Part shown: positions 1 through 64,000 of the stretch, one piece after another | How positions within the stretch are numbered: the first letter of the stretch is position 1 | Layout of the letters: each line of letters starts with the position of its first letter | Assembly: GCA_040376925.1 (NCBI GenBank) | Contig: JBEIPU010000003.1 | Span: 1,798 to 65,797 of the forward strand | Reading direction: 5' to 3' | From: Caenimonas sp. | Lineage (GTDB): Bacteria > Pseudomonadota > Gammaproteobacteria > Burkholderiales > Burkholderiaceae_C | Length of the DNA: 64,000 nucleotides | Made by a program: the position numbers and the translations under genes | The notes under the pieces: model-generated | What the model was told of the DNA's origin: nothing | The model's database searches: none | The model's input: the letters and a program-made list of their open reading frames with translations, nothing else

Positions 1-851
1 ACTACTACGTGCCCCAACCCTCGCGCCACCCCGTGATGGCTGCCATCGGGCTGTTCTTTGTGATTCTGGGCGCCGGCCAGTGGATCAACGGCCACGGCTG
101 GGGCATGTACTCGCTGTTCTTCGGCCTGGCATGGTGGCTGTTCGTGCTGTACCAGTGGTTTGGCCAGGCGGTCGGCGAGAGCGAAGGCGGCCAGTACGGC
201 TACAAGGTGGACCTGTCGTTCCGCTGGAGCATGAGCTGGTTCATCTTCTCGGAAGTCATGTTCTTCGGCGCCTTTTTCACCGCGCTGTGGTGGGCGCGCG
301 CGCATTCCGTGCCCGCGCTGGGCAGCCTGGAAAACGCCCTGCTGTGGCCCGACTTCAAGGCCGTGTGGCCCAGCGTCGTCGCCGGCGCCACGGCCTCGCC
401 GGCCGGCATCGTCGAGCCCTTCCAGACCATGGGTCCGTTCTGGCTGCCCACGATCAACACCGCGCTGCTGCTGACCTCGGGCGTGACGCTGACCATCGCC
501 CACCACGCCCTGCGTGAGAACCAGCGCGGCAAGACCATCGCCTTCATGTGGATCACCGTACTGCTGGGCGTGACCTTCCTGGGCGTGCAGGGCTATGAAT
601 ACTTCCATGCCTACACCGACCTGAACCTCAAGCTGTCCTCGGGCATCTTTGGCTCCACCTTCTTCATGCTCACCGGCTTCCACGGCTTTCACGTGTTCGT
701 CGGCATGCTGATGCTGCTGTTCATCACGCTGCGCCTGCAAAAGGGCCACTTCACCGCCGACAGGCATTTCGGCTTTGAAGGCGCTGCCTGGTACTGGCAC
801 TTCGTTGACGTGGTCTGGCTGGGCCTGTATGTGCTGGTCTACTGGATGTAA
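1..851 (+). CDS. ctaE: cytochrome c oxidase subunit III (5' end outside window)
   Basis: Frame of ORF 9..851 is open to base 1 (YYVPQPS...). Multi-TM pattern and C-terminal HFGFEGAAWYWHFVDVVWLGLYVLVYW signature of aa3-type subunit III. Confidence 0.9.
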   Translation, partial: YYVPQPSRHPVMAAIGLFFVILGAGQWINGHGWGMYSLFFGLAWWLFVLYQWFGQAVGESEGGQYGYKVDLSFRWSMSWFIFSEVMFFGAFFTALWWARAHSVPALGSLENALLWPDFKAVWPSVVAGATASPAGIVEPFQTMGPFWLPTINTALLLTSGVTLTIAHHALRENQRGKTIAFMWITVLLGVTFLGVQGYEYFHAYTDLNLKLSSGIFGSTFFMLTGFHGFHVFVGMLMLLFITLRLQKGHFTADRHFGFEGAAWYWHFVDVVWLGLYVLVYWM

Positions 852-911
852 GCGCCGCACCCATGAAAAAAGCGCCGCGAGGCGCTTTTTTTGTTGGGGC
901 CAACGGCCGGC

Positions 912-1133
912 CTACTTGCCGGCAGGCAGCCCCGTGGGCTGGATATAGCCCAGCTTCCATGCAACCAGGATGCAGATGAACAGCAATATGGAAAAGCCCA
1001 CACGCAACGCCAGCGCGCGCGCCATGTTGCTGGTCTTGGCCTTGCCGTTGGTGCCGTCTTTCATCATGAAATACAACGCCGTGCCCAGGCTGCCCAGGAT
1101 GGCGACGAATGCGAGCGCAACCAGATATGTCAT
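912..1133 (-). CDS. twin-transmembrane-helix small protein (DUF2909-like)
   Basis: 73-aa ORF with two hydrophobic helices separated by a basic loop (KDGTNGKAKTSNMAR). Lies antisense between ctaE and SURF1. Confidence 0.6.
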   Translation of the reverse strand: MTYLVALAFVAILGSLGTALYFMMKDGTNGKAKTSNMARALALRVGFSILLFICILVAWKLGYIQPTGLPAGK

Positions 1134-1148
1134 GGGGGGGATTATCCC

Positions 1149-1886
1149 GTGAGTGCCGTTCGCTGGCGTTTCTGGCTGATGACTGCAGCCACGGCCGCGG
1201 CCATGGCGGCCACGGCTTCATTGGGCTTGTGGCAGCTGTCGCGCGCCAGCCAGAAAGAGGCCCTGCAGGCAGCCACCGACGCCATGAAGTCGCGCTCGCC
1301 CCTGGGCAATGCGCAGGTAGCCGCCATCGACAACGCGGCCGGCCAGCTGCCCCGGCCGGTGCAGCTGCAGGGGCGCTGGCTCGCCCAGCACAGCGTGTAC
1401 CTGGACAACCGGCAGATGAACGGCAAGCCTGGCTTTTACCTGCTGACGCCGCTGGTGCTGGACGGCAGCGGCGCGGTGCTCATGGTCCAGCGCGGCTGGG
1501 TGCAGCGCAATTTTGTGGACCGCGAGCGGCTGCCGGCGGTTGAAACACCGCAGGGTGCGGTGCAGCTGCAGGGGCGCATTGCGCCGGCGCCGTCGCGGCT
1601 GTATGAATTCAACGGTGCCGGGAGCGCCACGGGGTCTTCCGGCATCCGGCAAAATCTGGATCTGGCCGCGTATGGTGCCGAAACCCGCCTGATGCTGCTG
1701 CCCTTCACCGTGGTGCAGACCGGCGAGGCATCGCAAGGCCTGCTGCGCGACTGGCCCGAGCCGGCGGCCGGCACCGGCAAGCACTACGGTTACGCATTTC
1801 AATGGTTTGGTCTGAGCGGCCTCTTGGGCGTCCTTTATGTCTGGTTCCAATTCATTGCCCCCCGGCGCAAAACCCGCAGCGCGTGA
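1149..1886 (+). CDS. SURF1 family cytochrome oxidase assembly protein
   Basis: In-frame GTG 1149 chosen, because track start 891 would run through the antisense small gene. N-terminal TM (WRFWLMTAATAAAMAATASLGLWQL) and C-terminal HYGYAFQWFGLSG motif. Confidence 0.8.
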   Translation: MSAVRWRFWLMTAATAAAMAATASLGLWQLSRASQKEALQAATDAMKSRSPLGNAQVAAIDNAAGQLPRPVQLQGRWLAQHSVYLDNRQMNGKPGFYLLTPLVLDGSGAVLMVQRGWVQRNFVDRERLPAVETPQGAVQLQGRIAPAPSRLYEFNGAGSATGSSGIRQNLDLAAYGAETRLMLLPFTVVQTGEASQGLLRDWPEPAAGTGKHYGYAFQWFGLSGLLGVLYVWFQFIAPRRKTRSA

Positions 1887-1977
1887 CGAGCCGCTGGGGC
1901 TGACCGTGCATTCGCTGCCCGCGCCGCAGGAGGCGATCGCAGCCGATGCGCGGCGCACGGCCACGGGCCGCTGGAAG

Positions 1978-2568
1978 ATGATCGCCGTGCTGCTGGTGTG
2001 CGCTGCGCCGGTCATTGCGTCGTACTTCACCTACTATGTGGTGCGCCCCGAGGGCCGGCGCAACTATGGCGAGCTGATCGACCCGCAGCGCCCGGCCCCT
2101 GCACTTGCCACCACCGCGCTGGACGGTGCGCAGTCCACGCTGCCCCAGCTCAAGGGTCAGTGGCTGCTGGTCAGCGTTGCTGGCGGCGCCTGTGACGTCA
2201 CCTGCGAGAAGCACCTGTACCTGCAGCGCCAGCTGCGCGAAGGCCTGGGCAAGAACAAGGACCGGCTCGACTGGGTCTGGCTGGTGCCCGATACGGCCCC
2301 CGTCAAGCCTGAACTGCTGCCCGCCATCCAGCAGGCCACTGTGCTGCGTGTGGACGCTGCCGGTCTGGCGCAGTGGCTGGCGCCGGCCGCCGGGCGCGAG
2401 CTTCGCGACCACCTGTACGTGGTGGACCCGATGGGCAACTGGATGCTGCGCTTCCCGGCGGTGAACCTGGACGCCTCAGTGGATACGGCGTCGGCCGCAA
2501 AAATCAAGCGCGACCTGGAGCGGCTGATGCGTGCCTCGGCGTCGTGGGACAAGGCAGGCCGGCCCTGA
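1978..2568 (+). CDS. hypothetical membrane-anchored protein of the cox assembly cluster (SCO/thioredoxin-like?)
   Basis: ATG 1978 gives an N-terminal TM (MIAVLLVCAAPVIASYF). C-x3-C motif GGACDVTCEKH. Stop overlaps the ctaA ATG (TGATG). Upstream starts back to 1837 are possible. Confidence 0.5.
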   Translation: MIAVLLVCAAPVIASYFTYYVVRPEGRRNYGELIDPQRPAPALATTALDGAQSTLPQLKGQWLLVSVAGGACDVTCEKHLYLQRQLREGLGKNKDRLDWVWLVPDTAPVKPELLPAIQQATVLRVDAAGLAQWLAPAAGRELRDHLYVVDPMGNWMLRFPAVNLDASVDTASAAKIKRDLERLMRASASWDKAGRP

Positions 2569-3731
2569 TGGATACCCAGCCGCTGTACGACCTGGCGCCC
2601 GCCGCCCGGCTCATGCTCATGGGCGTCGTGATCGCGCTCGGCCCGCTGGCCTGGGTGTGGCTTCGCAACCGCGACGCCGGGCCCGCGCGGCGCCTGCGCA
2701 CGCTCACGTTGCTCACGCTGTTCCTCACATTCGACCTGGTGCTGTTTGGCGCGTTTACCCGCCTGACCGATTCGGGCCTGGGCTGCCCCGACTGGCCGGG
2801 CTGCTACGGCAACGCCAGCCCGGTGGGCGCGCGCGCGGAAATTACTGCGGCCCAGACGGCCATGCCTACCGGCCCGGTGACCCACAGCAAGGCCTGGATC
2901 GAGATGATTCACCGCTACCTGGCAACCGGCGTGGGGGTGCTGATCCTCACTCTGGCCGTTACCACCTGGCTGCAGCGCAAGCGCAACCAGGGCGGCGTGC
3001 CCGTGAGTCCTTGGTGGCCGACCGTCACGCTGGTGTGGGTGTGCATCCAGGGTGCGTTCGGCGCGCTGACGGTGACCATGAAGCTCTTTCCCGCCATCGT
3101 CACGCTGCACCTGATGGGTGGCCTGGCGCTGCTGGCGCTGCTGTGCGTGCAGGCGGTGCGCTACGCGCAGGCCTGGCATGAAACCACGCCTGTGCCGCTG
3201 TCGGCCAGCACGCGCTGGCTGCTGATCGCCACCTTTGTGGCCGTCTGGATGCAGGTGGCGCTGGGCGGCTGGGTCAGCACCAACTACGCGGTGCTCGCCT
3301 GCAATGAGTTCCCCCAGTGCCAGAACAGCTGGTGGCCCTACATGGAGTTCCGTGAAGGCTTCACGCTGTGGCGTGAGCTGGGCAAGACGGCTGCGGGCGA
3401 GCACATTGGTTTTGGCGCGCTCACGGCCATCCATTACACCCACCGGCTGGCGGCTTATGGCGTATTTGCGCTGCTGGGCCTGCTGGCCTGGCGGCTGCGC
3501 CATGTGCATGCGCTGCGCACGCAGGCACGCTGGATCGCCGGGCTGGCGCTGTGGCAGTTTGTCACCGGCCTGTCCAATGTGGTGCTGGACTGGCCGCTGG
3601 TGGCCGCCGTGTCGCACACCGGCGGCGCAGCGGCGCTGGTGGTGGTGCTGACCTGGGCGCTGTGCGAAAGCCGTTTTGCAGCGGATACTGTCAGCGCCTC
3701 CAACCTCAACGCATCGAGCCTGTCGGCATGA
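2568..3731 (+). CDS. ctaA: heme A synthase (COX15/CtaA)
   Basis: ATG 2568. [18 protein letters not shown] motif, eight-TM-like hydrophobicity, conserved His ([14 protein letters not shown]). Confidence 0.85.
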
Positions 3732-4630
3732 GCAGCACCGCAACCCAGACCCTCCAGCCGCCCTCGCGCATCCGGCAGTTCAACGCGCTGACCAAGCCGC
3801 GCGTGATCCAGCTCATCGTGTTTTGCGCGCTCATCGGCATGGTGCTGGCTGTGCCGGGTGCGCCGTCGTGGGCGCAAGTCCGGCTGGCTGCCATCGCCTG
3901 CCTGGGCATCTGGCTGGTGGCCGGTGCCGCCGCCGCCTTCAACTGCATTGTTGAAAAGGGCATCGACGCCAAGATGAAGCGCACCTCCTGGCGCCCCACG
4001 GCCAAGGGCGAACTGAGCGACTGGCAGACCCTGCTGTTCTCGGCCGTGCTGTGCGCCGTCGGCTCATGGCTGCTGTACGTCTGGGTCAACCCGCTGACCA
4101 TGTGGCTCACGTTTGCCACCTTTGTCGGCTACGCGGTGATCTACACCGTGATCCTCAAGCCGCTCACGCCGCAGAACATCGTGATCGGCGGTGCGTCGGG
4201 CGCCATGCCGCCGGTGCTGGGCTGGGCCGCCATGACGGGTGACGTGGGGCCCGAGGCGCTGATTCTGTTCCTCATCATCTTTTTGTGGACCCCGCCGCAC
4301 TTCTGGGCGCTGGCACTGTACCGGGTGGAGGACTACCGCAAGTCGGGCCTGCCCATGCTGCCTGTCACGCACGGCAACGAGTTCACGCGGCTGCAGGTGT
4401 TCCTGTACACGCTGGTGCTGTTTGCCGCCTGCCTGATGCCGTTTGCCTATGGCATGAGCAGCTGGCTGTACCTGGTGGCGGCGATCGGGTTGAGCGTGGG
4501 CTTTACCTGGCATGCCTTCCTGTTGTGGCGCAACTATTCGGATGCGCTGGCGCGCCGCACCTTCCGTTTTTCACTGATCCATTTGAGCGCGCTGTTTGCA
4601 GCCCTTCTGGTGGACCACTACCTACTATGA
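3728..4630 (+). CDS. ctaB: protoheme IX farnesyltransferase (heme O synthase)
   Basis: ATG 3728 overlaps the ctaA stop (ATGA). UbiA-family polytopic protein with LTKPRVIQL and [11 protein letters not shown] motifs. Confidence 0.9.
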
Positions 4631-5289
4631 CCCACCCCCGAAACGCCTTCGGCGTCTCCCCCTCAAGGGGGCGCCCCCAGCGGCCCGGCAAAGCCGGTTC
4701 CGCGGCGGCCCTGGAACGCCGCGCATTCCTGCTGGCTTCCTTGGCCTTTCTCTCCGCCTGCTCACCCGACAAGCCGCAATTCCGCGCAATCGACATCACG
4801 GGCGCCGAGTACGCACGCGATTTCAATCTGACCGACCACAACGGCCAGCCGCGCAGCATCAAGGACTTTGCGGGCAAGGTGGTGGTGGTGTTCTTTGGCT
4901 TCACGCAATGCCCTGATGTGTGCCCCACGGCGCTGGCTGAGCTGGCCGAGGTCAAGCGAACGCTGGGCAAGGACGGCGACAAGCTGCAGGGCATCTTCGT
5001 TACGGTAGATCCTGAGCGCGACACGCCCGAGGTGCTCAAGGGCTACATGGCCAACTTCGACCCCAGCTTTGTGGCGCTGCGCGGCACGCCCGAGCAGCTG
5101 GCCGCCATGGCCAAGGATTACAAGGTGTACTACAAGAAAGTGGACGGCAAGACGCCCACCAGCTACACCATGGACCATTCCGCGGGCAGCTTCGTGTACG
5201 ACACGCAGGGCCGCATCCGCCTGTACACGCGCTATGGCAGCGGTGCGCAGGCGCTGGCGGACGATATCCGCTTGTTGCTCAAGTCTTAA
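4627..5289 (+). CDS. SCO family copper chaperone
   Basis: ATG 4627 overlaps the ctaB stop (ATGA). Lipobox-like FLSAC, CxxxC copper site [11 protein letters not shown], downstream MDHSA. Confidence 0.85.
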
Positions 5290-5290
5290 G

Positions 5291-5310
5291 AAAGGCCCCG
5301 AGGGGCCTTT
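5291..5310. terminator. bidirectional hairpin between convergent SCO and Bug genes
   Basis: AAAGGCCCC-GA-GGGGCCTTT perfect inverted repeat immediately after the TAA at 5287-5289. Confidence 0.6.
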
Positions 5311-5331
5311 CCTGCAGGGACAGATTCCTGA

Positions 5332-6345
5332 TCACTGCGCCTTGATGCCGCGCATGGCGATCACACCGCCCAGCAGGTTGGTGTCGGCCTTGATGCGGTT
5401 GGCCAGCCCCTCGGCCGACGTACCCGCGACCTGCCAGCCCTGCTGGAAGAGCTTCTGACGCACATCCGGCGAACGGGAAATCTCACTGATCAGAGAAGAC
5501 AGCTTGGCAACAATCGGCTTGGGCAGCGACACCGGGCCGGCGGCGGCCGTCCAGATCTCCAGCTGGAAGCCGCGCACGCCGCCTTCGTCCAGGCTCGGGT
5601 ATTCGGGCACCAGCGGGCTGCGGCTGACGGACGTGACGCCCACCGCCTTGAGCTTGCCCGCGCGGATCTGCGCAGCCGCCAGGCCCGGGGGCAGCAGCGA
5701 CAGATGGATCTGCCCGCCGATCATTGCGTTGATCACCTGCGGATTGCCGGGGTAGGGCACGTGTACCGGGTTGATGTTGGTCTTGGTCTTGAGCAGTTCC
5801 ATGCCGATGTGGCCCACGGTGCCCACGCCGGGCGTGCCGTAGCTCCATTTGTCACCGGCATTGCGCGCGGCCAGGAAAAACTCCTGCGCGTTGTTGAATG
5901 TGGCGCTGGCCGGGGCCGTGAGCATCAGCGGCGCGGTACCGATCAGGCTGATGGGTGCCAGGTCTTTCAGCGGGTCAAACGGCGTGGCCGGGTTGAGCAT
6001 CTTGGCGATGGTCATGTTGCCGTTGATCATCACGCCGATGGTGTGGTCGTCGGTGGCCTTGGCCACCGCATCGGCGGCAATGTTGCCGCCCGCGCCCACG
6101 CGGTTTTCCACCACCACGGGCTGGCCCAGCGCCTTGGACAGCGGCTCGGCAATGGTACGGGCCACCAGGTCGGGCGTGGAGCCGCCCGGAAAGCCCACCA
6201 GGATGCGCACGGGCTTGGTTGGCCAGTTCAGCGGCGCAGCGGCGGCGGCCTTGGCGGGCTTGGCGGCGGTTTGCGCCACGGCGCCGCCACAGGCCAGGGC
6301 GACAGCGGCCAGCAAGGCAGCGCGACGGGGGAATTGCTTGATCAT
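5332..6345 (-). CDS. Bug/TctC family tripartite tricarboxylate transporter substrate-binding protein
   Basis: ATG 6345 gives signal peptide MIKQFPRRAALLAAVALACGGAVAQ. Motifs PVRILVGFPGGSTPD and NRVGAGGNIAADAVAKA are typical of the Bug family. Confidence 0.85.
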   Translation of the reverse strand: MIKQFPRRAALLAAVALACGGAVAQTAAKPAKAAAAAPLNWPTKPVRILVGFPGGSTPDLVARTIAEPLSKALGQPVVVENRVGAGGNIAADAVAKATDDHTIGVMINGNMTIAKMLNPATPFDPLKDLAPISLIGTAPLMLTAPASATFNNAQEFFLAARNAGDKWSYGTPGVGTVGHIGMELLKTKTNINPVHVPYPGNPQVINAMIGGQIHLSLLPPGLAAAQIRAGKLKAVGVTSVSRSPLVPEYPSLDEGGVRGFQLEIWTAAAGPVSLPKPIVAKLSSLISEISRSPDVRQKLFQQGWQVAGTSAEGLANRIKADTNLLGGVIAMRGIKAQ

Positions 6346-6435
6346 GGATCGGGTCCTTAAGACGTTGGGGAAACAGGTGTCGGGAAATGGAAATCCGAGG
6401 GCAGCAATGCTACAGGGCATCGGCCTGCCCCGGGC

Positions 6436-8148
6436 TCAGACGCTGGCCATGCGGATGGATTTGCGCTGGTCTTGCGCCAGGTCATTGACGACGCCCAGCA
6501 GCCATTGAACGCAGGCGGACGCATCGCGCTGGCTGTCGGGCAGCATGGCCACCGCCACATGAAAGCGCAGTGTCGTGCCGGCAGGCAGGGCTTCGGATTC
6601 GCGCAGGCCGCTGGCCACCACGCGGGTGGCGCAGTCCTGCGCGGCCACGTCGGTCGTCGGCCCTTCCAGCAGCAGCGCAAAGTGCTGTTCGCCCACGCGC
6701 GCGGCCATGTCCACATCGGAAATGCAGCGGCGCAGGCGCGAGGCCGCCAGCACCAGCGCGCGGTCGGCGGCCTCCTTGCCGTTCTGCTGCGCGATGGCGT
6801 CGTGGTTGGACAGCCTTACCACCAGCAGCGCGCAGCGGTGCGCCTGGCTGCGGCTGCGCGTGATGGCGCCCTCCAGCCGCGCGACCAGCGTGCGGGTGTG
6901 GGCCAGCCCGGTCAGCGGGTCGGTACGCGACAGCGCGGCTGCACGCACCTGCGCTTCGCGCCGCAGCGTGCCGCGCAGGCTCAGGGCATAGAACAGGATC
7001 GGCATTTCCAGGGCGGCGCCGATCGTGAGGCCGTAGCGTGTCAGGCCGCTGGTGGGGATCAGGTTGAGCCCGCGCGCCAGCGGGAACAGTGCCATCACCG
7101 CGACGGGCAAGAAGCCCAGGGCGATCACGCGGATGGCCGGGTCGTCGGCCTGCGCCCACACCATGCCGATCAACACCATGATGAGCGCCAGCGCCGCCAC
7201 CGTCAGCAGCATCACCGCGGCAAAGGTCGGGCGCGACTGCATGACGGTGTCCAGCGCCACAGCCGCCAGCAGCAACCCGATCAGCGCCCATACGGCCAGG
7301 TCCAGCCGGCGCGAAAAACGCGCGGGCTCGGTCACCATGCGCACAAACCACAGGCCCACTGCCGACGAGATGCCCGGCAGCACAAACGTGGCATGGAAGT
7401 TCCAGGTCAGCCAGTCTGTCCAGACATGCTGCGCGCCCACCCCCAGGTAGGCCAGTTGTCCCACGCCCAGCGCCAGTACATAGACGGCGTAGGCCGCGAA
7501 CACCCGGTCGCGAAAAGCCGCCGCATTGGCGGCCGCCACCAGGATGATCAGCGCCGCCAGGCCGAAATAGGCGCCCAGCAGGAACTGCTCGCGCTCGCGC
7601 GATGCGGTCACCGTAGCCTGGTTGACGATGGCAATGGGCGTGGCGAAGTTCACGCGCGCGTGTTCGATGCGCAGCCAAAAGCGTGTGACATCGCTGCGGT
7701 GCCCTGACACCTCGAAGGTGGGAAAGCGCCCGGGCAGCGGCCAGGCCGACACGGGGCGCGTGTCGCCTGCTTCCTGCATGACCCAGTCGCCGCCTGGCGC
7801 ACGGTGGAAAAGCTGCACCCGGTCCAGCCCGGACGATGCCAGCTCCAGGAACCAGTGGCTGTCGGCGTCCTGCGCCCGCACATCAAAGCGCACCCACAGC
7901 GCCTTGCCGTCAATGTTGTATTGCGCTGCGGGCATGCGTACGGCCCAGGCTGCGGTCGCATCGGTCGCCACCTGGTCTATCGTGGCTGCGCCCGTGGGGT
8001 CCACCCAGAAGACGCTGCGCCCGTCCAGCGACACCAGGGGCACCTGCGCCGCCAGCTCGATGGGCCCGGGCAATTCCTGGGCCGCCGCCCCATGGAACAG
8101 GCCCAGCAGCCACAGCAACCCCGCCCAACAGATGTTCTTGTAGTTCAC
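6436..8148 (-). CDS. 7TMR-DISM sensor with C-terminal degenerate GGDEF domain
   Basis: Signal peptide plus periplasmic domain, about seven TM helices, then DPLTGLAHTR...ARVGEQHFALLLEG. GTG 8148 preferred because ATG 8205 lies upstream of the rpoH terminator. Confidence 0.75.
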   Translation of the reverse strand: MNYKNICWAGLLWLLGLFHGAAAQELPGPIELAAQVPLVSLDGRSVFWVDPTGAATIDQVATDATAAWAVRMPAAQYNIDGKALWVRFDVRAQDADSHWFLELASSGLDRVQLFHRAPGGDWVMQEAGDTRPVSAWPLPGRFPTFEVSGHRSDVTRFWLRIEHARVNFATPIAIVNQATVTASREREQFLLGAYFGLAALIILVAAANAAAFRDRVFAAYAVYVLALGVGQLAYLGVGAQHVWTDWLTWNFHATFVLPGISSAVGLWFVRMVTEPARFSRRLDLAVWALIGLLLAAVALDTVMQSRPTFAAVMLLTVAALALIMVLIGMVWAQADDPAIRVIALGFLPVAVMALFPLARGLNLIPTSGLTRYGLTIGAALEMPILFYALSLRGTLRREAQVRAAALSRTDPLTGLAHTRTLVARLEGAITRSRSQAHRCALLVVRLSNHDAIAQQNGKEAADRALVLAASRLRRCISDVDMAARVGEQHFALLLEGPTTDVAAQDCATRVVASGLRESEALPAGTTLRFHVAVAMLPDSQRDASACVQWLLGVVNDLAQDQRKSIRMASV

Positions 8149-8162
8149 GGGGAAATTGTTGC

Positions 8163-8189
8163 AAAAAAAAGGCCCGGAAACTCCGGGCC
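8163..8189 (-). terminator. rho-independent terminator of rpoH
   Basis: On the minus strand GGCCCGG-AGTTT-CCGGGCC is followed by eight T. Lies 41 nt after the rpoH stop. Confidence 0.75.
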
Positions 8190-8229
8190 TGGGGCGCGAT
8201 ACCAAGGGTTACGTATCCACGCGGGGCTG

Positions 8230-9162
8230 TCAGGCGTAAGCCGCCAGTGCCTTTTTCATCTTCTTCATGGCGGCCACTTCGATCTGGCGGATGCGCTCGG
8301 CGCTCACGCCGTACTCGGCCGCCAGGTCGTGCAGCGTCAGGCCGCCCGAGCCGTCGTCATTGACCTTGAGCCAGCGCTCTTCCACGATACGGCGGCTGCG
8401 CGGGTCCAAGGCCTCCAGCGCGGTCGCAATGCCGTCGCTGGCCAGTACATCGCGCTGGCGCGATTCCATCATCTGCGTGGGCTCATGGCTGGCATCGGCC
8501 AGGTAGGCAATCGGGCCAAAGCCTTCTTCACCGTCGTCATTGGGCGCCGGGTCCAGCATCACGTCGCCGCCGGACATGCGCGTTTCCATCTCGATGACTT
8601 CCTCGCGCTTGACGTTCAGCTCCCTGGCCATCACGTCAATCTGGGCGTCGGTCAGCGTGTCGCGGTGGGTTTCCACGTCGGCGTCATCCTTGAAGCCCTG
8701 CTTCATGGAGCGCAGGTTGAAGAACAGCTTGCGCTGGGCCTTGGTCGTGGCGACCTTGACCATGCGCCAGTTCTTCAGGATGTACTCGTGGATTTCGGCC
8801 TTGATCCAGTGCAGGGCATAGCTCACCAGGCGCACGCCCTGGTCGGGGTCAAAGCGCTTGACGGCCTTCATCAGGCCGATGTTGCCTTCCTGGATGAGGT
8901 CGCCGTGGGGCAGGCCATAGCCCAGGTACTTGCGCGACACCGACACCACCAGACGCAGGTGCGACAGCACCAGCTTTCCGGCGGCCTCGAGGTCGTTGGT
9001 TTCCTTGAGTTTGCGCGCGAACGACTGCTCTTCTTCCAGCGTGAGCATGGGCAGGCGGTTGACGGCAGAGATGTACGCGTCCAGGTTGCCGAGCGAGGGC
9101 ACCACGGCCCAGGGGTTGGCAACGGTCAGCGCGGCGGTAGAGGCTCCAGTCAGGTTTGTCAT
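8230..9162 (-). CDS. rpoH: RNA polymerase sigma-32 factor RpoH
   Basis: ATG 9162 with AAGGAG 7 nt upstream. Sigma-70 regions 2-4 and the RpoH box QRKLFFNLRSMK. Confidence 0.9.
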   Translation of the reverse strand: MTNLTGASTAALTVANPWAVVPSLGNLDAYISAVNRLPMLTLEEEQSFARKLKETNDLEAAGKLVLSHLRLVVSVSRKYLGYGLPHGDLIQEGNIGLMKAVKRFDPDQGVRLVSYALHWIKAEIHEYILKNWRMVKVATTKAQRKLFFNLRSMKQGFKDDADVETHRDTLTDAQIDVMARELNVKREEVIEMETRMSGGDVMLDPAPNDDGEEGFGPIAYLADASHEPTQMMESRQRDVLASDGIATALEALDPRSRRIVEERWLKVNDDGSGGLTLHDLAAEYGVSAERIRQIEVAAMKKMKKALAAYA

Positions 9163-9188
9163 ACCAGAACTCCTTTCAAGTCCCAAAT

Positions 9189-9217
9189 ATTAGCACTCCT
9201 ATGGATCGAGTGCTAAT
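9189..9217 (-). promoter_or_regulatory. 10-bp perfect inverted repeat in the rpoH leader/promoter region
   Basis: ATTAGCACTC-N9-GAGTGCTAAT, ending 13 nt upstream of the rpoH SD, inside an AT-rich 143-bp spacer. Confidence 0.4.
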
Positions 9218-9305
9218 TGCAGAGTTCAATCCAATGGATAGCGAAGTTCTTAAGGGTAAGCCCGCATTCTTAGCCGACTGTGAGTGGCATGTGAATTTTT
9301 GTAAG

Positions 9306-10016
9306 TTAGCGCATGCTATCTTTTTGTTGCTGCTGCAGCCGGCGGACCACCCAGCGCGAAACCAGCGGCACCAGGGCCAGCAGCGCCAGCGCGCCCAGCA
9401 CGCCCGGGCTGACCAGGCCCTGCAGGGAATCCAGCCGGGCCAGCTCGCGCCCCGCGTTCACATAGGCGGCCGTGCCGGGCAGCATGCCGGCAAAGCTGGT
9501 CCAGGCAAAGGTGGATGCGCGCATGGGCACCACACCGGCCATCAGGTTGACCGGCACAAACGGGATCACCGGCAGCAGCCGCAGCGACAACATATAGAAC
9601 GCGCCGTCGCGCGCCAGCGCATCGGCGAACGCGGCGGTGCGCCCGCCCAGGCTGCGCTGCACCAGCGGGCGCAGCAGGTGGCGCGCGGTCAGCATGGTCA
9701 GCAATGCGCCGGTGGTGGACGCCAGCGTGGCCAGCAGGCTGCCGCCGACCAGCCCGAAAGTGGCGCCCGCCAGCAGCATCAGCACCGCCGCGCCCGGCAG
9801 GCAGGCGGCGGTCAGCAGGGTGAACACCGCAAAGTAGCCCAGCACCACCGCCAGCGGTGCGCGGGTGTAGGCCTGGGCAAACCCGGTCTGCGCCGCACGC
9901 ACATCTTCCATGCGCAGGTACTGCCAGGGCATCCATGCCCAGCACAGCAGGCAGATGGCGGCCAGCGCCAGCAGCAGCGCCACCGCAGGCCAGCGCGATG
10001 CGCGCGCGGGCGTCAT
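9306..10016 (-). CDS. TVP38/TMEM64 (DedA superfamily, SNARE-associated) membrane protein
   Basis: Polytopic protein with DGAFYMLSLRLLPVIPFVPVNLMAGV core. ATGA overlap with the patatin stop. Clear paralog of residues 1-230 of the 24191..26353 product. Confidence 0.8.
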   Translation of the reverse strand: MTPARASRWPAVALLLALAAICLLCWAWMPWQYLRMEDVRAAQTGFAQAYTRAPLAVVLGYFAVFTLLTAACLPGAAVLMLLAGATFGLVGGSLLATLASTTGALLTMLTARHLLRPLVQRSLGGRTAAFADALARDGAFYMLSLRLLPVIPFVPVNLMAGVVPMRASTFAWTSFAGMLPGTAAYVNAGRELARLDSLQGLVSPGVLGALALLALVPLVSRWVVRRLQQQQKDSMR

Positions 10017-10924
10017 GGCGCAGCCCCGGCGTGCTGCGCCAGCAGCTGTGCACGCCGCGCCATGGTGTGCTGGTAGCCCTGCGCCATCGCCATTTCACGC
10101 CAGGCCCGGCGCATGCCGGCGTAGTAGCCGATGTCCGGGTGCAGCACCAGGTCGGCGCTGCGGGCGTCGGGCAGGGTCAACGCGCGCTTGCGCAAGTCGG
10201 CTTCGCGCCAGCGTTCGGTGCCGGGCGGGGCCTTGTCTTCGTGGGCAGATACATCCACCGCCAGCACGCGCCGCGCGCCCAGGCTGCGTGCCAGGCGCGC
10301 CGGCAGGGGCAGGGCCAGGTCGGCGTCCAGGTAGCGCTGGCCCAGGATCGTCACCGGCTCAAACCGGCCCTCGATCGAGCAGGCCGCCTGGATGGCCACA
10401 CCGGCGCGGCCATGGGTGAAGGCAACGGGCTGGCGGGTGACCTCGTGCAGGGCCACGGCGGCAAATGCGGTGTTCAGCTGCTCCAGCCGGCGCTGGCCCG
10501 CCAGGTCGTCAAACCAGCGCACCAGGCCCGACGCGTTCAGCCAGGCATCACCGGCCACCTGCGGGCGCACCACGTCCATCACATCCACGTCCAGTGCCAG
10601 CTGCTCGATGCGCTGCATCGGCAGCCCCGCGGCATACAGGCCGCCCACCAGTGCGCCGACCGACGAGCCCACGACCAGCGCAGGCTTCAGGCCCAGCTCA
10701 TGCAGCGCCTTGAGCACACCCACATGGGCAAAGCCGCGCGGCCCACCCGAGCTGAGCACCCAGGCCACACCCGGCGGCACGGCCAGCGGGCCGAAGCGGG
10801 GTGCGTCGGGTCCATCATGGGCGCCGCCGCAGCCGGTCAAGCCGGTGGCGGCCACTGAAACAACCGCGCTCACGCCCGCGCCCAGCACCCATCGGCGTGG
10901 CAGGTGGGGTGGCGCTATTTGCAT
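10013..10924 (-). CDS. patatin-like phospholipase, predicted Tat/lipoprotein
   Basis: GGPRG oxyanion motif, GSSVG nucleophile elbow, RRWVLG plus LTGC lipobox. Starts 9 nt after the selD stop. Confidence 0.85.
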   Translation of the reverse strand: MQIAPPHLPRRWVLGAGVSAVVSVAATGLTGCGGAHDGPDAPRFGPLAVPPGVAWVLSSGGPRGFAHVGVLKALHELGLKPALVVGSSVGALVGGLYAAGLPMQRIEQLALDVDVMDVVRPQVAGDAWLNASGLVRWFDDLAGQRRLEQLNTAFAAVALHEVTRQPVAFTHGRAGVAIQAACSIEGRFEPVTILGQRYLDADLALPLPARLARSLGARRVLAVDVSAHEDKAPPGTERWREADLRKRALTLPDARSADLVLHPDIGYYAGMRRAWREMAMAQGYQHTMARRAQLLAQHAGAAP

Positions 10925-10933
10925 GGCCAGCCC

Positions 10934-13225
10934 TCAGGCCACCAGTGTGATGGGCTCCAGCGCATCGCCGCTGGCCAGGATGCGGCCGATCACGGCCGTG
11001 TGTTCGTAGCCCGCCTGGCGCAGCGCGGCCACGCAGTGCTGCACGCGGTCCGCCGGCACGCTGGCCAGCAGGCCGCCCGCGGTTTGCGGGTCAAACAGCA
11101 GCGCGTAGCGCGGGTGGTTCACAAAATCGGCCTGGTTGCGCAAGGCCCGGCGCAGCCGCACATTGGCCGGCGCCAATGAGCTGGTGATGCCCGCGGCCAC
11201 GCATTCCTCTGCGCCGTCCATGATCGGCAGCGCGTGCAGCCAGAGCTCGGCGTCCACGCCCGACGGTTTGGTCATCTCCACCAGGTGGCCCAGCAGGCCA
11301 AAGCCCGTCAGGTCGGTGCAGGCGGTGGCGCCGTGCGCCAGCAGCAGCTGCGCGCCGCGCTGGTTGGACACCACCATGGACTGCAGCGCGGCATCTATCC
11401 AGCGCCCGCGCGCGGCGCCGCGCGCATGGGCCGCAAACAGCGTGCCGGTGCCCATGGGTTTGGTCAGGATGAGCGCGTCGCCGGGTTTCAGGCCGCCCTT
11501 GCGCAGCACGGTGCGCAGGTCGTCGTCCACCAGGCCGTTGATCGCAAAGCCCAGGGCCAACTCCTTGCCCTCACCGGTGTGGCCGCCCACCAGCGCGCAG
11601 TTGGCGGCGTTCAGCACCTCCATGGCGCCGGTCATCATCTGGAACAGCAGGTCTTCGACCTTGGACTCCAGCCCCGGCGGCACTGTGACCACAGCGGTGG
11701 CCGATTGCGGCTCGCCGCCCATGGCAAACACGTCGCCCAGCGCATGGTTGGCCGCGACCTTGCCAAACAGGTAGGGGTCGTCAATGAACGCACGAAAGAA
11801 GTCCACGGTATGCACCATGGCCTTGCCCGGTGGCACGCGTACCACGGCCGCGTCGTCCGGCGCGTGCAGGCCGATCACCACGTCGTCGCGGTCCACCGGG
11901 TGCAGCGCGCCAAGGGCCCGCTGCAGCACCGTGGCGCCCACCTTGGCGCCGCAGCCGCCGCAGCGCATCGCAATGGCCGAGATCGCCTGCTGCGACTCAT
12001 CGGCCGTCAGCGCCAGCTGCGGGGCAGCAGGCGCGCTGCGCTGTGCGTCCATGGGCGGGAATTCGCTGAAGCGCTGCATGAAGCGGCGGTCGATCCAGTC
12101 CTTCCAGCGCCAGACCCATTTACCGCCAAAGCGCAGGCCCAGCGGCCCCTGGCCGCGTGAGGCCACGGCATAACGGTCGCCGGTGCTGATCAGGGCCAGC
12201 CAGTGGCGCTGCGGGCGGTAGGGGCGCAGGGGCTCGCCGCGCGCACTGCGGCGCAGGTTGTCGGCCAGCGGCGCGCCCATGCGCACGGCAAACACGCCGG
12301 CCTTTTCCAGCGCTCGCGGCTCGAATGCCGCCACATCGCCCGCACAGAAGATGCGCGCATCGTTCACGCTTTGCAGCTGGGCATTGACGCGCACAAAACC
12401 GTTGTCGTCCAGCGCCAGCCCGGTGCTGCGCAGCCACGCGGGGCCGCCGGCCTGCGTGACCCACATGATTTCGTCGGCAGCCAGCTTCTGGCCGTCCATG
12501 GTGGCAAGCTTGCCGGCGGTGACTTCGCGCACCTCGGCGCCGGTGTGTACCTGCACGCCGCGCTGGGCCAGCACCCGCGCAAAGCGCGCGCGCACGCCGG
12601 CGTTGTGCGTGGGCATGATGTGCGCGTCGCGCGTGAACAGGTGAAACACCAGCTCGTCCGGGTTGCGCCCGAGCGCCTGCAGCTCGCGTCGCAGCCGGTA
12701 CTGCATCGCCAGCGTCAGTTCCACGCCGCCCGCGCCGCCGCCCACCACGGCGATGGTGGTGGTGCCCGCATGGGAGCGCGCCCGCTCCAGCAGCGCCAGC
12801 CAGCGCTGGTTGAACTGGTGGATGGGTTTGACCGGCACGGCGTGCTCGGCCGCGCCCGGCACCCGCGCGACCTGCGGCGTGGAGCCGGTGTTGATGGCGC
12901 ACAGGTCGTACGGCACCGGCGGGCGGTTTCGGCACAGCACCTTGCCCGCTGCGAGGTCAATGCCAACCACTTCGTCACGGTAAAAGCGCGCACCGGCAAA
13001 CACCGCCAGGCGCCCGAGGTCGATGTGCACATCGTCGTAGCCATAGTGGCCGGCGATGTAGCCCGGCAGCATGCCTGAATAGGGCGTGTGGGCGTCGGTG
13101 CAGATCAGCGTGAGGCGCACGCCGGGCTCGGGGTTCATGCCAAATCGGCGCAGCACACCCACATGGCTGTGGCCACCGCCAATCAGCACAATGTCGCGCA
13201 GCACGGGTTGGTCGGTCAATTGCAT
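10934..13225 (-). CDS. selD: bifunctional pyridine nucleotide-disulfide oxidoreductase / selenide,water dikinase (SelD; SenC role)
   Basis: N-terminal IVLIGGGHSHVG and IAVVGGGAGGVE Rossmann motifs. C-terminal SelD domain from AMRCGGCGAKVG (Cys-type active site). ATG 13225 overlaps the senB stop by 1 nt. Confidence 0.85.
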   Translation of the reverse strand: MQLTDQPVLRDIVLIGGGHSHVGVLRRFGMNPEPGVRLTLICTDAHTPYSGMLPGYIAGHYGYDDVHIDLGRLAVFAGARFYRDEVVGIDLAAGKVLCRNRPPVPYDLCAINTGSTPQVARVPGAAEHAVPVKPIHQFNQRWLALLERARSHAGTTTIAVVGGGAGGVELTLAMQYRLRRELQALGRNPDELVFHLFTRDAHIMPTHNAGVRARFARVLAQRGVQVHTGAEVREVTAGKLATMDGQKLAADEIMWVTQAGGPAWLRSTGLALDDNGFVRVNAQLQSVNDARIFCAGDVAAFEPRALEKAGVFAVRMGAPLADNLRRSARGEPLRPYRPQRHWLALISTGDRYAVASRGQGPLGLRFGGKWVWRWKDWIDRRFMQRFSEFPPMDAQRSAPAAPQLALTADESQQAISAIAMRCGGCGAKVGATVLQRALGALHPVDRDDVVIGLHAPDDAAVVRVPPGKAMVHTVDFFRAFIDDPYLFGKVAANHALGDVFAMGGEPQSATAVVTVPPGLESKVEDLLFQMMTGAMEVLNAANCALVGGHTGEGKELALGFAINGLVDDDLRTVLRKGGLKPGDALILTKPMGTGTLFAAHARGAARGRWIDAALQSMVVSNQRGAQLLLAHGATACTDLTGFGLLGHLVEMTKPSGVDAELWLHALPIMDGAEECVAAGITSSLAPANVRLRRALRNQADFVNHPRYALLFDPQTAGGLLASVPADRVQHCVAALRQAGYEHTAVIGRILASGDALEPITLVA

Positions 13226-14211
13226 CAGGGCTTCCAGAGTTGGTCGACCAGGCGGCACAGCGCGGCCTGCTCGTTACCGGGTTCAAACAGGGGTGCGCGC
13301 CGCGCGCACTGCGCGGTCAGCCGCGCCATCAGGTCGCGCGGACCGGGGTGCGCAAGGCCTGCATGGCAGCGCAGCAGCAGGGCCGCCAGGCCGGCGGCGT
13401 CGCCGGGCTCAAAGTAGCCCGCGTAGCCCGTGCCCAGCATGCCGGTGTTGCCGTCAATGCGCGAGGCCAGCACCGGCGTGCCACAGCGCACGGCCTCCAT
13501 CACCACATGGGCGCCGCCTTCCATGCGGCTGGCATGCACCAGCAGGTGGGCGCGCTGGATGCGCCGGCGCGTGGCCTCATGCGCCAGCGCGCCCAGCCAG
13601 CGGTAGCCATGGCATTCGCGCATGGTGCTGCGCGCGGCGCGGCCCAGCGCCGCGTCCAGCGGCGCGCCGATGTGATCTATGCGGATGCCGGGCTCGTTGC
13701 GCAGCAGACGCGCGGCGGCCATCAGCGTCAGCGGGTCTTTCTCGTCACGCAGGTGGCCCACCATCACGGCACGCAGGTGGCGGTGTGTTTTGGGCAGGGT
13801 GGCGCGCTGTGACGTGGACTGGTAGATGACGCGGGCCTTGGCGCGCAGCGCTGCCGGCAGGGCTCGCGGCGCCTGGTCCTGCAGCACCACCAGGCGCTGC
13901 GCGGCGTCCACGCACGCGCGCGCCGCCGGGCTGCTTTCAATGTCGCGGTATAGGTCGGTGCCGGTCAGCACCACCGCCAGGCCGCGCGTGCCGCGCGCCT
14001 GCACCCAGGCCTGCACGGCCGGGGCGGACTTGCGCGCATGCAGGGCCAGCATCACGTCGTCGGCCTCCGCCGCAGCGTCGGGCCAGTCGCGCACGATGCG
14101 GGCAGAATGGCAGGCTCCGAGCATGCGTTGCCAGCGCCGCGCGGTCTGCCAGTTGCCGTTGTTGGCATCCGCCAGCGCGGGGCTCACGATCACGACGTTC
14201 GCTCGGTTCAT
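13225..14211 (-). CDS. senB: selenoneine-pathway selenosugar synthase-like glycosyltransferase (SenB-like)
   Basis: ATG 14211 (track start 14526 is a GC artefact). N-terminus VVIVSPALADANNGNWQTARRW and GT-B-like C-terminal half. Translationally coupled to selD. Confidence 0.7.
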   Translation of the reverse strand: MNRANVVIVSPALADANNGNWQTARRWQRMLGACHSARIVRDWPDAAAEADDVMLALHARKSAPAVQAWVQARGTRGLAVVLTGTDLYRDIESSPAARACVDAAQRLVVLQDQAPRALPAALRAKARVIYQSTSQRATLPKTHRHLRAVMVGHLRDEKDPLTLMAAARLLRNEPGIRIDHIGAPLDAALGRAARSTMRECHGYRWLGALAHEATRRRIQRAHLLVHASRMEGGAHVVMEAVRCGTPVLASRIDGNTGMLGTGYAGYFEPGDAAGLAALLLRCHAGLAHPGPRDLMARLTAQCARRAPLFEPGNEQAALCRLVDQLWKP

Positions 14212-14225
14212 GAAAGGGTTATAGC

Positions 14226-15401
14226 TTGATTGCCAGCGCCACACACCCGGCTGCCCGCGATGCCCGCACGGCCGGCGCCGCCGCGCTGGCGCAGGCCCTG
14301 CGCGCCACGCGCGAACGCACGCTGGGCCTGCTGGCGGCCTGGCAGCAGGCGCTTCCCGGCCTGCGCGTGCCGTATGCGGGCGAGCTGAACCCCCCGCTTT
14401 GGGAGCTGGGCCATGTGGGCTGGTTCCAGGAATGGTGGATTGCCCGCAACCGCGAACGCGCGCTGGGTGTGGCCTGCAACCCCGGCCATGCGCGGCCTGC
14501 CTCGCACCTGCCGGGCGCTGACGCACTGTTCAATTCCAGCGAGGTGCCACACCTCACGCGCTGGGATCTGCCCCTGCCGGGCGTGGACGCCCTGGTGCGC
14601 TACCTGGCGCAGGTACAGGCCGACACGCTGGCGCTGCTGCAGGAGGCCGGTGGCGGTGCGGAGCCCGGCGACGACGCCCTGTATTTCTGGCGGCTGGTGC
14701 TGTTTCATGAGCAGATGCACAACGAAGCGTCGGTGTACATGGCGCAGGCGCTGGGCGTGGCCATCCCCGAAGCACTGGCCCGCGGCCATGCAGCGGGCGC
14801 CAGCCGCAGCGGCGACCTGCATGTGCCCGCGCAGACGGTGCAAACAGGCCACACCGGCGCCGGCTTTGCGTTTGACAATGAACTGGCCGCGCACGCGGCA
14901 GACCTGCCCGCCTTCCAGATCGACGCCGCACCCGTGACCTGGGCGCGCTACCTGCCGTTCACCGAGGCCACTGGCCATGCCTTGCCGCCGCATGTGCGTT
15001 TGCAGGACGGGCAATGGCAGCAGCGGCACTTTGGGCGCTGGCTGCCGCTGGACCTGAACGCCCCGGCCGTGCACCTGAGCTGGCACGACGCCCAGGCCTG
15101 GTGCCAGTGGGCTGGCCGGCGCCTGCCGACCGAGGCGCAGTGGGAATGCGCCGCGCGTGTCCACGGGCACGCGATGGTCTGGGGCGAGGTGTGGGAATGG
15201 ACGGCCAGCGCGTTCGAGCCCTACCCTGGCTTTGTGGCCCATCCGTACCGCGACTATTCGCAGCCGTGGTTTGGCCACAGCCGGCGCGTGCTGCGCGGCG
15301 GCTGCGCCGCCACCGACGCGCAGATGCTGCATGTGGCGTACCGCAACTACTTCACGCCCGAGCGGCGCGACATCTTTGCCGGATTTCGCTCCATAGCCTG
15401 A
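14226..15401 (+). CDS. senA: EgtB-like sulfoxide/selenoxide synthase (SenA candidate)
   Basis: DinB-like N-terminal half (PPLWELGHVGWFQEWW, FHEQMHNE) and FGE-sulfatase-like C-terminal half (GEVWEWTAS, RVLRGG). TTG start only 14 nt from the senB ATG. Confidence 0.7.
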   Translation: MIASATHPAARDARTAGAAALAQALRATRERTLGLLAAWQQALPGLRVPYAGELNPPLWELGHVGWFQEWWIARNRERALGVACNPGHARPASHLPGADALFNSSEVPHLTRWDLPLPGVDALVRYLAQVQADTLALLQEAGGGAEPGDDALYFWRLVLFHEQMHNEASVYMAQALGVAIPEALARGHAAGASRSGDLHVPAQTVQTGHTGAGFAFDNELAAHAADLPAFQIDAAPVTWARYLPFTEATGHALPPHVRLQDGQWQQRHFGRWLPLDLNAPAVHLSWHDAQAWCQWAGRRLPTEAQWECAARVHGHAMVWGEVWEWTASAFEPYPGFVAHPYRDYSQPWFGHSRRVLRGGCAATDAQMLHVAYRNYFTPERRDIFAGFRSIA

Positions 15402-15412
15402 AAAACGGTGTT

Positions 15413-16381
15413 TCAGCATGCCGCCCAGAACACCGCAAAACGCGCATCGGCATCCGTCCAGTGCCGGTGCGACGCAAAGCCTGCGCCGTGCAGCAGCTGC
15501 GCAAAACGCGGCACCGTCCATTTGTACGAGTTTTCGGTGTGGATGCGCTCGCCCGCGGCAAACGTACGTTCGCCACCGGGCCAGCGCACGGTAGCGGGGC
15601 GCACAGCCTGCAGGTGCATCTCGATGCGGGCCAGCGCCTCGTCATACAGCGCCACGTGGCGCCAGTCGGCCAGGGCAAAGTCGGTGCCCGCCAGCCGGTT
15701 GATGTGCGGCAGCAGGTTGCGGTTGAAGGCGGCCGTCACGCCCAGGGCGTCGTCATAGGCGGCCTCCAGCTCGGCCTTGGCCTTGACCAGGTCCACCCCG
15801 ATCAGCAGCCCGCTGCCCGCCACCGGCCCACAGGCGCCCCGCACGCTGCGCAGGAATGCCAGCGCCTCATCGGGTGTGAAATTGCCGATGCTGGAGCCGG
15901 GGTAGAACAGCACGCGCGGCCCGTCGCCGGGCGCACCGGCCTCGGGCGGCAGCGTGAGCCCGGCGGAAAAATCCAGCCCCAGACCCACCATGTCCAGGTC
16001 AGGGTACTGGCGCTGCAGGCATTCCAGCGCATTGCGCAAAAAATCGACCGAAATATCCACCGCCACATAGCGGGCCGGCGCCAGGCGGCCAAACAGGCGC
16101 GCAGCCTTGTTGCAGTTGCCCGCGCCCAGGTCGACCAGCGTGGCGCCCTGGGGCACCTGCGCGGCCACGGCGGCGCCATGGGTGTCAAAAATCGCCGCTT
16201 CGGTGCGCGTGGGGTAGTACTCGGGCAGCTCGGTGATGGCCTCGAACAGGCGCGAACCCAGCGCGTCGTAAAGGTACTTGGGCGAGGTATGGGCCTGCGG
16301 CGCGCGCAGGCCCTGCAGCAGCTCGGCGCGCACGGCGTCGCGGTTGTCGTGGTGAAGCTGGACGAACAGGGGAGTTTTCAT
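15413..16381 (-). CDS. egtD: L-histidine N-alpha-methyltransferase (hercynine synthase EgtD)
   Basis: PKYLYDALGSRLFEAITELPEYYPTRTE, LVDLGAGNCNKA SAM motif and C-terminal ENSYKW are typical of EgtD. Confidence 0.85.
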   Translation of the reverse strand: MKTPLFVQLHHDNRDAVRAELLQGLRAPQAHTSPKYLYDALGSRLFEAITELPEYYPTRTEAAIFDTHGAAVAAQVPQGATLVDLGAGNCNKAARLFGRLAPARYVAVDISVDFLRNALECLQRQYPDLDMVGLGLDFSAGLTLPPEAGAPGDGPRVLFYPGSSIGNFTPDEALAFLRSVRGACGPVAGSGLLIGVDLVKAKAELEAAYDDALGVTAAFNRNLLPHINRLAGTDFALADWRHVALYDEALARIEMHLQAVRPATVRWPGGERTFAAGERIHTENSYKWTVPRFAQLLHGAGFASHRHWTDADARFAVFWAAC

Positions 16382-16448
16382 GGGGCGTGCGCGGGGGTGG
16401 TGGCAGATGGTAGCCGTGCGCTGTCGTTTTGATACGGCCAGACCTTAC

Positions 16449-16508
16449 ACCCGGATTCAAGGGGTTTGCAGCAGGACGGGGGCATTGATTTCGCGCTTTA
16501 ATCCGGGT
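16449..16508 (+). promoter_or_regulatory. 9-bp inverted repeat with 42-nt spacer in the egtD / ABC-transporter divergent spacer
   Basis: ACCCGGATT (16449-16457) and AATCCGGGT (16500-16508). Ends 35 nt before the transporter ATG. Confidence 0.3.
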
Positions 16509-16543
16509 TTGCCCTTTCACCCCACCTGTTCCAGGAGCCCGAC

Positions 16544-17410
16544 ATGATCAGCTTTTCACCGTCCCGAACCTTCAAGGTCATGATGACCTGCGCCGTGATT
16601 TGCTTTGGCGGGTTATCGCACGCGCAGCAGGTCTTTCGCGTCACCACCATCCCCGAAGAAGCCGCCACCGAGCAGGTGCGCAAGTTCACGCCGCTGGCCA
16701 GCTACCTGGAAAAGCAGCTGGGCGTGAAGGTGGAGTTCACGCCGGTCAGCGATTACCCCGCCGCGGTCGAAGCGCTGGTGAACAAGAAGGTGGACCTGGT
16801 GTGGTTCGGCGGCTTCACCTTCGTGCAGGCCAACCTGCGCTCGGGCGGCAAGGTCGTGCCCATCGCCCAGCGCGAGGAAGACACCAAATTCCAGTCGGTT
16901 TTCATTGCCAAGACCGACTCGGGCATCAAGACCCTGAACGACATGAAGGGCAAGCAGGTTTCATTCGGCTCGCAAAGCAGCACCTCGGGCCACCTGATGC
17001 CGCGCAGCTTCCTGCTGCAGGCCAGCATCAACCCGGAAAAGGATTTCAGGCGCATCGCCTACAGCGGCGCGCATGACGCCACCATTGCCTCGGTGGTCAG
17101 CGGCAAGGTGGACGCCGCCGCGCTGGACATCACGGTGTGGCGCAAGTTCGTGGGCGAGAACAAGGTGGACACCAAGGCCGTGGACGTGTTCTACACCACG
17201 CCGGGCTACTTCAACTACAACTGGTCGGTGCATGCCGACATGCCGGCCGACATGCAGGCCAAGGTCAAGGCCGCGCTGCTGGCGCTGAACCCCGCGGACG
17301 CCGCGCAGGGCGAGATCCTCAAGCTCAACCGCGCGACGCGCTACATCGCCACCACGCCCGACAACTACAAGGGCCTGGAAGCCGCCGCGCGCAGCGCCGG
17401 CCTGCTGTAA
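16544..17410 (+). CDS. PhnD-like periplasmic binding protein (putative selenate ABC transporter SBP)
   Basis: AGGAG SD and signal peptide. PhnD-fold motifs DLVWFGGFTFVQA and FGSQSSTSGHLMP. Context next to selD/sen genes. Confidence 0.75.
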   Translation: MISFSPSRTFKVMMTCAVICFGGLSHAQQVFRVTTIPEEAATEQVRKFTPLASYLEKQLGVKVEFTPVSDYPAAVEALVNKKVDLVWFGGFTFVQANLRSGGKVVPIAQREEDTKFQSVFIAKTDSGIKTLNDMKGKQVSFGSQSSTSGHLMPRSFLLQASINPEKDFRRIAYSGAHDATIASVVSGKVDAAALDITVWRKFVGENKVDTKAVDVFYTTPGYFNYNWSVHADMPADMQAKVKAALLALNPADAAQGEILKLNRATRYIATTPDNYKGLEAAARSAGLL

Positions 17411-17434
17411 GGCACACACGTAAGGCATACACCC

Positions 17435-18268
17435 TTGCGCATCGAGCTTCAAGGCGTCGCGGCCCGCCACCCGGCCGCGCGCGCCGGTGCCGCACCGGCG
17501 CTGCAGCCGCTGGACCTGGCCATTGCCGCTGGCGAACAGGTGGCCGTGATCGGCCCGTCAGGCGCGGGCAAGACCACACTGCTGCAGGTGCTGGCCTGCG
17601 CGCTCAGGCCTGGCGCCGGGCGCATGCAGCTGGATGCGCAGGACCCATGGCAGCTGCCCCGCAGCGAGCTGCAGCGCCTGCGCGGGCGGCTGTTCCTGGC
17701 GCCGCAGGTGCCGCCGCTGCCGCCACGCCAGCGTGTGGTCACGTCGGTGCTGGCCGGGCGGCTGCCCGCCATGGGCCTGCTGGCCAGCGTGCGCTCGCTG
17801 TTCTACCCCAGCGACATCCCGGCTGCCTACGAGGCGCTGGAGCGTTTTGACCTGTCAGACAAGCTGTTTGAGCGGGTGGACCGCCTGTCGGGCGGCGAAC
17901 GCCAGCGCGTGGGCCTGGCCCGTGCGCTGCTGGCGCCCGCCAGCCTGTGGCTGGTGGACGAGCCGCTGTCGGCGCTGGACCCGTCGCGCTCGCGCCAGGC
18001 GGTCGCCACGCTGGTGGACGGTGCGCGCGAGCGCGGCGCCACGCTGGTGGCCACGCTGCACCAGGTGGACGTGGCGCTGGCGAACTTCCCGCGCATCATC
18101 GGCCTGCGCGACGGCGCACTGGCGTTTGACCTGCGCGCGGGCGACGTGACGCGCGAGCGGCTGGCTGCGCTGTACGACCAGCACGAACACGAGCTGCGCG
18201 GTGATGCGCCGGTGGCACTGCCGGATGTCGACGCCGCGCCCCAGCCCGTGGTCATGCACTGCCGCTGA
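17435..18268 (+). CDS. PhnC-like ABC transporter ATP-binding protein
   Basis: Walker A GPSGAGKTT, signature LSGGERQRV, Walker B LWLVDEP. TTG start. Confidence 0.85.
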   Translation: MRIELQGVAARHPAARAGAAPALQPLDLAIAAGEQVAVIGPSGAGKTTLLQVLACALRPGAGRMQLDAQDPWQLPRSELQRLRGRLFLAPQVPPLPPRQRVVTSVLAGRLPAMGLLASVRSLFYPSDIPAAYEALERFDLSDKLFERVDRLSGGERQRVGLARALLAPASLWLVDEPLSALDPSRSRQAVATLVDGARERGATLVATLHQVDVALANFPRIIGLRDGALAFDLRAGDVTRERLAALYDQHEHELRGDAPVALPDVDAAPQPVVMHCR

Positions 18269-18275
18269 CCCCCGC

Positions 18276-19118
18276 ATGAATGCAACCACCGCCCCTTTGC
18301 GCCGCGCGCCGGACCGCGACCCGGCCTGGCTGTCGCGGCTCTTGCTGATCAGCGCGCTCGTGGTGGTGCTGTGGCCGCTGGGCGTGGCCACCGAATTCCG
18401 CCCCTGGGTGCTGCTGGAACCAGACAACCTCAAGATCAGCGCGCAGTTCATCGGCAGCTTCTGGCCGCTGGCCTTCAGCGGTGAATTCCTGGCCATGGTG
18501 GCGCGCGACACCTGGCGCACCGTGGCCATGGCCACCGCCGGCGTCACGCTGGCGCTGGTCATTGCCATACCGCTCACGCTGCTGTCCACGCGCGTGCTGT
18601 CGGTGTCGGCCCTGTCCGGGCGCATGGCGCGCGGGCCGTTCTGGCTGCGCCAGGCCATGCGGTGGCTGCTGATCGTGCTGCGCAGCATCCCCGAGCTGGT
18701 GTGGGCGCTGGTGTTTGTGCGTGTGGTGGGCCTGGGGCCCACGGCCGGCGTGCTGGCCATTGCGCTGACCTACGGCGGCATGCTGGGCAAGGTCTATGGC
18801 GAGATTCTGGAAAGCGGCGAACACCACGCCACCGAAACCCTGCTGCGCAACGGCTCGGGCCGCCTGCAGGCCTTCCTGTTCGGCCTGCTGCCCACCAACG
18901 CGGCGGAACTGACCAGCTACACCGTGTACCGCTGGGAATGCGCGATCCGCTCGTCGGTGGTGTTGGGCTTTGTGGGCGCGGGCGGCCTGGGCCAGCAGCT
19001 GGACAACTCCATGAAGATGTTCAATGGCGGTGAAGTGGCCAGCATGCTGCTGGTGTTCATTGCACTCGTCGCCCTGGCCGACCGCGTCAGCGCCTGGCTT
19101 AGAAAAGCGTTGGGATAG
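18276..19118 (+). CDS. PhnE-like ABC transporter permease 1
   Basis: ATG 18276, 7 nt after the ATPase stop. Polytopic, with LRSIPELVWALVF motif. Confidence 0.8.
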   Translation: MNATTAPLRRAPDRDPAWLSRLLLISALVVVLWPLGVATEFRPWVLLEPDNLKISAQFIGSFWPLAFSGEFLAMVARDTWRTVAMATAGVTLALVIAIPLTLLSTRVLSVSALSGRMARGPFWLRQAMRWLLIVLRSIPELVWALVFVRVVGLGPTAGVLAIALTYGGMLGKVYGEILESGEHHATETLLRNGSGRLQAFLFGLLPTNAAELTSYTVYRWECAIRSSVVLGFVGAGGLGQQLDNSMKMFNGGEVASMLLVFIALVALADRVSAWLRKALG

Positions 19119-19122
19119 ACCG

Positions 19123-19950
19123 ATGACCCCACCCCGCGCCGCCAACACGCCGTACAAGCTGCCGCCGCCGCTGTTTGATGCGCGCTGCCGTGCCTGCTGG
19201 TTCACGCTGGCAATCGTCGTGCTGGTGGTGGCGAGCTTCTGGTCACTCAACCTGCAGTGGAAGCAGTTTCTGTCGCTGGACGCCGCGCGCAGCATGGGCA
19301 AGTTCCTGGGCGAATTTTTCCCGCCCGACCTGTCGCCCGCGTTCGTGACCAAGGTGGCCATCGGCGCCTGGGAAACGTTGGCCATGTCGGCGCTGGGCAC
19401 GCTGCTGGCCGTGGCCGGCGGGCTGGCGCTGGCGCTGCCGGCCAGCCGGCTGCACCAGGGCGACGCCGCCCGCACGCGTGGCGCCACGCGGCTGGTGCTG
19501 AACGCGCTGCGCAGCATCCCCGAGCTGGTGTGGGCCGCGCTGCTGCTGATCTCGGCCGGCCTGGGCCCGTTTGCCGGCACGCTGGCGCTGGCGCTGCACA
19601 CCACCGGCGTGCTGGGCCGCCTGTTTGCCGAAGCCATCGAGAACGCGCCCGCGGGCCCCGGCGATGCGCTGCGCGCACAGGGCGTGGGCAATGGCCGCGT
19701 GTTCCTGTATGCCACCTTGCCGCAGGTGCTGCCGCAGCTCATGAGCTACACCCTGTACCGCTGGGAAAACAACATCCGCGCTGCCGCCGTGCTGGGCGTG
19801 GTGGGCGCGGGCGGTCTGGGCCAGCTGCTGGCCTTTCACATGGGCCTGTTCCAGATGGGCAAGACAGCCACCATCCTGGGCGCGATGCTGCTGATGGTGG
19901 TGCTGGTGGATGCATTGAGTTATGTCTGGCGTCGCGCACTCATGCGCTGA
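19123..19950 (+). CDS. PhnE-like ABC transporter permease 2
   Basis: ATG 19123, 4 nt after the permease 1 stop. Paralogous LRSIPELVWAALLL motif. Confidence 0.8.
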   Translation: MTPPRAANTPYKLPPPLFDARCRACWFTLAIVVLVVASFWSLNLQWKQFLSLDAARSMGKFLGEFFPPDLSPAFVTKVAIGAWETLAMSALGTLLAVAGGLALALPASRLHQGDAARTRGATRLVLNALRSIPELVWAALLLISAGLGPFAGTLALALHTTGVLGRLFAEAIENAPAGPGDALRAQGVGNGRVFLYATLPQVLPQLMSYTLYRWENNIRAAAVLGVVGAGGLGQLLAFHMGLFQMGKTATILGAMLLMVVLVDALSYVWRRALMR

Positions 19951-19960
19951 AAGGGTTCCC

Positions 19961-20623
19961 ATGCGTGCCTGGCTGATCCGAACTCTGATACTGGCCGGCG
20001 CCGCGCTGCTGTCGGCCTGCGGCACACCCTATGCCACCGTGCCTAACAAGGCAGGCGAGCCCGTGATGCTGCTGGGCCATGACCCGGTGGCGTACTTCAC
20101 CCAGGGCAAGCCGGTGCGCGGCACGCCGGCCAACAAGGTGAGCCTGCCTGAGCGCACCTATTACTTTGCCAGCGCCGAACACCAGCGCCTGTTCCAGGCC
20201 GACCCGGCCAGGTACGAGCCGCAGTACGGCGGCTTTTGCGCCAGCGGCGCGGCCTTTGCCATCAAGCTGGGCAGCGACCCCACGGCCTGGCAGATCTACA
20301 ACGGCCGCCTGTTCATCTTCGGCGACGCCTTGGGCCAGACCGCCTGGGCCGTGGACCCGGCCTGGAACGTGGGCCATGGCGACCGCCTGTGGCCGGGCAT
20401 ACAGGACAAGGGTTGGCGGGCTGCATCGCTTGCGGCCTACACCAGCAAGGTACCCCACTACAAAACCGGTGCACAGATCAAGGCCGAACACGAAGCCAAA
20501 AACCCCGGCCAACCCTGGCCTGCCTACAACCCGGGCGGCATGGTGACCAACCTGTTCTTGAAGCGGCCTGGCTGGCGTGCGGCTGAGGGGTTTGGGCAGC
20601 CTGCGGTGGGGTATCCGGAGTAA
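19961..20623 (+). CDS. YHS domain-containing lipoprotein (Cys form of the YHS (seleno)protein family)
   Basis: ATG 19961, 10 nt after the permease stop. Lipobox LLSAC. HDPVAYF and QYGGFCASG motifs (TGC codon). Confidence 0.7.
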   Translation: MRAWLIRTLILAGAALLSACGTPYATVPNKAGEPVMLLGHDPVAYFTQGKPVRGTPANKVSLPERTYYFASAEHQRLFQADPARYEPQYGGFCASGAAFAIKLGSDPTAWQIYNGRLFIFGDALGQTAWAVDPAWNVGHGDRLWPGIQDKGWRAASLAAYTSKVPHYKTGAQIKAEHEAKNPGQPWPAYNPGGMVTNLFLKRPGWRAAEGFGQPAVGYPE

Positions 20624-20674
20624 TTTTCTCCGGCTGACAGCGCCCGTCCCGCCGGGCGCCTCAGCCGGAGAAAA
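20624..20674. terminator. 51-nt compound palindrome filling the spacer between the convergent YHS genes
   Basis: Perfect 14-bp arms TTTTCTCCGGCTGA / TCAGCCGGAGAAAA enclosing a 7-bp inner stem GCGCCCG/CGGGCGC. There is no free U-tail on either strand. Confidence 0.55.
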
Positions 20675-20676
20675 GA

Positions 20677-21273
20677 TTACTTCCGAGCCTTCGCATCCGC
20701 AACCATCTTCGCCAGCTCTTCACCGCTTTTGTAATGCGGCACGCGCAGCACCATGCGCTTGCTGCGCTGGATGAAGCTGTTGCTGCCGCTGACTTCTTCC
20801 TTCCAGTACTTGTCGGCCATCGCAACGTTGGCTTTCTCGTCGAGCAGGAAGGCGTCCATGGAGCCGCGCCCGCCGAAGATGTACAGCTTGCCGTCCACCA
20901 TCTTCCAGGTGTCTGCGTCGCCGCCCCAGGGGATGCCGTAGACGATGCCGTTGGCGCAATAGCCGCCGTACTGGGGCAGGTACTTGGCGGGCTCCTTGTC
21001 AAACAGCGCCTTGTGTTCGGCGCTGGCAAAGCGGAAGTCCACGCCCTGGTAGCTGCTGCGGTATTGCGGGCTGCCCTGGGCGAACTTGCCCTGGGTGAAG
21101 TAGGCCACCACGTCGGCGCCCTTGAGCATCAGGCGGCCTTCGGGGTTGTCGGCCACGGCGTTCACGGGCTTGAGCGTGCCCGAGGGGTTTTGCGCGGTGA
21201 TGGCGCCGCAGCCGGCCAGGGCGGCCACCAGGATGGCAGCGCCGCCGGTGCGCAGCAGGACAGAAGAGGTCAT
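20677..21273 (-). CDS. YHS domain-containing lipoprotein, paralog 2
   Basis: Lipobox LAGC. ADVVAYF and QYGGYCANG motifs (TGC codon). ATG overlaps the ATP-grasp stop (ATGA). Confidence 0.7.
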   Translation of the reverse strand: MTSSVLLRTGGAAILVAALAGCGAITAQNPSGTLKPVNAVADNPEGRLMLKGADVVAYFTQGKFAQGSPQYRSSYQGVDFRFASAEHKALFDKEPAKYLPQYGGYCANGIVYGIPWGGDADTWKMVDGKLYIFGGRGSMDAFLLDEKANVAMADKYWKEEVSGSNSFIQRSKRMVLRVPHYKSGEELAKMVADAKARK

Positions 21274-22664
21274 GGGAAAGTCTCCGGGGTTGTAGGTTCA
21301 GTGTGACGTGGAGTGTGAGCCCTGCCGGGGCCCGGCAGTTCCCGCCCCGGTGCGTGGGCATGCAGGTCGGCATACGGCGGCGTCCAGCCCAGCAACGAGC
21401 TGGCCACCTCGCAGCGCCGGCGCAGGTCGGCCGCGTCGGCACCGCCCAGGTGCACGATGCCGTAGCGGTGGCTGCCCAGCCATTTGAAGTCGCGCGCCAC
21501 CGAGCCCGCGGTTTTGGGGAACTCCAGCAACAGCGCGTCGGGGTAGGCCTCGTGGAACACCTGGCGCTGCAAGGCCGTGGGTACCGGCGGCGCGCGCCAC
21601 GGGTCGAACAGCCGGTACACAAAGCTCGCCGCAGCGCCTGCCGTGGGCGTGCGGCGCGGCACAGCCGCCGGGTCCTGCCCGTGGGCCAGCGCAAACGCCA
21701 TGTCGTGCAGGTTGATGCCGTCCACGCGCTGGTACAGGTCCGAGAACTGCGACGCCAGGCGCGGGTTGAACTCAATCACCGTGACGCGGCCGGTGGCCGG
21801 GTCATGGAAAAACTCCATGTTGAACATGCCGTGGGTGAAGCCCACCTCGGCCAGGAAACGGCGCGCGACGTCGGCCGCGCGCGCCACCACATCCGCGGGC
21901 AGGCGGGTGGGGTAGTCAAACCGCATGAACGATTCCGTGCCCGGGTACATCTGGATGTCCACACACCCCAGCAGGTGCATCTGGCCGCCCTGCACATAGC
22001 CGTCCAGGCAGTACTGCGGCGCGTCCACCACGGCTTCGGTCATCAGGCTGTGGGCCGTGCCGGCCTCGGGCAGGCGCTTGGCCACGACGCGTTCAAACGG
22101 CTCGACCAGGTGGCGGATGACCCACAGCTCCCAGGCACCAAAACGGGTGTGGGCATGAAGTTCGTCGTGGCTCTTCACGGTGCGCGCCAGCACCGAAAAG
22201 GCCGCCTTCACCGGCTTGACGAACAGCGGGTAGGCCAGGCCCTGTGGCACCGGGCCGCCGTATTTCGCATCAAGCCGTGCAAACGGCGGGTTGGCGTCGG
22301 GGCAGATGCGCTGCAGCACCTCGCGCGCGTACAGCTTGTGCTGGCAGGCCAGCACGGCCTTGACCGGCGTGCCGGGCCAGCCCATGCGCTCGGCCAGCAG
22401 CGCGGCGGCCAGCGCGCCAAACTGCTCGTGGTTGGACACCACGGCCTTCAGGCCCATGCGCCGGGCGCGGCGCGCCCACAGCGCCACAAAGCGGTCCATG
22501 TCAAACCAGGCCAGCCGTGCGTTGCTGGGAAAGCTGAACAGGTCAAAGCCTGCGCTGATGTGCGGCCAGCGCTGCGCCAGCCGGGCAAATTCGCGCTGGT
22601 CCCAGTCGTAGTTGAACAGGACCAGCGTGGCGGGGTGGTGGGAGTGCATGGGGGGCTTACGCAT
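21270..22664 (-). CDS. ATP-grasp domain protein
   Basis: ATG 22664 (1-nt overlap with the upstream stop) or ATG 22649. ATP-grasp core YPLFVKPVKAAFS ... VIEFNPRLASQF. Confidence 0.7.
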   Translation of the reverse strand: MRKPPMHSHHPATLVLFNYDWDQREFARLAQRWPHISAGFDLFSFPSNARLAWFDMDRFVALWARRARRMGLKAVVSNHEQFGALAAALLAERMGWPGTPVKAVLACQHKLYAREVLQRICPDANPPFARLDAKYGGPVPQGLAYPLFVKPVKAAFSVLARTVKSHDELHAHTRFGAWELWVIRHLVEPFERVVAKRLPEAGTAHSLMTEAVVDAPQYCLDGYVQGGQMHLLGCVDIQMYPGTESFMRFDYPTRLPADVVARAADVARRFLAEVGFTHGMFNMEFFHDPATGRVTVIEFNPRLASQFSDLYQRVDGINLHDMAFALAHGQDPAAVPRRTPTAGAAASFVYRLFDPWRAPPVPTALQRQVFHEAYPDALLLEFPKTAGSVARDFKWLGSHRYGIVHLGGADAADLRRRCEVASSLLGWTPPYADLHAHAPGRELPGPGRAHTPRHTEPTTPETFP

Positions 22665-23392
22665 CAGGGGGCGAGCTGGATGTCGGCGATCCAGGCCAGG
22701 CTGCGCGCGCCGGTGTTGTCGGCGTCGGCGCCTACCGCCACCGCCTGCAACGGGGGCAGGGTGGGGCTTTCGCTGCCGAACAGGCGGGCAAAGTCGGCCT
22801 GGAGGTTGCGCTGGTGGCTGCGCCACTGGCCGGTCGGGCTGGCGGCGCCGTCCAGCACCAGGTAGCGCACCCGGGCTGAATACGCATTGGGCAGCACGGT
22901 GCCCTGCGCCAGGGTCACGTCCCACACATAGCAGACGGTGGCAGCCGGCAGGGGCTCGCCCGACACGGCGCGTGCCAGGCGCAGCAGGCTGCGCTCCACG
23001 AACGGCACGCGGTCCAGCGGCATGTCAAACATCAGGCAGACCTTGAGCGCGGCGTCATCAGCGTCCTTGCGGCGCAGGTCGGCCCCTGCCACGGGCTGGT
23101 CCAGCCGCCAGCGCCAGCGCAGCGTGGCCTCGCGGCCGGCCAGCCAGCCGTTCAGGTCGTGCACCAGGCTGGCGTACGACGCGTCGGCACGCAGTCGCAG
23201 CGCGGGCGCGCCGTCCAGCGTGGCGATGTCCATGGCAGTGAGCGGCGCCTTGTTGTTTGGCAGGCCCACGGTGCGCCACGCTGCCGCTGCCAGCGGTGCC
23301 AGCAGCGGCCCATGCTGCGCGGGCTGGGCCAGCGCGCTAGCGGCCCAGATCGTTAAGAGACCAGTCGTAGTCCAGGTGCGTGATCGGAACAT
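22664..23392 (-). CDS. DUF3047 domain protein, secreted
   Basis: Signal peptide MFRSRTWTTTGLLTIWAASALAQP. DDAALKVCLMFD and CYVWD motifs recalled for DUF3047. Confidence 0.65.
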   Translation of the reverse strand: MFRSRTWTTTGLLTIWAASALAQPAQHGPLLAPLAAAAWRTVGLPNNKAPLTAMDIATLDGAPALRLRADASYASLVHDLNGWLAGREATLRWRWRLDQPVAGADLRRKDADDAALKVCLMFDMPLDRVPFVERSLLRLARAVSGEPLPAATVCYVWDVTLAQGTVLPNAYSARVRYLVLDGAASPTGQWRSHQRNLQADFARLFGSESPTLPPLQAVAVGADADNTGARSLAWIADIQLAP

Positions 23393-24155
23393 TGCGGGCC
23401 CTGATTTTCTCGCGGTCGGCCGGTGCGTCGGCCAATTGGTCGGCGTAGCGTGCCATCACGTCTTCCAGCTTGTTGAAACCCTTGTGGCCTTTTTCAAAGT
23501 CTTCGCGGAACCACTTGAAGATCATGTTGACCTGCAGCTTGCCGTCGGCATAGCGGTTGCGGGTGCGGTCGCCCATGAAGCGCAGCATGCCGTCGTCCAG
23601 CTGCGCGTCCAGCCTGGCCGCCACAAAGGCCTCGGGCCGCAGCGCCGGGCAGCCGATGCTGGCGCAGTTGACGGCGGCGTGCACGCGTGGCTCGCTGTAC
23701 CGGGGGCGCAGCTGCTCGTGCTCGATCCAGTCCAGGTGGCGCGGCTCGCCCAGCAGGGTGAAGAACTTGTTCTTCCACGGCGACTGCAGCAGCGAGCCCA
23801 GGTCCTTGATCGACTTGAGGCCGGGGTATTTGGTCAGGATCAGCTCCACGGTGAAGCCGTTGTAGGCGTTGATCAGGAACGCCATCTGCTGCTCGCGCGG
23901 CAGCGCGGCAAACTGCGCGGGCGTCACGGCCGACCATTCGGCCAGCACGGCCTTGAGCGCGGCGCGGTCGGCGGCAAAGCCCTTGTAGTCCACGCGCGAC
24001 TGCTTGTTGTCGGGCAGCCATTTCACATGCTTTTTGAGCAGGGCGTCCCAGGCGGCGTAGCCGGTGTCCAGCGCGGCGGCCGGGGCCCAGGCCGCGGGCG
24101 CGGCTGCAGCGAGCGCGCCGGTGGCGATGAGGTGCAGGGCGGTGCGGCGCTTCAT
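23337..24155 (-). CDS. DUF547 domain protein, secreted
   Basis: ATG 24155 gives signal peptide MKRRTALHLIATGALAAAAPAAWA. ATG 24194 would overlap the upstream stop (ATGA). FLINAYNGFT and HAAVNCASIGCPAL motifs. Confidence 0.7.
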   Translation of the reverse strand: MKRRTALHLIATGALAAAAPAAWAPAAALDTGYAAWDALLKKHVKWLPDNKQSRVDYKGFAADRAALKAVLAEWSAVTPAQFAALPREQQMAFLINAYNGFTVELILTKYPGLKSIKDLGSLLQSPWKNKFFTLLGEPRHLDWIEHEQLRPRYSEPRVHAAVNCASIGCPALRPEAFVAARLDAQLDDGMLRFMGDRTRNRYADGKLQVNMIFKWFREDFEKGHKGFNKLEDVMARYADQLADAPADREKIRARNVPITHLDYDWSLNDLGR

Positions 24156-24190
24156 GGTGTCGGCCTTGCGGAGTTGGAGTGGGTGGGCGT

Positions 24191-26353
24191 TCATCTGCGC
24201 TTCCAGTCGTGGTATTTGCGCACCCATTGCAGCAGCTGGTGCGGCTGGTGTGCGCGCTTCCATTCACCGGCGGCGTATTTGTTGGCCTCTGACAGCGTGG
24301 GGTAGGTGTGGATGGTGCCCAGCATCTTGTTCAGGCCCAGGCCGTGTTTCATGGCCAGCACGTATTCAGCCAGCAGGTCGCCTGCGTGCGTGCCCACGAT
24401 GGTCACGCCCAGGATGGTGTCCTTGCCCGGCATGGTCAGCACCTTCACAAAGCCATGGGCTTCGCTGTCGGCAATCGCGCGGTCCAGGTCGTCAATGCCG
24501 TATTTCGTGACTTCATAGGCAATGTTCTTTTCCTTCGCGTCCTGCTCGTTCAGGCCCACGCGCGCGACCTCGGGGTCAATGAACGTGGCCCAGGGGATCA
24601 CGCTGTAGTCCGCCTTGAATTTCTTGAAGTCGCCAAACAGCGCATTCACCGCCGCGTACCAGGCCTGGTGCGCCGCCACATGGGTGAACTGGAACGGGCC
24701 CGCCACGTCGCCCGCCGCATAGATGTTGGGGTAGATCGTCTGCAGGTACTCGTTGGTATCCACCGTCTTCTGCGTGGGGATGCCCAGATCCTCCAGGCCG
24801 TAGCCCGTCAGGCGCGCCGTGCGGCCCACGGCGCACAGCAGCGCGTCAAAGGCAATGCGCTTTTCGGCTCCGTTGTGTTCCACCACCAGCACCTTGGTCT
24901 CACCCTCACGTTCGCAGCGCAGCGCCTTGTGGCCGGTCAGCACCTGTACGCCGTCGGCTGTGAGCGCGTCGCGCGCCAGGGCCGAGACCTCAACGTCTTC
25001 GCGGATCATGATGCGCGCGGCCATCTCCACCTGTGTGACCTGCGAGCCCAGCCGCGCGAAGCTTTGCGCCAGCTCGCAGCCGATCGGCCCGCCGCCCAGC
25101 ACCACCAGGCGCTGGGGGATGTCGTCCAGCTGGGCAAAGGTGCTCCACAGCGTGTCACTGGTCACGTAGCCCACGTCCTGAAGCCCCGGCAGCGGCGGCA
25201 CAAAGGGGCGGGCGCCGGCGGCAATGACGATGTTGCGCGTGGTCACCACCTGTTTGCCGCCGCCGTTCAGCGCCACCTCCACCGTCCAGGGGTTGATGAT
25301 CTTGGCGTAGCCCTGCAGCACCTCCACGCCCAGACTGGTGTAGCGCTCCACGCTGTCGTGCGGCTCGATCGCGGCGATCACGTCGTGGATGCGCTGCATC
25401 ACCGCGCGGAAGCTGAAGGTGGGTGCGGCGTCGTTCAGACCGTAGCGGTGAGCGTGGCGCATCTGGTGCGCCAGCTTGGCGCTCTTGATCAGTGCCTTGC
25501 TGGGCACGCAGCCGTAGTTCAGGCAGTCGCCGCCCATCTTGTGGGCTTCCACCAGCGTGACCCTGGCCTTGACCGCCGCGGCAATGTAGGCCGACACCAG
25601 CCCGCCCGCGCCCGCGCCGATCACCACCAGGTTGCGGTCAAATGTCTTGGGCCGCACTGCGCGCCAGCGCGCATAGACCTTGCGCTTTTGCACGGCCTCA
25701 ACAAGCTTGCGCGCCACCAGCGGAAAGATGCCCAGCAGCACAAAAGAACCCAGCAGCCCCGGCGACAGGATGCCGCGCAGCGATTCAATCTGCGCCAGCT
25801 GCGTGCCCGCGTTCACAAACACCGCCGTGCCCGCCAGCATGCCCAGCTGGCTGACCCAGTAAAACGTCCAGGCCCGCATCTGGGTCAGGCCCATCACCAG
25901 GTTGATCACAAAAAACGGCACAACCGGGATCAGCCGCAGCGTGAACAGGTAAAACGCGCCGTCTTTCTGCACGCCGCGGTTGATTTCGGCCAGCCGGTTG
26001 CCAAAGCGTGCCTCGATGCTGTCGCGCAACACAAACCGCGCCACCAGGAACGCCAGCGTCGCGCCCGCGCTGGACGCAAAAGACACGACCAGCAGCCCCC
26101 AGCCCAGGCCAAAGATCGCGCCGCCGGCCAGCGTAAGGATGGTGGCGCCGGGCAGTGACAACGCCGTGGCCGCGACATAGATCAGGAAATAAGTGCCGGC
26201 CACCAGCAGCGGCCGTGTCTGCACCAGCGCGGCAAACTGCGACTGGCTCTGCTTGAGGTAGTCCAGGCTCAGGAACCGGCCCAGGTCCAGCGCGAAAAAG
26301 GCGGCAACCGCCGCCACGACCAGCACGACAAGGACGATTTTTTTGGTGTTCAT
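24191..26353 (-). CDS. TVP38/TMEM64 membrane domain fused to class-I pyridine nucleotide-disulfide oxidoreductase
   Basis: N-terminal polytopic domain (DGAFYLFTLRLIPVVPFFVINLVMG). Then VVIGAGAGG, redox CLNYGCVPSK, second Rossmann VVLGGGPIGCE, and HTYPTLSE in the dimerisation domain. Confidence 0.85.
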   Translation of the reverse strand: MNTKKIVLVVLVVAAVAAFFALDLGRFLSLDYLKQSQSQFAALVQTRPLLVAGTYFLIYVAATALSLPGATILTLAGGAIFGLGWGLLVVSFASSAGATLAFLVARFVLRDSIEARFGNRLAEINRGVQKDGAFYLFTLRLIPVVPFFVINLVMGLTQMRAWTFYWVSQLGMLAGTAVFVNAGTQLAQIESLRGILSPGLLGSFVLLGIFPLVARKLVEAVQKRKVYARWRAVRPKTFDRNLVVIGAGAGGLVSAYIAAAVKARVTLVEAHKMGGDCLNYGCVPSKALIKSAKLAHQMRHAHRYGLNDAAPTFSFRAVMQRIHDVIAAIEPHDSVERYTSLGVEVLQGYAKIINPWTVEVALNGGGKQVVTTRNIVIAAGARPFVPPLPGLQDVGYVTSDTLWSTFAQLDDIPQRLVVLGGGPIGCELAQSFARLGSQVTQVEMAARIMIREDVEVSALARDALTADGVQVLTGHKALRCEREGETKVLVVEHNGAEKRIAFDALLCAVGRTARLTGYGLEDLGIPTQKTVDTNEYLQTIYPNIYAAGDVAGPFQFTHVAAHQAWYAAVNALFGDFKKFKADYSVIPWATFIDPEVARVGLNEQDAKEKNIAYEVTKYGIDDLDRAIADSEAHGFVKVLTMPGKDTILGVTIVGTHAGDLLAEYVLAMKHGLGLNKMLGTIHTYPTLSEANKYAAGEWKRAHQPHQLLQWVRKYHDWKRR

Positions 26354-27471
26354 GTGTTCTCCTGCAACCTGCCGGCCAGGCGCAAACCGCCCATTGGAGC
26401 ATAGCCAGCGCGTGAGGCCATGGCCGGTTGCGGGACGGTGAAGCGGTAGAAGAAGTTGCCGTCGCGCACCGGGTGCTCACCCGTCACATGCTCGATCAGC
26501 CCGAAGCGCAGCAGGCGGTTGAGCAGGATCTCGGCCTCATGCGATCGCAGCTTGAGCCGCCGGGCCAGCCACTGCACGGCCTCGGCCCCCACAAAGCAGC
26601 GCGCGTAGGTGGTGCCCAGGTAGGTCCGGTCTTTCACGTCCAGGCCCGAAGGCTGGCTCACCAGGGCATACACCGCGCCCAGGTTCCAGCGGTCCACGGC
26701 GCTGGCCAGCGTGGGGCGGTAAAAGTTGGGCAGGTCGGCAAACGGCTGTTCATGCACCACATGCTGCAGCAGGTCCAGCGCCTGCAGGTCCAGCCCCAGG
26801 CGTACGGCGGCCGGCCGCTTGAGCTTGAAGCGGTTGCCCAGCCAGTCCACCACCTCGGTGCCGGTGTGGCACGACGGGTAGGTCTTGAAGTGGTACATGC
26901 GGTCGATGGCCTTGACGTGGCTGGCCATGGCGTGGCACAGCGCCTCGGCCGTGAGGCCGGTGGCGCGGCGGATGCGGTGGCGCGGCGCGGCATCGTCCAG
27001 CTTGACCTGCATGGCACTGAAGTACTGGGCCAGCGCCTCGGGCGGCAGCGGCGGTGCGCCTGCCAGGCGCGCCAGGCATTCCACCAGCGGCTGGCCCGGC
27101 TGTGCCAGCGACACCGGGTCCAGGTCGGCCCACAGCCCGGCAAAGCCCAGCTCCAGCGCCCAGGCCTGCTCGGTGGGCCACAGCCCGGCCAGCTCGCGCG
27201 TGAGCACGACGCGGGCACGGCGCTGGGGATCGGGCAGCGCCGCAGCCAGGGCGATCAGGCTGGAGGCCGCCGGGGCGATGGCCGCCATGTCAATCACGGC
27301 CACGCTGTGCGGCTGGGCCACCAGCGCGGCGTCCAGCCGGGCCAGCGCGTCGGGCCCGGCCACCAGGTCGGCCGGCGGCTGGCGCATGGCCATGCAGACA
27401 GCGCGCAGGGCCTGGCGGGCAGCGTCTGATGCCAGGCACAGCCAGACAGTGGGAGGCAGGGGGGTGTTCAT
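26350..27471 (-). CDS. tandem DEP-domain protein with receiver-like N-terminal region
   Basis: Two DEP-like repeats (YPSCHTGTEVVDWL...LLQHV...FYR and YARCFVGAEAVQWL...RSHEAEILLNRLLRFGLIEHV...FFYRF). Stop overlaps the next ATG (ATGA). Confidence 0.65.
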   Translation of the reverse strand: MNTPLPPTVWLCLASDAARQALRAVCMAMRQPPADLVAGPDALARLDAALVAQPHSVAVIDMAAIAPAASSLIALAAALPDPQRRARVVLTRELAGLWPTEQAWALELGFAGLWADLDPVSLAQPGQPLVECLARLAGAPPLPPEALAQYFSAMQVKLDDAAPRHRIRRATGLTAEALCHAMASHVKAIDRMYHFKTYPSCHTGTEVVDWLGNRFKLKRPAAVRLGLDLQALDLLQHVVHEQPFADLPNFYRPTLASAVDRWNLGAVYALVSQPSGLDVKDRTYLGTTYARCFVGAEAVQWLARRLKLRSHEAEILLNRLLRFGLIEHVTGEHPVRDGNFFYRFTVPQPAMASRAGYAPMGGLRLAGRLQENT

Positions 27472-27500
27472 GGGCGGCAACCAGTGGGGTGGACCAACCG

Positions 27501-27531
27501 GTGTGTCGCCCCGGGGGCTGATTTCTTACTC
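27501..27531 (-). promoter_or_regulatory. shared promoter-region box, copy A (upstream of the DEP operon)
   Basis: 27512-27531 CGGGGGCTGATTTCTTACTC matches 30673-30692 at 17/20, and GTGTGTC matches GTGAGTC further on. Confidence 0.35.
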
Positions 27532-27573
27532 GCCGGTCCCGTCGCGCACGGCGCGGACTTGTTCAGAGCTTCC

Positions 27574-27804
27574 CTAGATTCGCCAGTCGTTCCCGCGCAA
27601 GGGCTTGTCACGCACAGGCCATACGGGGCAAAGCATCTGCACCACTTCCATCAGGCTCAGCCACTCGGCAATGGGGTCATCGCCAGACGCCTTGTCCTGT
27701 TGCCGCTCAAAAGGTACCCCTGCCTCGCGTACCAGCACTGCATCTGCATTGGCGCGGTCTGACGCCGGGTCAGCGTCCGCACCGGCGTCACCCGAGGAGT
27801 TCAT
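27574..27804 (-). CDS. small hypothetical protein downstream of the nucleotidyltransferase
   Basis: 76-aa ORF from ATG 27804, overlapping the NTase stop by 17 nt. No recognisable motif. Confidence 0.3.
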   Translation of the reverse strand: MNSSGDAGADADPASDRANADAVLVREAGVPFERQQDKASGDDPIAEWLSLMEVVQMLCPVWPVRDKPLRGNDWRI

Positions 27805-28306
27805 CAAGGAGTTCCGGTTTGTCGAACAAGGAAAAGTATTCACGCAACTCATCCATGTCGAGCGAACCGCGGTGTACTTTAAGCAGTGCGCGAATGTCGT
27901 CCAGGTCGCGCGTTCGCGTTGCATCGTTCACGAAGCCCTGCAGCTTGAAGCCTATGAGTCCTTCGACGCTGATGATGCGCATGCGGCCCATGGGGGTTTC
28001 GCGCTCGGCCGCCTGCGCGAGCAGGCGGCGCGCCAGGGGGCGACGCGCGTACAGCAAATCCAGGCCTTCTGTAGCGCGCACATAGTTGGCGGCATCTTCA
28101 CTGCGGTACAGGCACTGGTAGCCCAAGCCCAGCAGTGCATCGTGCACCCGGTCCGCAGCTTCAGCCTCCACCAGAAAGTCCACATCCTGGGTGGCGCGCA
28201 CCACCTGGTGGGCAACCACTGCCAGGCCTCCGATCAATGCCGGTGCTGTACCGTTGCGCGTGAACATGCTCAGTGCTTCGCGGATTTGTTCGGCCAGGTT
28301 TGACAT
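27788..28306 (-). CDS. small nucleotidyltransferase-fold protein (minimal NTase, toxin-antitoxin-like)
   Basis: IGGLAVVAHQVVRATQDVDFLV matches the G-G...D-x-D pol-beta NTase signature. Local GC is visibly lower (63/120 G+C counted in 27781-27900). Confidence 0.55.
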   Translation of the reverse strand: MSNLAEQIREALSMFTRNGTAPALIGGLAVVAHQVVRATQDVDFLVEAEAADRVHDALLGLGYQCLYRSEDAANYVRATEGLDLLYARRPLARRLLAQAAERETPMGRMRIISVEGLIGFKLQGFVNDATRTRDLDDIRALLKVHRGSLDMDELREYFSLFDKPELLDELLG

Positions 28307-28404
28307 ATCCCGTCGGGCATAGGGTGAATGCAGGCATCATAGCGGCCGCTTGGGGCCTGGCGGCCCCCACCGACAGCGTTGCGCGCAATGCCGCAACCCG
28401 CAGG

Positions 28405-29934
28405 TTACGGGCGTACCGGCAACCGCAACGTCACCGCCGTCCCCACGCCTTCGCGACTGTCAACGCCCACCGTGCCGCCATGCAGCTCGGCAATGCGCTT
28501 GACGATGGCCAGGCCCAGGCCCTTGCCGCCCTCGCCGGTGGCCGGCGCCGCGCTGTGGCGGGCCTGGTAGAAGCGGTCGAACAGATGCGGCTGGTCCGCC
28601 GGCGCGATGCCGGCGCCGCTGTCGCTCACGCCCAGCAGCAGCCAGCCGTCGGCCTGGCGCGCCTGCAGCGTGATGCGCCCGCCCGCGGGGGTGAACTTCA
28701 GCGAGTTTTCCACCAGGTTAGCCAGCGCCCGCTCGATCAGCTCCACGTCCACCCGCGCATGCAGCGCGGTTTCCTGTGCCACCAGCGTCACGCCCTGGGC
28801 GCCGGCGCGCGCGGCAAAGCGCATGGCCACGTCATTGAGCAGGTCGTCCAGCGCCAGCTCTTCGGGACGCAGCTCAAACGCGGGTTCGTCCAGTTGGGCC
28901 AGGTCGCCCATGGCCTGCACCAGGCGCGCGGCGTTGCGGGTGTTGCGCAGGGCCACGCTGATCAACTCGCGGTCTGCGGTGCGGTCGCCATCGTGGCCGG
29001 TGGTGCGTTGCGGGTCGGACCAGCGGTTGTCCAGCGTCTCCAGGCAGGCCGTGGTGGCCGTCAGCGGCGAGCGCAGGTCGTGCGACAGGTTGCTGACCCC
29101 TTCGCGGCGGAAATGGTCCAGCCGGCGCAGCGTGACCCACTGGCTGCGCAGCGTCTGCAGCATGGCCTGCATGCCGCGCGCCAGCTGGCCAAATTCATCA
29201 CGCGCGTCGGTGCCCGGCACCTGCGCCAGCGCGGGCAGGGGCGCGGCGGGGGCGGGGCCGTCCAGGCCGTCACGCGTCACGTCGCTCACGGCCGCCGTCA
29301 GGCGCGCCAGCGGGCGCGTGACGGTGGCCGTGACCCAGGCCGCCAGCACCGCCATGCCCACCACCACCAGCAAAATCATCATCAGCCCCGGCTGCGCCAG
29401 CGTGCCGCGCAGTGTGGCCACGCGGTCGGCGCTGAAGGGCATGGGCTGGCACACGAAGTACAAAAATCCGTCCACTGCAGCGTCGGGGCGGATCGACTGC
29501 TGGCGCAGCGGCCGCGCCGCCACCACGGCCGGCTTGGCCGGGTCGGCCGGGTCGGTGCCCATGACGTAGGTGACCGGAGCGGCACCGGCCGCCTGGCGCA
29601 CTGGTGCCATGGGCACGCGGTAGCCGGGCGGCAGGCTCACGTCGCCCGACGCCGCCAGTACCGCGCCCTGGGCGTCCAGCAGGTACAGGCGCACGCCGGG
29701 CTCGTACAGCACCAGGTTGCGCAAAAAGGCCGCCACCTGGTCGGGCGCGCGGCGGTGGCTTTCCAGCAGCTCGGGGTGCTGCTGCGCCACGCGCTGCAAA
29801 AAGGCGTCGGCCCGCTGGTAGGCCGATTCGTACTCAAACCGCTGGAACGCCAGCACCACCGTCACCAGCACGCCAATGGCGGTCAGCAGCCCCGCCAGCA
29901 AAATCGTCAGCGCGATCTTCAGGCGCACGCTCAT
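28405..29934 (-). CDS. sensor histidine kinase (two TM, HAMP, HisKA, HATPase)
   Basis: ATG 29934 overlaps the response-regulator stop (ATGA). H-box SNLSHDLRSPLT, N-box LVENSLKFTP, G-boxes DSGAGI and GKGLGLAI. Confidence 0.85.
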   Translation of the reverse strand: MSVRLKIALTILLAGLLTAIGVLVTVVLAFQRFEYESAYQRADAFLQRVAQQHPELLESHRRAPDQVAAFLRNLVLYEPGVRLYLLDAQGAVLAASGDVSLPPGYRVPMAPVRQAAGAAPVTYVMGTDPADPAKPAVVAARPLRQQSIRPDAAVDGFLYFVCQPMPFSADRVATLRGTLAQPGLMMILLVVVGMAVLAAWVTATVTRPLARLTAAVSDVTRDGLDGPAPAAPLPALAQVPGTDARDEFGQLARGMQAMLQTLRSQWVTLRRLDHFRREGVSNLSHDLRSPLTATTACLETLDNRWSDPQRTTGHDGDRTADRELISVALRNTRNAARLVQAMGDLAQLDEPAFELRPEELALDDLLNDVAMRFAARAGAQGVTLVAQETALHARVDVELIERALANLVENSLKFTPAGGRITLQARQADGWLLLGVSDSGAGIAPADQPHLFDRFYQARHSAAPATGEGGKGLGLAIVKRIAELHGGTVGVDSREGVGTAVTLRLPVRP

Positions 29935-30647
29935 GCAGCAGTGGCCTCCCGCATGCGGTAGCCCGCCCCCCGCACGGTCAGGATGATCTGGGGCTTGAGC
30001 GGGTCGGCCTCCAGCTTGGCGCGCAGGCGGTTGATGTGGGTGGTGACGGTGTGCTCGTAGCCGTCGTGGGTGTAGCCCCACACGGCGTTGAGCAGCTGCC
30101 CGCGCGAAAACACCCGCCCCGGGTGGCGTGCAAAGTGCAGCAGCAAATCAAATTCCAGCGCGGTGAATTCCATGACACCGCCGCGCAGGCGCACCTGGCG
30201 CTTGGCCGGCTGGATCTCCAGCTCGCCGTTGGTGATGGGGGCATCCGCCGGCGCGGCCCCGGGGGCGCTGGCGGCACGCACCAGCTCGGCGCGACGCAGC
30301 AGCGCCTTCACGCGCGCCAGCAGCTCGGCCAGGGAGAACGGCTTGGTCAGGTAATCGTCGGCGCCCAGCTCCAGGCCCAGCACGCGGTCCAGCTCGGTGG
30401 ACTTGGCCGTGAGCATCAGGATGGGGGTGGCGCAGCCGCGTGCGCGCAGGGCCTTGCACACGTCCAGGCCGTCCATGTGCGGCATCATCAGGTCCAGCAC
30501 CAGCAGGTCGGCCGGCTGGCGGTCCTGCGCGGCCAGGGCCTCGCGCCCGTCGCTGGCCTGCACCACGTCGTAGCCCGCGCCCTGCAGGTTGAGCGCCAGC
30601 AGGTCCCGGATGTCGGTCTGGTCTTCGGCGATGAGGATGCGTTTCAT
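29931..30647 (-). CDS. OmpR-family response regulator
   Basis: MKRILIAEDQ...LLVLDLMMPHMDG...LTAK receiver and winged-helix C-terminus (TVRGAGYRM). ATG 30656 is an alternative start. Confidence 0.9.
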   Translation of the reverse strand: MKRILIAEDQTDIRDLLALNLQGAGYDVVQASDGREALAAQDRQPADLLVLDLMMPHMDGLDVCKALRARGCATPILMLTAKSTELDRVLGLELGADDYLTKPFSLAELLARVKALLRRAELVRAASAPGAAPADAPITNGELEIQPAKRQVRLRGGVMEFTALEFDLLLHFARHPGRVFSRGQLLNAVWGYTHDGYEHTVTTHINRLRAKLEADPLKPQIILTVRGAGYRMREATAA

Positions 30648-30661
30648 GGGCTCCATGGCCC

Positions 30662-30692
30662 GTGAGTCATGGCGGGGCCTGCTTTCTTACCC
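30662..30692 (-). promoter_or_regulatory. shared promoter-region box, copy B (upstream of the RR/HK operon)
   Basis: 30673-30692 CGGGGCCTGCTTTCTTACCC. See copy A. Confidence 0.35.
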
Positions 30693-30776
30693 AATTGTTA
30701 TCCAGTTGTGATCTTTCGTGAGGGCGGCGTGAGCCTGGGCGCCCACAGTCCATCCATCGACACCGAAGGACACACC

Positions 30777-31337
30777 ATGCAAGCCCCCACACCCGCCCAG
30801 ACCGACGCCCTGAACCCGCTTGACTGCGTGGTGGAGGGCGCCCAGCTGCACCCCCACCGCGCCTACCTGCTGCGCGTGGCCCGCAACAAGCTGCGCGACC
30901 CGGCGCTGGCCGAGGACGCAGTGCAGGATGTGTTCGAGGCCGTGCTGGCCGGTCGCGCCCGGTTTGGCGGGCGCAGCGCCCTGCGCACCTGGCTCACCGG
31001 CATCCTGCTGCACAAGGTGACCGACCTGCAGCGCCAGGGCATGCGCTACTGCGCGCTGGACGCCGGGCGTGACGACGATGACGAAGCTGCCGACGCGCAC
31101 GACACCGCCTGCGACGCCCCCGGCCCCGAAGACAGCGCCGGGCAGCGCGAGCTGCTGGCGCGCACGCTGGCCTGCATCGACCGCCTGCCCGCTGCGCTGC
31201 GCGACGTGATGTGGCGCCGCGCCATCCATGACGAGCCGACCGAAACCGTGTGCCGCCAGCTGGGCATCACGCCCGACGCGATGTTTGTGCGCCTGCACCG
31301 CGCCCGCCGCCAGATTGAAGCCGCCGTGCTGTGCTGA
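30777..31337 (+). CDS. ECF-type RNA polymerase sigma factor
   Basis: ATG 30777. Region 2 (AEDAVQDVFEAV...LRTWLTGILLHKVTD) and region 4 (LPAALRDVMWRR...QLGITPDAMFVRLHRARRQI). Confidence 0.8.
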   Translation: MQAPTPAQTDALNPLDCVVEGAQLHPHRAYLLRVARNKLRDPALAEDAVQDVFEAVLAGRARFGGRSALRTWLTGILLHKVTDLQRQGMRYCALDAGRDDDDEAADAHDTACDAPGPEDSAGQRELLARTLACIDRLPAALRDVMWRRAIHDEPTETVCRQLGITPDAMFVRLHRARRQIEAAVLC

Positions 31338-31417
31338 CCGCGCGCGCCTGAGGGCCCGTTAGCATTCAGGCTTTCAGACTCTGCACCCGTGGGCCAGCCC
31401 GCGGCCCCTGCCCGCCC

Positions 31418-32494
31418 ATGCCTGACGACAGCGCCACCTTGACCGCCCGCCTGGCTGCTGCCCTGCAGGGCAGCAACAGCCCCTGGGCCGGCGCTGCGCT
31501 GGAGCGCCTGCCTGACAAGGGCCTGGCGCACGACCATGTGCGCATCAACGGCAGCGGGCTGCTGGCGCGCATCCCCAAGCAAAGCCAGATGCGCCTGGCG
31601 CCCGCCGACAACCTGGCCTACCAGGCCGCGTGCTTTGAACGCGCCGCCGTCGGCGGCCATGCCCCGCGCCTGCACGGCGTGCTGGCGCCGTCGGCCCAGT
31701 TACCGCGTGGCGCGCTGCTGGTGCAGGAGGTGGTGGGCCGCGCGGCTGCCCTGCCGGCTGATCTGCCCGCCATCGTGCAGGCGCTGGCCGCGCTGCATGC
31801 GCTGCCCCTGCCCGCGCCGCACGCGCGCCGCCCGCTGCTGGACGACGCCGATGCGCTGGCCGCACTGTATGAAGAGCTGGCGCAGCAGGCGCAGTACCTG
31901 GCGGCGGCTGGCGTGGCCCCCGCCGTGGCCCGTGCCGTGACGCAGGAGCTGCAGCGGCTGAACGCGTTGTGCGCCGCCGACGCCCGGCCGCCGCGCCACC
32001 TGATCGCGTTTGACGGCCACCCGGGCAACTTCATCGTGCAGGGCCACGGGCACGCCGTGCTGGTGGACCTGGAGAAATGCCGCTACAGCTACCCCGCGCT
32101 GGACATCGCCCATGCGACGCTCTACACGTCCACCACGTGGGACGAGGAATCCAGTGCCGTGCTCACGCCCGCACAGGTGCAGGGCGCCTACGCCGCCTGG
32201 GCGGCCGCCGTGGGCCCGCGCGTGGCCGGCCCGGCGCAGGCCTGGCATGTGCCGCTGCGCCGCGCCATGTGGTTGTGGTCCATCACCTGGTGCGCCAAAT
32301 GGCGTGTGCTGTCTGCTGCCGGTGCGCCGCTGGATGCGGCGGGCGAGGACTGGTCCGCCGGCCAGAGTGACGCCGCACTGGTGGCCCATGTGCGTGGCCG
32401 GGTGGACCATTACCTCGGCGCCGATGTGGTGGCGCGCATGCGGGACGAATTTGACGCGCTGGAGGCTGCACTGGCCCAGGCGCCTGCTTCATGA
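31418..32494 (+). CDS. APH/choline-kinase-fold phosphotransferase
   Basis: Catalytic loop LIAFDGHPGNFIV and metal-binding VLVDLEKCRYSYPALDIAH. Confidence 0.7.
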   Translation: MPDDSATLTARLAAALQGSNSPWAGAALERLPDKGLAHDHVRINGSGLLARIPKQSQMRLAPADNLAYQAACFERAAVGGHAPRLHGVLAPSAQLPRGALLVQEVVGRAAALPADLPAIVQALAALHALPLPAPHARRPLLDDADALAALYEELAQQAQYLAAAGVAPAVARAVTQELQRLNALCAADARPPRHLIAFDGHPGNFIVQGHGHAVLVDLEKCRYSYPALDIAHATLYTSTTWDEESSAVLTPAQVQGAYAAWAAAVGPRVAGPAQAWHVPLRRAMWLWSITWCAKWRVLSAAGAPLDAAGEDWSAGQSDAALVAHVRGRVDHYLGADVVARMRDEFDALEAALAQAPAS

Positions 32495-33801
32495 CGCTGG
32501 CCATCATCGTGCCCGTGCTGAACGAAGGCGCCGCGCTGGCCGCGCGGCTGCAGGCGCTGCAGCCGTTGCGCAGCCGGGGCGCCGAGCTGATGGTGGTGGA
32601 CGGCGGCAGCACCGATGGCAGCGTGGCTGTGGCCGCAGCGCTGGCCGACCAGGTGCTGACCGCGCCGCGCGGGCGCGCCGCCCAGATGAACGCCGGGGCC
32701 TGCGCCACGCGGGCCGGCACGCTGCTGTTCCTGCATGCCGACACGCAACTGCCGCCCGACGCCGATGCATTGATTGAACAGGCCCTGGATGCCGGCTGTG
32801 CATGGGGCCGATTCGACGTGCACATTGCCGGTGCCCACCCACTGTTGCCCATGGTGGCGGCTTTCATGAACGCGCGCTCGCGCATTACCGGCATCGCCAC
32901 CGGCGACCAGGCGATGTTTGTGCGCCGGGCCGTGTTCAACGCCGTGGGCGGTTTTGCGCCGCAGCCGCTGATGGAAGACATCGCCCTGAGCCGCCGCCTG
33001 CGCGCCGTGGGTGCCCCGGCCTGCCTGGCCGCGCGCGTCATCACATCGGGCCGCCGCTGGGACGAGCACGGCCTGTGGCGCACCATCGCTTTGATGTGGC
33101 GGCTGCGCGCGGCGTACTTTCTGGGGGCCAGCCCGCAGGCCCTGGCCGCGCGCTACGGCTATGCCACCCGCGCACCGGCAGCGCTGGCCATCCTGGCCAA
33201 GGCGCCGGTGCCGGGTCTGGCCAAAACCCGGCTCATTCCCGCTTTGGGTGCCGCCGGTGCGGCCCGCGCGCAGCGCGGCTTTGCGCTGCAAACGCTGGCC
33301 ACCGCGCGCGCCGCAGCCACCGGCTCCGTGGCGCTGTGGTGCGCGCCCGATGCACGCCACCGTTTCTTTGCCGCCTTGCGCGCGCGCCACGGCGTGGCCT
33401 GCGAGACGCAACCCGGCGGCGACCTGGGGGAGCGCATGGGCATGGTGATGCGCCGGCACTTTGCCGCTGCGCCCGCGATGCCGCTGCTGATCGTGGGCAC
33501 AGACTGCCCGGTGCTGACGCCGGCGCACCTGCAACAGGCCGCTGACCTGCTGCAGAAGAACGACGCCGTGCTGATCCCGGCCGAAGACGGCGGCTATGTG
33601 CTGATCGGCCTGCGCCGGCCCCTGCCTTCGGTATTTGAAGGCATCACCTGGAGCACGCCGCAGGTGCTGATGCAAACCCGCGAGCGGCTGCTGGCTGCGG
33701 GCGTGAGCTGGCAGGAGCTGCCCGCGCTGTGGGATGTGGATGAGCCGCTGGACTGGGCGCGGTGGCAGCGCCAGCGCGACAAGGAGAAACGCATTGACTG
33801 A
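32491..33801 (+). CDS. fused GT2-like (TIGR04283-like) / DUF2064 (TIGR04282-like) transferase
   Basis: N-terminal half: IIVPVLNEG, VVDGGSTDGS, GRAAQMNAGA, LFLHADT, GDQAMF, MEDIALS. C-terminal half: KAPVPGLAKTRL, VGTDCP, EDGGYVLIG. ATGA overlap with the kinase. Confidence 0.7.
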   Translation: MTLAIIVPVLNEGAALAARLQALQPLRSRGAELMVVDGGSTDGSVAVAAALADQVLTAPRGRAAQMNAGACATRAGTLLFLHADTQLPPDADALIEQALDAGCAWGRFDVHIAGAHPLLPMVAAFMNARSRITGIATGDQAMFVRRAVFNAVGGFAPQPLMEDIALSRRLRAVGAPACLAARVITSGRRWDEHGLWRTIALMWRLRAAYFLGASPQALAARYGYATRAPAALAILAKAPVPGLAKTRLIPALGAAGAARAQRGFALQTLATARAAATGSVALWCAPDARHRFFAALRARHGVACETQPGGDLGERMGMVMRRHFAAAPAMPLLIVGTDCPVLTPAHLQQAADLLQKNDAVLIPAEDGGYVLIGLRRPLPSVFEGITWSTPQVLMQTRERLLAAGVSWQELPALWDVDEPLDWARWQRQRDKEKRID

Positions 33802-34795
33802 GGCCCTGACACTTCAACGCCCCGACGACTGGTACCGCGCCCGCCTGGCCCCGCCCACCGGCCGCGTGCGCGTGGTGATCGACACCGACACCGCCAACGA
33901 AATAGACGACCAGTTTGCCCTGGCCTGGGCGCTGCGCTGCCCGCAGCAGCTGGACGTGGTGGCGGTGTATGCCGAGCCGTTCTCCTTTGCGCACCGGCGC
34001 GCCAGTTACCCGGCAGGCGCGCACGACGCGCCGCCGTTCAACCCGCCGGCGCAGGGCATGGAGCGCAGTTACCAGGAAATCATCAAGGTGTACGGGCTGC
34101 TGGGCCTGCCGCATGCGGGCCGCGCATACCGCGGCGCTGCGGCCTACATGGCGCAGCCGCACACGCCGGTGCACAGCGAAGCGGTCGACCACTTGATTGC
34201 CACCGCGCGCGAACACACGCCCGACGGGCCACCCCTGTATGTGCTTGCGCTGGGCTGTGTGACCAACATTGCCAGTGCCTTGCTGCTGGCGCCGGACATT
34301 GCCGGGCGCATCGTGGTGGTGTGGACCAGCGGCTACCCCAGCCACGCGCCGCACATCAACCACAGCTTCAACCTGGAGCAGGACCTGTGGGCCAGCCAGT
34401 GGCTGCTGGACAGCGGCGTGCCCCATGTGTACCTGCCCGGCTACCATGTGGGCGCGCAGCTGCGCCTGTCGCTGGCCGAGGTGGATCGCTACGTGCAGGG
34501 CAGCGGCCCCATGGGCAGCTACCTGCACCAGCTGTTCACCCACAACCCGTTGTGGAGCATTCTGGGCACCCATCCCACGCAGGCCGGCGAGCCGCACAGC
34601 TGGGTGATCTGGGACCTGATCTGCATCGCCTGGGTACTGAACCCCGCCTGGGTGCCCAGCGAACTGGTGCGCACACCGGTGCTGACTGACGACAAACGCT
34701 GGCTGGCGCAGCCGGGTCGGCACTGGATGCGTGAAGGCCATGCAGTGGAGCGCGACGCGATTTTCAATTCCTTGTTTGATGCGCTGCGGCGTTAG
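33794..34795 (+). CDS. inosine-uridine-type nucleoside hydrolase
   Basis: TTG 33794 preceded by AAGGAG at 7 nt. VVIDTDTANEIDDQFALAWAL aspartate cluster. Confidence 0.8.
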   Translation: MTEALTLQRPDDWYRARLAPPTGRVRVVIDTDTANEIDDQFALAWALRCPQQLDVVAVYAEPFSFAHRRASYPAGAHDAPPFNPPAQGMERSYQEIIKVYGLLGLPHAGRAYRGAAAYMAQPHTPVHSEAVDHLIATAREHTPDGPPLYVLALGCVTNIASALLLAPDIAGRIVVVWTSGYPSHAPHINHSFNLEQDLWASQWLLDSGVPHVYLPGYHVGAQLRLSLAEVDRYVQGSGPMGSYLHQLFTHNPLWSILGTHPTQAGEPHSWVIWDLICIAWVLNPAWVPSELVRTPVLTDDKRWLAQPGRHWMREGHAVERDAIFNSLFDALRR

Positions 34796-34850
34796 GCCGC
34801 CCGGCGCCGCCGAAGGAAGGTTTGCCAGAATTGAAGGTTTTTACTGAATC

Positions 34851-34880
34851 AAAAGCAGCTTGATGCTGCTTTTATCTTCT
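34851..34880 (+). terminator. rho-independent terminator after the nucleoside hydrolase gene
   Basis: AAAAGCAGC-TTGAT-GCTGCTTTT hairpin followed by a T-rich ATCTTCT tail. Confidence 0.7.
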
Positions 34881-34935
34881 GCCCCGCGCGCGTAAGGTCT
34901 GTGCCTCAATCCGATTTCTCACGAAGGAGACCCTC

Positions 34936-35859
34936 ATGAAAAAGGTAATTGGTCTGGCCGCACTGGTGCTCGCCCTGGGCACCACGATGGCCTTTGACGT
35001 TGAAGCCAAGCGGCTGGGCGGCGCCAAGTCCAGCGGCATGCAGCGCCAGCAGACGACGCAGCCTGCCACCCCCGCCAACACGCCCGGCTCACCGGCACAG
35101 GCAGCACCCGCTGCCGGCGCCGCCGCAGCTGCAGCCGCGCCCGCCGCCGCAGCGGCCAAGCGCAGCTGGATGGGCCCGATCGCCGGCCTGGCAGCCGGCA
35201 TTGGCCTGATGGCGCTGGCGTCCCACTTCGGCTTTGGCGAGGCCATGGCGAATTTCATGATGATGATGCTGCTCGGCCTGGTCGTGCTGGCGGTGGTCGG
35301 CTTTGTGATGCGCAACCGCATGGCGCGCAACGCCACGCCCGCCGCGGCAGGTGTGGGCGCTGCCGGGCGTACCGGCGGCAGCTTCGGCGGCGGCTTTGGC
35401 AGCCAGCCCGCAGGCGGCACGCGCATCGGATCGGCCTTGGGCGGCGTGAGCGCTGCGGCGGCGCAACCGTCGGCCATCCCGGCGGATTTCGACGCGGCGG
35501 GCTTTGCGCGCAACGCGACCCAGCAGTTCCTGGCGCTGCAGGCGGCCAATGATGCGCGCGACCTGCAACGTCTGCGCGACTACCTCACGCCCGAGATGTT
35601 CGAGGAAGTGCGCGCGGATCTGGAAGCACGCGGCGACGCACCGCAGCAGACCCAGGTGTTCGGCCTGAACGCCCAGGTGCTGGAAGTGGTGGAAGAAGGC
35701 GACCGCTACATCGTGAGCGTGCGCTTCACCGGCGGCATCCGTGACCAGGCCCATGCCGACACGGAAGACCTGGACGAAGTCTGGCACCTGACCAAGCCGC
35801 GTACCGGCTTTGGTGGTTGGGTGGTGGCCGGCATCCAGCAGGTCACACCGGGCGCCTGA
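34936..35859 (+). CDS. Tim44-like domain protein (signal peptide, Ala/Gly-rich linker, TM)
   Basis: AAGGAGA SD. C-terminal domain FDAAGFARNATQQFLALQAANDARDLQRLRDYLTPEMF ... WVVAGIQQ is typical of bacterial Tim44-like proteins. Confidence 0.75.
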   Translation: MKKVIGLAALVLALGTTMAFDVEAKRLGGAKSSGMQRQQTTQPATPANTPGSPAQAAPAAGAAAAAAAPAAAAAKRSWMGPIAGLAAGIGLMALASHFGFGEAMANFMMMMLLGLVVLAVVGFVMRNRMARNATPAAAGVGAAGRTGGSFGGGFGSQPAGGTRIGSALGGVSAAAAQPSAIPADFDAAGFARNATQQFLALQAANDARDLQRLRDYLTPEMFEEVRADLEARGDAPQQTQVFGLNAQVLEVVEEGDRYIVSVRFTGGIRDQAHADTEDLDEVWHLTKPRTGFGGWVVAGIQQVTPGA

Positions 35860-35876
35860 ACCCGATCAGCGACGCC

Positions 35877-36791
35877 CTAACCAGGCGTCGCGTTTTTCAA
35901 GCCATCCAGCATCCGCTGCACCAGCGGATGCTGGATTTTTCTTTCTGCCGAGATCAGGTAGAACGCCTCGACCAGCTCGGGGCTGTCGCCGATCTGCACG
36001 ATCGCGGGGTCGGCCAGCAGTTCCTTTTTTGACAGCAGCGACGCCGGAAAGGCGCCCATGCCGCTGCGGCCAAACGCCGCCAGCAATGCGCTGTCCTCAA
36101 ACTCGCCGACGATATTCGGGCGCAGCCCCTCGCGTTCCAGCCAGTGGTCAATGCGCACACGCACGGCCGCATGCCCCGTGGGCAGCAGCAGCGGCATCTG
36201 CGCCAGGCAGGCCGGAAAGCGCAGGCGGCGCTTGCCGCCGACCTTGTCGGCCATGGCCGCCGGCGCAAACCACGCCAGCGGCGCCTCGCCGAGCTTATGG
36301 CTGTACAGGCGCAGGTTGGGGTTGTTGGTGGGCGCGGCGCGGTCGGCCAGGAGCGCGTCCAGCTTGTGCAGCGCCAGCTCGGCCAGCAGGCGGTCAAACT
36401 CATCTTCGTGGCACAGCAGCCGCGCGCCGGTGTCGGCCACCGCGGGGCGCAGCAGGTGGCGCACCACCAGCTTGGGCAGGCCGTCCGAAATGCCCACACG
36501 CAGGCGCAGCCCCACGCCGGTGGCGGCCTCGCGCACGGCAGCGGGTAGCGCCTCGCCCAGCTGGAAGATCTGCTCGGCCAGCGCCATGGCCGCCTCACCG
36601 CCTTCGGTCAGCACCAGCGCGCGGCCGGCGGGCTTGAACAGCGCATGGCCCAGGTCCTGCTCCAGCGCGCGCACCTGGGCGCTCACGGTCTGCACCGCCA
36701 TGCCCAGCCGTTCGGCCGCGCGGGAGATGCCGCCTTCCTTGGCGACGACCCAGAAGTAATACAGGTGGCGGAAGTTGAGCGGCGTGGCCAT
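35877..36791 (-). CDS. LysR-family transcriptional regulator (NhaR-like)
   Basis: ATG 36791. LNFRHLYYFWVVAKEGGISRAAERLGMAVQTVSAQVRALE helix-turn-helix. Confidence 0.85.
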   Translation of the reverse strand: MATPLNFRHLYYFWVVAKEGGISRAAERLGMAVQTVSAQVRALEQDLGHALFKPAGRALVLTEGGEAAMALAEQIFQLGEALPAAVREAATGVGLRLRVGISDGLPKLVVRHLLRPAVADTGARLLCHEDEFDRLLAELALHKLDALLADRAAPTNNPNLRLYSHKLGEAPLAWFAPAAMADKVGGKRRLRFPACLAQMPLLLPTGHAAVRVRIDHWLEREGLRPNIVGEFEDSALLAAFGRSGMGAFPASLLSKKELLADPAIVQIGDSPELVEAFYLISAERKIQHPLVQRMLDGLKNATPG

Positions 36792-36795
36792 GGGT

Positions 36796-37524
36796 TCAGG
36801 GCGCCACCGCCGCTCCGCTGATGCCGTGCCGTGCCAGTGCATCGGCCACAAAGCCGCTGCGCTTCATGTCTTCCACATAGGCGGCCAATACCGCCGCAGC
36901 CTCGGGCCCACGGCTGCGCGGGCAGCCCATGGCCTGCTGGATCACCATGAAGTGCCCCGGCAACAGGCGCAGGCCGCCCAGGCGTTGCGCGTCTGCCTCC
37001 AGCTGCTGCTTCACTCCGGCGGCCACATCGGCGCCCTGCGCCAGGAAGTAGTCCACCACCGCCGGCGAGCTGGGCGCGCGCAGCAAGCTGGCGTGCCTGA
37101 TCTCGCGGCTCAGGTACAGGTCGTAGGCGCTGCCCTGGCCCACCACCACGCGCGTGCCGGCGCTGTCCACCTGCGCCATGGCGGTCAGCGGCGAATCATG
37201 GCGCACGGCGTAGCAGCCTTCGATCAGCACATAGGCCGCGGTGAAGTGGATGCCTTCGCCGCGCTTGGGGTCGATGGCAAAAAACCCGATGTCGGCCTGC
37301 TCCTGCGTCACGGCGTCCACCGATTTGGCGGCGGTGTCAAACACCACCAGCTCCAGCGGCACCCCCAGGCGCTGGGCAAACCCGCGCGCCAGGTCCACCG
37401 ATACGCCCCGGGCCGTGCCGGTGGCCGCATCGGGCGCGGCCAGGATCGGGTTGCCGGTATTGATGGACGCGCGCAGGCGGCCAGTGGGTGCCAGGGCGGC
37501 AATGAGTGCAGGGGTGAGGGTCAT
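36796..37524 (-). CDS. family-3 solute-binding-domain protein without an obvious signal peptide
   Basis: SBP_bac_3-like motifs (GVSVDLARGFAQRLGVPLELV, ADIGFFAIDPKR). Stops 4 nt before the LysR ATG. Confidence 0.65.
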   Translation of the reverse strand: MTLTPALIAALAPTGRLRASINTGNPILAAPDAATGTARGVSVDLARGFAQRLGVPLELVVFDTAAKSVDAVTQEQADIGFFAIDPKRGEGIHFTAAYVLIEGCYAVRHDSPLTAMAQVDSAGTRVVVGQGSAYDLYLSREIRHASLLRAPSSPAVVDYFLAQGADVAAGVKQQLEADAQRLGGLRLLPGHFMVIQQAMGCPRSRGPEAAAVLAAYVEDMKRSGFVADALARHGISGAAVAP

Positions 37525-37602
37525 GGCGCTGCGCGGGGGATGTAGTGGGCTTCAGGCGCCATGGTACCCACGCGCGAAGAACCCCATGGGAAAATCCCGC
37601 CC

Positions 37603-38436
37603 ATGTCCGCCCTGGTTCACACCGCCTTCTACAAGTTTGTCCCGCTCACAGACCCCGACGGTGTGGCGGCGCAGCTCAGGCTGCGGCTGGCGCAAGGCGG
37701 CGCGCTAAGCGGCAGCGTCCTGCTGGCCACCGAGGGCATCAACGGCATGCTGGCGGGCACGGTGGACGCGGTAGACGCCATTGAAAAGGCGCTGTGTGAA
37801 GACGCAGCTTTCGCCGGCGCCTTCAGTGGCATGGCGTTCAAGCGCAGCGCCTGCCACACCCCGCCGTTTGCCCGGCTCAAGGTTCACGTCAAGAAGGAAA
37901 TCGTGCCGCTGGGCATGGATGGGGTGGACGCGCGGCGCACCGGCATCAATGTGCCACCGAAAGACTGGCGCGAACTGATCAAGTCCACCGACGTGGTGCT
38001 GCTGGACAACCGCAACAGCTTTGAGTACCGCCTGGGCCATTTTGCGGGCGCGGTGGACCCGGGCGTGGCGAACTTCCGCGACTTCCCGGCCTATGTGCAG
38101 GCCCACGCCGCGCAGTGGCAGGCGCAGGGCACGCGCGTGGCCATGTACTGCACCGGCGGCATCCGCTGCGAAAAGACCAGCGCCTGGATGCGGGGGCTGG
38201 GCCTGTCGGTGTACCAGCTGGACGGCGGCATCCTCAACTACTTCCAGCAGATGCCCGACGCGCAGCAGGACTGGCACGGCGAATGTTTTGTGTTTGACAA
38301 CCGCGTGGCGCTGGACACGCGCCTGAACGAAACCGCCACCACGCTGGAAGACGTGTACGACGCCGGGCCCGACGGCGCCTGGCGCCTGGCGCGCGCGCGG
38401 CGGCTGGCGCTGGCCGCGCCGATGCCGGGCGGCTGA
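37603..38436 (+). CDS. trhO: rhodanese-domain tRNA U34 hydroxylase TrhO (YceA/UPF0176)
   Basis: AFYKFVPL, LLATEGINGMLAG and active-site YCTGGIRCEK. Confidence 0.8.
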   Translation: MSALVHTAFYKFVPLTDPDGVAAQLRLRLAQGGALSGSVLLATEGINGMLAGTVDAVDAIEKALCEDAAFAGAFSGMAFKRSACHTPPFARLKVHVKKEIVPLGMDGVDARRTGINVPPKDWRELIKSTDVVLLDNRNSFEYRLGHFAGAVDPGVANFRDFPAYVQAHAAQWQAQGTRVAMYCTGGIRCEKTSAWMRGLGLSVYQLDGGILNYFQQMPDAQQDWHGECFVFDNRVALDTRLNETATTLEDVYDAGPDGAWRLARARRLALAAPMPGG

Positions 38437-38438
38437 GC

Positions 38439-39344
38439 ATGCTGCCCGTACGTGATGGCGTGGGAGCCAGCCAGGTCGGCCTGCCCGAAGGCCCATGGGC
38501 GCGCATGCTCGACTTCCTGGTGCAGCGCTTTCCCGCGATACCGGCCGCGCAGTGGCGCGAGCGCATGGCCTGTGGCGATGTGGTGGACGAAGCGGGCCGC
38601 TGCATCACGCCCGATCAGCCCTACGCCGCGCACGGCAAGCTGTACTACTACCGCACGGTGCCGGGCGAGGCACCCAACGCCGCCCAGGCCACCGTGCTGT
38701 TTGAGGACGAGCTGCTGGTGGTGGCCGACAAGCCGCACTTCCTGCCTGTGACGCCATCGGGCAACTACCTGCAGGAAACCCTGCTGGTGCGCCTGCGCCG
38801 CCAGCTGGGGCTGGACACGCTGACGCCGCTGCACCGGCTGGACCGCGAGACGGCGGGCGTGGTGCTGCTGGCCAAGCAGCCGGCCACCTGCGAGCATTAC
38901 CACCGGCTGTTCTTCAGCCGCGGCATGACCAAGGTGTACGAGGCCATTGCGGCCAGCCCGCAGGGCACGGCGCTGCGCTTTCCGCTCACGCGGGCCAGCA
39001 CGCTGGAGGAGGGTGAGCATTTCATGCAGATGCGCGAGGCGCCGGCTGACGCCGCGGCCGTGCCCAATGCCAGCACCGACATCGAATGGCTGGAAACGCA
39101 GGGCGCCCATGCCCGCTACCGCCTGCGGCCGCTGACCGGGCGGCGCCACCAGCTGCGCGTGCACATGGCCGCGCTGGGCCTGCCCATCCTGGGTGACCGC
39201 ATCTACCCCGCGCTGCTGCCCCAGGGTGGCGACGAGCCGCACAACCCGCTGCGCCTGCTGGCGCAGGGCATTGCGTTTCGTGACCCCATCACGGGGCAGG
39301 ACCGCAGCTTCGTGAGCCGCCAGCAGCTGCACTTTCCCGCGTAA
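38439..39344 (+). CDS. RluA-family pseudouridine synthase
   Basis: HRLDRETAGVVLLAK catalytic Asp motif and HQLRVHMAALGLPILGD. Confidence 0.85.
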   Translation: MLPVRDGVGASQVGLPEGPWARMLDFLVQRFPAIPAAQWRERMACGDVVDEAGRCITPDQPYAAHGKLYYYRTVPGEAPNAAQATVLFEDELLVVADKPHFLPVTPSGNYLQETLLVRLRRQLGLDTLTPLHRLDRETAGVVLLAKQPATCEHYHRLFFSRGMTKVYEAIAASPQGTALRFPLTRASTLEEGEHFMQMREAPADAAAVPNASTDIEWLETQGAHARYRLRPLTGRRHQLRVHMAALGLPILGDRIYPALLPQGGDEPHNPLRLLAQGIAFRDPITGQDRSFVSRQQLHFPA

Positions 39345-39430
39345 CAGCGTGTGCGCGTAGTTCTGCGCTGACAGCAGGCGGGTTGGCTGTGCTGACGGGC
39401 GCGGGCCCCGGGTGGGCCTAGATTGAAAAG

Positions 39431-39465
39431 CCGGCGCCGCACTGATGCGCCGGTGAATCTTTTTC
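39431..39465 (+). terminator. putative terminator after the pseudouridine synthase gene
   Basis: CCGGCGC-N9-GCGCCGG stem. The T-run CTTTTTCTTT begins 5 nt downstream. Confidence 0.45.
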
Positions 39466-39489
39466 TTTCAAACACCCAGGAGCCCCACC

Positions 39490-39978
39490 ATGAGCAAAGC
39501 ACCCCCGAAAAAAGGCGACGCCGTCGACCTGCTGGACGCCGACCATGTCGCCGTCAAGAAGCTGTTCCAGCAATTCAACAAGCTGGCCGAAGCTGACGCA
39601 CCCGCCACCCAGCGCAAACAGCTGGCGGACCAGATCTGCCAGGAACTGACCGTCCATGCGCAACTGGAAGAAGAGCTGTTTTACCCGCCGGTGCGTGAGG
39701 CCATTGGCAAGGACGACATCATGGACGAGGCCGACGTGGAGCATGCCAGCGCCAAGGACCTGATCGCGCAGATCGAGGCGATGGACGCCGACGCGAGTCA
39801 CTTCAACGCCAAGGTGAAAGTGCTGGGCGAAATGATCGACCACCACGTGACCGAAGAGCGCGAAAAAATGTTCCCGCAGGCGCGCAAAAGCGGCCTGGAC
39901 CTGGTGGCCATGGTGCCGGGGCTGCAAGAGCGCAAGGCACTGCTGAAGCATGAACTGGGCGAGGGCGTGGCGGCCTGA
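39490..39978 (+). CDS. hemerythrin-domain protein
   Basis: LLDADHVAVKKLF, HAQLEEELFYP and IDHHVTEEREKMFP His/Glu pattern. Confidence 0.8.
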   Translation: MSKAPPKKGDAVDLLDADHVAVKKLFQQFNKLAEADAPATQRKQLADQICQELTVHAQLEEELFYPPVREAIGKDDIMDEADVEHASAKDLIAQIEAMDADASHFNAKVKVLGEMIDHHVTEEREKMFPQARKSGLDLVAMVPGLQERKALLKHELGEGVAA

Positions 39979-40058
39979 GCCGTGCGCTGCGGCTGATCGC
40001 AGACAATGGCCGGCACGGTGCCCCACCGGGGGCGCCACCACCCACGGGGACTGCCGCC

Positions 40059-41264
40059 ATGAAGCTCAAGACAATCGCCCTCGGCCTGCTGGCCGCGGTG
40101 GCCGTGGCCGGCACCGCCGGCTGGTTCAGCCTGGACAAGGAAACGCGGGGCCTGCTGGCCACCGTGCCCACCAACCGCGACCTGCTGTTCTGGACGGTGC
40201 CGCAGCGCGACGCTGCCTTTCGCGCGCTGGACCGCATCCCGCTGCTGGCCAGGGCCCGGCCCATCGGCGCGGGCAGCACGCCATCGCTCCTGCCCGCGGG
40301 CGCGCCGCTGAAACTGGGCATGGACGTGGACGCCTTCATGGCCGCGCAGCGCAGCGCGGCGGTGATCGTGCTGCACGACGGCAAGCTGCGGCTGGAGCGT
40401 TACGGCCTGGGCTTTGATGCGAACGGCCGCTGGACCAGCTTTTCAGTGGCCAAGTCCATGACATCCACGCTGGTGGGCGCGGCCATCCGCGACGGGCATA
40501 TCAAGAGCATGGACGACAAGGTCAGCGACTACATCCCGCAAATGAAGGGCTCGGCCTATGACGACGTGAGCATCCGCCAGCTGCTGACCATGACCTCGGG
40601 TGTGCGCTGGAATGAAGATTACGCCGACCCGAATTCCGACGTGGCGCGCTTCAACAACCACAAGCCCGAGCCCGGCGTGGACGCGCTTGTGAGCTATATG
40701 CGCCAGCTGCCGCGCGTCGCACCGGCCGGCACGCGCTGGCACTACAGCACGGGCGAGACCAACCTGGTGGGCATTCTGCTGGCGCAGGCGACGAACAAGC
40801 CGCTGGCCACCTACCTGTCTGAAAAAATCTGGGTGCCAGCGGGCATGGAACAGCAGGCCACCTGGATCCTGAGCAAGACAGGCCAGGAGATCAGCGGCTG
40901 TTGCATCCAGGCGGCCACACGCGACTTTGCGCTCGTGGGTCAGTTCATCATGAACGGTGCCATGGTCAACGGCACCAGCATCGTGCCCGACGGCTGGCTG
41001 GCCGAGGCCACCACCACCCGCATGCCCATCGGCCAGGCCGACCGCGGCTACGGCTACCAGTGGTGGACCTATGCCGACGGCAGCTATTCAGCGCGCGGCA
41101 TTTTCGGCCAGGGCATCTTCATCGACCCGAAACGCAAGCTGGTCGTCGCGCTGAATGCCAACTGGGGCACCGGCGCCAACGACCGTGGTTCCAGCGCCCA
41201 GCGCGAGGCGTTCTACCAGGCGGTGCAAAAGGCGATCGACGACGAAGCAGGCGCAGCCCGCTGA
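40059..41264 (+). CDS. beta-lactamase-fold serine hydrolase
   Basis: Signal/anchor sequence, S-x-x-K nucleophile FSVAKSMTS, YSTGETN. Confidence 0.8.
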   Translation: MKLKTIALGLLAAVAVAGTAGWFSLDKETRGLLATVPTNRDLLFWTVPQRDAAFRALDRIPLLARARPIGAGSTPSLLPAGAPLKLGMDVDAFMAAQRSAAVIVLHDGKLRLERYGLGFDANGRWTSFSVAKSMTSTLVGAAIRDGHIKSMDDKVSDYIPQMKGSAYDDVSIRQLLTMTSGVRWNEDYADPNSDVARFNNHKPEPGVDALVSYMRQLPRVAPAGTRWHYSTGETNLVGILLAQATNKPLATYLSEKIWVPAGMEQQATWILSKTGQEISGCCIQAATRDFALVGQFIMNGAMVNGTSIVPDGWLAEATTTRMPIGQADRGYGYQWWTYADGSYSARGIFGQGIFIDPKRKLVVALNANWGTGANDRGSSAQREAFYQAVQKAIDDEAGAAR

Positions 41265-41284
41265 GCGCCCCGATCGGGCAAGGG

Positions 41285-41479
41285 CTACTTGCTTTTGTCC
41301 TTGCTGGTGGCTTGCGTGCTGCCGGTCGTCAGCCGACCGCGCTTGACCAGAGCCTCGCGCAACAGGAACTCCACCTGCGCATTGGCGCTGCGCAGCTCCT
41401 GTGCGGCCAGGCGTTCGATTTCCGCCCACAGGACGGGATCGATCCGCAGGGGAAACGCCTTCTTGCCGGGGCTTGCCAT
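41285..41479 (-). CDS. Arc/MetJ-type ribbon-helix-helix DNA-binding protein
   Basis: ATG 41479. KKAFPLRIDPVLWAEIERLAAQELRSANAQVEFLLREAL fits beta-alpha-alpha RHH. Lies 32 nt after the SPFH gene. Confidence 0.55.
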   Translation of the reverse strand: MASPGKKAFPLRIDPVLWAEIERLAAQELRSANAQVEFLLREALVKRGRLTTGSTQATSKDKSK

Positions 41480-41511
41480 GGAAAAGGGATCGTCGGCGCG
41501 GTTCGCGCGGG

Positions 41512-42408
41512 TCAGTTGTAAAGCGTGCCGGCGTTGATCACCGGCTGGGCATTGTTGTCTGAACACAGTACCACCAGCAGGTTGGACACCATGGCCGCCT
41601 TGCGCTCGTCGTCCAGCGTGACCAGGTTGCGTTCAGACAGGCCGTTGAGCGCGGCTTCCACCATGCCCACGGCGCCGGCCACGATCTGGTGGCGAGCGCT
41701 GACGATGGCCGTGGCCTGCTGGCGGCGCAGCATCACCTGGGCAATCTCGGGCGCATAAGCCAGGTGTGTCAGCTTGGCGTCCAGCACCTCCACGCCGGCG
41801 GTGGAAAAGCGCTGGTTCAGGTCGTCCTTGAGGGCATTGGCCACAGTGTCCAGCCCGGCGCGCAGCGTGACTTCATCGGCGTCCAGGTCCTCGCCGCTGT
41901 CATAGGCGTACAGCGTGGCCAGGTGGCGGATGGCGGCCTCGGCCTGGATGGTGACGAATCGGGTGTAGTCGTCGATGTCGAACACGGCCTGCGCCGTGTC
42001 GTGAACGCGCCAGACCACCGCCGCGCCGATTTCCACCGGGTTGCCGCGCTTGTCATTGACCTTTAGCGGCGCGGTGTTCAGGTTGCGTGCACGCAGCGAT
42101 ATCTTTTTGCCGCTTTGCAGCGGGTTGCGCCAGCGCAGGCCCTCGGTGCGGTCGGTGCCCTGGTACTTGCCGAACAGCGTGAGGATCACGCCTTCATTGG
42201 GCTGCAGCATGTACAGGCCTATCAGCACCACGATGCCGCTGGCCAGCAGCGCCATGCCCAGCAGACCGGGGGCCATGCGCTGTGACAGCACCAGCACGCC
42301 CAGGCTTGCCAGCAGCACGCCGGCCGCCGCCATGGCATAGCCGTTTTGCGATTGGTAGGGCTTCTCGCGGGTGGTTTGCCGCGCGGGGGTGACCAGAGGA
42401 TGGACCAT
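41512..42408 (-). CDS. SPFH/band-7 domain membrane protein
   Basis: Two N-terminal TM helices, then an SPFH core (NEGVILTLFGKYQGT ... VEIGAAVVWRV). Confidence 0.85.
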   Translation of the reverse strand: MVHPLVTPARQTTREKPYQSQNGYAMAAAGVLLASLGVLVLSQRMAPGLLGMALLASGIVVLIGLYMLQPNEGVILTLFGKYQGTDRTEGLRWRNPLQSGKKISLRARNLNTAPLKVNDKRGNPVEIGAAVVWRVHDTAQAVFDIDDYTRFVTIQAEAAIRHLATLYAYDSGEDLDADEVTLRAGLDTVANALKDDLNQRFSTAGVEVLDAKLTHLAYAPEIAQVMLRRQQATAIVSARHQIVAGAVGMVEAALNGLSERNLVTLDDERKAAMVSNLLVVLCSDNNAQPVINAGTLYN

Positions 42409-42423
42409 GGTTGACTCCAGGAA

Positions 42424-42439
42424 AAAGTGATATCACTTT
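42424..42439. promoter_or_regulatory. perfect 16-bp palindrome in a divergent promoter spacer
   Basis: AAAGTGATATCACTTT, 15 nt upstream of the SPFH ATG, in an AT-rich spacer. Confidence 0.45.
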
Positions 42440-42520
42440 AATATCTTCCAGGAGGTGTGTCAAACAGCTTGCCGGGGTGCCCTCAAGCTGCGCCAGGCGC
42501 TCAGTACACTCGACGCCATC

Positions 42521-43120
42521 ATGAACCTGCTCTCCCTGGCGATCCTGGCCGCCATTGCCCTGTGGTTTGTCCGCTCCAAAGACCAGCGCCAGCGCATTGC
42601 ATTGCTGGCCAGCCACCTGGGCCAGCACCAGATTGAAAAGCACATGGAAACATTGACCCAGGGCTACCTGCGTGCGCTGGGCGAGGCCGATGGGGAACGG
42701 CGCGGGCAGATCTTCAGCATGCTGCAATCCACCGAACAGCTGCTGGCCACGCAGATGCGGGCGCTGGCGGTGGACTTTGCGCGGGTGGACGCGGCCCATG
42801 CGCGCGTGAGCCGCCTGCCGCTGTACTTGCCCTGGGTCACGCAGCTGCTGCCGCGCGCCACATTTGACATGCGCCAGGCGCTGGTGGTGCATGCCGACGG
42901 CATCGGCCGCATGGTGGACGCAGTGGACCTGCCGGCGCGCGAGCGGGCCTTCACGCTGTCGGCGGAGCTTTTCTTGCTGCAGCACACCTGCCACTGGTTC
43001 TGCAAGTCGCGCATGGTCGCGTCGGCGCGCATGCTGGCGCGCCACCAGACAGCGTATGCGCAGCTGGTGCAGTCGGTGTCGGCGCCAACACGCGCCGCGT
43101 ACCAGGCCCTGGTGGGGTAG
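42521..43120 (+). CDS. hypothetical protein with N-terminal TM anchor
   Basis: ATG 42521 (MNLLSLAILAAIALWFV). No recognisable motif, but codon usage looks coding. Confidence 0.5.
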   Translation: MNLLSLAILAAIALWFVRSKDQRQRIALLASHLGQHQIEKHMETLTQGYLRALGEADGERRGQIFSMLQSTEQLLATQMRALAVDFARVDAAHARVSRLPLYLPWVTQLLPRATFDMRQALVVHADGIGRMVDAVDLPARERAFTLSAELFLLQHTCHWFCKSRMVASARMLARHQTAYAQLVQSVSAPTRAAYQALVG

Positions 43121-43121
43121 C

Positions 43122-43955
43122 TCAGTCGACCGCAGGCCGGTCTGATTGCGCCCAGGTGTAGGCCACGCCCACCCCCACGGTGACGCCGGTTGTCTGGCGC
43201 ACCAGCGGGCTGGCCTTGTTGGCCGCGCCGGCCACGCTTTGCAGCCGGGTGAACGCAAACAGCCGCCAGTCGGGCGCCAGCTGGCGCGACGCCGCCAGCG
43301 ACAGGCGCCAGGCCACCAGGCCGCTTTCGGCGGTGTAGGCCGGTCGGCCCGGTGTGGCATAGCGCGGCGCCACGCCATAGAAGGTATCGGCCAGCTTGCG
43401 GTTGGCAAACACGGCGCTCACGCCGGTGCTGTAGCGCCAGCCGTTGGCGCCGGCGCGTTCGAACTGCAGCTCTGGCTCGAACGCCACGCCGCGGCTGGCC
43501 GCACCGTCGCTCAGGTCGAACACGCCGCGCAGCGGAAACTCCGCTTGCCAGCGGCCGCCCAGCGCCGGGCCCAGGTCCCATTTGAGCCGGGGACCAAATT
43601 CCACGAGCGTGCCCAGGTCGGGCATGCCGCGGCGCGCTTCGATGTCGTCGGAGCTGGAGCCGAATGCGCCGGACACGCCGATGTCCACTTCCACCGTGGG
43701 CGTCTTCAGCGCACGCAGCCCCAGGGCATTGCGGTCAGCGCGAAAGTATTGGCCGCGGTAGATGAAATAGGGCAGGGCGATCGCGCCATTGACCTGCTTG
43801 TCCGACCCCGGGTAGGCTTGCTGGCTGTAGGCGGCGCCAAACGCGCCCAGCTCCCACAGGGGCTGGGCCGGCGCCTGCTGGGCGGCGGCGCAAAGGGGTG
43901 CCAGCGCGAGCAGCACGGCGGCATGAGAGGCTGAAAGCTGGGGCGGGTAGGTCAT
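43122..43955 (-). CDS. MipA/OmpV family outer-membrane protein
   Basis: ATG 43955 gives a signal peptide. WELGAFGAAYSQQAYPGSD, beta-strand periodicity and C-terminal aromatic residue. Confidence 0.8.
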   Translation of the reverse strand: MTYPPQLSASHAAVLLALAPLCAAAQQAPAQPLWELGAFGAAYSQQAYPGSDKQVNGAIALPYFIYRGQYFRADRNALGLRALKTPTVEVDIGVSGAFGSSSDDIEARRGMPDLGTLVEFGPRLKWDLGPALGGRWQAEFPLRGVFDLSDGAASRGVAFEPELQFERAGANGWRYSTGVSAVFANRKLADTFYGVAPRYATPGRPAYTAESGLVAWRLSLAASRQLAPDWRLFAFTRLQSVAGAANKASPLVRQTTGVTVGVGVAYTWAQSDRPAVD

Positions 43956-44153
43956 GGGTGTACTGCGCAAAAAGGATGTGGCGAGCATAGCGGCCGGCCA
44001 AAGACCCCTGGCTTGCATCCGGTACGCGCAGTGTGTGATGAAGATCAAGTCACGCAAGTCCGCCTGGGCGCACAGTGGATGCATCGAATGACCTTGATGC
44101 AACCCTGATCTACATGGGCGGTGGCCCGGCAGTGATGTACGCCGCGGAAACCA

Positions 44154-45863
44154 TCACGGCCTGGGAGGCGCTGGCACCGGCTGCATGAAGGCGTCGTGGG
44201 TGCTCAAAAACACCTTGCCCTGCAGCCGCTGGCCCAGCTCGGTGCCGCTCAGGCGGTCCATCACCGGGCCCTTCACCTCGGCCAGCGTGAACTCGATGCC
44301 GCGCGCGGCCAGGTTGCGCTCCAGCTGCGTCAGCACGCCCAGCGCCGTGGCGTCGATCTGGTTGATGGCCGAGCAGATCAGCACCACCCGTCGCACCGTG
44401 GCGTCGCGCGCAAGCAGCGCCTCAATGCGGTCTTCCACCACCGTGGCATTGGCAAAGAACAGGCTTTCGTCCACCCGCACGGCCAGCAGGCCGGGCACCG
44501 TCTCCACCTGGAAGCGCTCCACGTTGCGAAAATGCTGGGTGCCCGGCATGCGCCCCACCACCGCGATGTGGGGGTGGGTGTTGCGCCAGACGATGGTGCC
44601 CAGTGACAGCGCCACGCCCAGCAGGATGCCGGCCTCTACGCCAAGCAGTACCACGCCGCCCGCAGTGGCCAGCAGCGACAGTGCGTCGGCGCGGTCGTAG
44701 TGCCAGGCGTGGCGCAGCGTGTCCAGGTCGATCAGCGAAGTCACGGCGATGATGATGGTGGCCGCAAGCACGGCATGGGGAAGGTAGAAGAACCAGCCGG
44801 TCAGCGCGGCGATCACCACCGCCATCAGTACCGCTGAAATCACGCCGGCCAGTGGTGTCTGCGCGCCGGCTGCAAAGTTGACCACCGAGCGCGCGAAGCC
44901 GCCCGTGACCGGGTAGCCGCCCGAGAACGCGCTGGCGATGTTGGCCGCGCCCAGGCCCAGCAGCTCGCGGTTGGGCTGGATGCGCTGCTGGCGCTTGAGC
45001 GCCAGCGATTGGGCCACCGAGACACTCTCCACGAAACCCACCAGCGAGATCAGCAGCGCGGGCAGCCACAGCGGGCCCAGCGTGCCCAGGCTGGGCATCG
45101 GCAGGCTCAAATGCGGCAGACCCTGCGGCACGGCACCCACCACGCTCACGCCGGCCGACTGGTCCAGCCGCAGCAGGCCCACCACCGCAGTGGATGCGAT
45201 CACGGCCAGCATGGGCGCGAGTTTGGCCAGCAGGTCGGCCGTCCTGGCGCCCATGCCGGTGTGTTGCAGCGCGCTGGCCAGGTAGCGGCGCGCGCCCCAC
45301 AAAAACAGCAGGCTGGCCAGGCCGATGGCCAGCGTGACGGGGCGGGTTTGCGGCAGCGCCGTTGCCAGGCCGTACAGCACTTCGGGCACATCACTGCCCG
45401 CGACCTTCACGCCCAGGATGTGTTTGAGCTGCCCCACCGCGATCAGCACGGCCGAGCCGGTGATGAAGCCGCTGATGACCGGGTGGCTCAGAAAGTACGC
45501 CAGAAAACCCAGACGAAATGCGCCAAAAGCCAGCAGCATCAAGCCCGACAGCAGCGACAACTGCATCGCCAGCGCCACGTAACCGGCCGAGCCCGCTGCC
45601 GCCAGCGGCTGCAACGCGCTGGCCGTCATGAGGGAAGCGACCGCCACCGGTCCCACGGCCAGGGTCATGCTGGAGCCCAGCAGGGCGTAGGCGATGATTG
45701 GCAGGATGCTGGCGTACAGCCCCATTTCGGGCGGCAACCCGGCCAGCAGCGCATAGGCCAGGCTCTGGGGTATCAGCATCACCGTGACGATGACGCCAGC
45801 CGTCAGGTCGCCGGCGAACCAGGCCGGCCGGTAGTGGCGCAACCAGTCAGGCAGCCAGGCCAT
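44154..45863 (-). CDS. SulP-family anion transporter with C-terminal STAS domain
   Basis: ATG 45863 overlaps the upstream stop by 1 nt. DLTAGVIVTVMLIPQSLAYALLAGLPP and a C-terminal STAS region. Confidence 0.9.
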   Translation of the reverse strand: MAWLPDWLRHYRPAWFAGDLTAGVIVTVMLIPQSLAYALLAGLPPEMGLYASILPIIAYALLGSSMTLAVGPVAVASLMTASALQPLAAAGSAGYVALAMQLSLLSGLMLLAFGAFRLGFLAYFLSHPVISGFITGSAVLIAVGQLKHILGVKVAGSDVPEVLYGLATALPQTRPVTLAIGLASLLFLWGARRYLASALQHTGMGARTADLLAKLAPMLAVIASTAVVGLLRLDQSAGVSVVGAVPQGLPHLSLPMPSLGTLGPLWLPALLISLVGFVESVSVAQSLALKRQQRIQPNRELLGLGAANIASAFSGGYPVTGGFARSVVNFAAGAQTPLAGVISAVLMAVVIAALTGWFFYLPHAVLAATIIIAVTSLIDLDTLRHAWHYDRADALSLLATAGGVVLLGVEAGILLGVALSLGTIVWRNTHPHIAVVGRMPGTQHFRNVERFQVETVPGLLAVRVDESLFFANATVVEDRIEALLARDATVRRVVLICSAINQIDATALGVLTQLERNLAARGIEFTLAEVKGPVMDRLSGTELGQRLQGKVFLSTHDAFMQPVPAPPRP

Positions 45864-46288
45864 CACTTGCGCGCCTGGCGACGCTCCAGCAGCTCGAATA
45901 CCGCCATGCCCGTGATCATGGCCACCACGAACACGGCTGCTTTGGGCTGGCCCGCGCCGAGCGACACCAGCGCCGGGCCGGGGCAAAAGCCCGCCAGGCC
46001 CCAGCCTGCGCCAAACACCAGGCCACCGACCACCAGACGCCTGTCGATATCGGTGGACTTCGGCAGGTGCAGGGCGCCGCCGAGGAAGGTGCGCGTGCGC
46101 TTCCTGGCCAGCGCAAAAGCGAATGCACCGACCACGATGGCGCCGCCCATGACCAGCGCGAGCGATGGGTCCCAGGGGCCGAACAGATCGAGGAAGCCGA
46201 TCACCTTGCCCGGATCGGTCATGCCCGACAGGATCAGGCCGATGCCAAACAGCAGGCCCGCAGCGAATTCAGTAATGCGGTGTTGCAC
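45863..46288 (-). CDS. YeeE/YedE-type sulfur-transport half protein (DUF6691-like)
   Basis: 141 aa, four TM, GAGWGLAGFCPGPA motif. Confidence 0.75.
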   Translation of the reverse strand: MQHRITEFAAGLLFGIGLILSGMTDPGKVIGFLDLFGPWDPSLALVMGGAIVVGAFAFALARKRTRTFLGGALHLPKSTDIDRRLVVGGLVFGAGWGLAGFCPGPALVSLGAGQPKAAVFVVAMITGMAVFELLERRQARK

Positions 46289-46315
46289 GAGGTACTCCTT
46301 GTGGGGCGGTGCGGC

Positions 46316-46747
46316 TCACGCGAAGGCGTGGCGCGCGAAGTAGACAGTGACGAAGCCCGCGCCCATGAAGGCCAGCGTGGCCACCAGCGAGCGAGGCGAC
46401 AGGCGCGACAGCCCGCAGACACCGTGCCCGCTGGTACAGCCCGAGCCGTATCGCGTGCCCACGCCGACCAGCAGGCCGGCGACCACCAGCGTGCCCCAGC
46501 CGGCATCAATGCGGGCTGTCACGGGCCCGGCCAGCACGAAGTACAGCAGCGGTGCAGCCAGCAGACCGGCCAGGAAGGCCAGGCGCCAGCCGGTATCGCC
46601 TTTTACCGGCCGCAGCAGGCCGCCGACGATGCCGCTGATGCCCAGGATGCGGCCGTTGACCAGGATGAACAAGGCCGAGGCCAGGCCCAGCAGGATGCCG
46701 CCGGCCAGCGAGGCCCACGGGGTGAAGTGTGTCCAGTCAATGGTCAT
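46316..46747 (-). CDS. YeeE/YedE family half protein
   Basis: 143 aa, GTRYGSGCTSGHGVCGLSR motif. Confidence 0.8.
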   Translation of the reverse strand: MTIDWTHFTPWASLAGGILLGLASALFILVNGRILGISGIVGGLLRPVKGDTGWRLAFLAGLLAAPLLYFVLAGPVTARIDAGWGTLVVAGLLVGVGTRYGSGCTSGHGVCGLSRLSPRSLVATLAFMGAGFVTVYFARHAFA

Positions 46748-46753
46748 GATGAT

Positions 46754-47077
46754 TTACGCCTTGGGGGGTTCGCAAAATTGCGTGTAGAGCACGTTCAGCA
46801 CCGCCAGCGCCTGCGGGCTGTCGATGCGGTAGTAAATGTTTTTGCCGTCGCGCCGGGTGCTGACCAGCCCCTCGTCGCGCAGCACGCCCAGCTGCTGGGA
46901 CAAGGTGGGCTGCAGGATCCCGACGATGGCCTCCAGCTCGCCCACGCGCTTTTCGCCCTGCGCCAGCTGGCACAGCAGCAGCAGCCGGTCGGGGTTGGAC
47001 AGCGCCTTCATGAGCCGGCTGGCGCCATCCGCCGACTGGCGCAAGACATCGATGTCCATCACAGTGCCGGTTTGCAT
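46754..47077 (-). CDS. ArsR/SmtB-family repressor (BigR/SqrR-like)
   Basis: LSNPDRLLLLCQL and wHTH VGELEAIVGILQPTLSQQLGVLRDEGLV. Cys in alpha2 and near the C-terminus (YTQFC). AAGGAG SD. Confidence 0.85.
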   Translation of the reverse strand: MQTGTVMDIDVLRQSADGASRLMKALSNPDRLLLLCQLAQGEKRVGELEAIVGILQPTLSQQLGVLRDEGLVSTRRDGKNIYYRIDSPQALAVLNVLYTQFCEPPKA

Positions 47078-47107
47078 GTCGAGCTCCTTTTCAATTTACT
47101 TGCAGAT

Positions 47108-47136
47108 ATTCTATTGAATAACAATATGTTCGTCAA
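47108..47136 (-). promoter_or_regulatory. sigma-70-type promoter for the arsR-yeeE-sulP operon
   Basis: Minus strand: TTGACG, 17 nt, TAGAAT. It overlaps the plus-strand promoter back-to-back. Confidence 0.5.
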
Positions 47137-47142
47137 TATAAT
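47114..47142 (+). promoter_or_regulatory. sigma-70-type promoter for the persulfide dioxygenase gene
   Basis: TTGAAT (47114-47119), 17 nt, TATAAT (47137-47142), 36 nt before ATG 47179. Palindrome TATTG-AATAA-CAATA (47112-47126) and arms CAGATATT/AATATCTG (47103-47110 / 47140-47147) overlap it. Confidence 0.55.
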
Positions 47143-47178
47143 ATCTGAACTGAAACCGATTAACACCCAGGAGCGCCC

Positions 47179-48039
47179 ATGAAGCCCATCGTCAAAGGCT
47201 TTTTCGATCCGGCCACATGGACCGTGAGTTACGTGGTCTATGAGAAGGACGGCGCGCCATGCGCCATCGTGGACTCGGTGCTCGACTACGACCCGAAGTC
47301 CGGCCGCACCCGCACCACCTCGGCTGACAAGCTGATCGCGTTCGTGCAGGCAAAACAGCTCAAGGTGCAATGGATCCTTGAAACCCATGCCCATGCCGAC
47401 CACCTGTCTGCCGCGCACTACCTGCGCGGGAAGCTGGGCGGCCAGATCGCCATCGGCGCGGCCATCACCCAGGTGCAGGGCGTGTTCAGGCGCATCTTCA
47501 ACCTCGAGCCCGGTTTCCGTCCCGACGGCCACCAGTTCGATCACCTGCTGCAGGATGGCGAAACCTTTGCCATCGGCGCGCTCACGGCCAAGGCGCTGTC
47601 CGTGCCCGGCCACACGCCGGCCTGCATGGCCTTCCAGGTGGGTGACGCGGTGTTCGTGGGCGACACCTTGTTCATGCCCGATGTAGGCACAGCGCGCTGC
47701 GACTTTCCCGGCGGCAGTGCGCCGGCGCTGTACCAGTCGGTGCGCAAGCTGCTGGCCCTGCCCGGTGACACACGCCTGTTCATGTGCCACGACTACCCGC
47801 CTGCTCCACGCGCGCCCGCGTGGGAAACCACCGTGGCCGCGCAGCGTGCCGGCAACATCCATGTGCATGACGGCGTGAGCGAAGGCGACTTTGTGGCCAT
47901 GCGCAGCGCACGCGACGCCACGCTGGACATGCCCGTGCTGATCCTGCCCGCGGTGCAGGTCAACATCCGCGCAGGCGAGCTGCCGCCGCCCGAGGCCAAC
48001 GGCGTGGCCTACCTCAAGATTCCGTTGAACGCGCTGTGA
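47179..48039 (+). CDS. MBL-fold persulfide dioxygenase (Blh/ETHE1-like)
   Basis: ETHAHADHLSAA metal motif and PGHTPACMAF. Divergent from the BigR-like repressor. Confidence 0.8.
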   Translation: MKPIVKGFFDPATWTVSYVVYEKDGAPCAIVDSVLDYDPKSGRTRTTSADKLIAFVQAKQLKVQWILETHAHADHLSAAHYLRGKLGGQIAIGAAITQVQGVFRRIFNLEPGFRPDGHQFDHLLQDGETFAIGALTAKALSVPGHTPACMAFQVGDAVFVGDTLFMPDVGTARCDFPGGSAPALYQSVRKLLALPGDTRLFMCHDYPPAPRAPAWETTVAAQRAGNIHVHDGVSEGDFVAMRSARDATLDMPVLILPAVQVNIRAGELPPPEANGVAYLKIPLNAL

Positions 48040-48946
48040 GCCTTTGGGGTGGCGGCTCGCCCAGCAGGGTGGCGATCTCGGCGTCCTTGTGCTCCCACAG
48101 GCCGGCCAGCCAGCGGTGAAAGGTTCCGCGGAACTCGCTGTCGGTGTCGTAGTCGCCGTCGGTGAACGCCGCCGGAATCGGCAGCTGGCGCGCGCGCAGC
48201 ACGATGCGTGGCGTGCGTCCGCACAGGAACTGCCAGAACGTCGGCACGCCGCCGGGGTAAACAATGGTCACGTCCACCAGCGAATGGAACTGCTCGCCCA
48301 TGGCATTCAGCGCCAGCGCCAGCGCGCCGGCCTTGGGTTTGAGCAGGTGGCGGTAGGGTGACGACTGCGCCTGGTGTTTGGCGACGGTAAACCGTGTGCC
48401 CTCGGCAAAATTCATGACACTGGTGGGCACGAGCGCAAATTTTTCGCAGGCGCGGCGGGTGGTTTCGCGGTCTTGGCGGCGCAGGTCGGGATTCTTGCGC
48501 AGGTCGGCCTTGCCATGGCGCTTCATGAACGGGAAATCCAGTGCCCACCAGGCCAGGCCGATCACCGGCACCCAGATCAGCTCCTGCTTCAAAAAGAACT
48601 TCAGCATGGGAATGCGCCGGTTCATCACATGCTGCAGCACAAAGATGTCCACCCACGACTGGTGGTTGCAATTGACCAGATACCAGCCGCGGTAAGGCAG
48701 GCTGTCCACGCCCTGCACGTCCCAGGCGGTGTTTTGCGTCAGGCCCATCCACGCGCTGTTGCAGCTGATCCAGGCGGTGGCAATGGCATTGAGCACCGGG
48801 TCCACGCGCCGGCGCACCGGCGCCAGCGGCAGCACCAGCTTGAGCAGCGACATGGCAAACAGCAGCGCGCACCAGAACAGGGTGTTGAGCACAAGCAGCA
48901 CAAAGGCAATGACGCCCCGCACAACCGGGGGCAGGAATGACAGCAT
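48014..48946 (-). CDS. acyltransferase (YihG/PlsC-like)
   Basis: ATG 48946 (the track ORF extends artefactually to 49759). NHQSWVD catalytic motif and FAEGTR. Confidence 0.8.
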   Translation of the reverse strand: MLSFLPPVVRGVIAFVLLVLNTLFWCALLFAMSLLKLVLPLAPVRRRVDPVLNAIATAWISCNSAWMGLTQNTAWDVQGVDSLPYRGWYLVNCNHQSWVDIFVLQHVMNRRIPMLKFFLKQELIWVPVIGLAWWALDFPFMKRHGKADLRKNPDLRRQDRETTRRACEKFALVPTSVMNFAEGTRFTVAKHQAQSSPYRHLLKPKAGALALALNAMGEQFHSLVDVTIVYPGGVPTFWQFLCGRTPRIVLRARQLPIPAAFTDGDYDTDSEFRGTFHRWLAGLWEHKDAEIATLLGEPPPQRLTARSTES

Positions 48947-49036
48947 GGGGATATGACCTGAAGAAAGCGGTGGCAAAGCCGTATTGTCAGCGGCGCGACC
49001 CCGCATCCGGCTGAGCCAGATCACAATACCTGCACC

Positions 49037-49741
49037 ATGCAGTTCCAGGTTGTGCGTGCGACACGCTTTGTCAGGGTCGAGGTCAGTGGCCCGGCCGATG
49101 TGGGCGCGTTCGTGCGGGGCATCCATGCGGTGGCGGCCGACACGCTGGCCCAGGGCGACCGGCTGCTGCTGGTCAACCTGCTGCAGGTCGAGGAAAGCCT
49201 GGACTCCACCGGCCATTTCGTGCTGGGCGAGCAGGTGGCCCGGCAGCTGGGGCACCTGAGCCGGCTGGCGTCGGTGGTGCCCCCGGCGCGCATGACGCGC
49301 ACCAGCGAAAAGGTGGCCCGCGCGCACGGCGTGCAGTTGCGCGTGTTCGACGCCGAACCCCCGGCGCTGGCCTGGCTGCTGGACGAGGCGAGCCCGCCCG
49401 AGCCCGCGCCCCAGGCCGACGGCAGCCTCATGGACCCGGTCCGCGCGGCCTGCTGGGATGCCTGGCGCCACCTGTTTCCGCCCAATGCCCAGGCGGTGCA
49501 GCTGTCCAACGGCAACCTGGTGATCGCCTGGGCGCTGGCGCGCGACCCGCAGGCGCTGTTTGAAATGTCCACGCCGGTCACCGTGCGCTTTGAGCCACAG
49601 CTGCTGGCCAGCATGGCGCAGGCCTCGGCCGTGCAGCGCCGGCGCATCGCGGCCAGCCAGGAAATGGGCATTCGCGCCGGCCTGCTGGGCTACGACCCCT
49701 ATGCCAAGGTGCCGCAGGCGCGCGTGATTGTGGTCGGTTGA
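49037..49741 (+). CDS. hypothetical protein with STAS/SpoIIAA-like N-terminal domain
   Basis: 234-aa ORF antisense to the artefactual extension of the acyltransferase ORF. The domain call is from fold-like pattern only. Confidence 0.4.
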   Translation: MQFQVVRATRFVRVEVSGPADVGAFVRGIHAVAADTLAQGDRLLLVNLLQVEESLDSTGHFVLGEQVARQLGHLSRLASVVPPARMTRTSEKVARAHGVQLRVFDAEPPALAWLLDEASPPEPAPQADGSLMDPVRAACWDAWRHLFPPNAQAVQLSNGNLVIAWALARDPQALFEMSTPVTVRFEPQLLASMAQASAVQRRRIAASQEMGIRAGLLGYDPYAKVPQARVIVVG

Positions 49742-49920
49742 GCTTATGATCCCGCGCATGTTCTGCCGCCAATCCCCTCCCGCATCCCGCCAGTGAACGG
49801 TGCGCGCTCAAGCGCACCGGTGTCGACCTGGCTTGCTGCTCCGGCCCTGACGCCGGCGCAGCGCGGATGAACGCACCTGCCCCAACCCTTTCACGGGCAG
49901 GTGCCCTTTGGGGAACCCAC

Positions 49921-50874
49921 ATGAATGTTTCTGTATTGCCTGCCCTGGCATGGGGCGGTGTGCTCGTGGCTGGCGTTTTATGGGGCGCGGGCGCCCTGGT
50001 GGCGCATGACCTGATGGCCCAGGGCATGTCGCCCGCCTCGCTGGCCCTGGCCCGGTTTGCGCTGGGCCTGCCGCTGTTGTGGTGGTGGCATGCGCGCCAG
50101 CGCGGCGCGGGGGGCCGCTGGCGCGCCCTGCCGCTGCGCCACCGCGCGCTGGTGGCCGGCACGGGCGTGGCCATGGCGCTGAACGTGACCTGCTGGTTCG
50201 CGGCCATCGCGCTCATGGGCGCGACCTTGCCCACGGTCATCTCCATCTGCTGCGCGCCGCTGTTCGTTGCCGGGGTGTCGGTGCTGCGCGGCTATGAGCG
50301 CGCGGGCTGGCGCCTGGGCGTGGCATTGGGGCTGGCCCTGGCCGGCGTGGTGCTGATCGTGCGACCGGCCTCGGGCTGGGTGCTGCCCGCGGGCCATGGG
50401 CTGGGCGTGGCGTTGTCGCTGGCCTCGGCCGCGCTGCAGGCCGGCGTGGTGCTGGCCAACGCGCGCATGCCTGCCGGGGTGTCGCCCGTCAGCGCATCGG
50501 CCTGGGGCATGACGGCCGCGGCCGCCGCCATGGCGCTGCTGGTGTTGCCCCAGGGGCTGACCTGGCCCGTGGGCACGATGGGCTGGCTGGGCTGGATGGG
50601 GGTGCTCTACACCGGCGTGGTGACCACGTCGATCGCCTACCTGCTGTTTGCCTGGGGTTCGCGCCGCATCACGCCCACGGCGGCGGGGCTGGGCATCCTG
50701 GTGGAGCCGCTGGCCACGGCGCTGCTCGCGGCCTGGCTGCTGTCGCAGCCGCTGGCGCCGCTGCAGTGGGCAGGGGCGGCGCTGATGGGTGCTGCGCTGG
50801 CGCTCATGGCCAGCGCAGCCGCATACAAAAGCAGGGCCAGCACAATGCCGCGAAACGGGATGCTGAACCAGTAG
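49921..50874 (+). CDS. DMT-superfamily (EamA-like) transporter
   Basis: ATG 49921. Ten-TM-like duplicated EamA pattern. Confidence 0.8.
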   Translation: MNVSVLPALAWGGVLVAGVLWGAGALVAHDLMAQGMSPASLALARFALGLPLLWWWHARQRGAGGRWRALPLRHRALVAGTGVAMALNVTCWFAAIALMGATLPTVISICCAPLFVAGVSVLRGYERAGWRLGVALGLALAGVVLIVRPASGWVLPAGHGLGVALSLASAALQAGVVLANARMPAGVSPVSASAWGMTAAAAAMALLVLPQGLTWPVGTMGWLGWMGVLYTGVVTTSIAYLLFAWGSRRITPTAAGLGILVEPLATALLAAWLLSQPLAPLQWAGAALMGAALALMASAAAYKSRASTMPRNGMLNQ

Positions 50875-51215
50875 CGCCAGCCCAGGTGCACATAGGCGCC
50901 CAGCAGCAGCGCGCCCACCACCAGCAGGAACGGCGAGCCGAACAGCAGGGCCGGCTGCGTGAGCGCCAGCCAGGCCCAGACCAGGCCGAACAGCATGGCG
51001 CCGTAACTGTGGCTGGCGTTGAAGCCCACCCACGCGCGCCACATGGTGGTTTCGCGCGTGATGCGCGGCAGCGCCTGCTGCATGACGGCCATCACCGCCG
51101 GCTCGCGCGGGTGCAGGCGCTGGCCGCGAAAGGTGAACAGCAGGTGCGCCAACCCCAGCAGCAGGATCACGCCGGCGCTGGCGGCCATCAGCAGGGCGGG
51201 CAGGGTGGTGGTCAT
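50637..51215 (-). CDS. hypothetical four-TM membrane protein
   Basis: MTTTLPALLMAASAGVILLLGLAHLLFTF ... WVGFNASHSYG. The low-complexity tail overlaps the 3' end of the EamA gene. Confidence 0.5.
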   Translation of the reverse strand: MTTTLPALLMAASAGVILLLGLAHLLFTFRGQRLHPREPAVMAVMQQALPRITRETTMWRAWVGFNASHSYGAMLFGLVWAWLALTQPALLFGSPFLLVVGALLLGAYVHLGWRYWFSIPFRGIVLALLLYAAALAMSASAAPISAAPAHCSGASGCDSSQAASSAVASGSTRMPSPAAVGVMRREPQANSR

Positions 51216-51218
51216 GGA

Positions 51219-51253
51219 GATCCCTTATCTTTACAAGAGAAAGATAAGGGATC
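51219..51253. promoter_or_regulatory. TetR-type operator candidate
   Basis: Perfect 14-bp arms GATCCCTTATCTTT / AAAGATAAGGGATC with a 7-nt spacer, between the divergent membrane-protein and TetR genes. Confidence 0.6.
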
Positions 51254-51289
51254 ATGCGCTGCCATGTTTCTCGTGTCAAGATGAGCGTC

Positions 51290-51916
51290 ATGGCATCTCC
51301 CAAACCCCGCCCGTACCACCATGGCAACCTGCGCGAATCGCTGATGCTGGCGGCCGACGAACTGCTGGCCCGCCAGGGCCTGGCCGGGCTGACCCTGCGC
51401 GAGGTGGCGCGCGTGGCGGGTGTGTCGCACGCCGCGCCGTACCACCACTTTGCCCACCTGGACGAGCTGCTGGCGGCGGTGGCTGCGCGGTCATTTGAAA
51501 TACTGGGCGCGGCCCTGGCTGAGGCCGCCAGCGCGTCCGACGCCCGCGAGGCCATGCTGCGCATAGGCGACGCCTACGTGGCCCATGCGCGCGCGCAGCC
51601 CGCACACTTTCGGCTGATGTTCGGCCCGCTGCTGTCACGCAAGGATGAATTCCCCGCGCTGGCGCAGGCCGCCCGCGCTTCGTTCATGCAGGTGCTGCAG
51701 GCCGCCGAGCGGTATGCGCCCGGTGAAGGTGCCGTGGTGGCGCTGACCGGCTGGTCGCTGGGGCATGGCTTTGCGCACCTGGCCATTGACGGCGCGCTGG
51801 ACGACCTGCCAGTGCCCGTCACGCCCGGCGAGGCCATGGCGCGGCGCATCCACGAATGGGTGTTGCCCGTGCGGGACACGCCGGCGAAGCCCAGGCGGGC
51901 AAAATCGGGGTCCTGA
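51290..51916 (+). CDS. TetR/AcrR-family transcriptional regulator
   Basis: YHHGNLRESLMLAADELLARQGLAGLTLREVARVAGVSHAAPYHHF HTH. ATG 51281 and 51254 are alternative starts. Confidence 0.85.
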   Translation: MASPKPRPYHHGNLRESLMLAADELLARQGLAGLTLREVARVAGVSHAAPYHHFAHLDELLAAVAARSFEILGAALAEAASASDAREAMLRIGDAYVAHARAQPAHFRLMFGPLLSRKDEFPALAQAARASFMQVLQAAERYAPGEGAVVALTGWSLGHGFAHLAIDGALDDLPVPVTPGEAMARRIHEWVLPVRDTPAKPRRAKSGS

Positions 51917-51936
51917 TCCGTTTTGCCCGCCCGCCC

Positions 51937-52512
51937 ATGCTCAGCCCCGCCGCCGCCCGTTCCCCGTTGCACACCCGTGCCATCACCTTTCGCGGCTACG
52001 CGCGCGACGACGGCCTGTGGGACCTGGAGGGCGAGCTGCACGACAGCAAGCATTACGGCTATGAAAGCAGCAGCGGCCCCGTGCCCGCCGGCACGCCCAT
52101 CCATCACATGCACATCCGCGTGACGGTGGACGACACGCTGTGCATCCAGGCCATTGAATCGTCCATGGACGCCACGCCGTTTGGCGAATGCGGCGTGGCC
52201 GGCGACACCTTGCAGCGCATGGTGGGCCAGACCATGGGCGCCGGCTGGCGCCAGACGATTGACCGCGCGATCGGCGGCGTGCAGGGCTGCACGCATTTGC
52301 GCGAGCTGCTGTTCAACCTGGCGACCGCCGCCTTCCAGACCATCCCGCATGCCAGGGAAGTGCGTCGGCGCGAGGCCGGCCTGCCGCGGTTTGAGGGTGA
52401 CCAGCCGCCGTTCTACATGGGCCGGTGCATGACCTGGGACTTCAACGGCCCGGTGGTGGCGCGCGTGGCGCCGCAGTTCGTGGGCTGGGTCAAGCCGGTG
52501 CGCAAGAGCTGA
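51937..52512 (+). CDS. DUF2889 domain protein
   Basis: ATG 51937. IHHMHIRVTVD and GVQGCTHLRELL motifs. Confidence 0.7.
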   Translation: MLSPAAARSPLHTRAITFRGYARDDGLWDLEGELHDSKHYGYESSSGPVPAGTPIHHMHIRVTVDDTLCIQAIESSMDATPFGECGVAGDTLQRMVGQTMGAGWRQTIDRAIGGVQGCTHLRELLFNLATAAFQTIPHAREVRRREAGLPRFEGDQPPFYMGRCMTWDFNGPVVARVAPQFVGWVKPVRKS

Positions 52513-52516
52513 GGCG

Positions 52517-53137
52517 TTACAAGCGCGTCAGGCGAGCCGGGTCCGCCACATCCGCCTCATCATGCGTGACCAGCAGCGCCGGGATGCGCCGCGCACGCAC
52601 CGTGGCAAAAACAAACTCGCGCATGCGCTGGCGCAGTGCGGCGTCCAGCCGCGAAAACGGCTCGTCCAGCAGCAGGGCCTGCGGCTGCGCCAGCAACGCG
52701 CGCATGAGCGATACGCGGGCGCGCTGGCCGCCTGACAGCGTGGCCGGGTCGGCGTGGGAAAAGCCGGGCAATTCCAGGTCAGCCAGGGCTTGTGTGACGG
52801 CCGCTTCGCGCTGCGCGCGCGGGCCCGGCGGCACGGCAAACAGCAGGTTCTCGCGCACCGTCATGTGGGCAAACAGCAGGTCGTCCTGGAACAGGATGCC
52901 CACGCGCCGGTCTTCGGTGGGCAGCGTGTCGATGCGCTGTGCGTTGAGCGTGACGCTGCCGTCAAAGCTGAACACCGGCGCCAGCGTGCCGCACACCGCC
53001 GCCAGCAGGCTCGATTTGCCCGAGCCGCTGTCGCCCATGACCGTGTGCACCACACCGGGCGGCACCTCCAGGTGCAGGTCTTGCACCAGCGTGGCCTCAC
53101 CCAGCGCCAGACGTGTGACGTTCAAATGCAGACTCAT
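52517..53137 (-). CDS. ABC transporter ATP-binding protein (YnjD-like)
   Basis: ATG 53137 overlaps the permease stop (ATGA). Walker A GDSGSGKSS, LSGGQRARV, LLLDEP. Confidence 0.85.
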   Translation of the reverse strand: MSLHLNVTRLALGEATLVQDLHLEVPPGVVHTVMGDSGSGKSSLLAAVCGTLAPVFSFDGSVTLNAQRIDTLPTEDRRVGILFQDDLLFAHMTVRENLLFAVPPGPRAQREAAVTQALADLELPGFSHADPATLSGGQRARVSLMRALLAQPQALLLDEPFSRLDAALRQRMREFVFATVRARRIPALLVTHDEADVADPARLTRL

Positions 53138-54792
53138 GAAGGGACTTTGGCAAACCGCCGCGGCCGCCCGGCCCAGGCGGCCAGTGCAAACACCAGCGCG
53201 GGCAGCAGCCACTGCAGCCAGGCATAGGCCGCGGTCAGCGGCCGCTGCGCGCCACTGGCTAACGTGACGGCCTCGGTCGTGACGGTATTGAAGCGCCCCG
53301 CGCCCACAAACAGCGTGGGCAGGTACTGGGCCACGCTGACCGCAAAACCCACGGCCAGTGCCGCCAGCAGTGACGCGCGCAGCAGCGGCCATTTGATGCG
53401 CGCAAGGAAGGTGAAGCGGCTTTTTCGCAGCGACGCGGCGATCTGCGCGTAGCGCGCGTCAAAGCCCAGGTAGGCCGGGCTCAGCGCGATCAGCACATAG
53501 GGCACGGCCGCCAGGGTGTGGGCCAGCCACAGGCCGGCAAAGTGCGCGTCGATATGCCACGCCAGCGTCAGCCGGTGCAGGCCGACCACCCACAACACCG
53601 ACGGCAGCAACAGCGGCAGGTACACCAGCCGGCGCAGCCGTGCGTCCCAGGCGGGCGGCGCGCTTTCCAGCCAGGCCACGGACCAGACCAGGGCGGTGAC
53701 GGCGCTGAGACCCGCCAAAGCCAGCGTGGTCCACAGCGTGTTGGCGCTGGACGCGACCGATTGCCAGGCCTGCAGGCCCCATTGCTGGGGCCATAGCTGC
53801 GGGAACGGCCAGGCGCCGGCCAGGCTGCCTACGGCCAGCGCCAGCATCACAGCGCCGTAGAGTATGGCCAGTGACAGAAGCGGCAGGCCCGATACCGCCT
53901 TGAGCACACCGGCGCGTCCCCGCCCGCCCGCTGTCCATCGCGACCGCCAGTGCGCTGCATGGCGCACGGTCCACAGTCCACCCGCCAGCACCGCCACCAA
54001 GCCGGCCAACAACCAGGCGGCTGCAGCACCCTGCGCATTCACGGCGGCGTCGGCGTCCAGCAGCCACTGCCAGGCGAGCACGGCCAGCGTAGGCGGGTTT
54101 TGCGGGCCGATGACCAGGGCCATGTCCACCACTGTCAGGCTGTAGGCCAGCACCGCCACCAGCGGGCCGGCCAGGCGCGGCCACAGCTGGGGCCACAGCA
54201 CGCGCCACCAGGCGCGCTGCGGTGTGTAGCCCATGCTGCGCGCCGCGTCCAGCTCGCGCGCCCAGCGCACGCCGGTGTCGGCGCGCTGCAGCTGTGTGGC
54301 GGCGGCCCACAGCAAAAAGGGGACTTCCTTGGCTACCAGCACGGCGATCAGGCCCAGGCCCCAGGGGTCTTGCGTGGTGGGCCAGGGCGGCGGCGCATCA
54401 AAGCCCGTGGCCCAGGGCGACACGGCGCGCAGCAGCCAGCCGCTGGGGGCGATCAGAAAGGCCAGGCCAATCGCAAACGCTGCATGCGGCACGGCCAGCA
54501 TGGGGGGTAGCGCCTGCACCACGCGTTGCCACAGCGCACCCGCAAAGCTGCGCGACAGCACCCAGGCCGTCAATGCGACAGACAACACCGTGGCAGCCAG
54601 CCCGGTCCACAGCGTCATGGCCAGCGCACGCGGCCATTGGGGTTGCTGCCACAGCTCGCGCCAGGCCGCAGCGTTGAGCGCGGCGGCCACGGCCGACAAG
54701 GCGGCCCAGGCCACGGGCACGGCCACCACCAGCGCCAACAGCACGGGCAGCCACAGCGCTTGCAGGTTTACTGGCCGTATCGCCGCAGCCAT
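53134..54792 (-). CDS. ABC transporter permease, duplicated 12-TM type (YnjC/ThiP-like)
   Basis: 552-aa polytopic protein with two permease repeats. Confidence 0.8.
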   Translation of the reverse strand: MAAAIRPVNLQALWLPVLLALVVAVPVAWAALSAVAAALNAAAWRELWQQPQWPRALAMTLWTGLAATVLSVALTAWVLSRSFAGALWQRVVQALPPMLAVPHAAFAIGLAFLIAPSGWLLRAVSPWATGFDAPPPWPTTQDPWGLGLIAVLVAKEVPFLLWAAATQLQRADTGVRWARELDAARSMGYTPQRAWWRVLWPQLWPRLAGPLVAVLAYSLTVVDMALVIGPQNPPTLAVLAWQWLLDADAAVNAQGAAAAWLLAGLVAVLAGGLWTVRHAAHWRSRWTAGGRGRAGVLKAVSGLPLLSLAILYGAVMLALAVGSLAGAWPFPQLWPQQWGLQAWQSVASSANTLWTTLALAGLSAVTALVWSVAWLESAPPAWDARLRRLVYLPLLLPSVLWVVGLHRLTLAWHIDAHFAGLWLAHTLAAVPYVLIALSPAYLGFDARYAQIAASLRKSRFTFLARIKWPLLRASLLAALAVGFAVSVAQYLPTLFVGAGRFNTVTTEAVTLASGAQRPLTAAYAWLQWLLPALVFALAAWAGRPRRFAKVPS

Positions 54793-55973
54793 TCACGCTC
54801 CAGCGGGTCCACCCAGCTGCCGTGAGGCTCCAGGATCACCGGCACGGTTTGCTCTACCTGGCCGGGGGCGGGCTTGGTGCCAAAGCGCGCGCGCTCGGCG
54901 GCGGGCAGCTTGTCCAGTGCCAGCACGGTCGGGTCGCCCCAGACGGCAATGTCGGCCTTGCGGGCCTGTGCCTGCGGGGACATCATGAAATTGATGAAGA
55001 CCTGCGCGCCCTCTTTGGCGTTGGCATTGAACGGGATCGCCAGAAAGTGGGTGTTGCCAATTGCGCCGCCCGCCATCTGCCAGGCGTACACCGTGTCGGC
55101 CTGGCGTTTGGCGGCGATCTCGTTGGCGGCCTCGTTGGGGTTGAAGCTGAGCGCAATCATCAGCTCCCCGTCCGCCACCATCTGGCGGATGGCCGCGGGG
55201 TTGGCCGGAAACTGCTTGCCCGCGCGCCACAGGTGCGGGTGCAGCGCATCCAGGTACGCCCACAGCGGCGCGGCGGCCGCAGCCAGCGCCTCGGGCGTGA
55301 CCGGTTTGTACAGGGCCGTGCGGTCGGTGTTCAGCTCCACCAGCGCCTGCTTGAGGAAGGTGGTGCCCACAAAGGCCGGCGGGCGCGGGTAGCTCAGCCG
55401 CCCGGGGTTGGCGCGCGCGAAGTCCAGCAGGGCCGCGATGCTGCGCGGCGGCACCGGCACGCGCCTGCGGTCGGCGTATAGCGTGAACTGCGCCATGCCC
55501 CAGGGGGCTTCCAGGCCCTCCACGGGTTCGGAAAAATCCATGCGCGTGGTGGGCTTGCCCACGGTGTCCACGTACTGGAAGTTGGGCAGGCTTTCAGCAA
55601 ACGGGCCAAACAGCAGGCCTTCACGCTTGAGCGTGAGGAAGTTCTCGCCGTTGATCCACACCGCGTCCACGCTGCCGCCGGTGAGCTTGCCCGCAGCCTT
55701 TTCGCTGCGCACGCGCTTCACGGCCTCGGCGGTGTCGGTGAGCTTGACGTGCTCCACCTGCACGCCCCAGCGGGTGTTGACCTCGGCCGCTGCCCACTGC
55801 AGGTAGGCATTGGTGCGGTCGCTGCCGCCCCAGGCGTTGAAGAACACCTTTTGCCCGCGCGCGCGGGCTTCCAGGGCGGCCCAGGCCGGGCTTTGCGCCC
55901 ACACGGGTATGGCTGCGGTGGCGGTGATCAGGGCCAGCGTCTGGCGGCGTGACAGCAGGGGTGTGGGCTTCAT
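54768..55973 (-). CDS. ABC transporter periplasmic binding protein (YnjB-like)
   Basis: Tat-like signal SRRQTLALITATAAIPVWA. FFNAWGGSDRTNAYLQW motif recalled for YnjB-type proteins. Confidence 0.75.
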   Translation of the reverse strand: MKPTPLLSRRQTLALITATAAIPVWAQSPAWAALEARARGQKVFFNAWGGSDRTNAYLQWAAAEVNTRWGVQVEHVKLTDTAEAVKRVRSEKAAGKLTGGSVDAVWINGENFLTLKREGLLFGPFAESLPNFQYVDTVGKPTTRMDFSEPVEGLEAPWGMAQFTLYADRRRVPVPPRSIAALLDFARANPGRLSYPRPPAFVGTTFLKQALVELNTDRTALYKPVTPEALAAAAAPLWAYLDALHPHLWRAGKQFPANPAAIRQMVADGELMIALSFNPNEAANEIAAKRQADTVYAWQMAGGAIGNTHFLAIPFNANAKEGAQVFINFMMSPQAQARKADIAVWGDPTVLALDKLPAAERARFGTKPAPGQVEQTVPVILEPHGSWVDPLEREWLRRYGQ

Positions 55974-56030
55974 GGGGGTCAGGGTGGCTGCTTGCAGTAC
56001 GTGCGTCGTCGCGCGGCGGATGTTCTTACC

Positions 56031-57092
56031 TCAGGCCAGCAGGGCCTGGGCGAATTCGCGCGCGTTGAAGGTCTCCAGGTCCTCCAGCTTCTCGCCGACG
56101 CCGATGAAGTACACGGGAATGGGCCGCTCCTGCGAGATGGCGGCGAGCACGCCGCCCTTGGCCGTGCCGTCCAGCTTGGTGACGATCAGGCCGGTGAGCC
56201 CCAGCGCATCGTCAAACGCCTTGACCTGCGTTACTGCGTTTTGCCCGGTGTTGCCGTCGATGACCAGCAGCACCTCGTGTGGCGCGGTGTCCTGCGCCTT
56301 GGTCACCACGCGCTTGATCTTGCGCAGCTCGTCCATCAGGTGCAGTTGCGTTGGCAGGCGCCCGGCGGTGTCCACCAGCACCACGTCCTTGCCGCGGGCG
56401 CGGCCGGCGGTCACCGCGTCAAAGCTCACAGCCGCGGGGTCACCGCCCTCCTGGCTGATGATTTCGACCGTGTTGCGGTCGGCCCACACGCCCAGCTGCT
56501 CACGCGCTGCGGCGCGGAAGGTGTCGGCCGCGGCCAGCAGCACTGACGCGCCTTCGTTGGCCAGGTGCCTGGTCAGCTTGCCGATGGAGGTGGTCTTGCC
56601 CGCGCCGTTCACGCCGGCCACCATGATCACGGTGGGCTGGTGCAGGCCGATCACCAGCGGCTTTTCCAGCGGTTTGAGCAGCGCGGTCAGCGCTTCAATC
56701 AGCAGGTTGCGCACCTGCACCGGGTGCGTTGCGCCGCTTTCCTTCACGCGGCGCTTCACCCCGTCCAGCAGCTGCTGCGTGGCCTTGACGCCGGTGTCTG
56801 CCATCAGCAGAGCGGATTCCAGTTCCTCATACAGCGCGTCATCAATCCGCGCACCGGTGAACACGCCTGAAATGCTGGAGCCGGTCTTGCGCAGGCCGGC
56901 GCTCAGCTTGTCCAGCCAGCGCGCGCGCTCGGGCGGCGCGCTGTCGGGTGCGACAACAGGGTCGGGCACCGCGATCGGCGCCACCAGCGCACTGCCGATC
57001 AGCGTGGCGCCAGCGGGTGGCTGCGCGGGCGAGGCTGCGGGCAAGGTCGCGGGTTCAGGGGCGGGCGGCTTTTTCCGGAAGAAACTGAACAT
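56031..57092 (-). CDS. ftsY: signal recognition particle receptor FtsY
   Basis: ATG 57092 (MFSFFRKK). GVNGAGKTT, DTAGRL and TKLDGTAKGG SRP-GTPase motifs. Confidence 0.9.
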   Translation of the reverse strand: MFSFFRKKPPAPEPATLPAASPAQPPAGATLIGSALVAPIAVPDPVVAPDSAPPERARWLDKLSAGLRKTGSSISGVFTGARIDDALYEELESALLMADTGVKATQQLLDGVKRRVKESGATHPVQVRNLLIEALTALLKPLEKPLVIGLHQPTVIMVAGVNGAGKTTSIGKLTRHLANEGASVLLAAADTFRAAAREQLGVWADRNTVEIISQEGGDPAAVSFDAVTAGRARGKDVVLVDTAGRLPTQLHLMDELRKIKRVVTKAQDTAPHEVLLVIDGNTGQNAVTQVKAFDDALGLTGLIVTKLDGTAKGGVLAAISQERPIPVYFIGVGEKLEDLETFNAREFAQALLA

Positions 57093-57120
57093 TGGGGACT
57101 TTTTAGAATCACACGATTCT

Positions 57121-58524
57121 ATGAAACACCCCCTGCAGCGCCTGCTGACCCTGATTTGCCTTGCATTGCCGCTGGGCTTTGTCCCCGCCGCCGGTGCCCA
57201 GGCTCCCGTCAAAGCCGAACAATTCACCCTGGCCAACGGCCTGACCCTGATCATCAAGCCCGACCGGCGCGCGCCCACTGCAGTGCACATGCTGTGGGTG
57301 CGCGCGGGCGCCATGGACGAAGTGGACGGCACCAGCGGCGTCGCCCATGTGCTGGAGCACATGCTGTTCAAGGGCACACCTGACGTAGGCGTGGGCGAGT
57401 TTTCGCGCCGGGTGGCGGCCCTGGGCGGGCGTGAAAACGCGTTCACCGCGCGCGACTACACCGGCTACTACCAGCAGATCCCGGCAGGCCGGCTGGAAGA
57501 CGTGATGAAGCTGGAGTCCGACCGCTTTGCGCGCAACCAGTGGGCCGACGAGGAATTCCGCAAGGAACTGGAGGTGGTCAAGGAAGAGCGCCGCCTGCGC
57601 ACCGAGGACAACCCCCGGGCCCTGCTGTATGAGCAGCTCAACGCCACGGCCTTTCTGGCGTCGCCCTACCGCCGGCCCATTGTGGGCTGGATGAGCGACC
57701 TGGACGCCATGACCCCCGACGACGCCCGGGCGTTTTACCGCCAGTGGTACACGCCCGCCAATGCGGCGGTGGTGGTCGCGGGCGACGTGGACGTGGCCCA
57801 GGTGCGCGCGCTGGCGGAAAAATACTACGGCGTCATCCCCGCCCGGGCCGTGCCCGCGCGCAAACCGCGTACCGAGCCCGTGCAGGCCGGTATCCGCCGC
57901 ATCGAGTTCAAGGCCCCGGCCGAACAGGCTTATGTGGCCATGGCGTTCAAGGTGCCGCAGCTGCGCACGTTTGACCCTTCACCCGAGGCCGACGAGGCCC
58001 TGGCGCTGACGGTGCTGGCCGCCGTGCTGGACGGCTACACCGGCGCACGCCTGAACCGCGCGCTGGAGCAGGGCCCTGACCGCGTGGCCGACAGCGCCGG
58101 TGCGTACAACGGCCTGTGGGGCCGCGGCCCGCAGGTGTTTGTGCTGGACGCCGTGCCTGCGCCCGGCAAGACCACCGAGCAGGTGGAAGCGGCCCTGCGC
58201 GAGCAAGTGGCGCGCGTGGCCCAGGGCGGCGTGACCGAGGCAGAGCTTGCGCGCGTGAAGACGCGCTGGGTGGCCGGCGAGGTGTACAAGCTCGATTCCG
58301 TGATGAACCAGGCGCGTGAGCTGGGTAGCCAGTGGGCGCTGGGCCTGCCGCTGGACGCAGGCGAGCGCCTGATCCAGCGCCTGCGCGCAGTGACGGCGCA
58401 GCAGGTGCAGGCGGTGGCGGCCAAATACTTTGGCGACGACCAGCTCACCGTGGCCGTGCTGCGCCCGCAGCCGGTGGACAAGAACCGCAAGCCCCGCGCT
58501 GCACCCACCGGCTCGCGCCACTGA
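57121..58524 (+). CDS. M16-family zinc peptidase (active subunit)
   Basis: ATG 57121 (the track ORF from 55810 is antisense to ftsY). Signal peptide and inverted zinc motif HVLEHMLFKG. Confidence 0.85.
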   Translation: MKHPLQRLLTLICLALPLGFVPAAGAQAPVKAEQFTLANGLTLIIKPDRRAPTAVHMLWVRAGAMDEVDGTSGVAHVLEHMLFKGTPDVGVGEFSRRVAALGGRENAFTARDYTGYYQQIPAGRLEDVMKLESDRFARNQWADEEFRKELEVVKEERRLRTEDNPRALLYEQLNATAFLASPYRRPIVGWMSDLDAMTPDDARAFYRQWYTPANAAVVVAGDVDVAQVRALAEKYYGVIPARAVPARKPRTEPVQAGIRRIEFKAPAEQAYVAMAFKVPQLRTFDPSPEADEALALTVLAAVLDGYTGARLNRALEQGPDRVADSAGAYNGLWGRGPQVFVLDAVPAPGKTTEQVEAALREQVARVAQGGVTEAELARVKTRWVAGEVYKLDSVMNQARELGSQWALGLPLDAGERLIQRLRAVTAQQVQAVAAKYFGDDQLTVAVLRPQPVDKNRKPRAAPTGSRH

Positions 58525-58533
58525 GGAGCCGGC

Positions 58534-59889
58534 ATGAACATGAAGCTGAACCAACCCTTGCGCGCCCTGTGCGCCGTGCTGTTGCTGGGCGGCCTGCAGG
58601 CTGCCCAGGCGGCGCTGCCGATCGAGAAATTCACCCTGCCCAACGGGGCGCAGGTCTGGCTGGCGCAAAGCCCAGGCCTGCCCATGGTGGATGTGCAGAT
58701 CGACTTTGATGCCGGCAGCCGGCGCGACCCGGCCGAACAGGCCGGCCTGGCGTCGGTGACTGCGTCCATGATGTCCAAGGGCCTCGTCGCGCGTGACGGC
58801 CAGCCGGCACTGGACGAAAACTCCCTCAGCGAAGCCTGGGCCGACCTGGGCGCGTCGTTTGGCGGCAGCGCCGGCAGCGACCGCATGAGCTTTGGCCTGC
58901 GCTCGCTGACCTACCCCGACCTGCTGCCGCGCGCCGTGGCGCTGGCCGCGCGCCAGCTGGCCGAGCCGGCGTTTCCCGCGGACATCTGGCAGCGTGACCG
59001 CGAACGCATGGTGGCGTCCATCAAGGAGGCCAACACCCGCCCCGCCACCATTGCCGCCCGGGCCTATGGCCAGGCGGTGTACGGTACCCACCCCTATGGC
59101 CGTGAGGTGACCGAGCAGACGCTGGCGCGCATTGCCGTGGCCGACATGCAGGCCCTGCACGCGCGCATGTTGGTGCCCTGCCGGGCCAAGGTCAGCATCG
59201 TCGGCGCCGTGACCCGCGCACAGGCGCAGACGCTGGTGGGCCAGCTGCTGGCGCGCCTGCCGGCCAGCACGCCTAAGCGCTGCGCGGCCCTGCCGCCGGT
59301 GGGGGAGGTGGCCGCGCTCGCCCAGCCGAGCGAACAGGCGATCCCGTTTGAGTCAGCCCAGGCGCATGTGTTCATCGGCCAGCCCGGCTTTCGCCGCATG
59401 GACCCGGACTATTTCCCGCTGATCGTGGGCAACTACATCCTGGGTGGCGGCGGCTTTGTGTCGCGCCTGTCCAGCGAGGTGCGCGAAAAACGCGGACTGA
59501 GCTACAGCGTGTACAGCTATTTCTCGCCGGGGCTGCATGCGGGCGCGTTCACCGTGGGCCTGCAGACCCGACCCGACCAGGCCGCCCAGGCGGTGCAGGT
59601 GGCGCGGGATGTGTTGCAGGCCTTTGTGGCCGACGGCCCGACCGAGGCCGAGCTGCGCGCGGCCAAGGACAACCTGGTGGGCGGCTTTGCACTGCGCATC
59701 GACACCAACCGCAAGCTGCTGGACAACATCTCCGGCATCGCCTGGAACGACCTGCCGCTCAACTACCTGGACACCTGGACGCAGCAGGTGGACCGCGTCA
59801 CGGTGGCAGACATCAAGGCCGCCTTCGCCCGCAAGCTGCAACCGCAGCGCATGGCGACCGTGGTGGTGGGCGGGCCGGCCCGTCCTTGA
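58534..59889 (+). CDS. M16-family peptidase-like protein (no HxxEH; non-catalytic partner)
   Basis: Signal peptide and M16 fold-like sequence. The equivalent site reads ASVTASMMSKG. Confidence 0.8.
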   Translation: MNMKLNQPLRALCAVLLLGGLQAAQAALPIEKFTLPNGAQVWLAQSPGLPMVDVQIDFDAGSRRDPAEQAGLASVTASMMSKGLVARDGQPALDENSLSEAWADLGASFGGSAGSDRMSFGLRSLTYPDLLPRAVALAARQLAEPAFPADIWQRDRERMVASIKEANTRPATIAARAYGQAVYGTHPYGREVTEQTLARIAVADMQALHARMLVPCRAKVSIVGAVTRAQAQTLVGQLLARLPASTPKRCAALPPVGEVAALAQPSEQAIPFESAQAHVFIGQPGFRRMDPDYFPLIVGNYILGGGGFVSRLSSEVREKRGLSYSVYSYFSPGLHAGAFTVGLQTRPDQAAQAVQVARDVLQAFVADGPTEAELRAAKDNLVGGFALRIDTNRKLLDNISGIAWNDLPLNYLDTWTQQVDRVTVADIKAAFARKLQPQRMATVVVGGPARP

Positions 59890-60063
59890 GGTCAAGGGTT
59901 TACCCTTGCTACCTGTCAAGGTTGACAGGGGTTTGCAACACCGTGTCGAAATGTTGCGCAAATATCCAGCCCGGTGCTGTCACACACGCCGGCTCCCGGC
60001 GGCGCCACAACCGGGAATCATGTCTTCGCAGCGCAGGTTGGGCCCCCCCGGCCTGCGATTTCA

Positions 60064-60114
60064 GGCTACAGCGGACCGTCTGTCACCAGCCGGTCTCTTG
60101 TAGCCGTTTTTTTT
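60064..60114 (+). terminator. rho-independent terminator inside the 408-bp spacer
   Basis: GGCTACA...TGTAGCC outer stem and GACCG/CGGTC inner stem, followed after one G by eight T (60107-60114). Confidence 0.65.
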
Positions 60115-60297
60115 GGAGCGGCCCCAGCCCTGCGCATCCAGCGTGATGAAATCGACAGGCGCGCCATCAGGTTGTTATGTTGTGTAACGAGTGCAGCGTT
60201 TTTCTTGCGCATTACGCAGTGCCCAAGTACATAAAAGGCTGGGTGTGCAAGCACTGGCGCCGCATTCGCGGCGCGACCCCGCAGGCGGAGGCCTCAC

Positions 60298-60873
60298 ATG
60301 TCGATACTCAAGAGTCTTTTTGCAACCAAGGACAGCGCCAAATCCGGTCCTGAAACGGCGCCGGTGAAAATGAACCTGGAAGAGCGCATGGCCTTCCGGC
60401 GCGAAATGCTGTATGAGGCCATCAAGGTGACCATGCAGGCCAGCGGCGTGCTGTCGGCCAGCTACAAGTTCCGCGTGGTGCGCAACGACAAGCGCGGCCA
60501 CCAGTACTCGGTGATGATCGACCTGTCCACTGATTTCCTGGCCAACCCCGAGGGCCAGCCTGCACGGCTGGTGGCCGTGGGCGCGAACATCACGCGCAAC
60601 GCCATGGCCCGCTACGGCATCGTGGTGGCCGGTGTGTACTGGCGCGTGAACGAGGAACTGCAGGGCTTTGACAGGGCGCCCGCCGAGGCGGCGCCGGCCG
60701 AACCGGCCGCGCAGACACCCCGCCAGAAGTACGAGCGCGCCACCGCCGACGAACTGGCCGCCTTTGAGGCGGCCTGGCAAAAGGGCCAGTCGCTGCAGGT
60801 GGGCGACCGCATCTATTCGTCCGACCTCGCGCCGCTGACCGGCGATTCAGGCAGCGACGACAGCCGGCGCTGA
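60298..60873 (+). CDS. hypothetical protein
   Basis: GGAGG SD 7 nt upstream of the ATG. 191 aa with coding-like composition and no recognisable motif. Confidence 0.55.
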   Translation: MSILKSLFATKDSAKSGPETAPVKMNLEERMAFRREMLYEAIKVTMQASGVLSASYKFRVVRNDKRGHQYSVMIDLSTDFLANPEGQPARLVAVGANITRNAMARYGIVVAGVYWRVNEELQGFDRAPAEAAPAEPAAQTPRQKYERATADELAAFEAAWQKGQSLQVGDRIYSSDLAPLTGDSGSDDSRR

Positions 60874-60913
60874 TTTGCCGGCGCGGGGGCCGGGGCAGTT
60901 AAGCTGCGCCCTG

Positions 60914-61504
60914 ATGACCTCCCGACACCCCACCTCCCGCGGCGCCCACACGGTGCGCATCATCGGCGGCCAATGGAAGCGTACGCCGCTGCCCGTGGCC
61001 GACAAGCCCGGCCTGCGTCCCACACCTGACCGCGTGCGCGAGACGCTGTTCAACTGGCTGGGCCAGGACCTGACGGGCTGGCGCTGCGTGGACGCATTTG
61101 CCGGTACCGGCGCTCTAGGCTTTGAAGCCGCTTCGCGCGGCGCCGCGCAGGTGCTGCTGCTGGAGCAGGACGCGGCACTGGTGGCCCAGTTGCGGGCGGT
61201 GCAGCTGCGCATCGGGGCGCATGCGGTGACGGTGCAGCGCGGCGACGGTGTGGCGGGCCTGAAAGCGCTGGCGCCTGGTTCGGTGGACCTGGTGTTTCTG
61301 GACCCGCCGTTTGGTGCGGGCCTGTATGACGCGGCGCTGGCTGCGTGCGCGGACGCGCTGGCCCCCGGCGCCCAGGTGTACCTGGAGGCGCCCGAAGCCT
61401 GGAGCGATGACCGCCTGGCGCCGCTGGGCCTGCAGGTGCACCGGCACCTGAAGGCCGGCGCGGTGCATGCCCATGTGCTGCAGCGGCTGGCCGAGCCGTC
61501 ATAA
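60914..61504 (+). CDS. rsmD: 16S rRNA (guanine966-N2)-methyltransferase RsmD
   Basis: [49 protein letters not shown]. Confidence 0.85.
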
Positions 61505-61553
61505 TGCGCTGCAACATAAGAATCGTTGGACCGGCGCACAAGAGGAGAACTTG

Positions 61554-62054
61554 ATGGCCCATAACGTGATTGCCGTGTACCCCGGCACCTTCGACCCCAT
61601 GACCCTGGGCCATGAGGACGTGGTCCGCCGTGCCACCCAGCTGTTTGACCGCGTGATCGTGGCCGTGGCCGCCGGCCACCACAAGAAGGCCATGTTCACC
61701 CTGCAAGAGCGCATCGAGATGGCCCGCGAGGTGGTGCGCCAGTACCCGCAGGTGGAAGTCGAGAGCTTTTCCGGCCTGCTGCGCGACTTTGTCGTGGCGC
61801 GCGGCGGCAAGGCCATGGTGCGCGGCCTGCGCGCCGTGACCGACTTTGACTATGAATTCCAGCTGGCCGGCATGAACCGCAGCCTGATGCCCGACGTGGA
61901 AACGGTGTTCCTCACGCCCAGCGACAAATACCAGTTCATCAGCAGCACCTTTGTGCGCGAGATCGCCGTGCTGGGTGGCGAGGTGGACAAGTTCGTCTCG
62001 CCCTCGGTCCAGCAGCGCCTGGCTGAAAAGGTACGCAGCCTGGGCCGCGAATAG
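61554..62054 (+). CDS. coaD: phosphopantetheine adenylyltransferase
   Basis: [26 protein letters not shown] and ISSTFVREI motifs. Confidence 0.9.
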
Positions 62055-62064
62055 GCGGGCCCGC

Positions 62065-62775
62065 TCAGAGCGAACGCAGCCACGCCTGCAGCGTGGCGTT
62101 CACCGTGTCGGGCTTTTCCATCGTCAGCATGTGGCCGCAGCGCGGCACCATGACCAGCTGCGCCTGCGGTACCAATGCGGCGATTTCATGCGAGCACGCG
62201 GGCGGCGTGAGCTGGTCGGCGTCACCACACATCACGAGCGTGGGGCAGCGCAGCTGCGGCAGGTGGATGCGCGCATCGGGCCGGGCCATGATGGCGCGGT
62301 TCTGGCGGATGAGCTGGTCCGCGCCCGCGCGCAATACGAACTCAAGGTAGGTACTGGTCAGGGCCTGGTTTTGCGCCTGGTCGGGGTGAAAGGCCAGCGC
62401 CACGTTGGGCTCGATCACCTCGCGCACCTGGCCTTTGGCAAACAGTTCGATCGCGCCTTCGCGCAAAGCGCGCATGTCTTGCGTCTCGGGCCGGGCATTG
62501 GTGCCCAGCAGGGCCAGCGCGCGGATGCGCTGTGGCGCCTGGCGGGCGGCTTCCATCGCGACGATGCCGCCCATGGAGGCGCCGCACAGCACCAGCTCAC
62601 CGGCATGCTGCGCCAGCAGCGCGGCGGCCATGGCTTCAATGGTGTCGTGGTGGCTGTTCACATCGGCCACGCGGGGCTGCCAGGGGTCTGCCAGCGCGTC
62701 GATCTGGGCGCGCCACATCACGGCGTCGGCAGCCAGGCCGGGCAGCAGCACCAATGTGGGCCGGGTCGGGCTCAT
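62065..62775 (-). CDS. alpha/beta-fold hydrolase
   Basis: LVLLPGLAAD, nucleophile elbow GASMGG, C-terminal CGHM. Confidence 0.8.
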   Translation of the reverse strand: MSPTRPTLVLLPGLAADAVMWRAQIDALADPWQPRVADVNSHHDTIEAMAAALLAQHAGELVLCGASMGGIVAMEAARQAPQRIRALALLGTNARPETQDMRALREGAIELFAKGQVREVIEPNVALAFHPDQAQNQALTSTYLEFVLRAGADQLIRQNRAIMARPDARIHLPQLRCPTLVMCGDADQLTPPACSHEIAALVPQAQLVMVPRCGHMLTMEKPDTVNATLQAWLRSL

Positions 62776-64000
62776 GGGGTGATCTCCTTCAGGCCCAGCG
62801 CGGCATACACCTGTGCGGCCTGACGCTTCAGGCGCCGGGACTCGGGTTGGCTGTTCACGGCCTGTTGCAGCAGGTGCTGCGCACCGCCCAGCTGGCCGCT
62901 GCGAACGAGGGCGTCCAGGTGCACCTGCGCAAACAGGTCGCGTTGCGCATGGCTGCCGCCGATTTCCACCAGGCGTGGCAGGGCGCTGCCCAGCTCATGG
63001 GCTGCGCGGGGCCAGTCGCCACGCGCATGGGCGATCAGCCCGCGGCTGGCGGGCAGGCCCACGCGCTGCCAGGCGTCGCGGTCGGCAGGCGGTACGGTGG
63101 CCGCATGGGCTTCGATGTTGCGCATCAGCATGTCGGCTTCGGGCCGGCCGGCACGTGCCAGGCCGTAGAGGTACTGCATGTCCAGGAAAGGCAGCACATG
63201 GTCGGCCGTACGCACGGCCAGGTAGCCGCCCAGGTCCTGCCAGCGGTGGCCCACATCGACACCGGCCAGCTCCAGCCGCGCCAGCAGCGACACCGCATTG
63301 ATCTGGTCCTGTGAATAGTCTTTCACCACGCCCCACACCTGCGTGTCGTACAGGCGCAGCACTTCGGTGTGGTCGTCCAGCTCGAGTGCAAACAGGGCCT
63401 GGTGCCACCAGTTGTGCGTGACCATGAAGGAGTTGAGGCCCGTCCAGGTGTCGCTGACGTCCGCCAGAAAGGCCTGACCTTCACGGATACGCCCCTGCGT
63501 GAGCAGCACATGGGCCAGCGCATGGTGGGCCCAGGGCTCCTTGCGGCGCAGCTGGATGGCGCGGCGCGCCGCGGCCTCGGCCTGCGTCAGCAGGTGGCAC
63601 TGCTCCCAGCCGAAGGCCAGCATGCCGTGCAGGTAGGGCACGTCGCCCGCGGCCGGCAGCGCCGCCAGCGCCAGGCGCAGCATGCCCGGCGAGTCGCCAC
63701 GGTTGAACAGGTGGTACTGGCCCAGCTTGAGCGAGGCCAGGTCGCGCGGGTGCTCGCGCGCCTGTTCTTCGTGCAGCGCAATCGCGCGGGCCATGTCGGC
63801 GTCAACCCAGGCTTTGACGGCCTGCACGAAACGTTGCTCGCGTGGCGTGGCCGTGACCGCTGAGGCCAGCGCACGGGCAATGTACGGGCGCGCGTTGGCC
63901 GGTGCATCGCGCGACTCGGCAAACATGTGCAGCGCGGCGCAGTAGGCCTGCACGATGGGGCTGGCGTCGGTATCGGCAATGGCCAGCGGTGCGATGGCGC
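62772..64000 (-). CDS. TPR-repeat protein (TTC38-like), 5' end probably outside window
   Basis: The frame stays open from 63953 to base 64000. TPR-like helical repeats. Stop overlaps the hydrolase ATG (ATGA). Confidence 0.65.
   Translation of the reverse strand, partial: AIAPLAIADTDASPIVQAYCAALHMFAESRDAPANARPYIARALASAVTATPREQRFVQAVKAWVDADMARAIALHEEQAREHPRDLASLKLGQYHLFNRGDSPGMLRLALAALPAAGDVPYLHGMLAFGWEQCHLLTQAEAAARRAIQLRRKEPWAHHALAHVLLTQGRIREGQAFLADVSDTWTGLNSFMVTHNWWHQALFALELDDHTEVLRLYDTQVWGVVKDYSQDQINAVSLLARLELAGVDVGHRWQDLGGYLAVRTADHVLPFLDMQYLYGLARAGRPEADMLMRNIEAHAATVPPADRDAWQRVGLPASRGLIAHARGDWPRAAHELGSALPRLVEIGGSHAQRDLFAQVHLDALVRSGQLGGAQHLLQQAVNSQPESRRLKRQAAQVYAALGLKEITP

Follow-up and report, generated by a model that had tools for sequence, protein, structure and literature searches.

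An apparent kinase-type variant of the ArsS-associated "arsenosugar" gene cluster in Caenimonas sp.

The stretch of Caenimonas sp. DNA considered here (64,000 nucleotides, hereafter the window) carries three consecutive plus-strand genes encoding an APH-fold kinase, a fusion of a GT2 glycosyltransferase with a DUF2064 domain and a divergent IU-type nucleoside hydrolase (Table 1). The initial annotation had described them as coupled and this could be verified: the three ORFs are present, the kinase and fusion genes overlap by 4 nt (ATGA, 32491-32494, read directly in the sequence) and the fusion and hydrolase genes by 8 nt (start TTG 33794, stop TGA 33799-33801), with a GGAG at 33784-33787 preceding this TTG. 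No terminator-like site was found on the plus strand inside the trio, and the three genes constitute one operon. We compared 88 loci, 18 with the kinase (kinase-type loci, the window included) and 70 others fetched around homologues. Since the order kinase-fusion recurs in 17 loci besides the window (kinase identity 55-89%), followed by the hydrolase in 12 of these 17, the arrangement is not attributable to chance.

Table 1. Coordinates of the features discussed, numbered from the first nucleotide of the window
Feature	Position	Strand	Remarks
SenC: TIGR03169 oxidoreductase domain + selenophosphate synthetase SelD	10934-13258	-	TIGR03169 503 bits, selD 295 bits
ATP-grasp protein	21270-22925	-	PF13535; same minus-strand operon as the DUF3047, DUF547 and VTT-MerA genes
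DUF3047 protein	22664-23392	-	59% identical to the DUF3047 protein of locus L001; PF11249 in homologues
DUF547 protein	23337-24263	-	PF04784 76.2 bits
VTT/DedA membrane domain fused to MerA-like pyridine-nucleotide-disulfide oxidoreductase (VTT-MerA)	24191-26353	-	720 aa; PF09335, PF07992, PF02852
ECF sigma factor	30669-31337	+	TIGR02937 59.5 bits; Sigma70_r2/r4_2
APH-fold kinase	31418-32494	+	358 aa; proposed anomeric kinase for (5-modified) ribose
GT2+DUF2064 fusion	32491-33801	+	436 aa
GT2 glycosyltransferase domain, N-terminal in fusion	~32497-33156	+	TIGR04283
DUF2064/CofC-like nucleotidyltransferase domain, C-terminal in fusion	~33184-33756	+	TIGR04282
IU-type nucleoside hydrolase, divergent	33794-34795	+	333 aa from TTG 33794; alternative ATG 33734

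The gene of the ECF sigma factor, a possible regulator of the operon, ends 80 nt upstream of the kinase; it also stands before the kinase in L005, L007 and L008 and is conserved in only part of the kinase-type loci. About 5 kb upstream, on the minus strand, the VTT-MerA/DUF547/DUF3047 operon (22664-26353) is part of this conserved system, a link that the initial annotation did not mention. VTT-MerA is found in about 40 of 84 loci examined and is divergent from the kinase and fusion genes in most kinase-type loci whose upstream sequence is long enough; DUF547 recurs in some 17-21 loci. Both DUF proteins are apparently exported, as judged from signal-peptide-like N-termini, that of the DUF547 protein (MKRRTALHLIATGALAAAAPAAWA) appearing when translation starts at the probable ATG 24155. 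The ATP-grasp protein, a possible accessory member, is encoded again in L005, L007, L016, L078 and L081, beside DUF547/VTT-MerA or the transferases. The window contains the accessory genes of the arsenosugar cluster, namely VTT-MerA, DUF547, DUF3047 and TIGR03169, the last as the N-terminal domain of the SelD protein.

The kinase matches PF01636 (APH) with 43.4 bits for a Pfam gathering threshold of 23.2, and the motifs quoted initially proved invariant across 34 orthologues (D199-x-H-P-G-N204, D217-L-E and K54). With a profile score above threshold, a catalytic D-x-x-x-x-N loop and a Mg-binding Asp, it belongs to the APH/choline-kinase-like superfamily, and its AF2 model (pLDDT 90) has the APH/choline-kinase fold. 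The closest PDB folds recovered by Foldseek were choline/ethanolamine kinases and APH(2''), with TM of ~0.55-0.6 (named matches: 3dxq, human ChoK and LicA 4r7b). Choline/ethanolamine kinases phosphorylate non-sugar alcohols, which was counted against an anomeric-kinase role. The likeness to methylthioribose kinase suggested initially did not hold beyond this generic fold: none of the 34 orthologues matched any NCBIfam model even at E<=1, TIGR01767 (MtnK) included, and MtnK structures were not among the top 50 Foldseek matches of the model.

Scoring of the fusion against NCBIfam models bore out the proposed family assignment, both domains lying above the curated cut-offs: residues 3-222 match TIGR04283 (265.5 bits, cut-off 182, model positions 1-221 of 221) and residues 232-422 match TIGR04282 (198.5 bits, cut-off 134, positions 1-189 of 189). 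Pfam likewise gives 122.8 bits for DUF2064 (PF09837) and 46.1 bits for Glycos_transf_2, and the DUF2064 domain matches PDB 3cgx (E 8.5e-19) and the CofC model TIGR03552 (E 1e-10). The names of these families, "arsenosugar glycosyltransferase", derive from gene neighbourhood only. Such fusions, of which the initial annotation had seen no description, are in fact common, occur in both domain orders and are already named by JGI and NCBI; it is the gene context, with its kinase and hydrolase partners, that appears undescribed. The fusions of kinase-type loci group in a single clade that lies among ArsS-type sequences from betaproteobacteria, and since all 84 positions that are invariant in both these fusions and their ArsS-linked homologues are kept, with no clade-specific substitution found, the transferases probably catalyse the same reactions as those of ArsS-type clusters.

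The hydrolase reaches 60.7 bits against PF01156 (IU_nuc_hydro, threshold 34.2) and matches the IunH structures 3t8i and 6ba1 weakly. Three of its motifs are invariant among 11 orthologues: DTDxANEIDD, which has a two-residue insertion relative to the N-terminal DXDXXXDD calcium/ribose motif, SFN, where Ser takes the place of the canonical E-x-N Glu, and SWVIWD, with Trp-Asp where IU-type hydrolases have His-Asp (around residue 241, a position tentatively placed by spacing). The E-x-N Glu presumably binds the 5'-OH in nucleoside hydrolases, and we take Trp-Asp to be a mark of purine-specific ones; the enzyme is probably of the purine type. It is encoded in 13 of the 18 kinase-type loci (17 informative, the window included) and in none of the 70 others, being absent from four to five kinase-type loci (Hydrogenophaga L002-L004, plus L086 and L087).

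Comparison of the loci agrees with the initial statement that these transferases normally accompany ArsS: a bona fide ArsS (TIGR04167 452-453 bits, cut-off 300) lies within 10 kb in 42 of the 70 non-kinase loci and abuts a transferase gene in about 20. By contrast, none of the 18 kinase-type loci has ArsS within 10 kb (Fisher p=1.3e-6, a value that ignores the relatedness of the loci), and ArsM, of which 14 non-kinase loci contain ArsM-like genes, occurs in no kinase-type locus. The reported absence of arsS and arsM from the window was upheld by tblastn, for which neither these queries nor an MTAP-like one gave a match in the 64 kb. In all 18 kinase-type loci the kinase immediately precedes the fusion, a place taken by an abutting ArsS in roughly half of the loci that have ArsS. 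An MTAP-like phosphorylase (PNP_UDP_1; TIGR01694 260 bits, cut-off 274.85) is encoded in 10 of the 70 non-kinase loci and in no kinase-type locus, so that over the 88 loci this gene and the hydrolase-kinase pair never occur together. The parallel is visible between Polaromonas L066, where TIGR03169, DUF3047 and VTT-MerA genes diverge from MTAP-like, ArsS, GT and DUF2064 genes, and kinase-type L085, where the same three diverge from kinase, fusion and hydrolase genes. The kinase-type loci form a single monophyletic Comamonadaceae-like clade (Ramlibacter, Hydrogenophaga, Rhodoferax, Variovorax, Brachymonas) and therefore amount effectively to one evolutionary event. The kinase-type cluster appears to be a lineage-specific, undescribed variant of the ArsS-associated "arsenosugar" cluster that has no ArsS within 10 kb.

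We propose that in this variant the probably purine-type hydrolase would split off the base of an adenosine-type nucleoside, 5'-modified or plain, and the kinase would phosphorylate the anomeric carbon of the freed ribose derivative, giving (5-modified) ribose-1-phosphate. The DUF2064 domain (CofC/MobA-like) would then couple this sugar-1-phosphate to an NMP, and from the resulting NDP-sugar the GT2 domain, of an inverting family, would transfer the ribosyl group to an acceptor, forming a beta-riboside. GT2 enzymes act with inversion, and the ribofuranosides of arsenosugars have the beta configuration; for an anomeric kinase of APH fold working with a nucleotidyltransferase there are precedents in MtnK, NahK and AmgK/MurU. 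ArsS and ArsM would have departed from the cluster in the kinase-type lineage, and the hydrolase and kinase, by yielding ribose-1-phosphate, would thus stand in for the one MTA-phosphorylase-like enzyme that ArsS-type clusters encode, just as MtnN+MtnK do for MtnP. The route from nucleoside through ribose, ribose-1-phosphate and NDP-sugar to glycoside had been put forward in the initial annotation and now gains independent comparative support from the mutual exclusion over 88 loci, because the MTAP-like gene does in one step what the hydrolase and kinase would do in two; a hydrolase with Trp-Asp and without the E-x-N Glu was also counted in its favour. This complementarity rests on modest numbers, the MTAP-like gene being present in just 10 of 70 non-kinase loci. 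Judged from sequence comparison, we give this enzymatic logic an even chance of holding, whichever the 5-substituent. For the latter our expectation is roughly divided, a dimethylarsinoyl group being the foremost candidate, itself short of an even chance, followed by methylthio, H or OH as a possible choice, a selenium group as a rather improbable one and any other group as the least expected. The product of ArsS is 5'-deoxy-5'-dimethylarsinoyladenosine (PMC13598754). No description of the conversion of the dimethylarsinoyl nucleoside to a glycosidic arsenosugar was found in the searchable literature.

The surroundings of the trio are rich in selenium genes. The window holds a complete selenoneine cluster and is a selenium island, with senA/B/C, egtD, a putative selenate ABC transporter and two genes of a YHS (seleno)protein family; SenC is a linked neighbour of the trio system rather than a core part of it. 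SelD, free or fused to TIGR03169, lies about 10 kb or less from VTT-MerA in seven of the ten kinase-type loci with enough flank (the window, L001, L002, L003, L008, L086 and L088) as against only one or two of the 70 non-kinase loci. An arsenic pathway does not account for this repeated adjacency.

A different origin for the substrate is possible, though we hold it well short of even: the pathway may be the ordinary ArsS-dependent arsenosugar one, with arsS and arsM elsewhere in the genome and the MTAP-like phosphorylase merely replaced by hydrolase and kinase. This fits the enzymatic logic proposed above and differs from it only in the source of the substrate. ArsS in the sister clade is often separated by 5-9 kb or lies outside the fetched flank (L053, L056, L083), so that it may also sit elsewhere in kinase-type genomes, and the unchanged transferase sequence agrees with this; against it stand the lack of ArsS within 10 kb in 18 of 18 kinase-type loci, the lack of ArsM there too and, as weak evidence, the finding of no second transferase locus from kinase-type assemblies among the best 80 genome hits. 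We consider it unlikely that the cluster was instead recruited in this clade to selenium metabolism, as an ArsS-independent route, tied to SelD/TIGR03169, to a ribosyl glycoside or lipid head group bearing selenium (or another 5-modification), with SelD and its TIGR03169 reductase partner supplying reduced or activated selenium, and kinase, nucleotidyltransferase and glycosyltransferase building the product, a selenium analogue of the arsenosugars, without a radical-SAM step. It overlaps the preferred explanation and stands for its version with selenium as the 5-substituent. Besides the SelD adjacency, the selenium island of the window and the lack of ArsM and ArsS in every kinase-type locus, it can draw on a stand-alone homologue of TIGR03169, elsewhere fused to SelD, that is a member of 19 transferase clusters, and on the Rhodocyclaceae locus L078, which has neither ArsS nor kinase yet abuts a full sen cluster. 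However, the cluster holds no candidate enzyme for forming a C-Se bond on ribose, the fusion is unchanged from its orthologues in the ArsS/ArsM-linked arsenic context, kinase-type L009, L085 and L087 lack SelD within 10 kb, the adjacency may reflect synteny inherited within one family, and the sen literature does not mention the trio genes.

A further reading, which we regard as less probable again, is that the kinase phosphorylates a choline-, ethanolamine- or glycerol-like alcohol, from which DUF2064 would make an NDP-alcohol by LicA/LicC or CofC logic, the GT2 domain using a separate donor and the hydrolase being an unrelated salvage add-on. The choline/ethanolamine kinases at the top of the structural matches, the resemblance of DUF2064 to CofC, which activates a phospho-acid and not a sugar, and the dispensability of the hydrolase in Hydrogenophaga-type loci would suit it, but TM values of ~0.55-0.6 cannot discriminate inside the APH superfamily, and it leaves unexplained both the confinement of the kinase to loci without ArsS and MTAP-like genes and the translational coupling, in 13 of 18 loci, of a hydrolase devoid of the E-x-N Glu. 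That unrelated genes are adjacent by chance, or that the kinase is an antibiotic-resistance APH, is scarcely credible: the sole family match of the kinase is indeed the generic APH model of Pfam, but the overlaps and gene order persist in 18 loci of several genera, with identities of 55-89%, which contradicts this idea, and no resistance-gene or mobile-element neighbours were found.

Under the preferred explanation, two alternative gene sets within the same cluster point to a route from 5-modified ribose-1-phosphate via an NDP-pentose (DUF2064) to an inverting GT2 transfer, and the kinase-type variant hints at how the sugar part of metalloid-sugars is assembled. The absence of ArsS and ArsM nearby, together with the SelD/selenoneine adjacency in several genera, suggests that the same machinery possibly handles selenium or SAM by-products. 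The variant would also offer a first functional context for DUF2064, DUF547, DUF3047, the VTT-MerA fusion and an uncurated kinase family. If the selenium reading were true, the cluster would represent, next to selenoneine and ovoselenol, a third class of pathway dedicated to small selenium molecules, and would reveal downstream steps (ribose-1-phosphate, NDP-sugar and GT2 transfer) common to arsenosugar biosynthesis.

Among known systems, the nearest is the ArsS/ArsM-linked arsenosugar cluster (TIGR04167+TIGR04282+TIGR04283), whose ArsS was characterised from Synechocystis. The two share orthologous transferases (45-65% identity, conserved positions kept), the accessory VTT-MerA, DUF547, DUF3047 and TIGR03169 oxidoreductase genes and the divergent layout of Polaromonas L066; here, however, ArsS, ArsM and the MTAP-like gene are absent from the cluster and the 64-kb window, a kinase lies upstream and an IU-type hydrolase downstream, the transferases are always fused, and SelD/selenoneine genes adjoin instead of ArsM. 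In methionine salvage and the DHAP shunt, MtnP and MtnN+MtnK likewise convert a 5'-modified adenosine to 5-modified ribose-1-phosphate in one step or two, the latter with an APH-fold kinase, but the kinase described here falls outside the MtnK family, the nucleosidase has the IU-NH and not the Pfs/MtnN fold, and the product would be nucleotidylated and transferred, not isomerised. The AmgK/MurU and NahK salvage pathways also lead from an APH-fold kinase through a sugar-1-phosphate and a nucleotidyltransferase to an NDP-sugar for a glycosyltransferase, with no detectable sequence relationship and a sugar that here would be a nucleoside-derived pentofuranose. The fluorinase and chlorinase pathways (FlA-FlB, SalL-SalT), in which an MTAP-like phosphorylase turns 5'-X-5'-deoxyadenosine into 5-X-ribose-1-phosphate, set a precedent for the MTAP-like gene found in ArsS-type clusters; they differ in their later steps and in the halogenase, which has no homologue here. 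As to the selenoneine cluster (SenA/SenB/SenC), the trio is outside its defined three genes and SenB, a GT-B selenosugar synthase, is unrelated to the GT2 domain, but the two lie side by side in the window as well as in several related loci, and are linked by the TIGR03169 oxidoreductase, fused to SelD here and free in transferase clusters elsewhere.

Three plus-strand genes of the window, encoding an APH-fold kinase, a fusion of a GT2-like with a DUF2064 domain and a nucleoside hydrolase, are coupled as the initial annotation had described. All three open reading frames were borne out from the sequence; an ATGA (32491-32494) combines the stop of the kinase gene with the start of the fusion gene, and the hydrolase gene starts at a TTG (33794), six bases 3' of a GGAG, that gives an 8-nt overlap with the TGA end of the fusion gene. 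Using HMM scoring, we could confirm that the two domains of the fusion belong to TIGR04283 and TIGR04282, above both curated NCBIfam cut-offs, and that the third protein is an IU-type nucleoside hydrolase. The window (G+C 65-72%) nearly matches a MAG of Ramlibacter sp.: the homologue P0121 shows 100% identity to the fusion, and the cluster member P0241 bears the name Ramlibacter sp.

Features of the window around the three coupled genes (positions of the whole stretch)
Feature	Position	Strand	Evidence or remark
Stand-alone VTT/DedA protein	9306-10016	-	4-nt overlap with the patatin-like phospholipase gene
Patatin-like phospholipase	10013-10924	-	directly downstream of senC
senC, TIGR03169-SelD fusion	10934-13258	-	
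senB	about 13225-14200	-	TIGR04348, 424.5 bits
senA	14226-15401		NF041186, 466 bits
egtD	15413-16381		
Putative selenate ABC transporter	within 16544-21273		TIGR04553, 357 bits; PhnC/PhnE-like subunits
Two convergent YHS-domain (seleno)protein-family genes	within 16544-21273, after the transporter		NF041384
ATP-grasp	21270-22925	-	operon member
DUF3047	22664-23392	-	operon member; signal-peptide-like N-terminus
DUF547	23337-24263	-	operon member; signal-peptide-like N-terminus
VTT-MerA	24191-26353	-	operon member
Protein with two DEP domains	26350-27480	-	PF00610, 114 bits
Kinase	31418-32494	+	generic APH Pfam model only, 43.4 bits
GT2-DUF2064 fusion	32491-33801	+	TIGR04283, 265.5 (cut-off 182); TIGR04282, 198.5 (cut-off 134)
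Nucleoside hydrolase	33734/33794-34795	+	IU_nuc_hydro, 60.7 bits

Using a 13-sequence alignment (A3), we scanned the GTDB species genomes and considered the best 80 loci, from Proteobacteria and Nitrospira; neighbour genes were defined by local BLAST, clustering and HMM checks, and ORFs of high-GC loci were clustered with a GC3 filter against shadow ORFs. The neighbours of the transferase genes include ArsS (42 loci, in about 20 of them directly next to the transferase gene; TIGR04167, 452-453 bits against 300), a VTT/DedA-MerA-like fusion (VTT-MerA, about 40-42 loci; PF09335, PF07992, PF02852), a stand-alone TIGR03169 oxidoreductase, a domain otherwise fused to SelD (19 loci; 319 bits against 310), DUF547 (about 17-21 loci; PF04784), DUF3047 (about 11-21 loci, depending on the method; PF11249), an ArsM-like methyltransferase (14 loci; NF008823, 170.8 bits, below the cut-off of 263) and an MTA-phosphorylase-like (MTAP-like) protein (10 loci), which is a paralogue since its TIGR01694 score of 260 bits lies under 274.85. 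A gene common to the upstream regions of loci L010 and L083 proved to be an irrelevant DEAD-box helicase. Syntenic Psychrobacter clusters (L033, L035 and L037 compared with L042) carry the TIGR03169 oxidoreductase, DUF547, GT, DUF2064, ArsM and MTAP-like genes, and the slot after the oxidoreductase is occupied by ArsS in some species and by VTT-MerA in another. The Nitrospira arrangement is a third, distinct context for TIGR04283/TIGR04282: genes for a lysine-2,3-aminomutase-like radical-SAM protein and a dCTP-deaminase-like protein precede the transferase pair, with no ArsS (L031, 7177-11473; L036; L054).

Among the loci compared, the kinase gene is restricted to L001-L014, L085-L088 and the window, always immediately upstream of the fusion gene, in Ramlibacter, Hydrogenophaga, Rhodoferax, Variovorax, Brachymonas and other Burkholderiales. 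ArsS, ArsM and MTAP-like genes are absent within 10 kb in all 18 of these kinase-type loci (window included); for ArsS this compares with presence in 42 of the 70 other loci (Fisher p=1.3e-6, relatedness being ignored). Of the 18 kinase-type loci, 17 of them informative, 13 have the hydrolase gene downstream of the fusion gene; L086, L087 and the Hydrogenophaga loci L002-L004 lack it, as do all 70 other loci. By tblastn with proteins from related loci, no ArsS, ArsM or MTAP-like gene was found in the 64 kb of the window; the lack of ArsS is shown at the scale of the neighbourhood only. In Polaromonas L066, leftward TIGR03169 oxidoreductase, DUF3047 and VTT-MerA genes are followed by rightward MTAP-like, ArsS, GT and DUF2064 genes; in the kinase-type locus L085, the same three leftward genes are followed by rightward kinase, fusion and hydrolase genes. 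Kinase-type sequences form one clade nested within the ArsS-type betaproteobacterial sequences (Neighbor Joining tree of the transferase domains). It is plausible that arsS has been relocated elsewhere in the kinase-type genomes, since several kb often separate ArsS from the transferases in the sister clade; a homologue search with the Polaromonas ArsS returned Polaromonas sequences only (at least 88% identity) and does not bear on ArsS elsewhere in Ramlibacter or Hydrogenophaga genomes. In the Hydrogenophaga loci L002 (17862-20356) and L086 (17687-20222), the kinase-type operon has a bufferin-type RiPP cluster (BufA1, MbnB/TglH, HvfC, DoxX), probably unrelated to it, ~7 kb downstream.

The minus-strand operon of ATP-grasp, DUF3047, DUF547 and VTT-MerA genes is a conserved partner module of the trio. 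Beyond the window, at least five loci from differing lineages (L005, L007, L016, L078, L081) have the 551-aa ATP-grasp protein encoded next to the transferases or to DUF3047/DUF547/VTT-MerA. The gene of the protein with DEP domains, which are best known from eukaryotic signalling, has VTT-MerA on one side and a histidine kinase/response regulator pair on the other, and is kept in L005 and L007.

The fusion had been thought new, but it is widespread and already named: a homologue search gave at least 120 clusters in which this protein of about 436 aa recurs (66-100% identity), called "rSAM/selenodomain-associated transferase 2/transferase 1" by JGI and also named by NCBI. An exhaustive representative search collected 28,730 relatives at E<=1e-3, including both domain orders of the fusion and larger GT2-DUF2064-GT2 proteins (P0388 of 1143 aa, P0392, P0298, P0328 and others), one with an N-terminal GT87. 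GT87 enzymes are GT-C proteins dependent on polyprenyl-phosphate sugars, and this architecture hints that the product may be handed on via a lipid carrier. True fusions account for 21 of the 76 loci with both domains, every kinase-type locus among them, and adjacent genes for 55. Read-through or selenocysteine insertion at the in-frame stop that separates the GT gene from the DUF2064 gene in 16 of the 55 unfused pairs was rejected because this is about the one third expected by chance and TGA, TAG and TAA are all used. Kinase-type fusions keep all 84 broadly invariant positions, and a search for positions conserved elsewhere and switched in them found none, hence no sign of altered sugar specificity.

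The kinase has intact catalytic residues and a confident structure model (pLDDT 90), for which Foldseek gave only generic APH/choline-kinase matches that do not discriminate the substrate; no NCBIfam model matched even at E<=1, and a profile search against PDB sequences gave nothing useful. The hydrolase family has an invariant SFN where canonical enzymes carry E-F/A-N and variable residues at the canonical G-N site, the two positions that bind the ribose 5'-OH; their loss would be in keeping with a substrate that lacks the usual 5'-OH. A Trp-Asp replaces the His-Asp of IU-type hydrolases, presumably the signature of purine-specific IAG-type enzymes.

The window also holds, at 10934-16381, a complete selenoneine cluster, and both YHS-domain genes appear to be non-Sec versions. 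The patatin and VTT genes behind senC suggest that selenophosphate synthesis is co-transcribed with a step on lipids or the membrane. Ten kinase-type loci have enough flanking sequence for the comparison, and in 7 of them SelD lies ~10 kb or less from VTT-MerA, the arrangement varying between loci; in L088, from a closely related 4.88-Mb genome, 10 kb hold the trio, DUF3047/VTT-MerA and the SelD fusion, with no senA/B in +/-10 kb around the locus. A sen cluster also adjoins the Rhodocyclaceae locus L078, which has neither ArsS nor kinase. As an arsenic-only reading leaves this association unexplained, we keep a selenium role open, and the trio locus suggests a selenium link worth testing.

ArsS adenosylates dimethylarsenite to 5'-deoxy-5'-dimethylarsinoyladenosine (PMC13598754). 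An MTAP-type phosphorylase would convert such a 5'-modified nucleoside to a 5-modified alpha-ribose-1-phosphate; a CofC/MobA-like nucleotidyltransferase could then form the NDP-sugar, and an inverting GT2 would yield the beta-riboside. Arsenosugars are beta-ribosides, and no account of their downstream steps was found in the searchable literature. The hydrolase and an anomeric kinase would be the two-step equivalent of the phosphorylase conversion. That they replace the MTAP-like protein is argued mainly by the way in which the two gene sets exclude each other in otherwise identical clusters, a pattern that lends comparative support to the nucleoside-to-glycoside chemistry first proposed for the trio. 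This route is weakened in that neither Foldseek of the kinase model nor NCBIfam at E<=1 relates the kinase specifically to MtnK, the hydrolase is optional and the whole kinase-type pattern is effectively one evolutionary event. Recycling of GlcNAc to UDP-GlcNAc for SenB by the kinase and nucleotidyltransferase was rejected, since the fusion is an unchanged orthologue of the ArsS-linked enzymes and this reading would leave nothing for the GT2 domain to do. The nucleoside-to-glycoside chemistry is the best available explanation, and through the trio locus the missing steps of metalloid-sugar assembly become specific enzyme assays. The kinase-type cluster is real and conserved and belongs to a known, partly characterised kind of cluster; it is apparently undescribed, as no description of the kinase/hydrolase partners or of the TIGR04282/TIGR04283, DUF2064/DUF547/DUF3047 cluster was found in the searchable literature. 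Its hydrolase and kinase would stand to the MTAP-like phosphorylase as MtnN and MtnK stand to MtnP, the same alternative between two steps and one.
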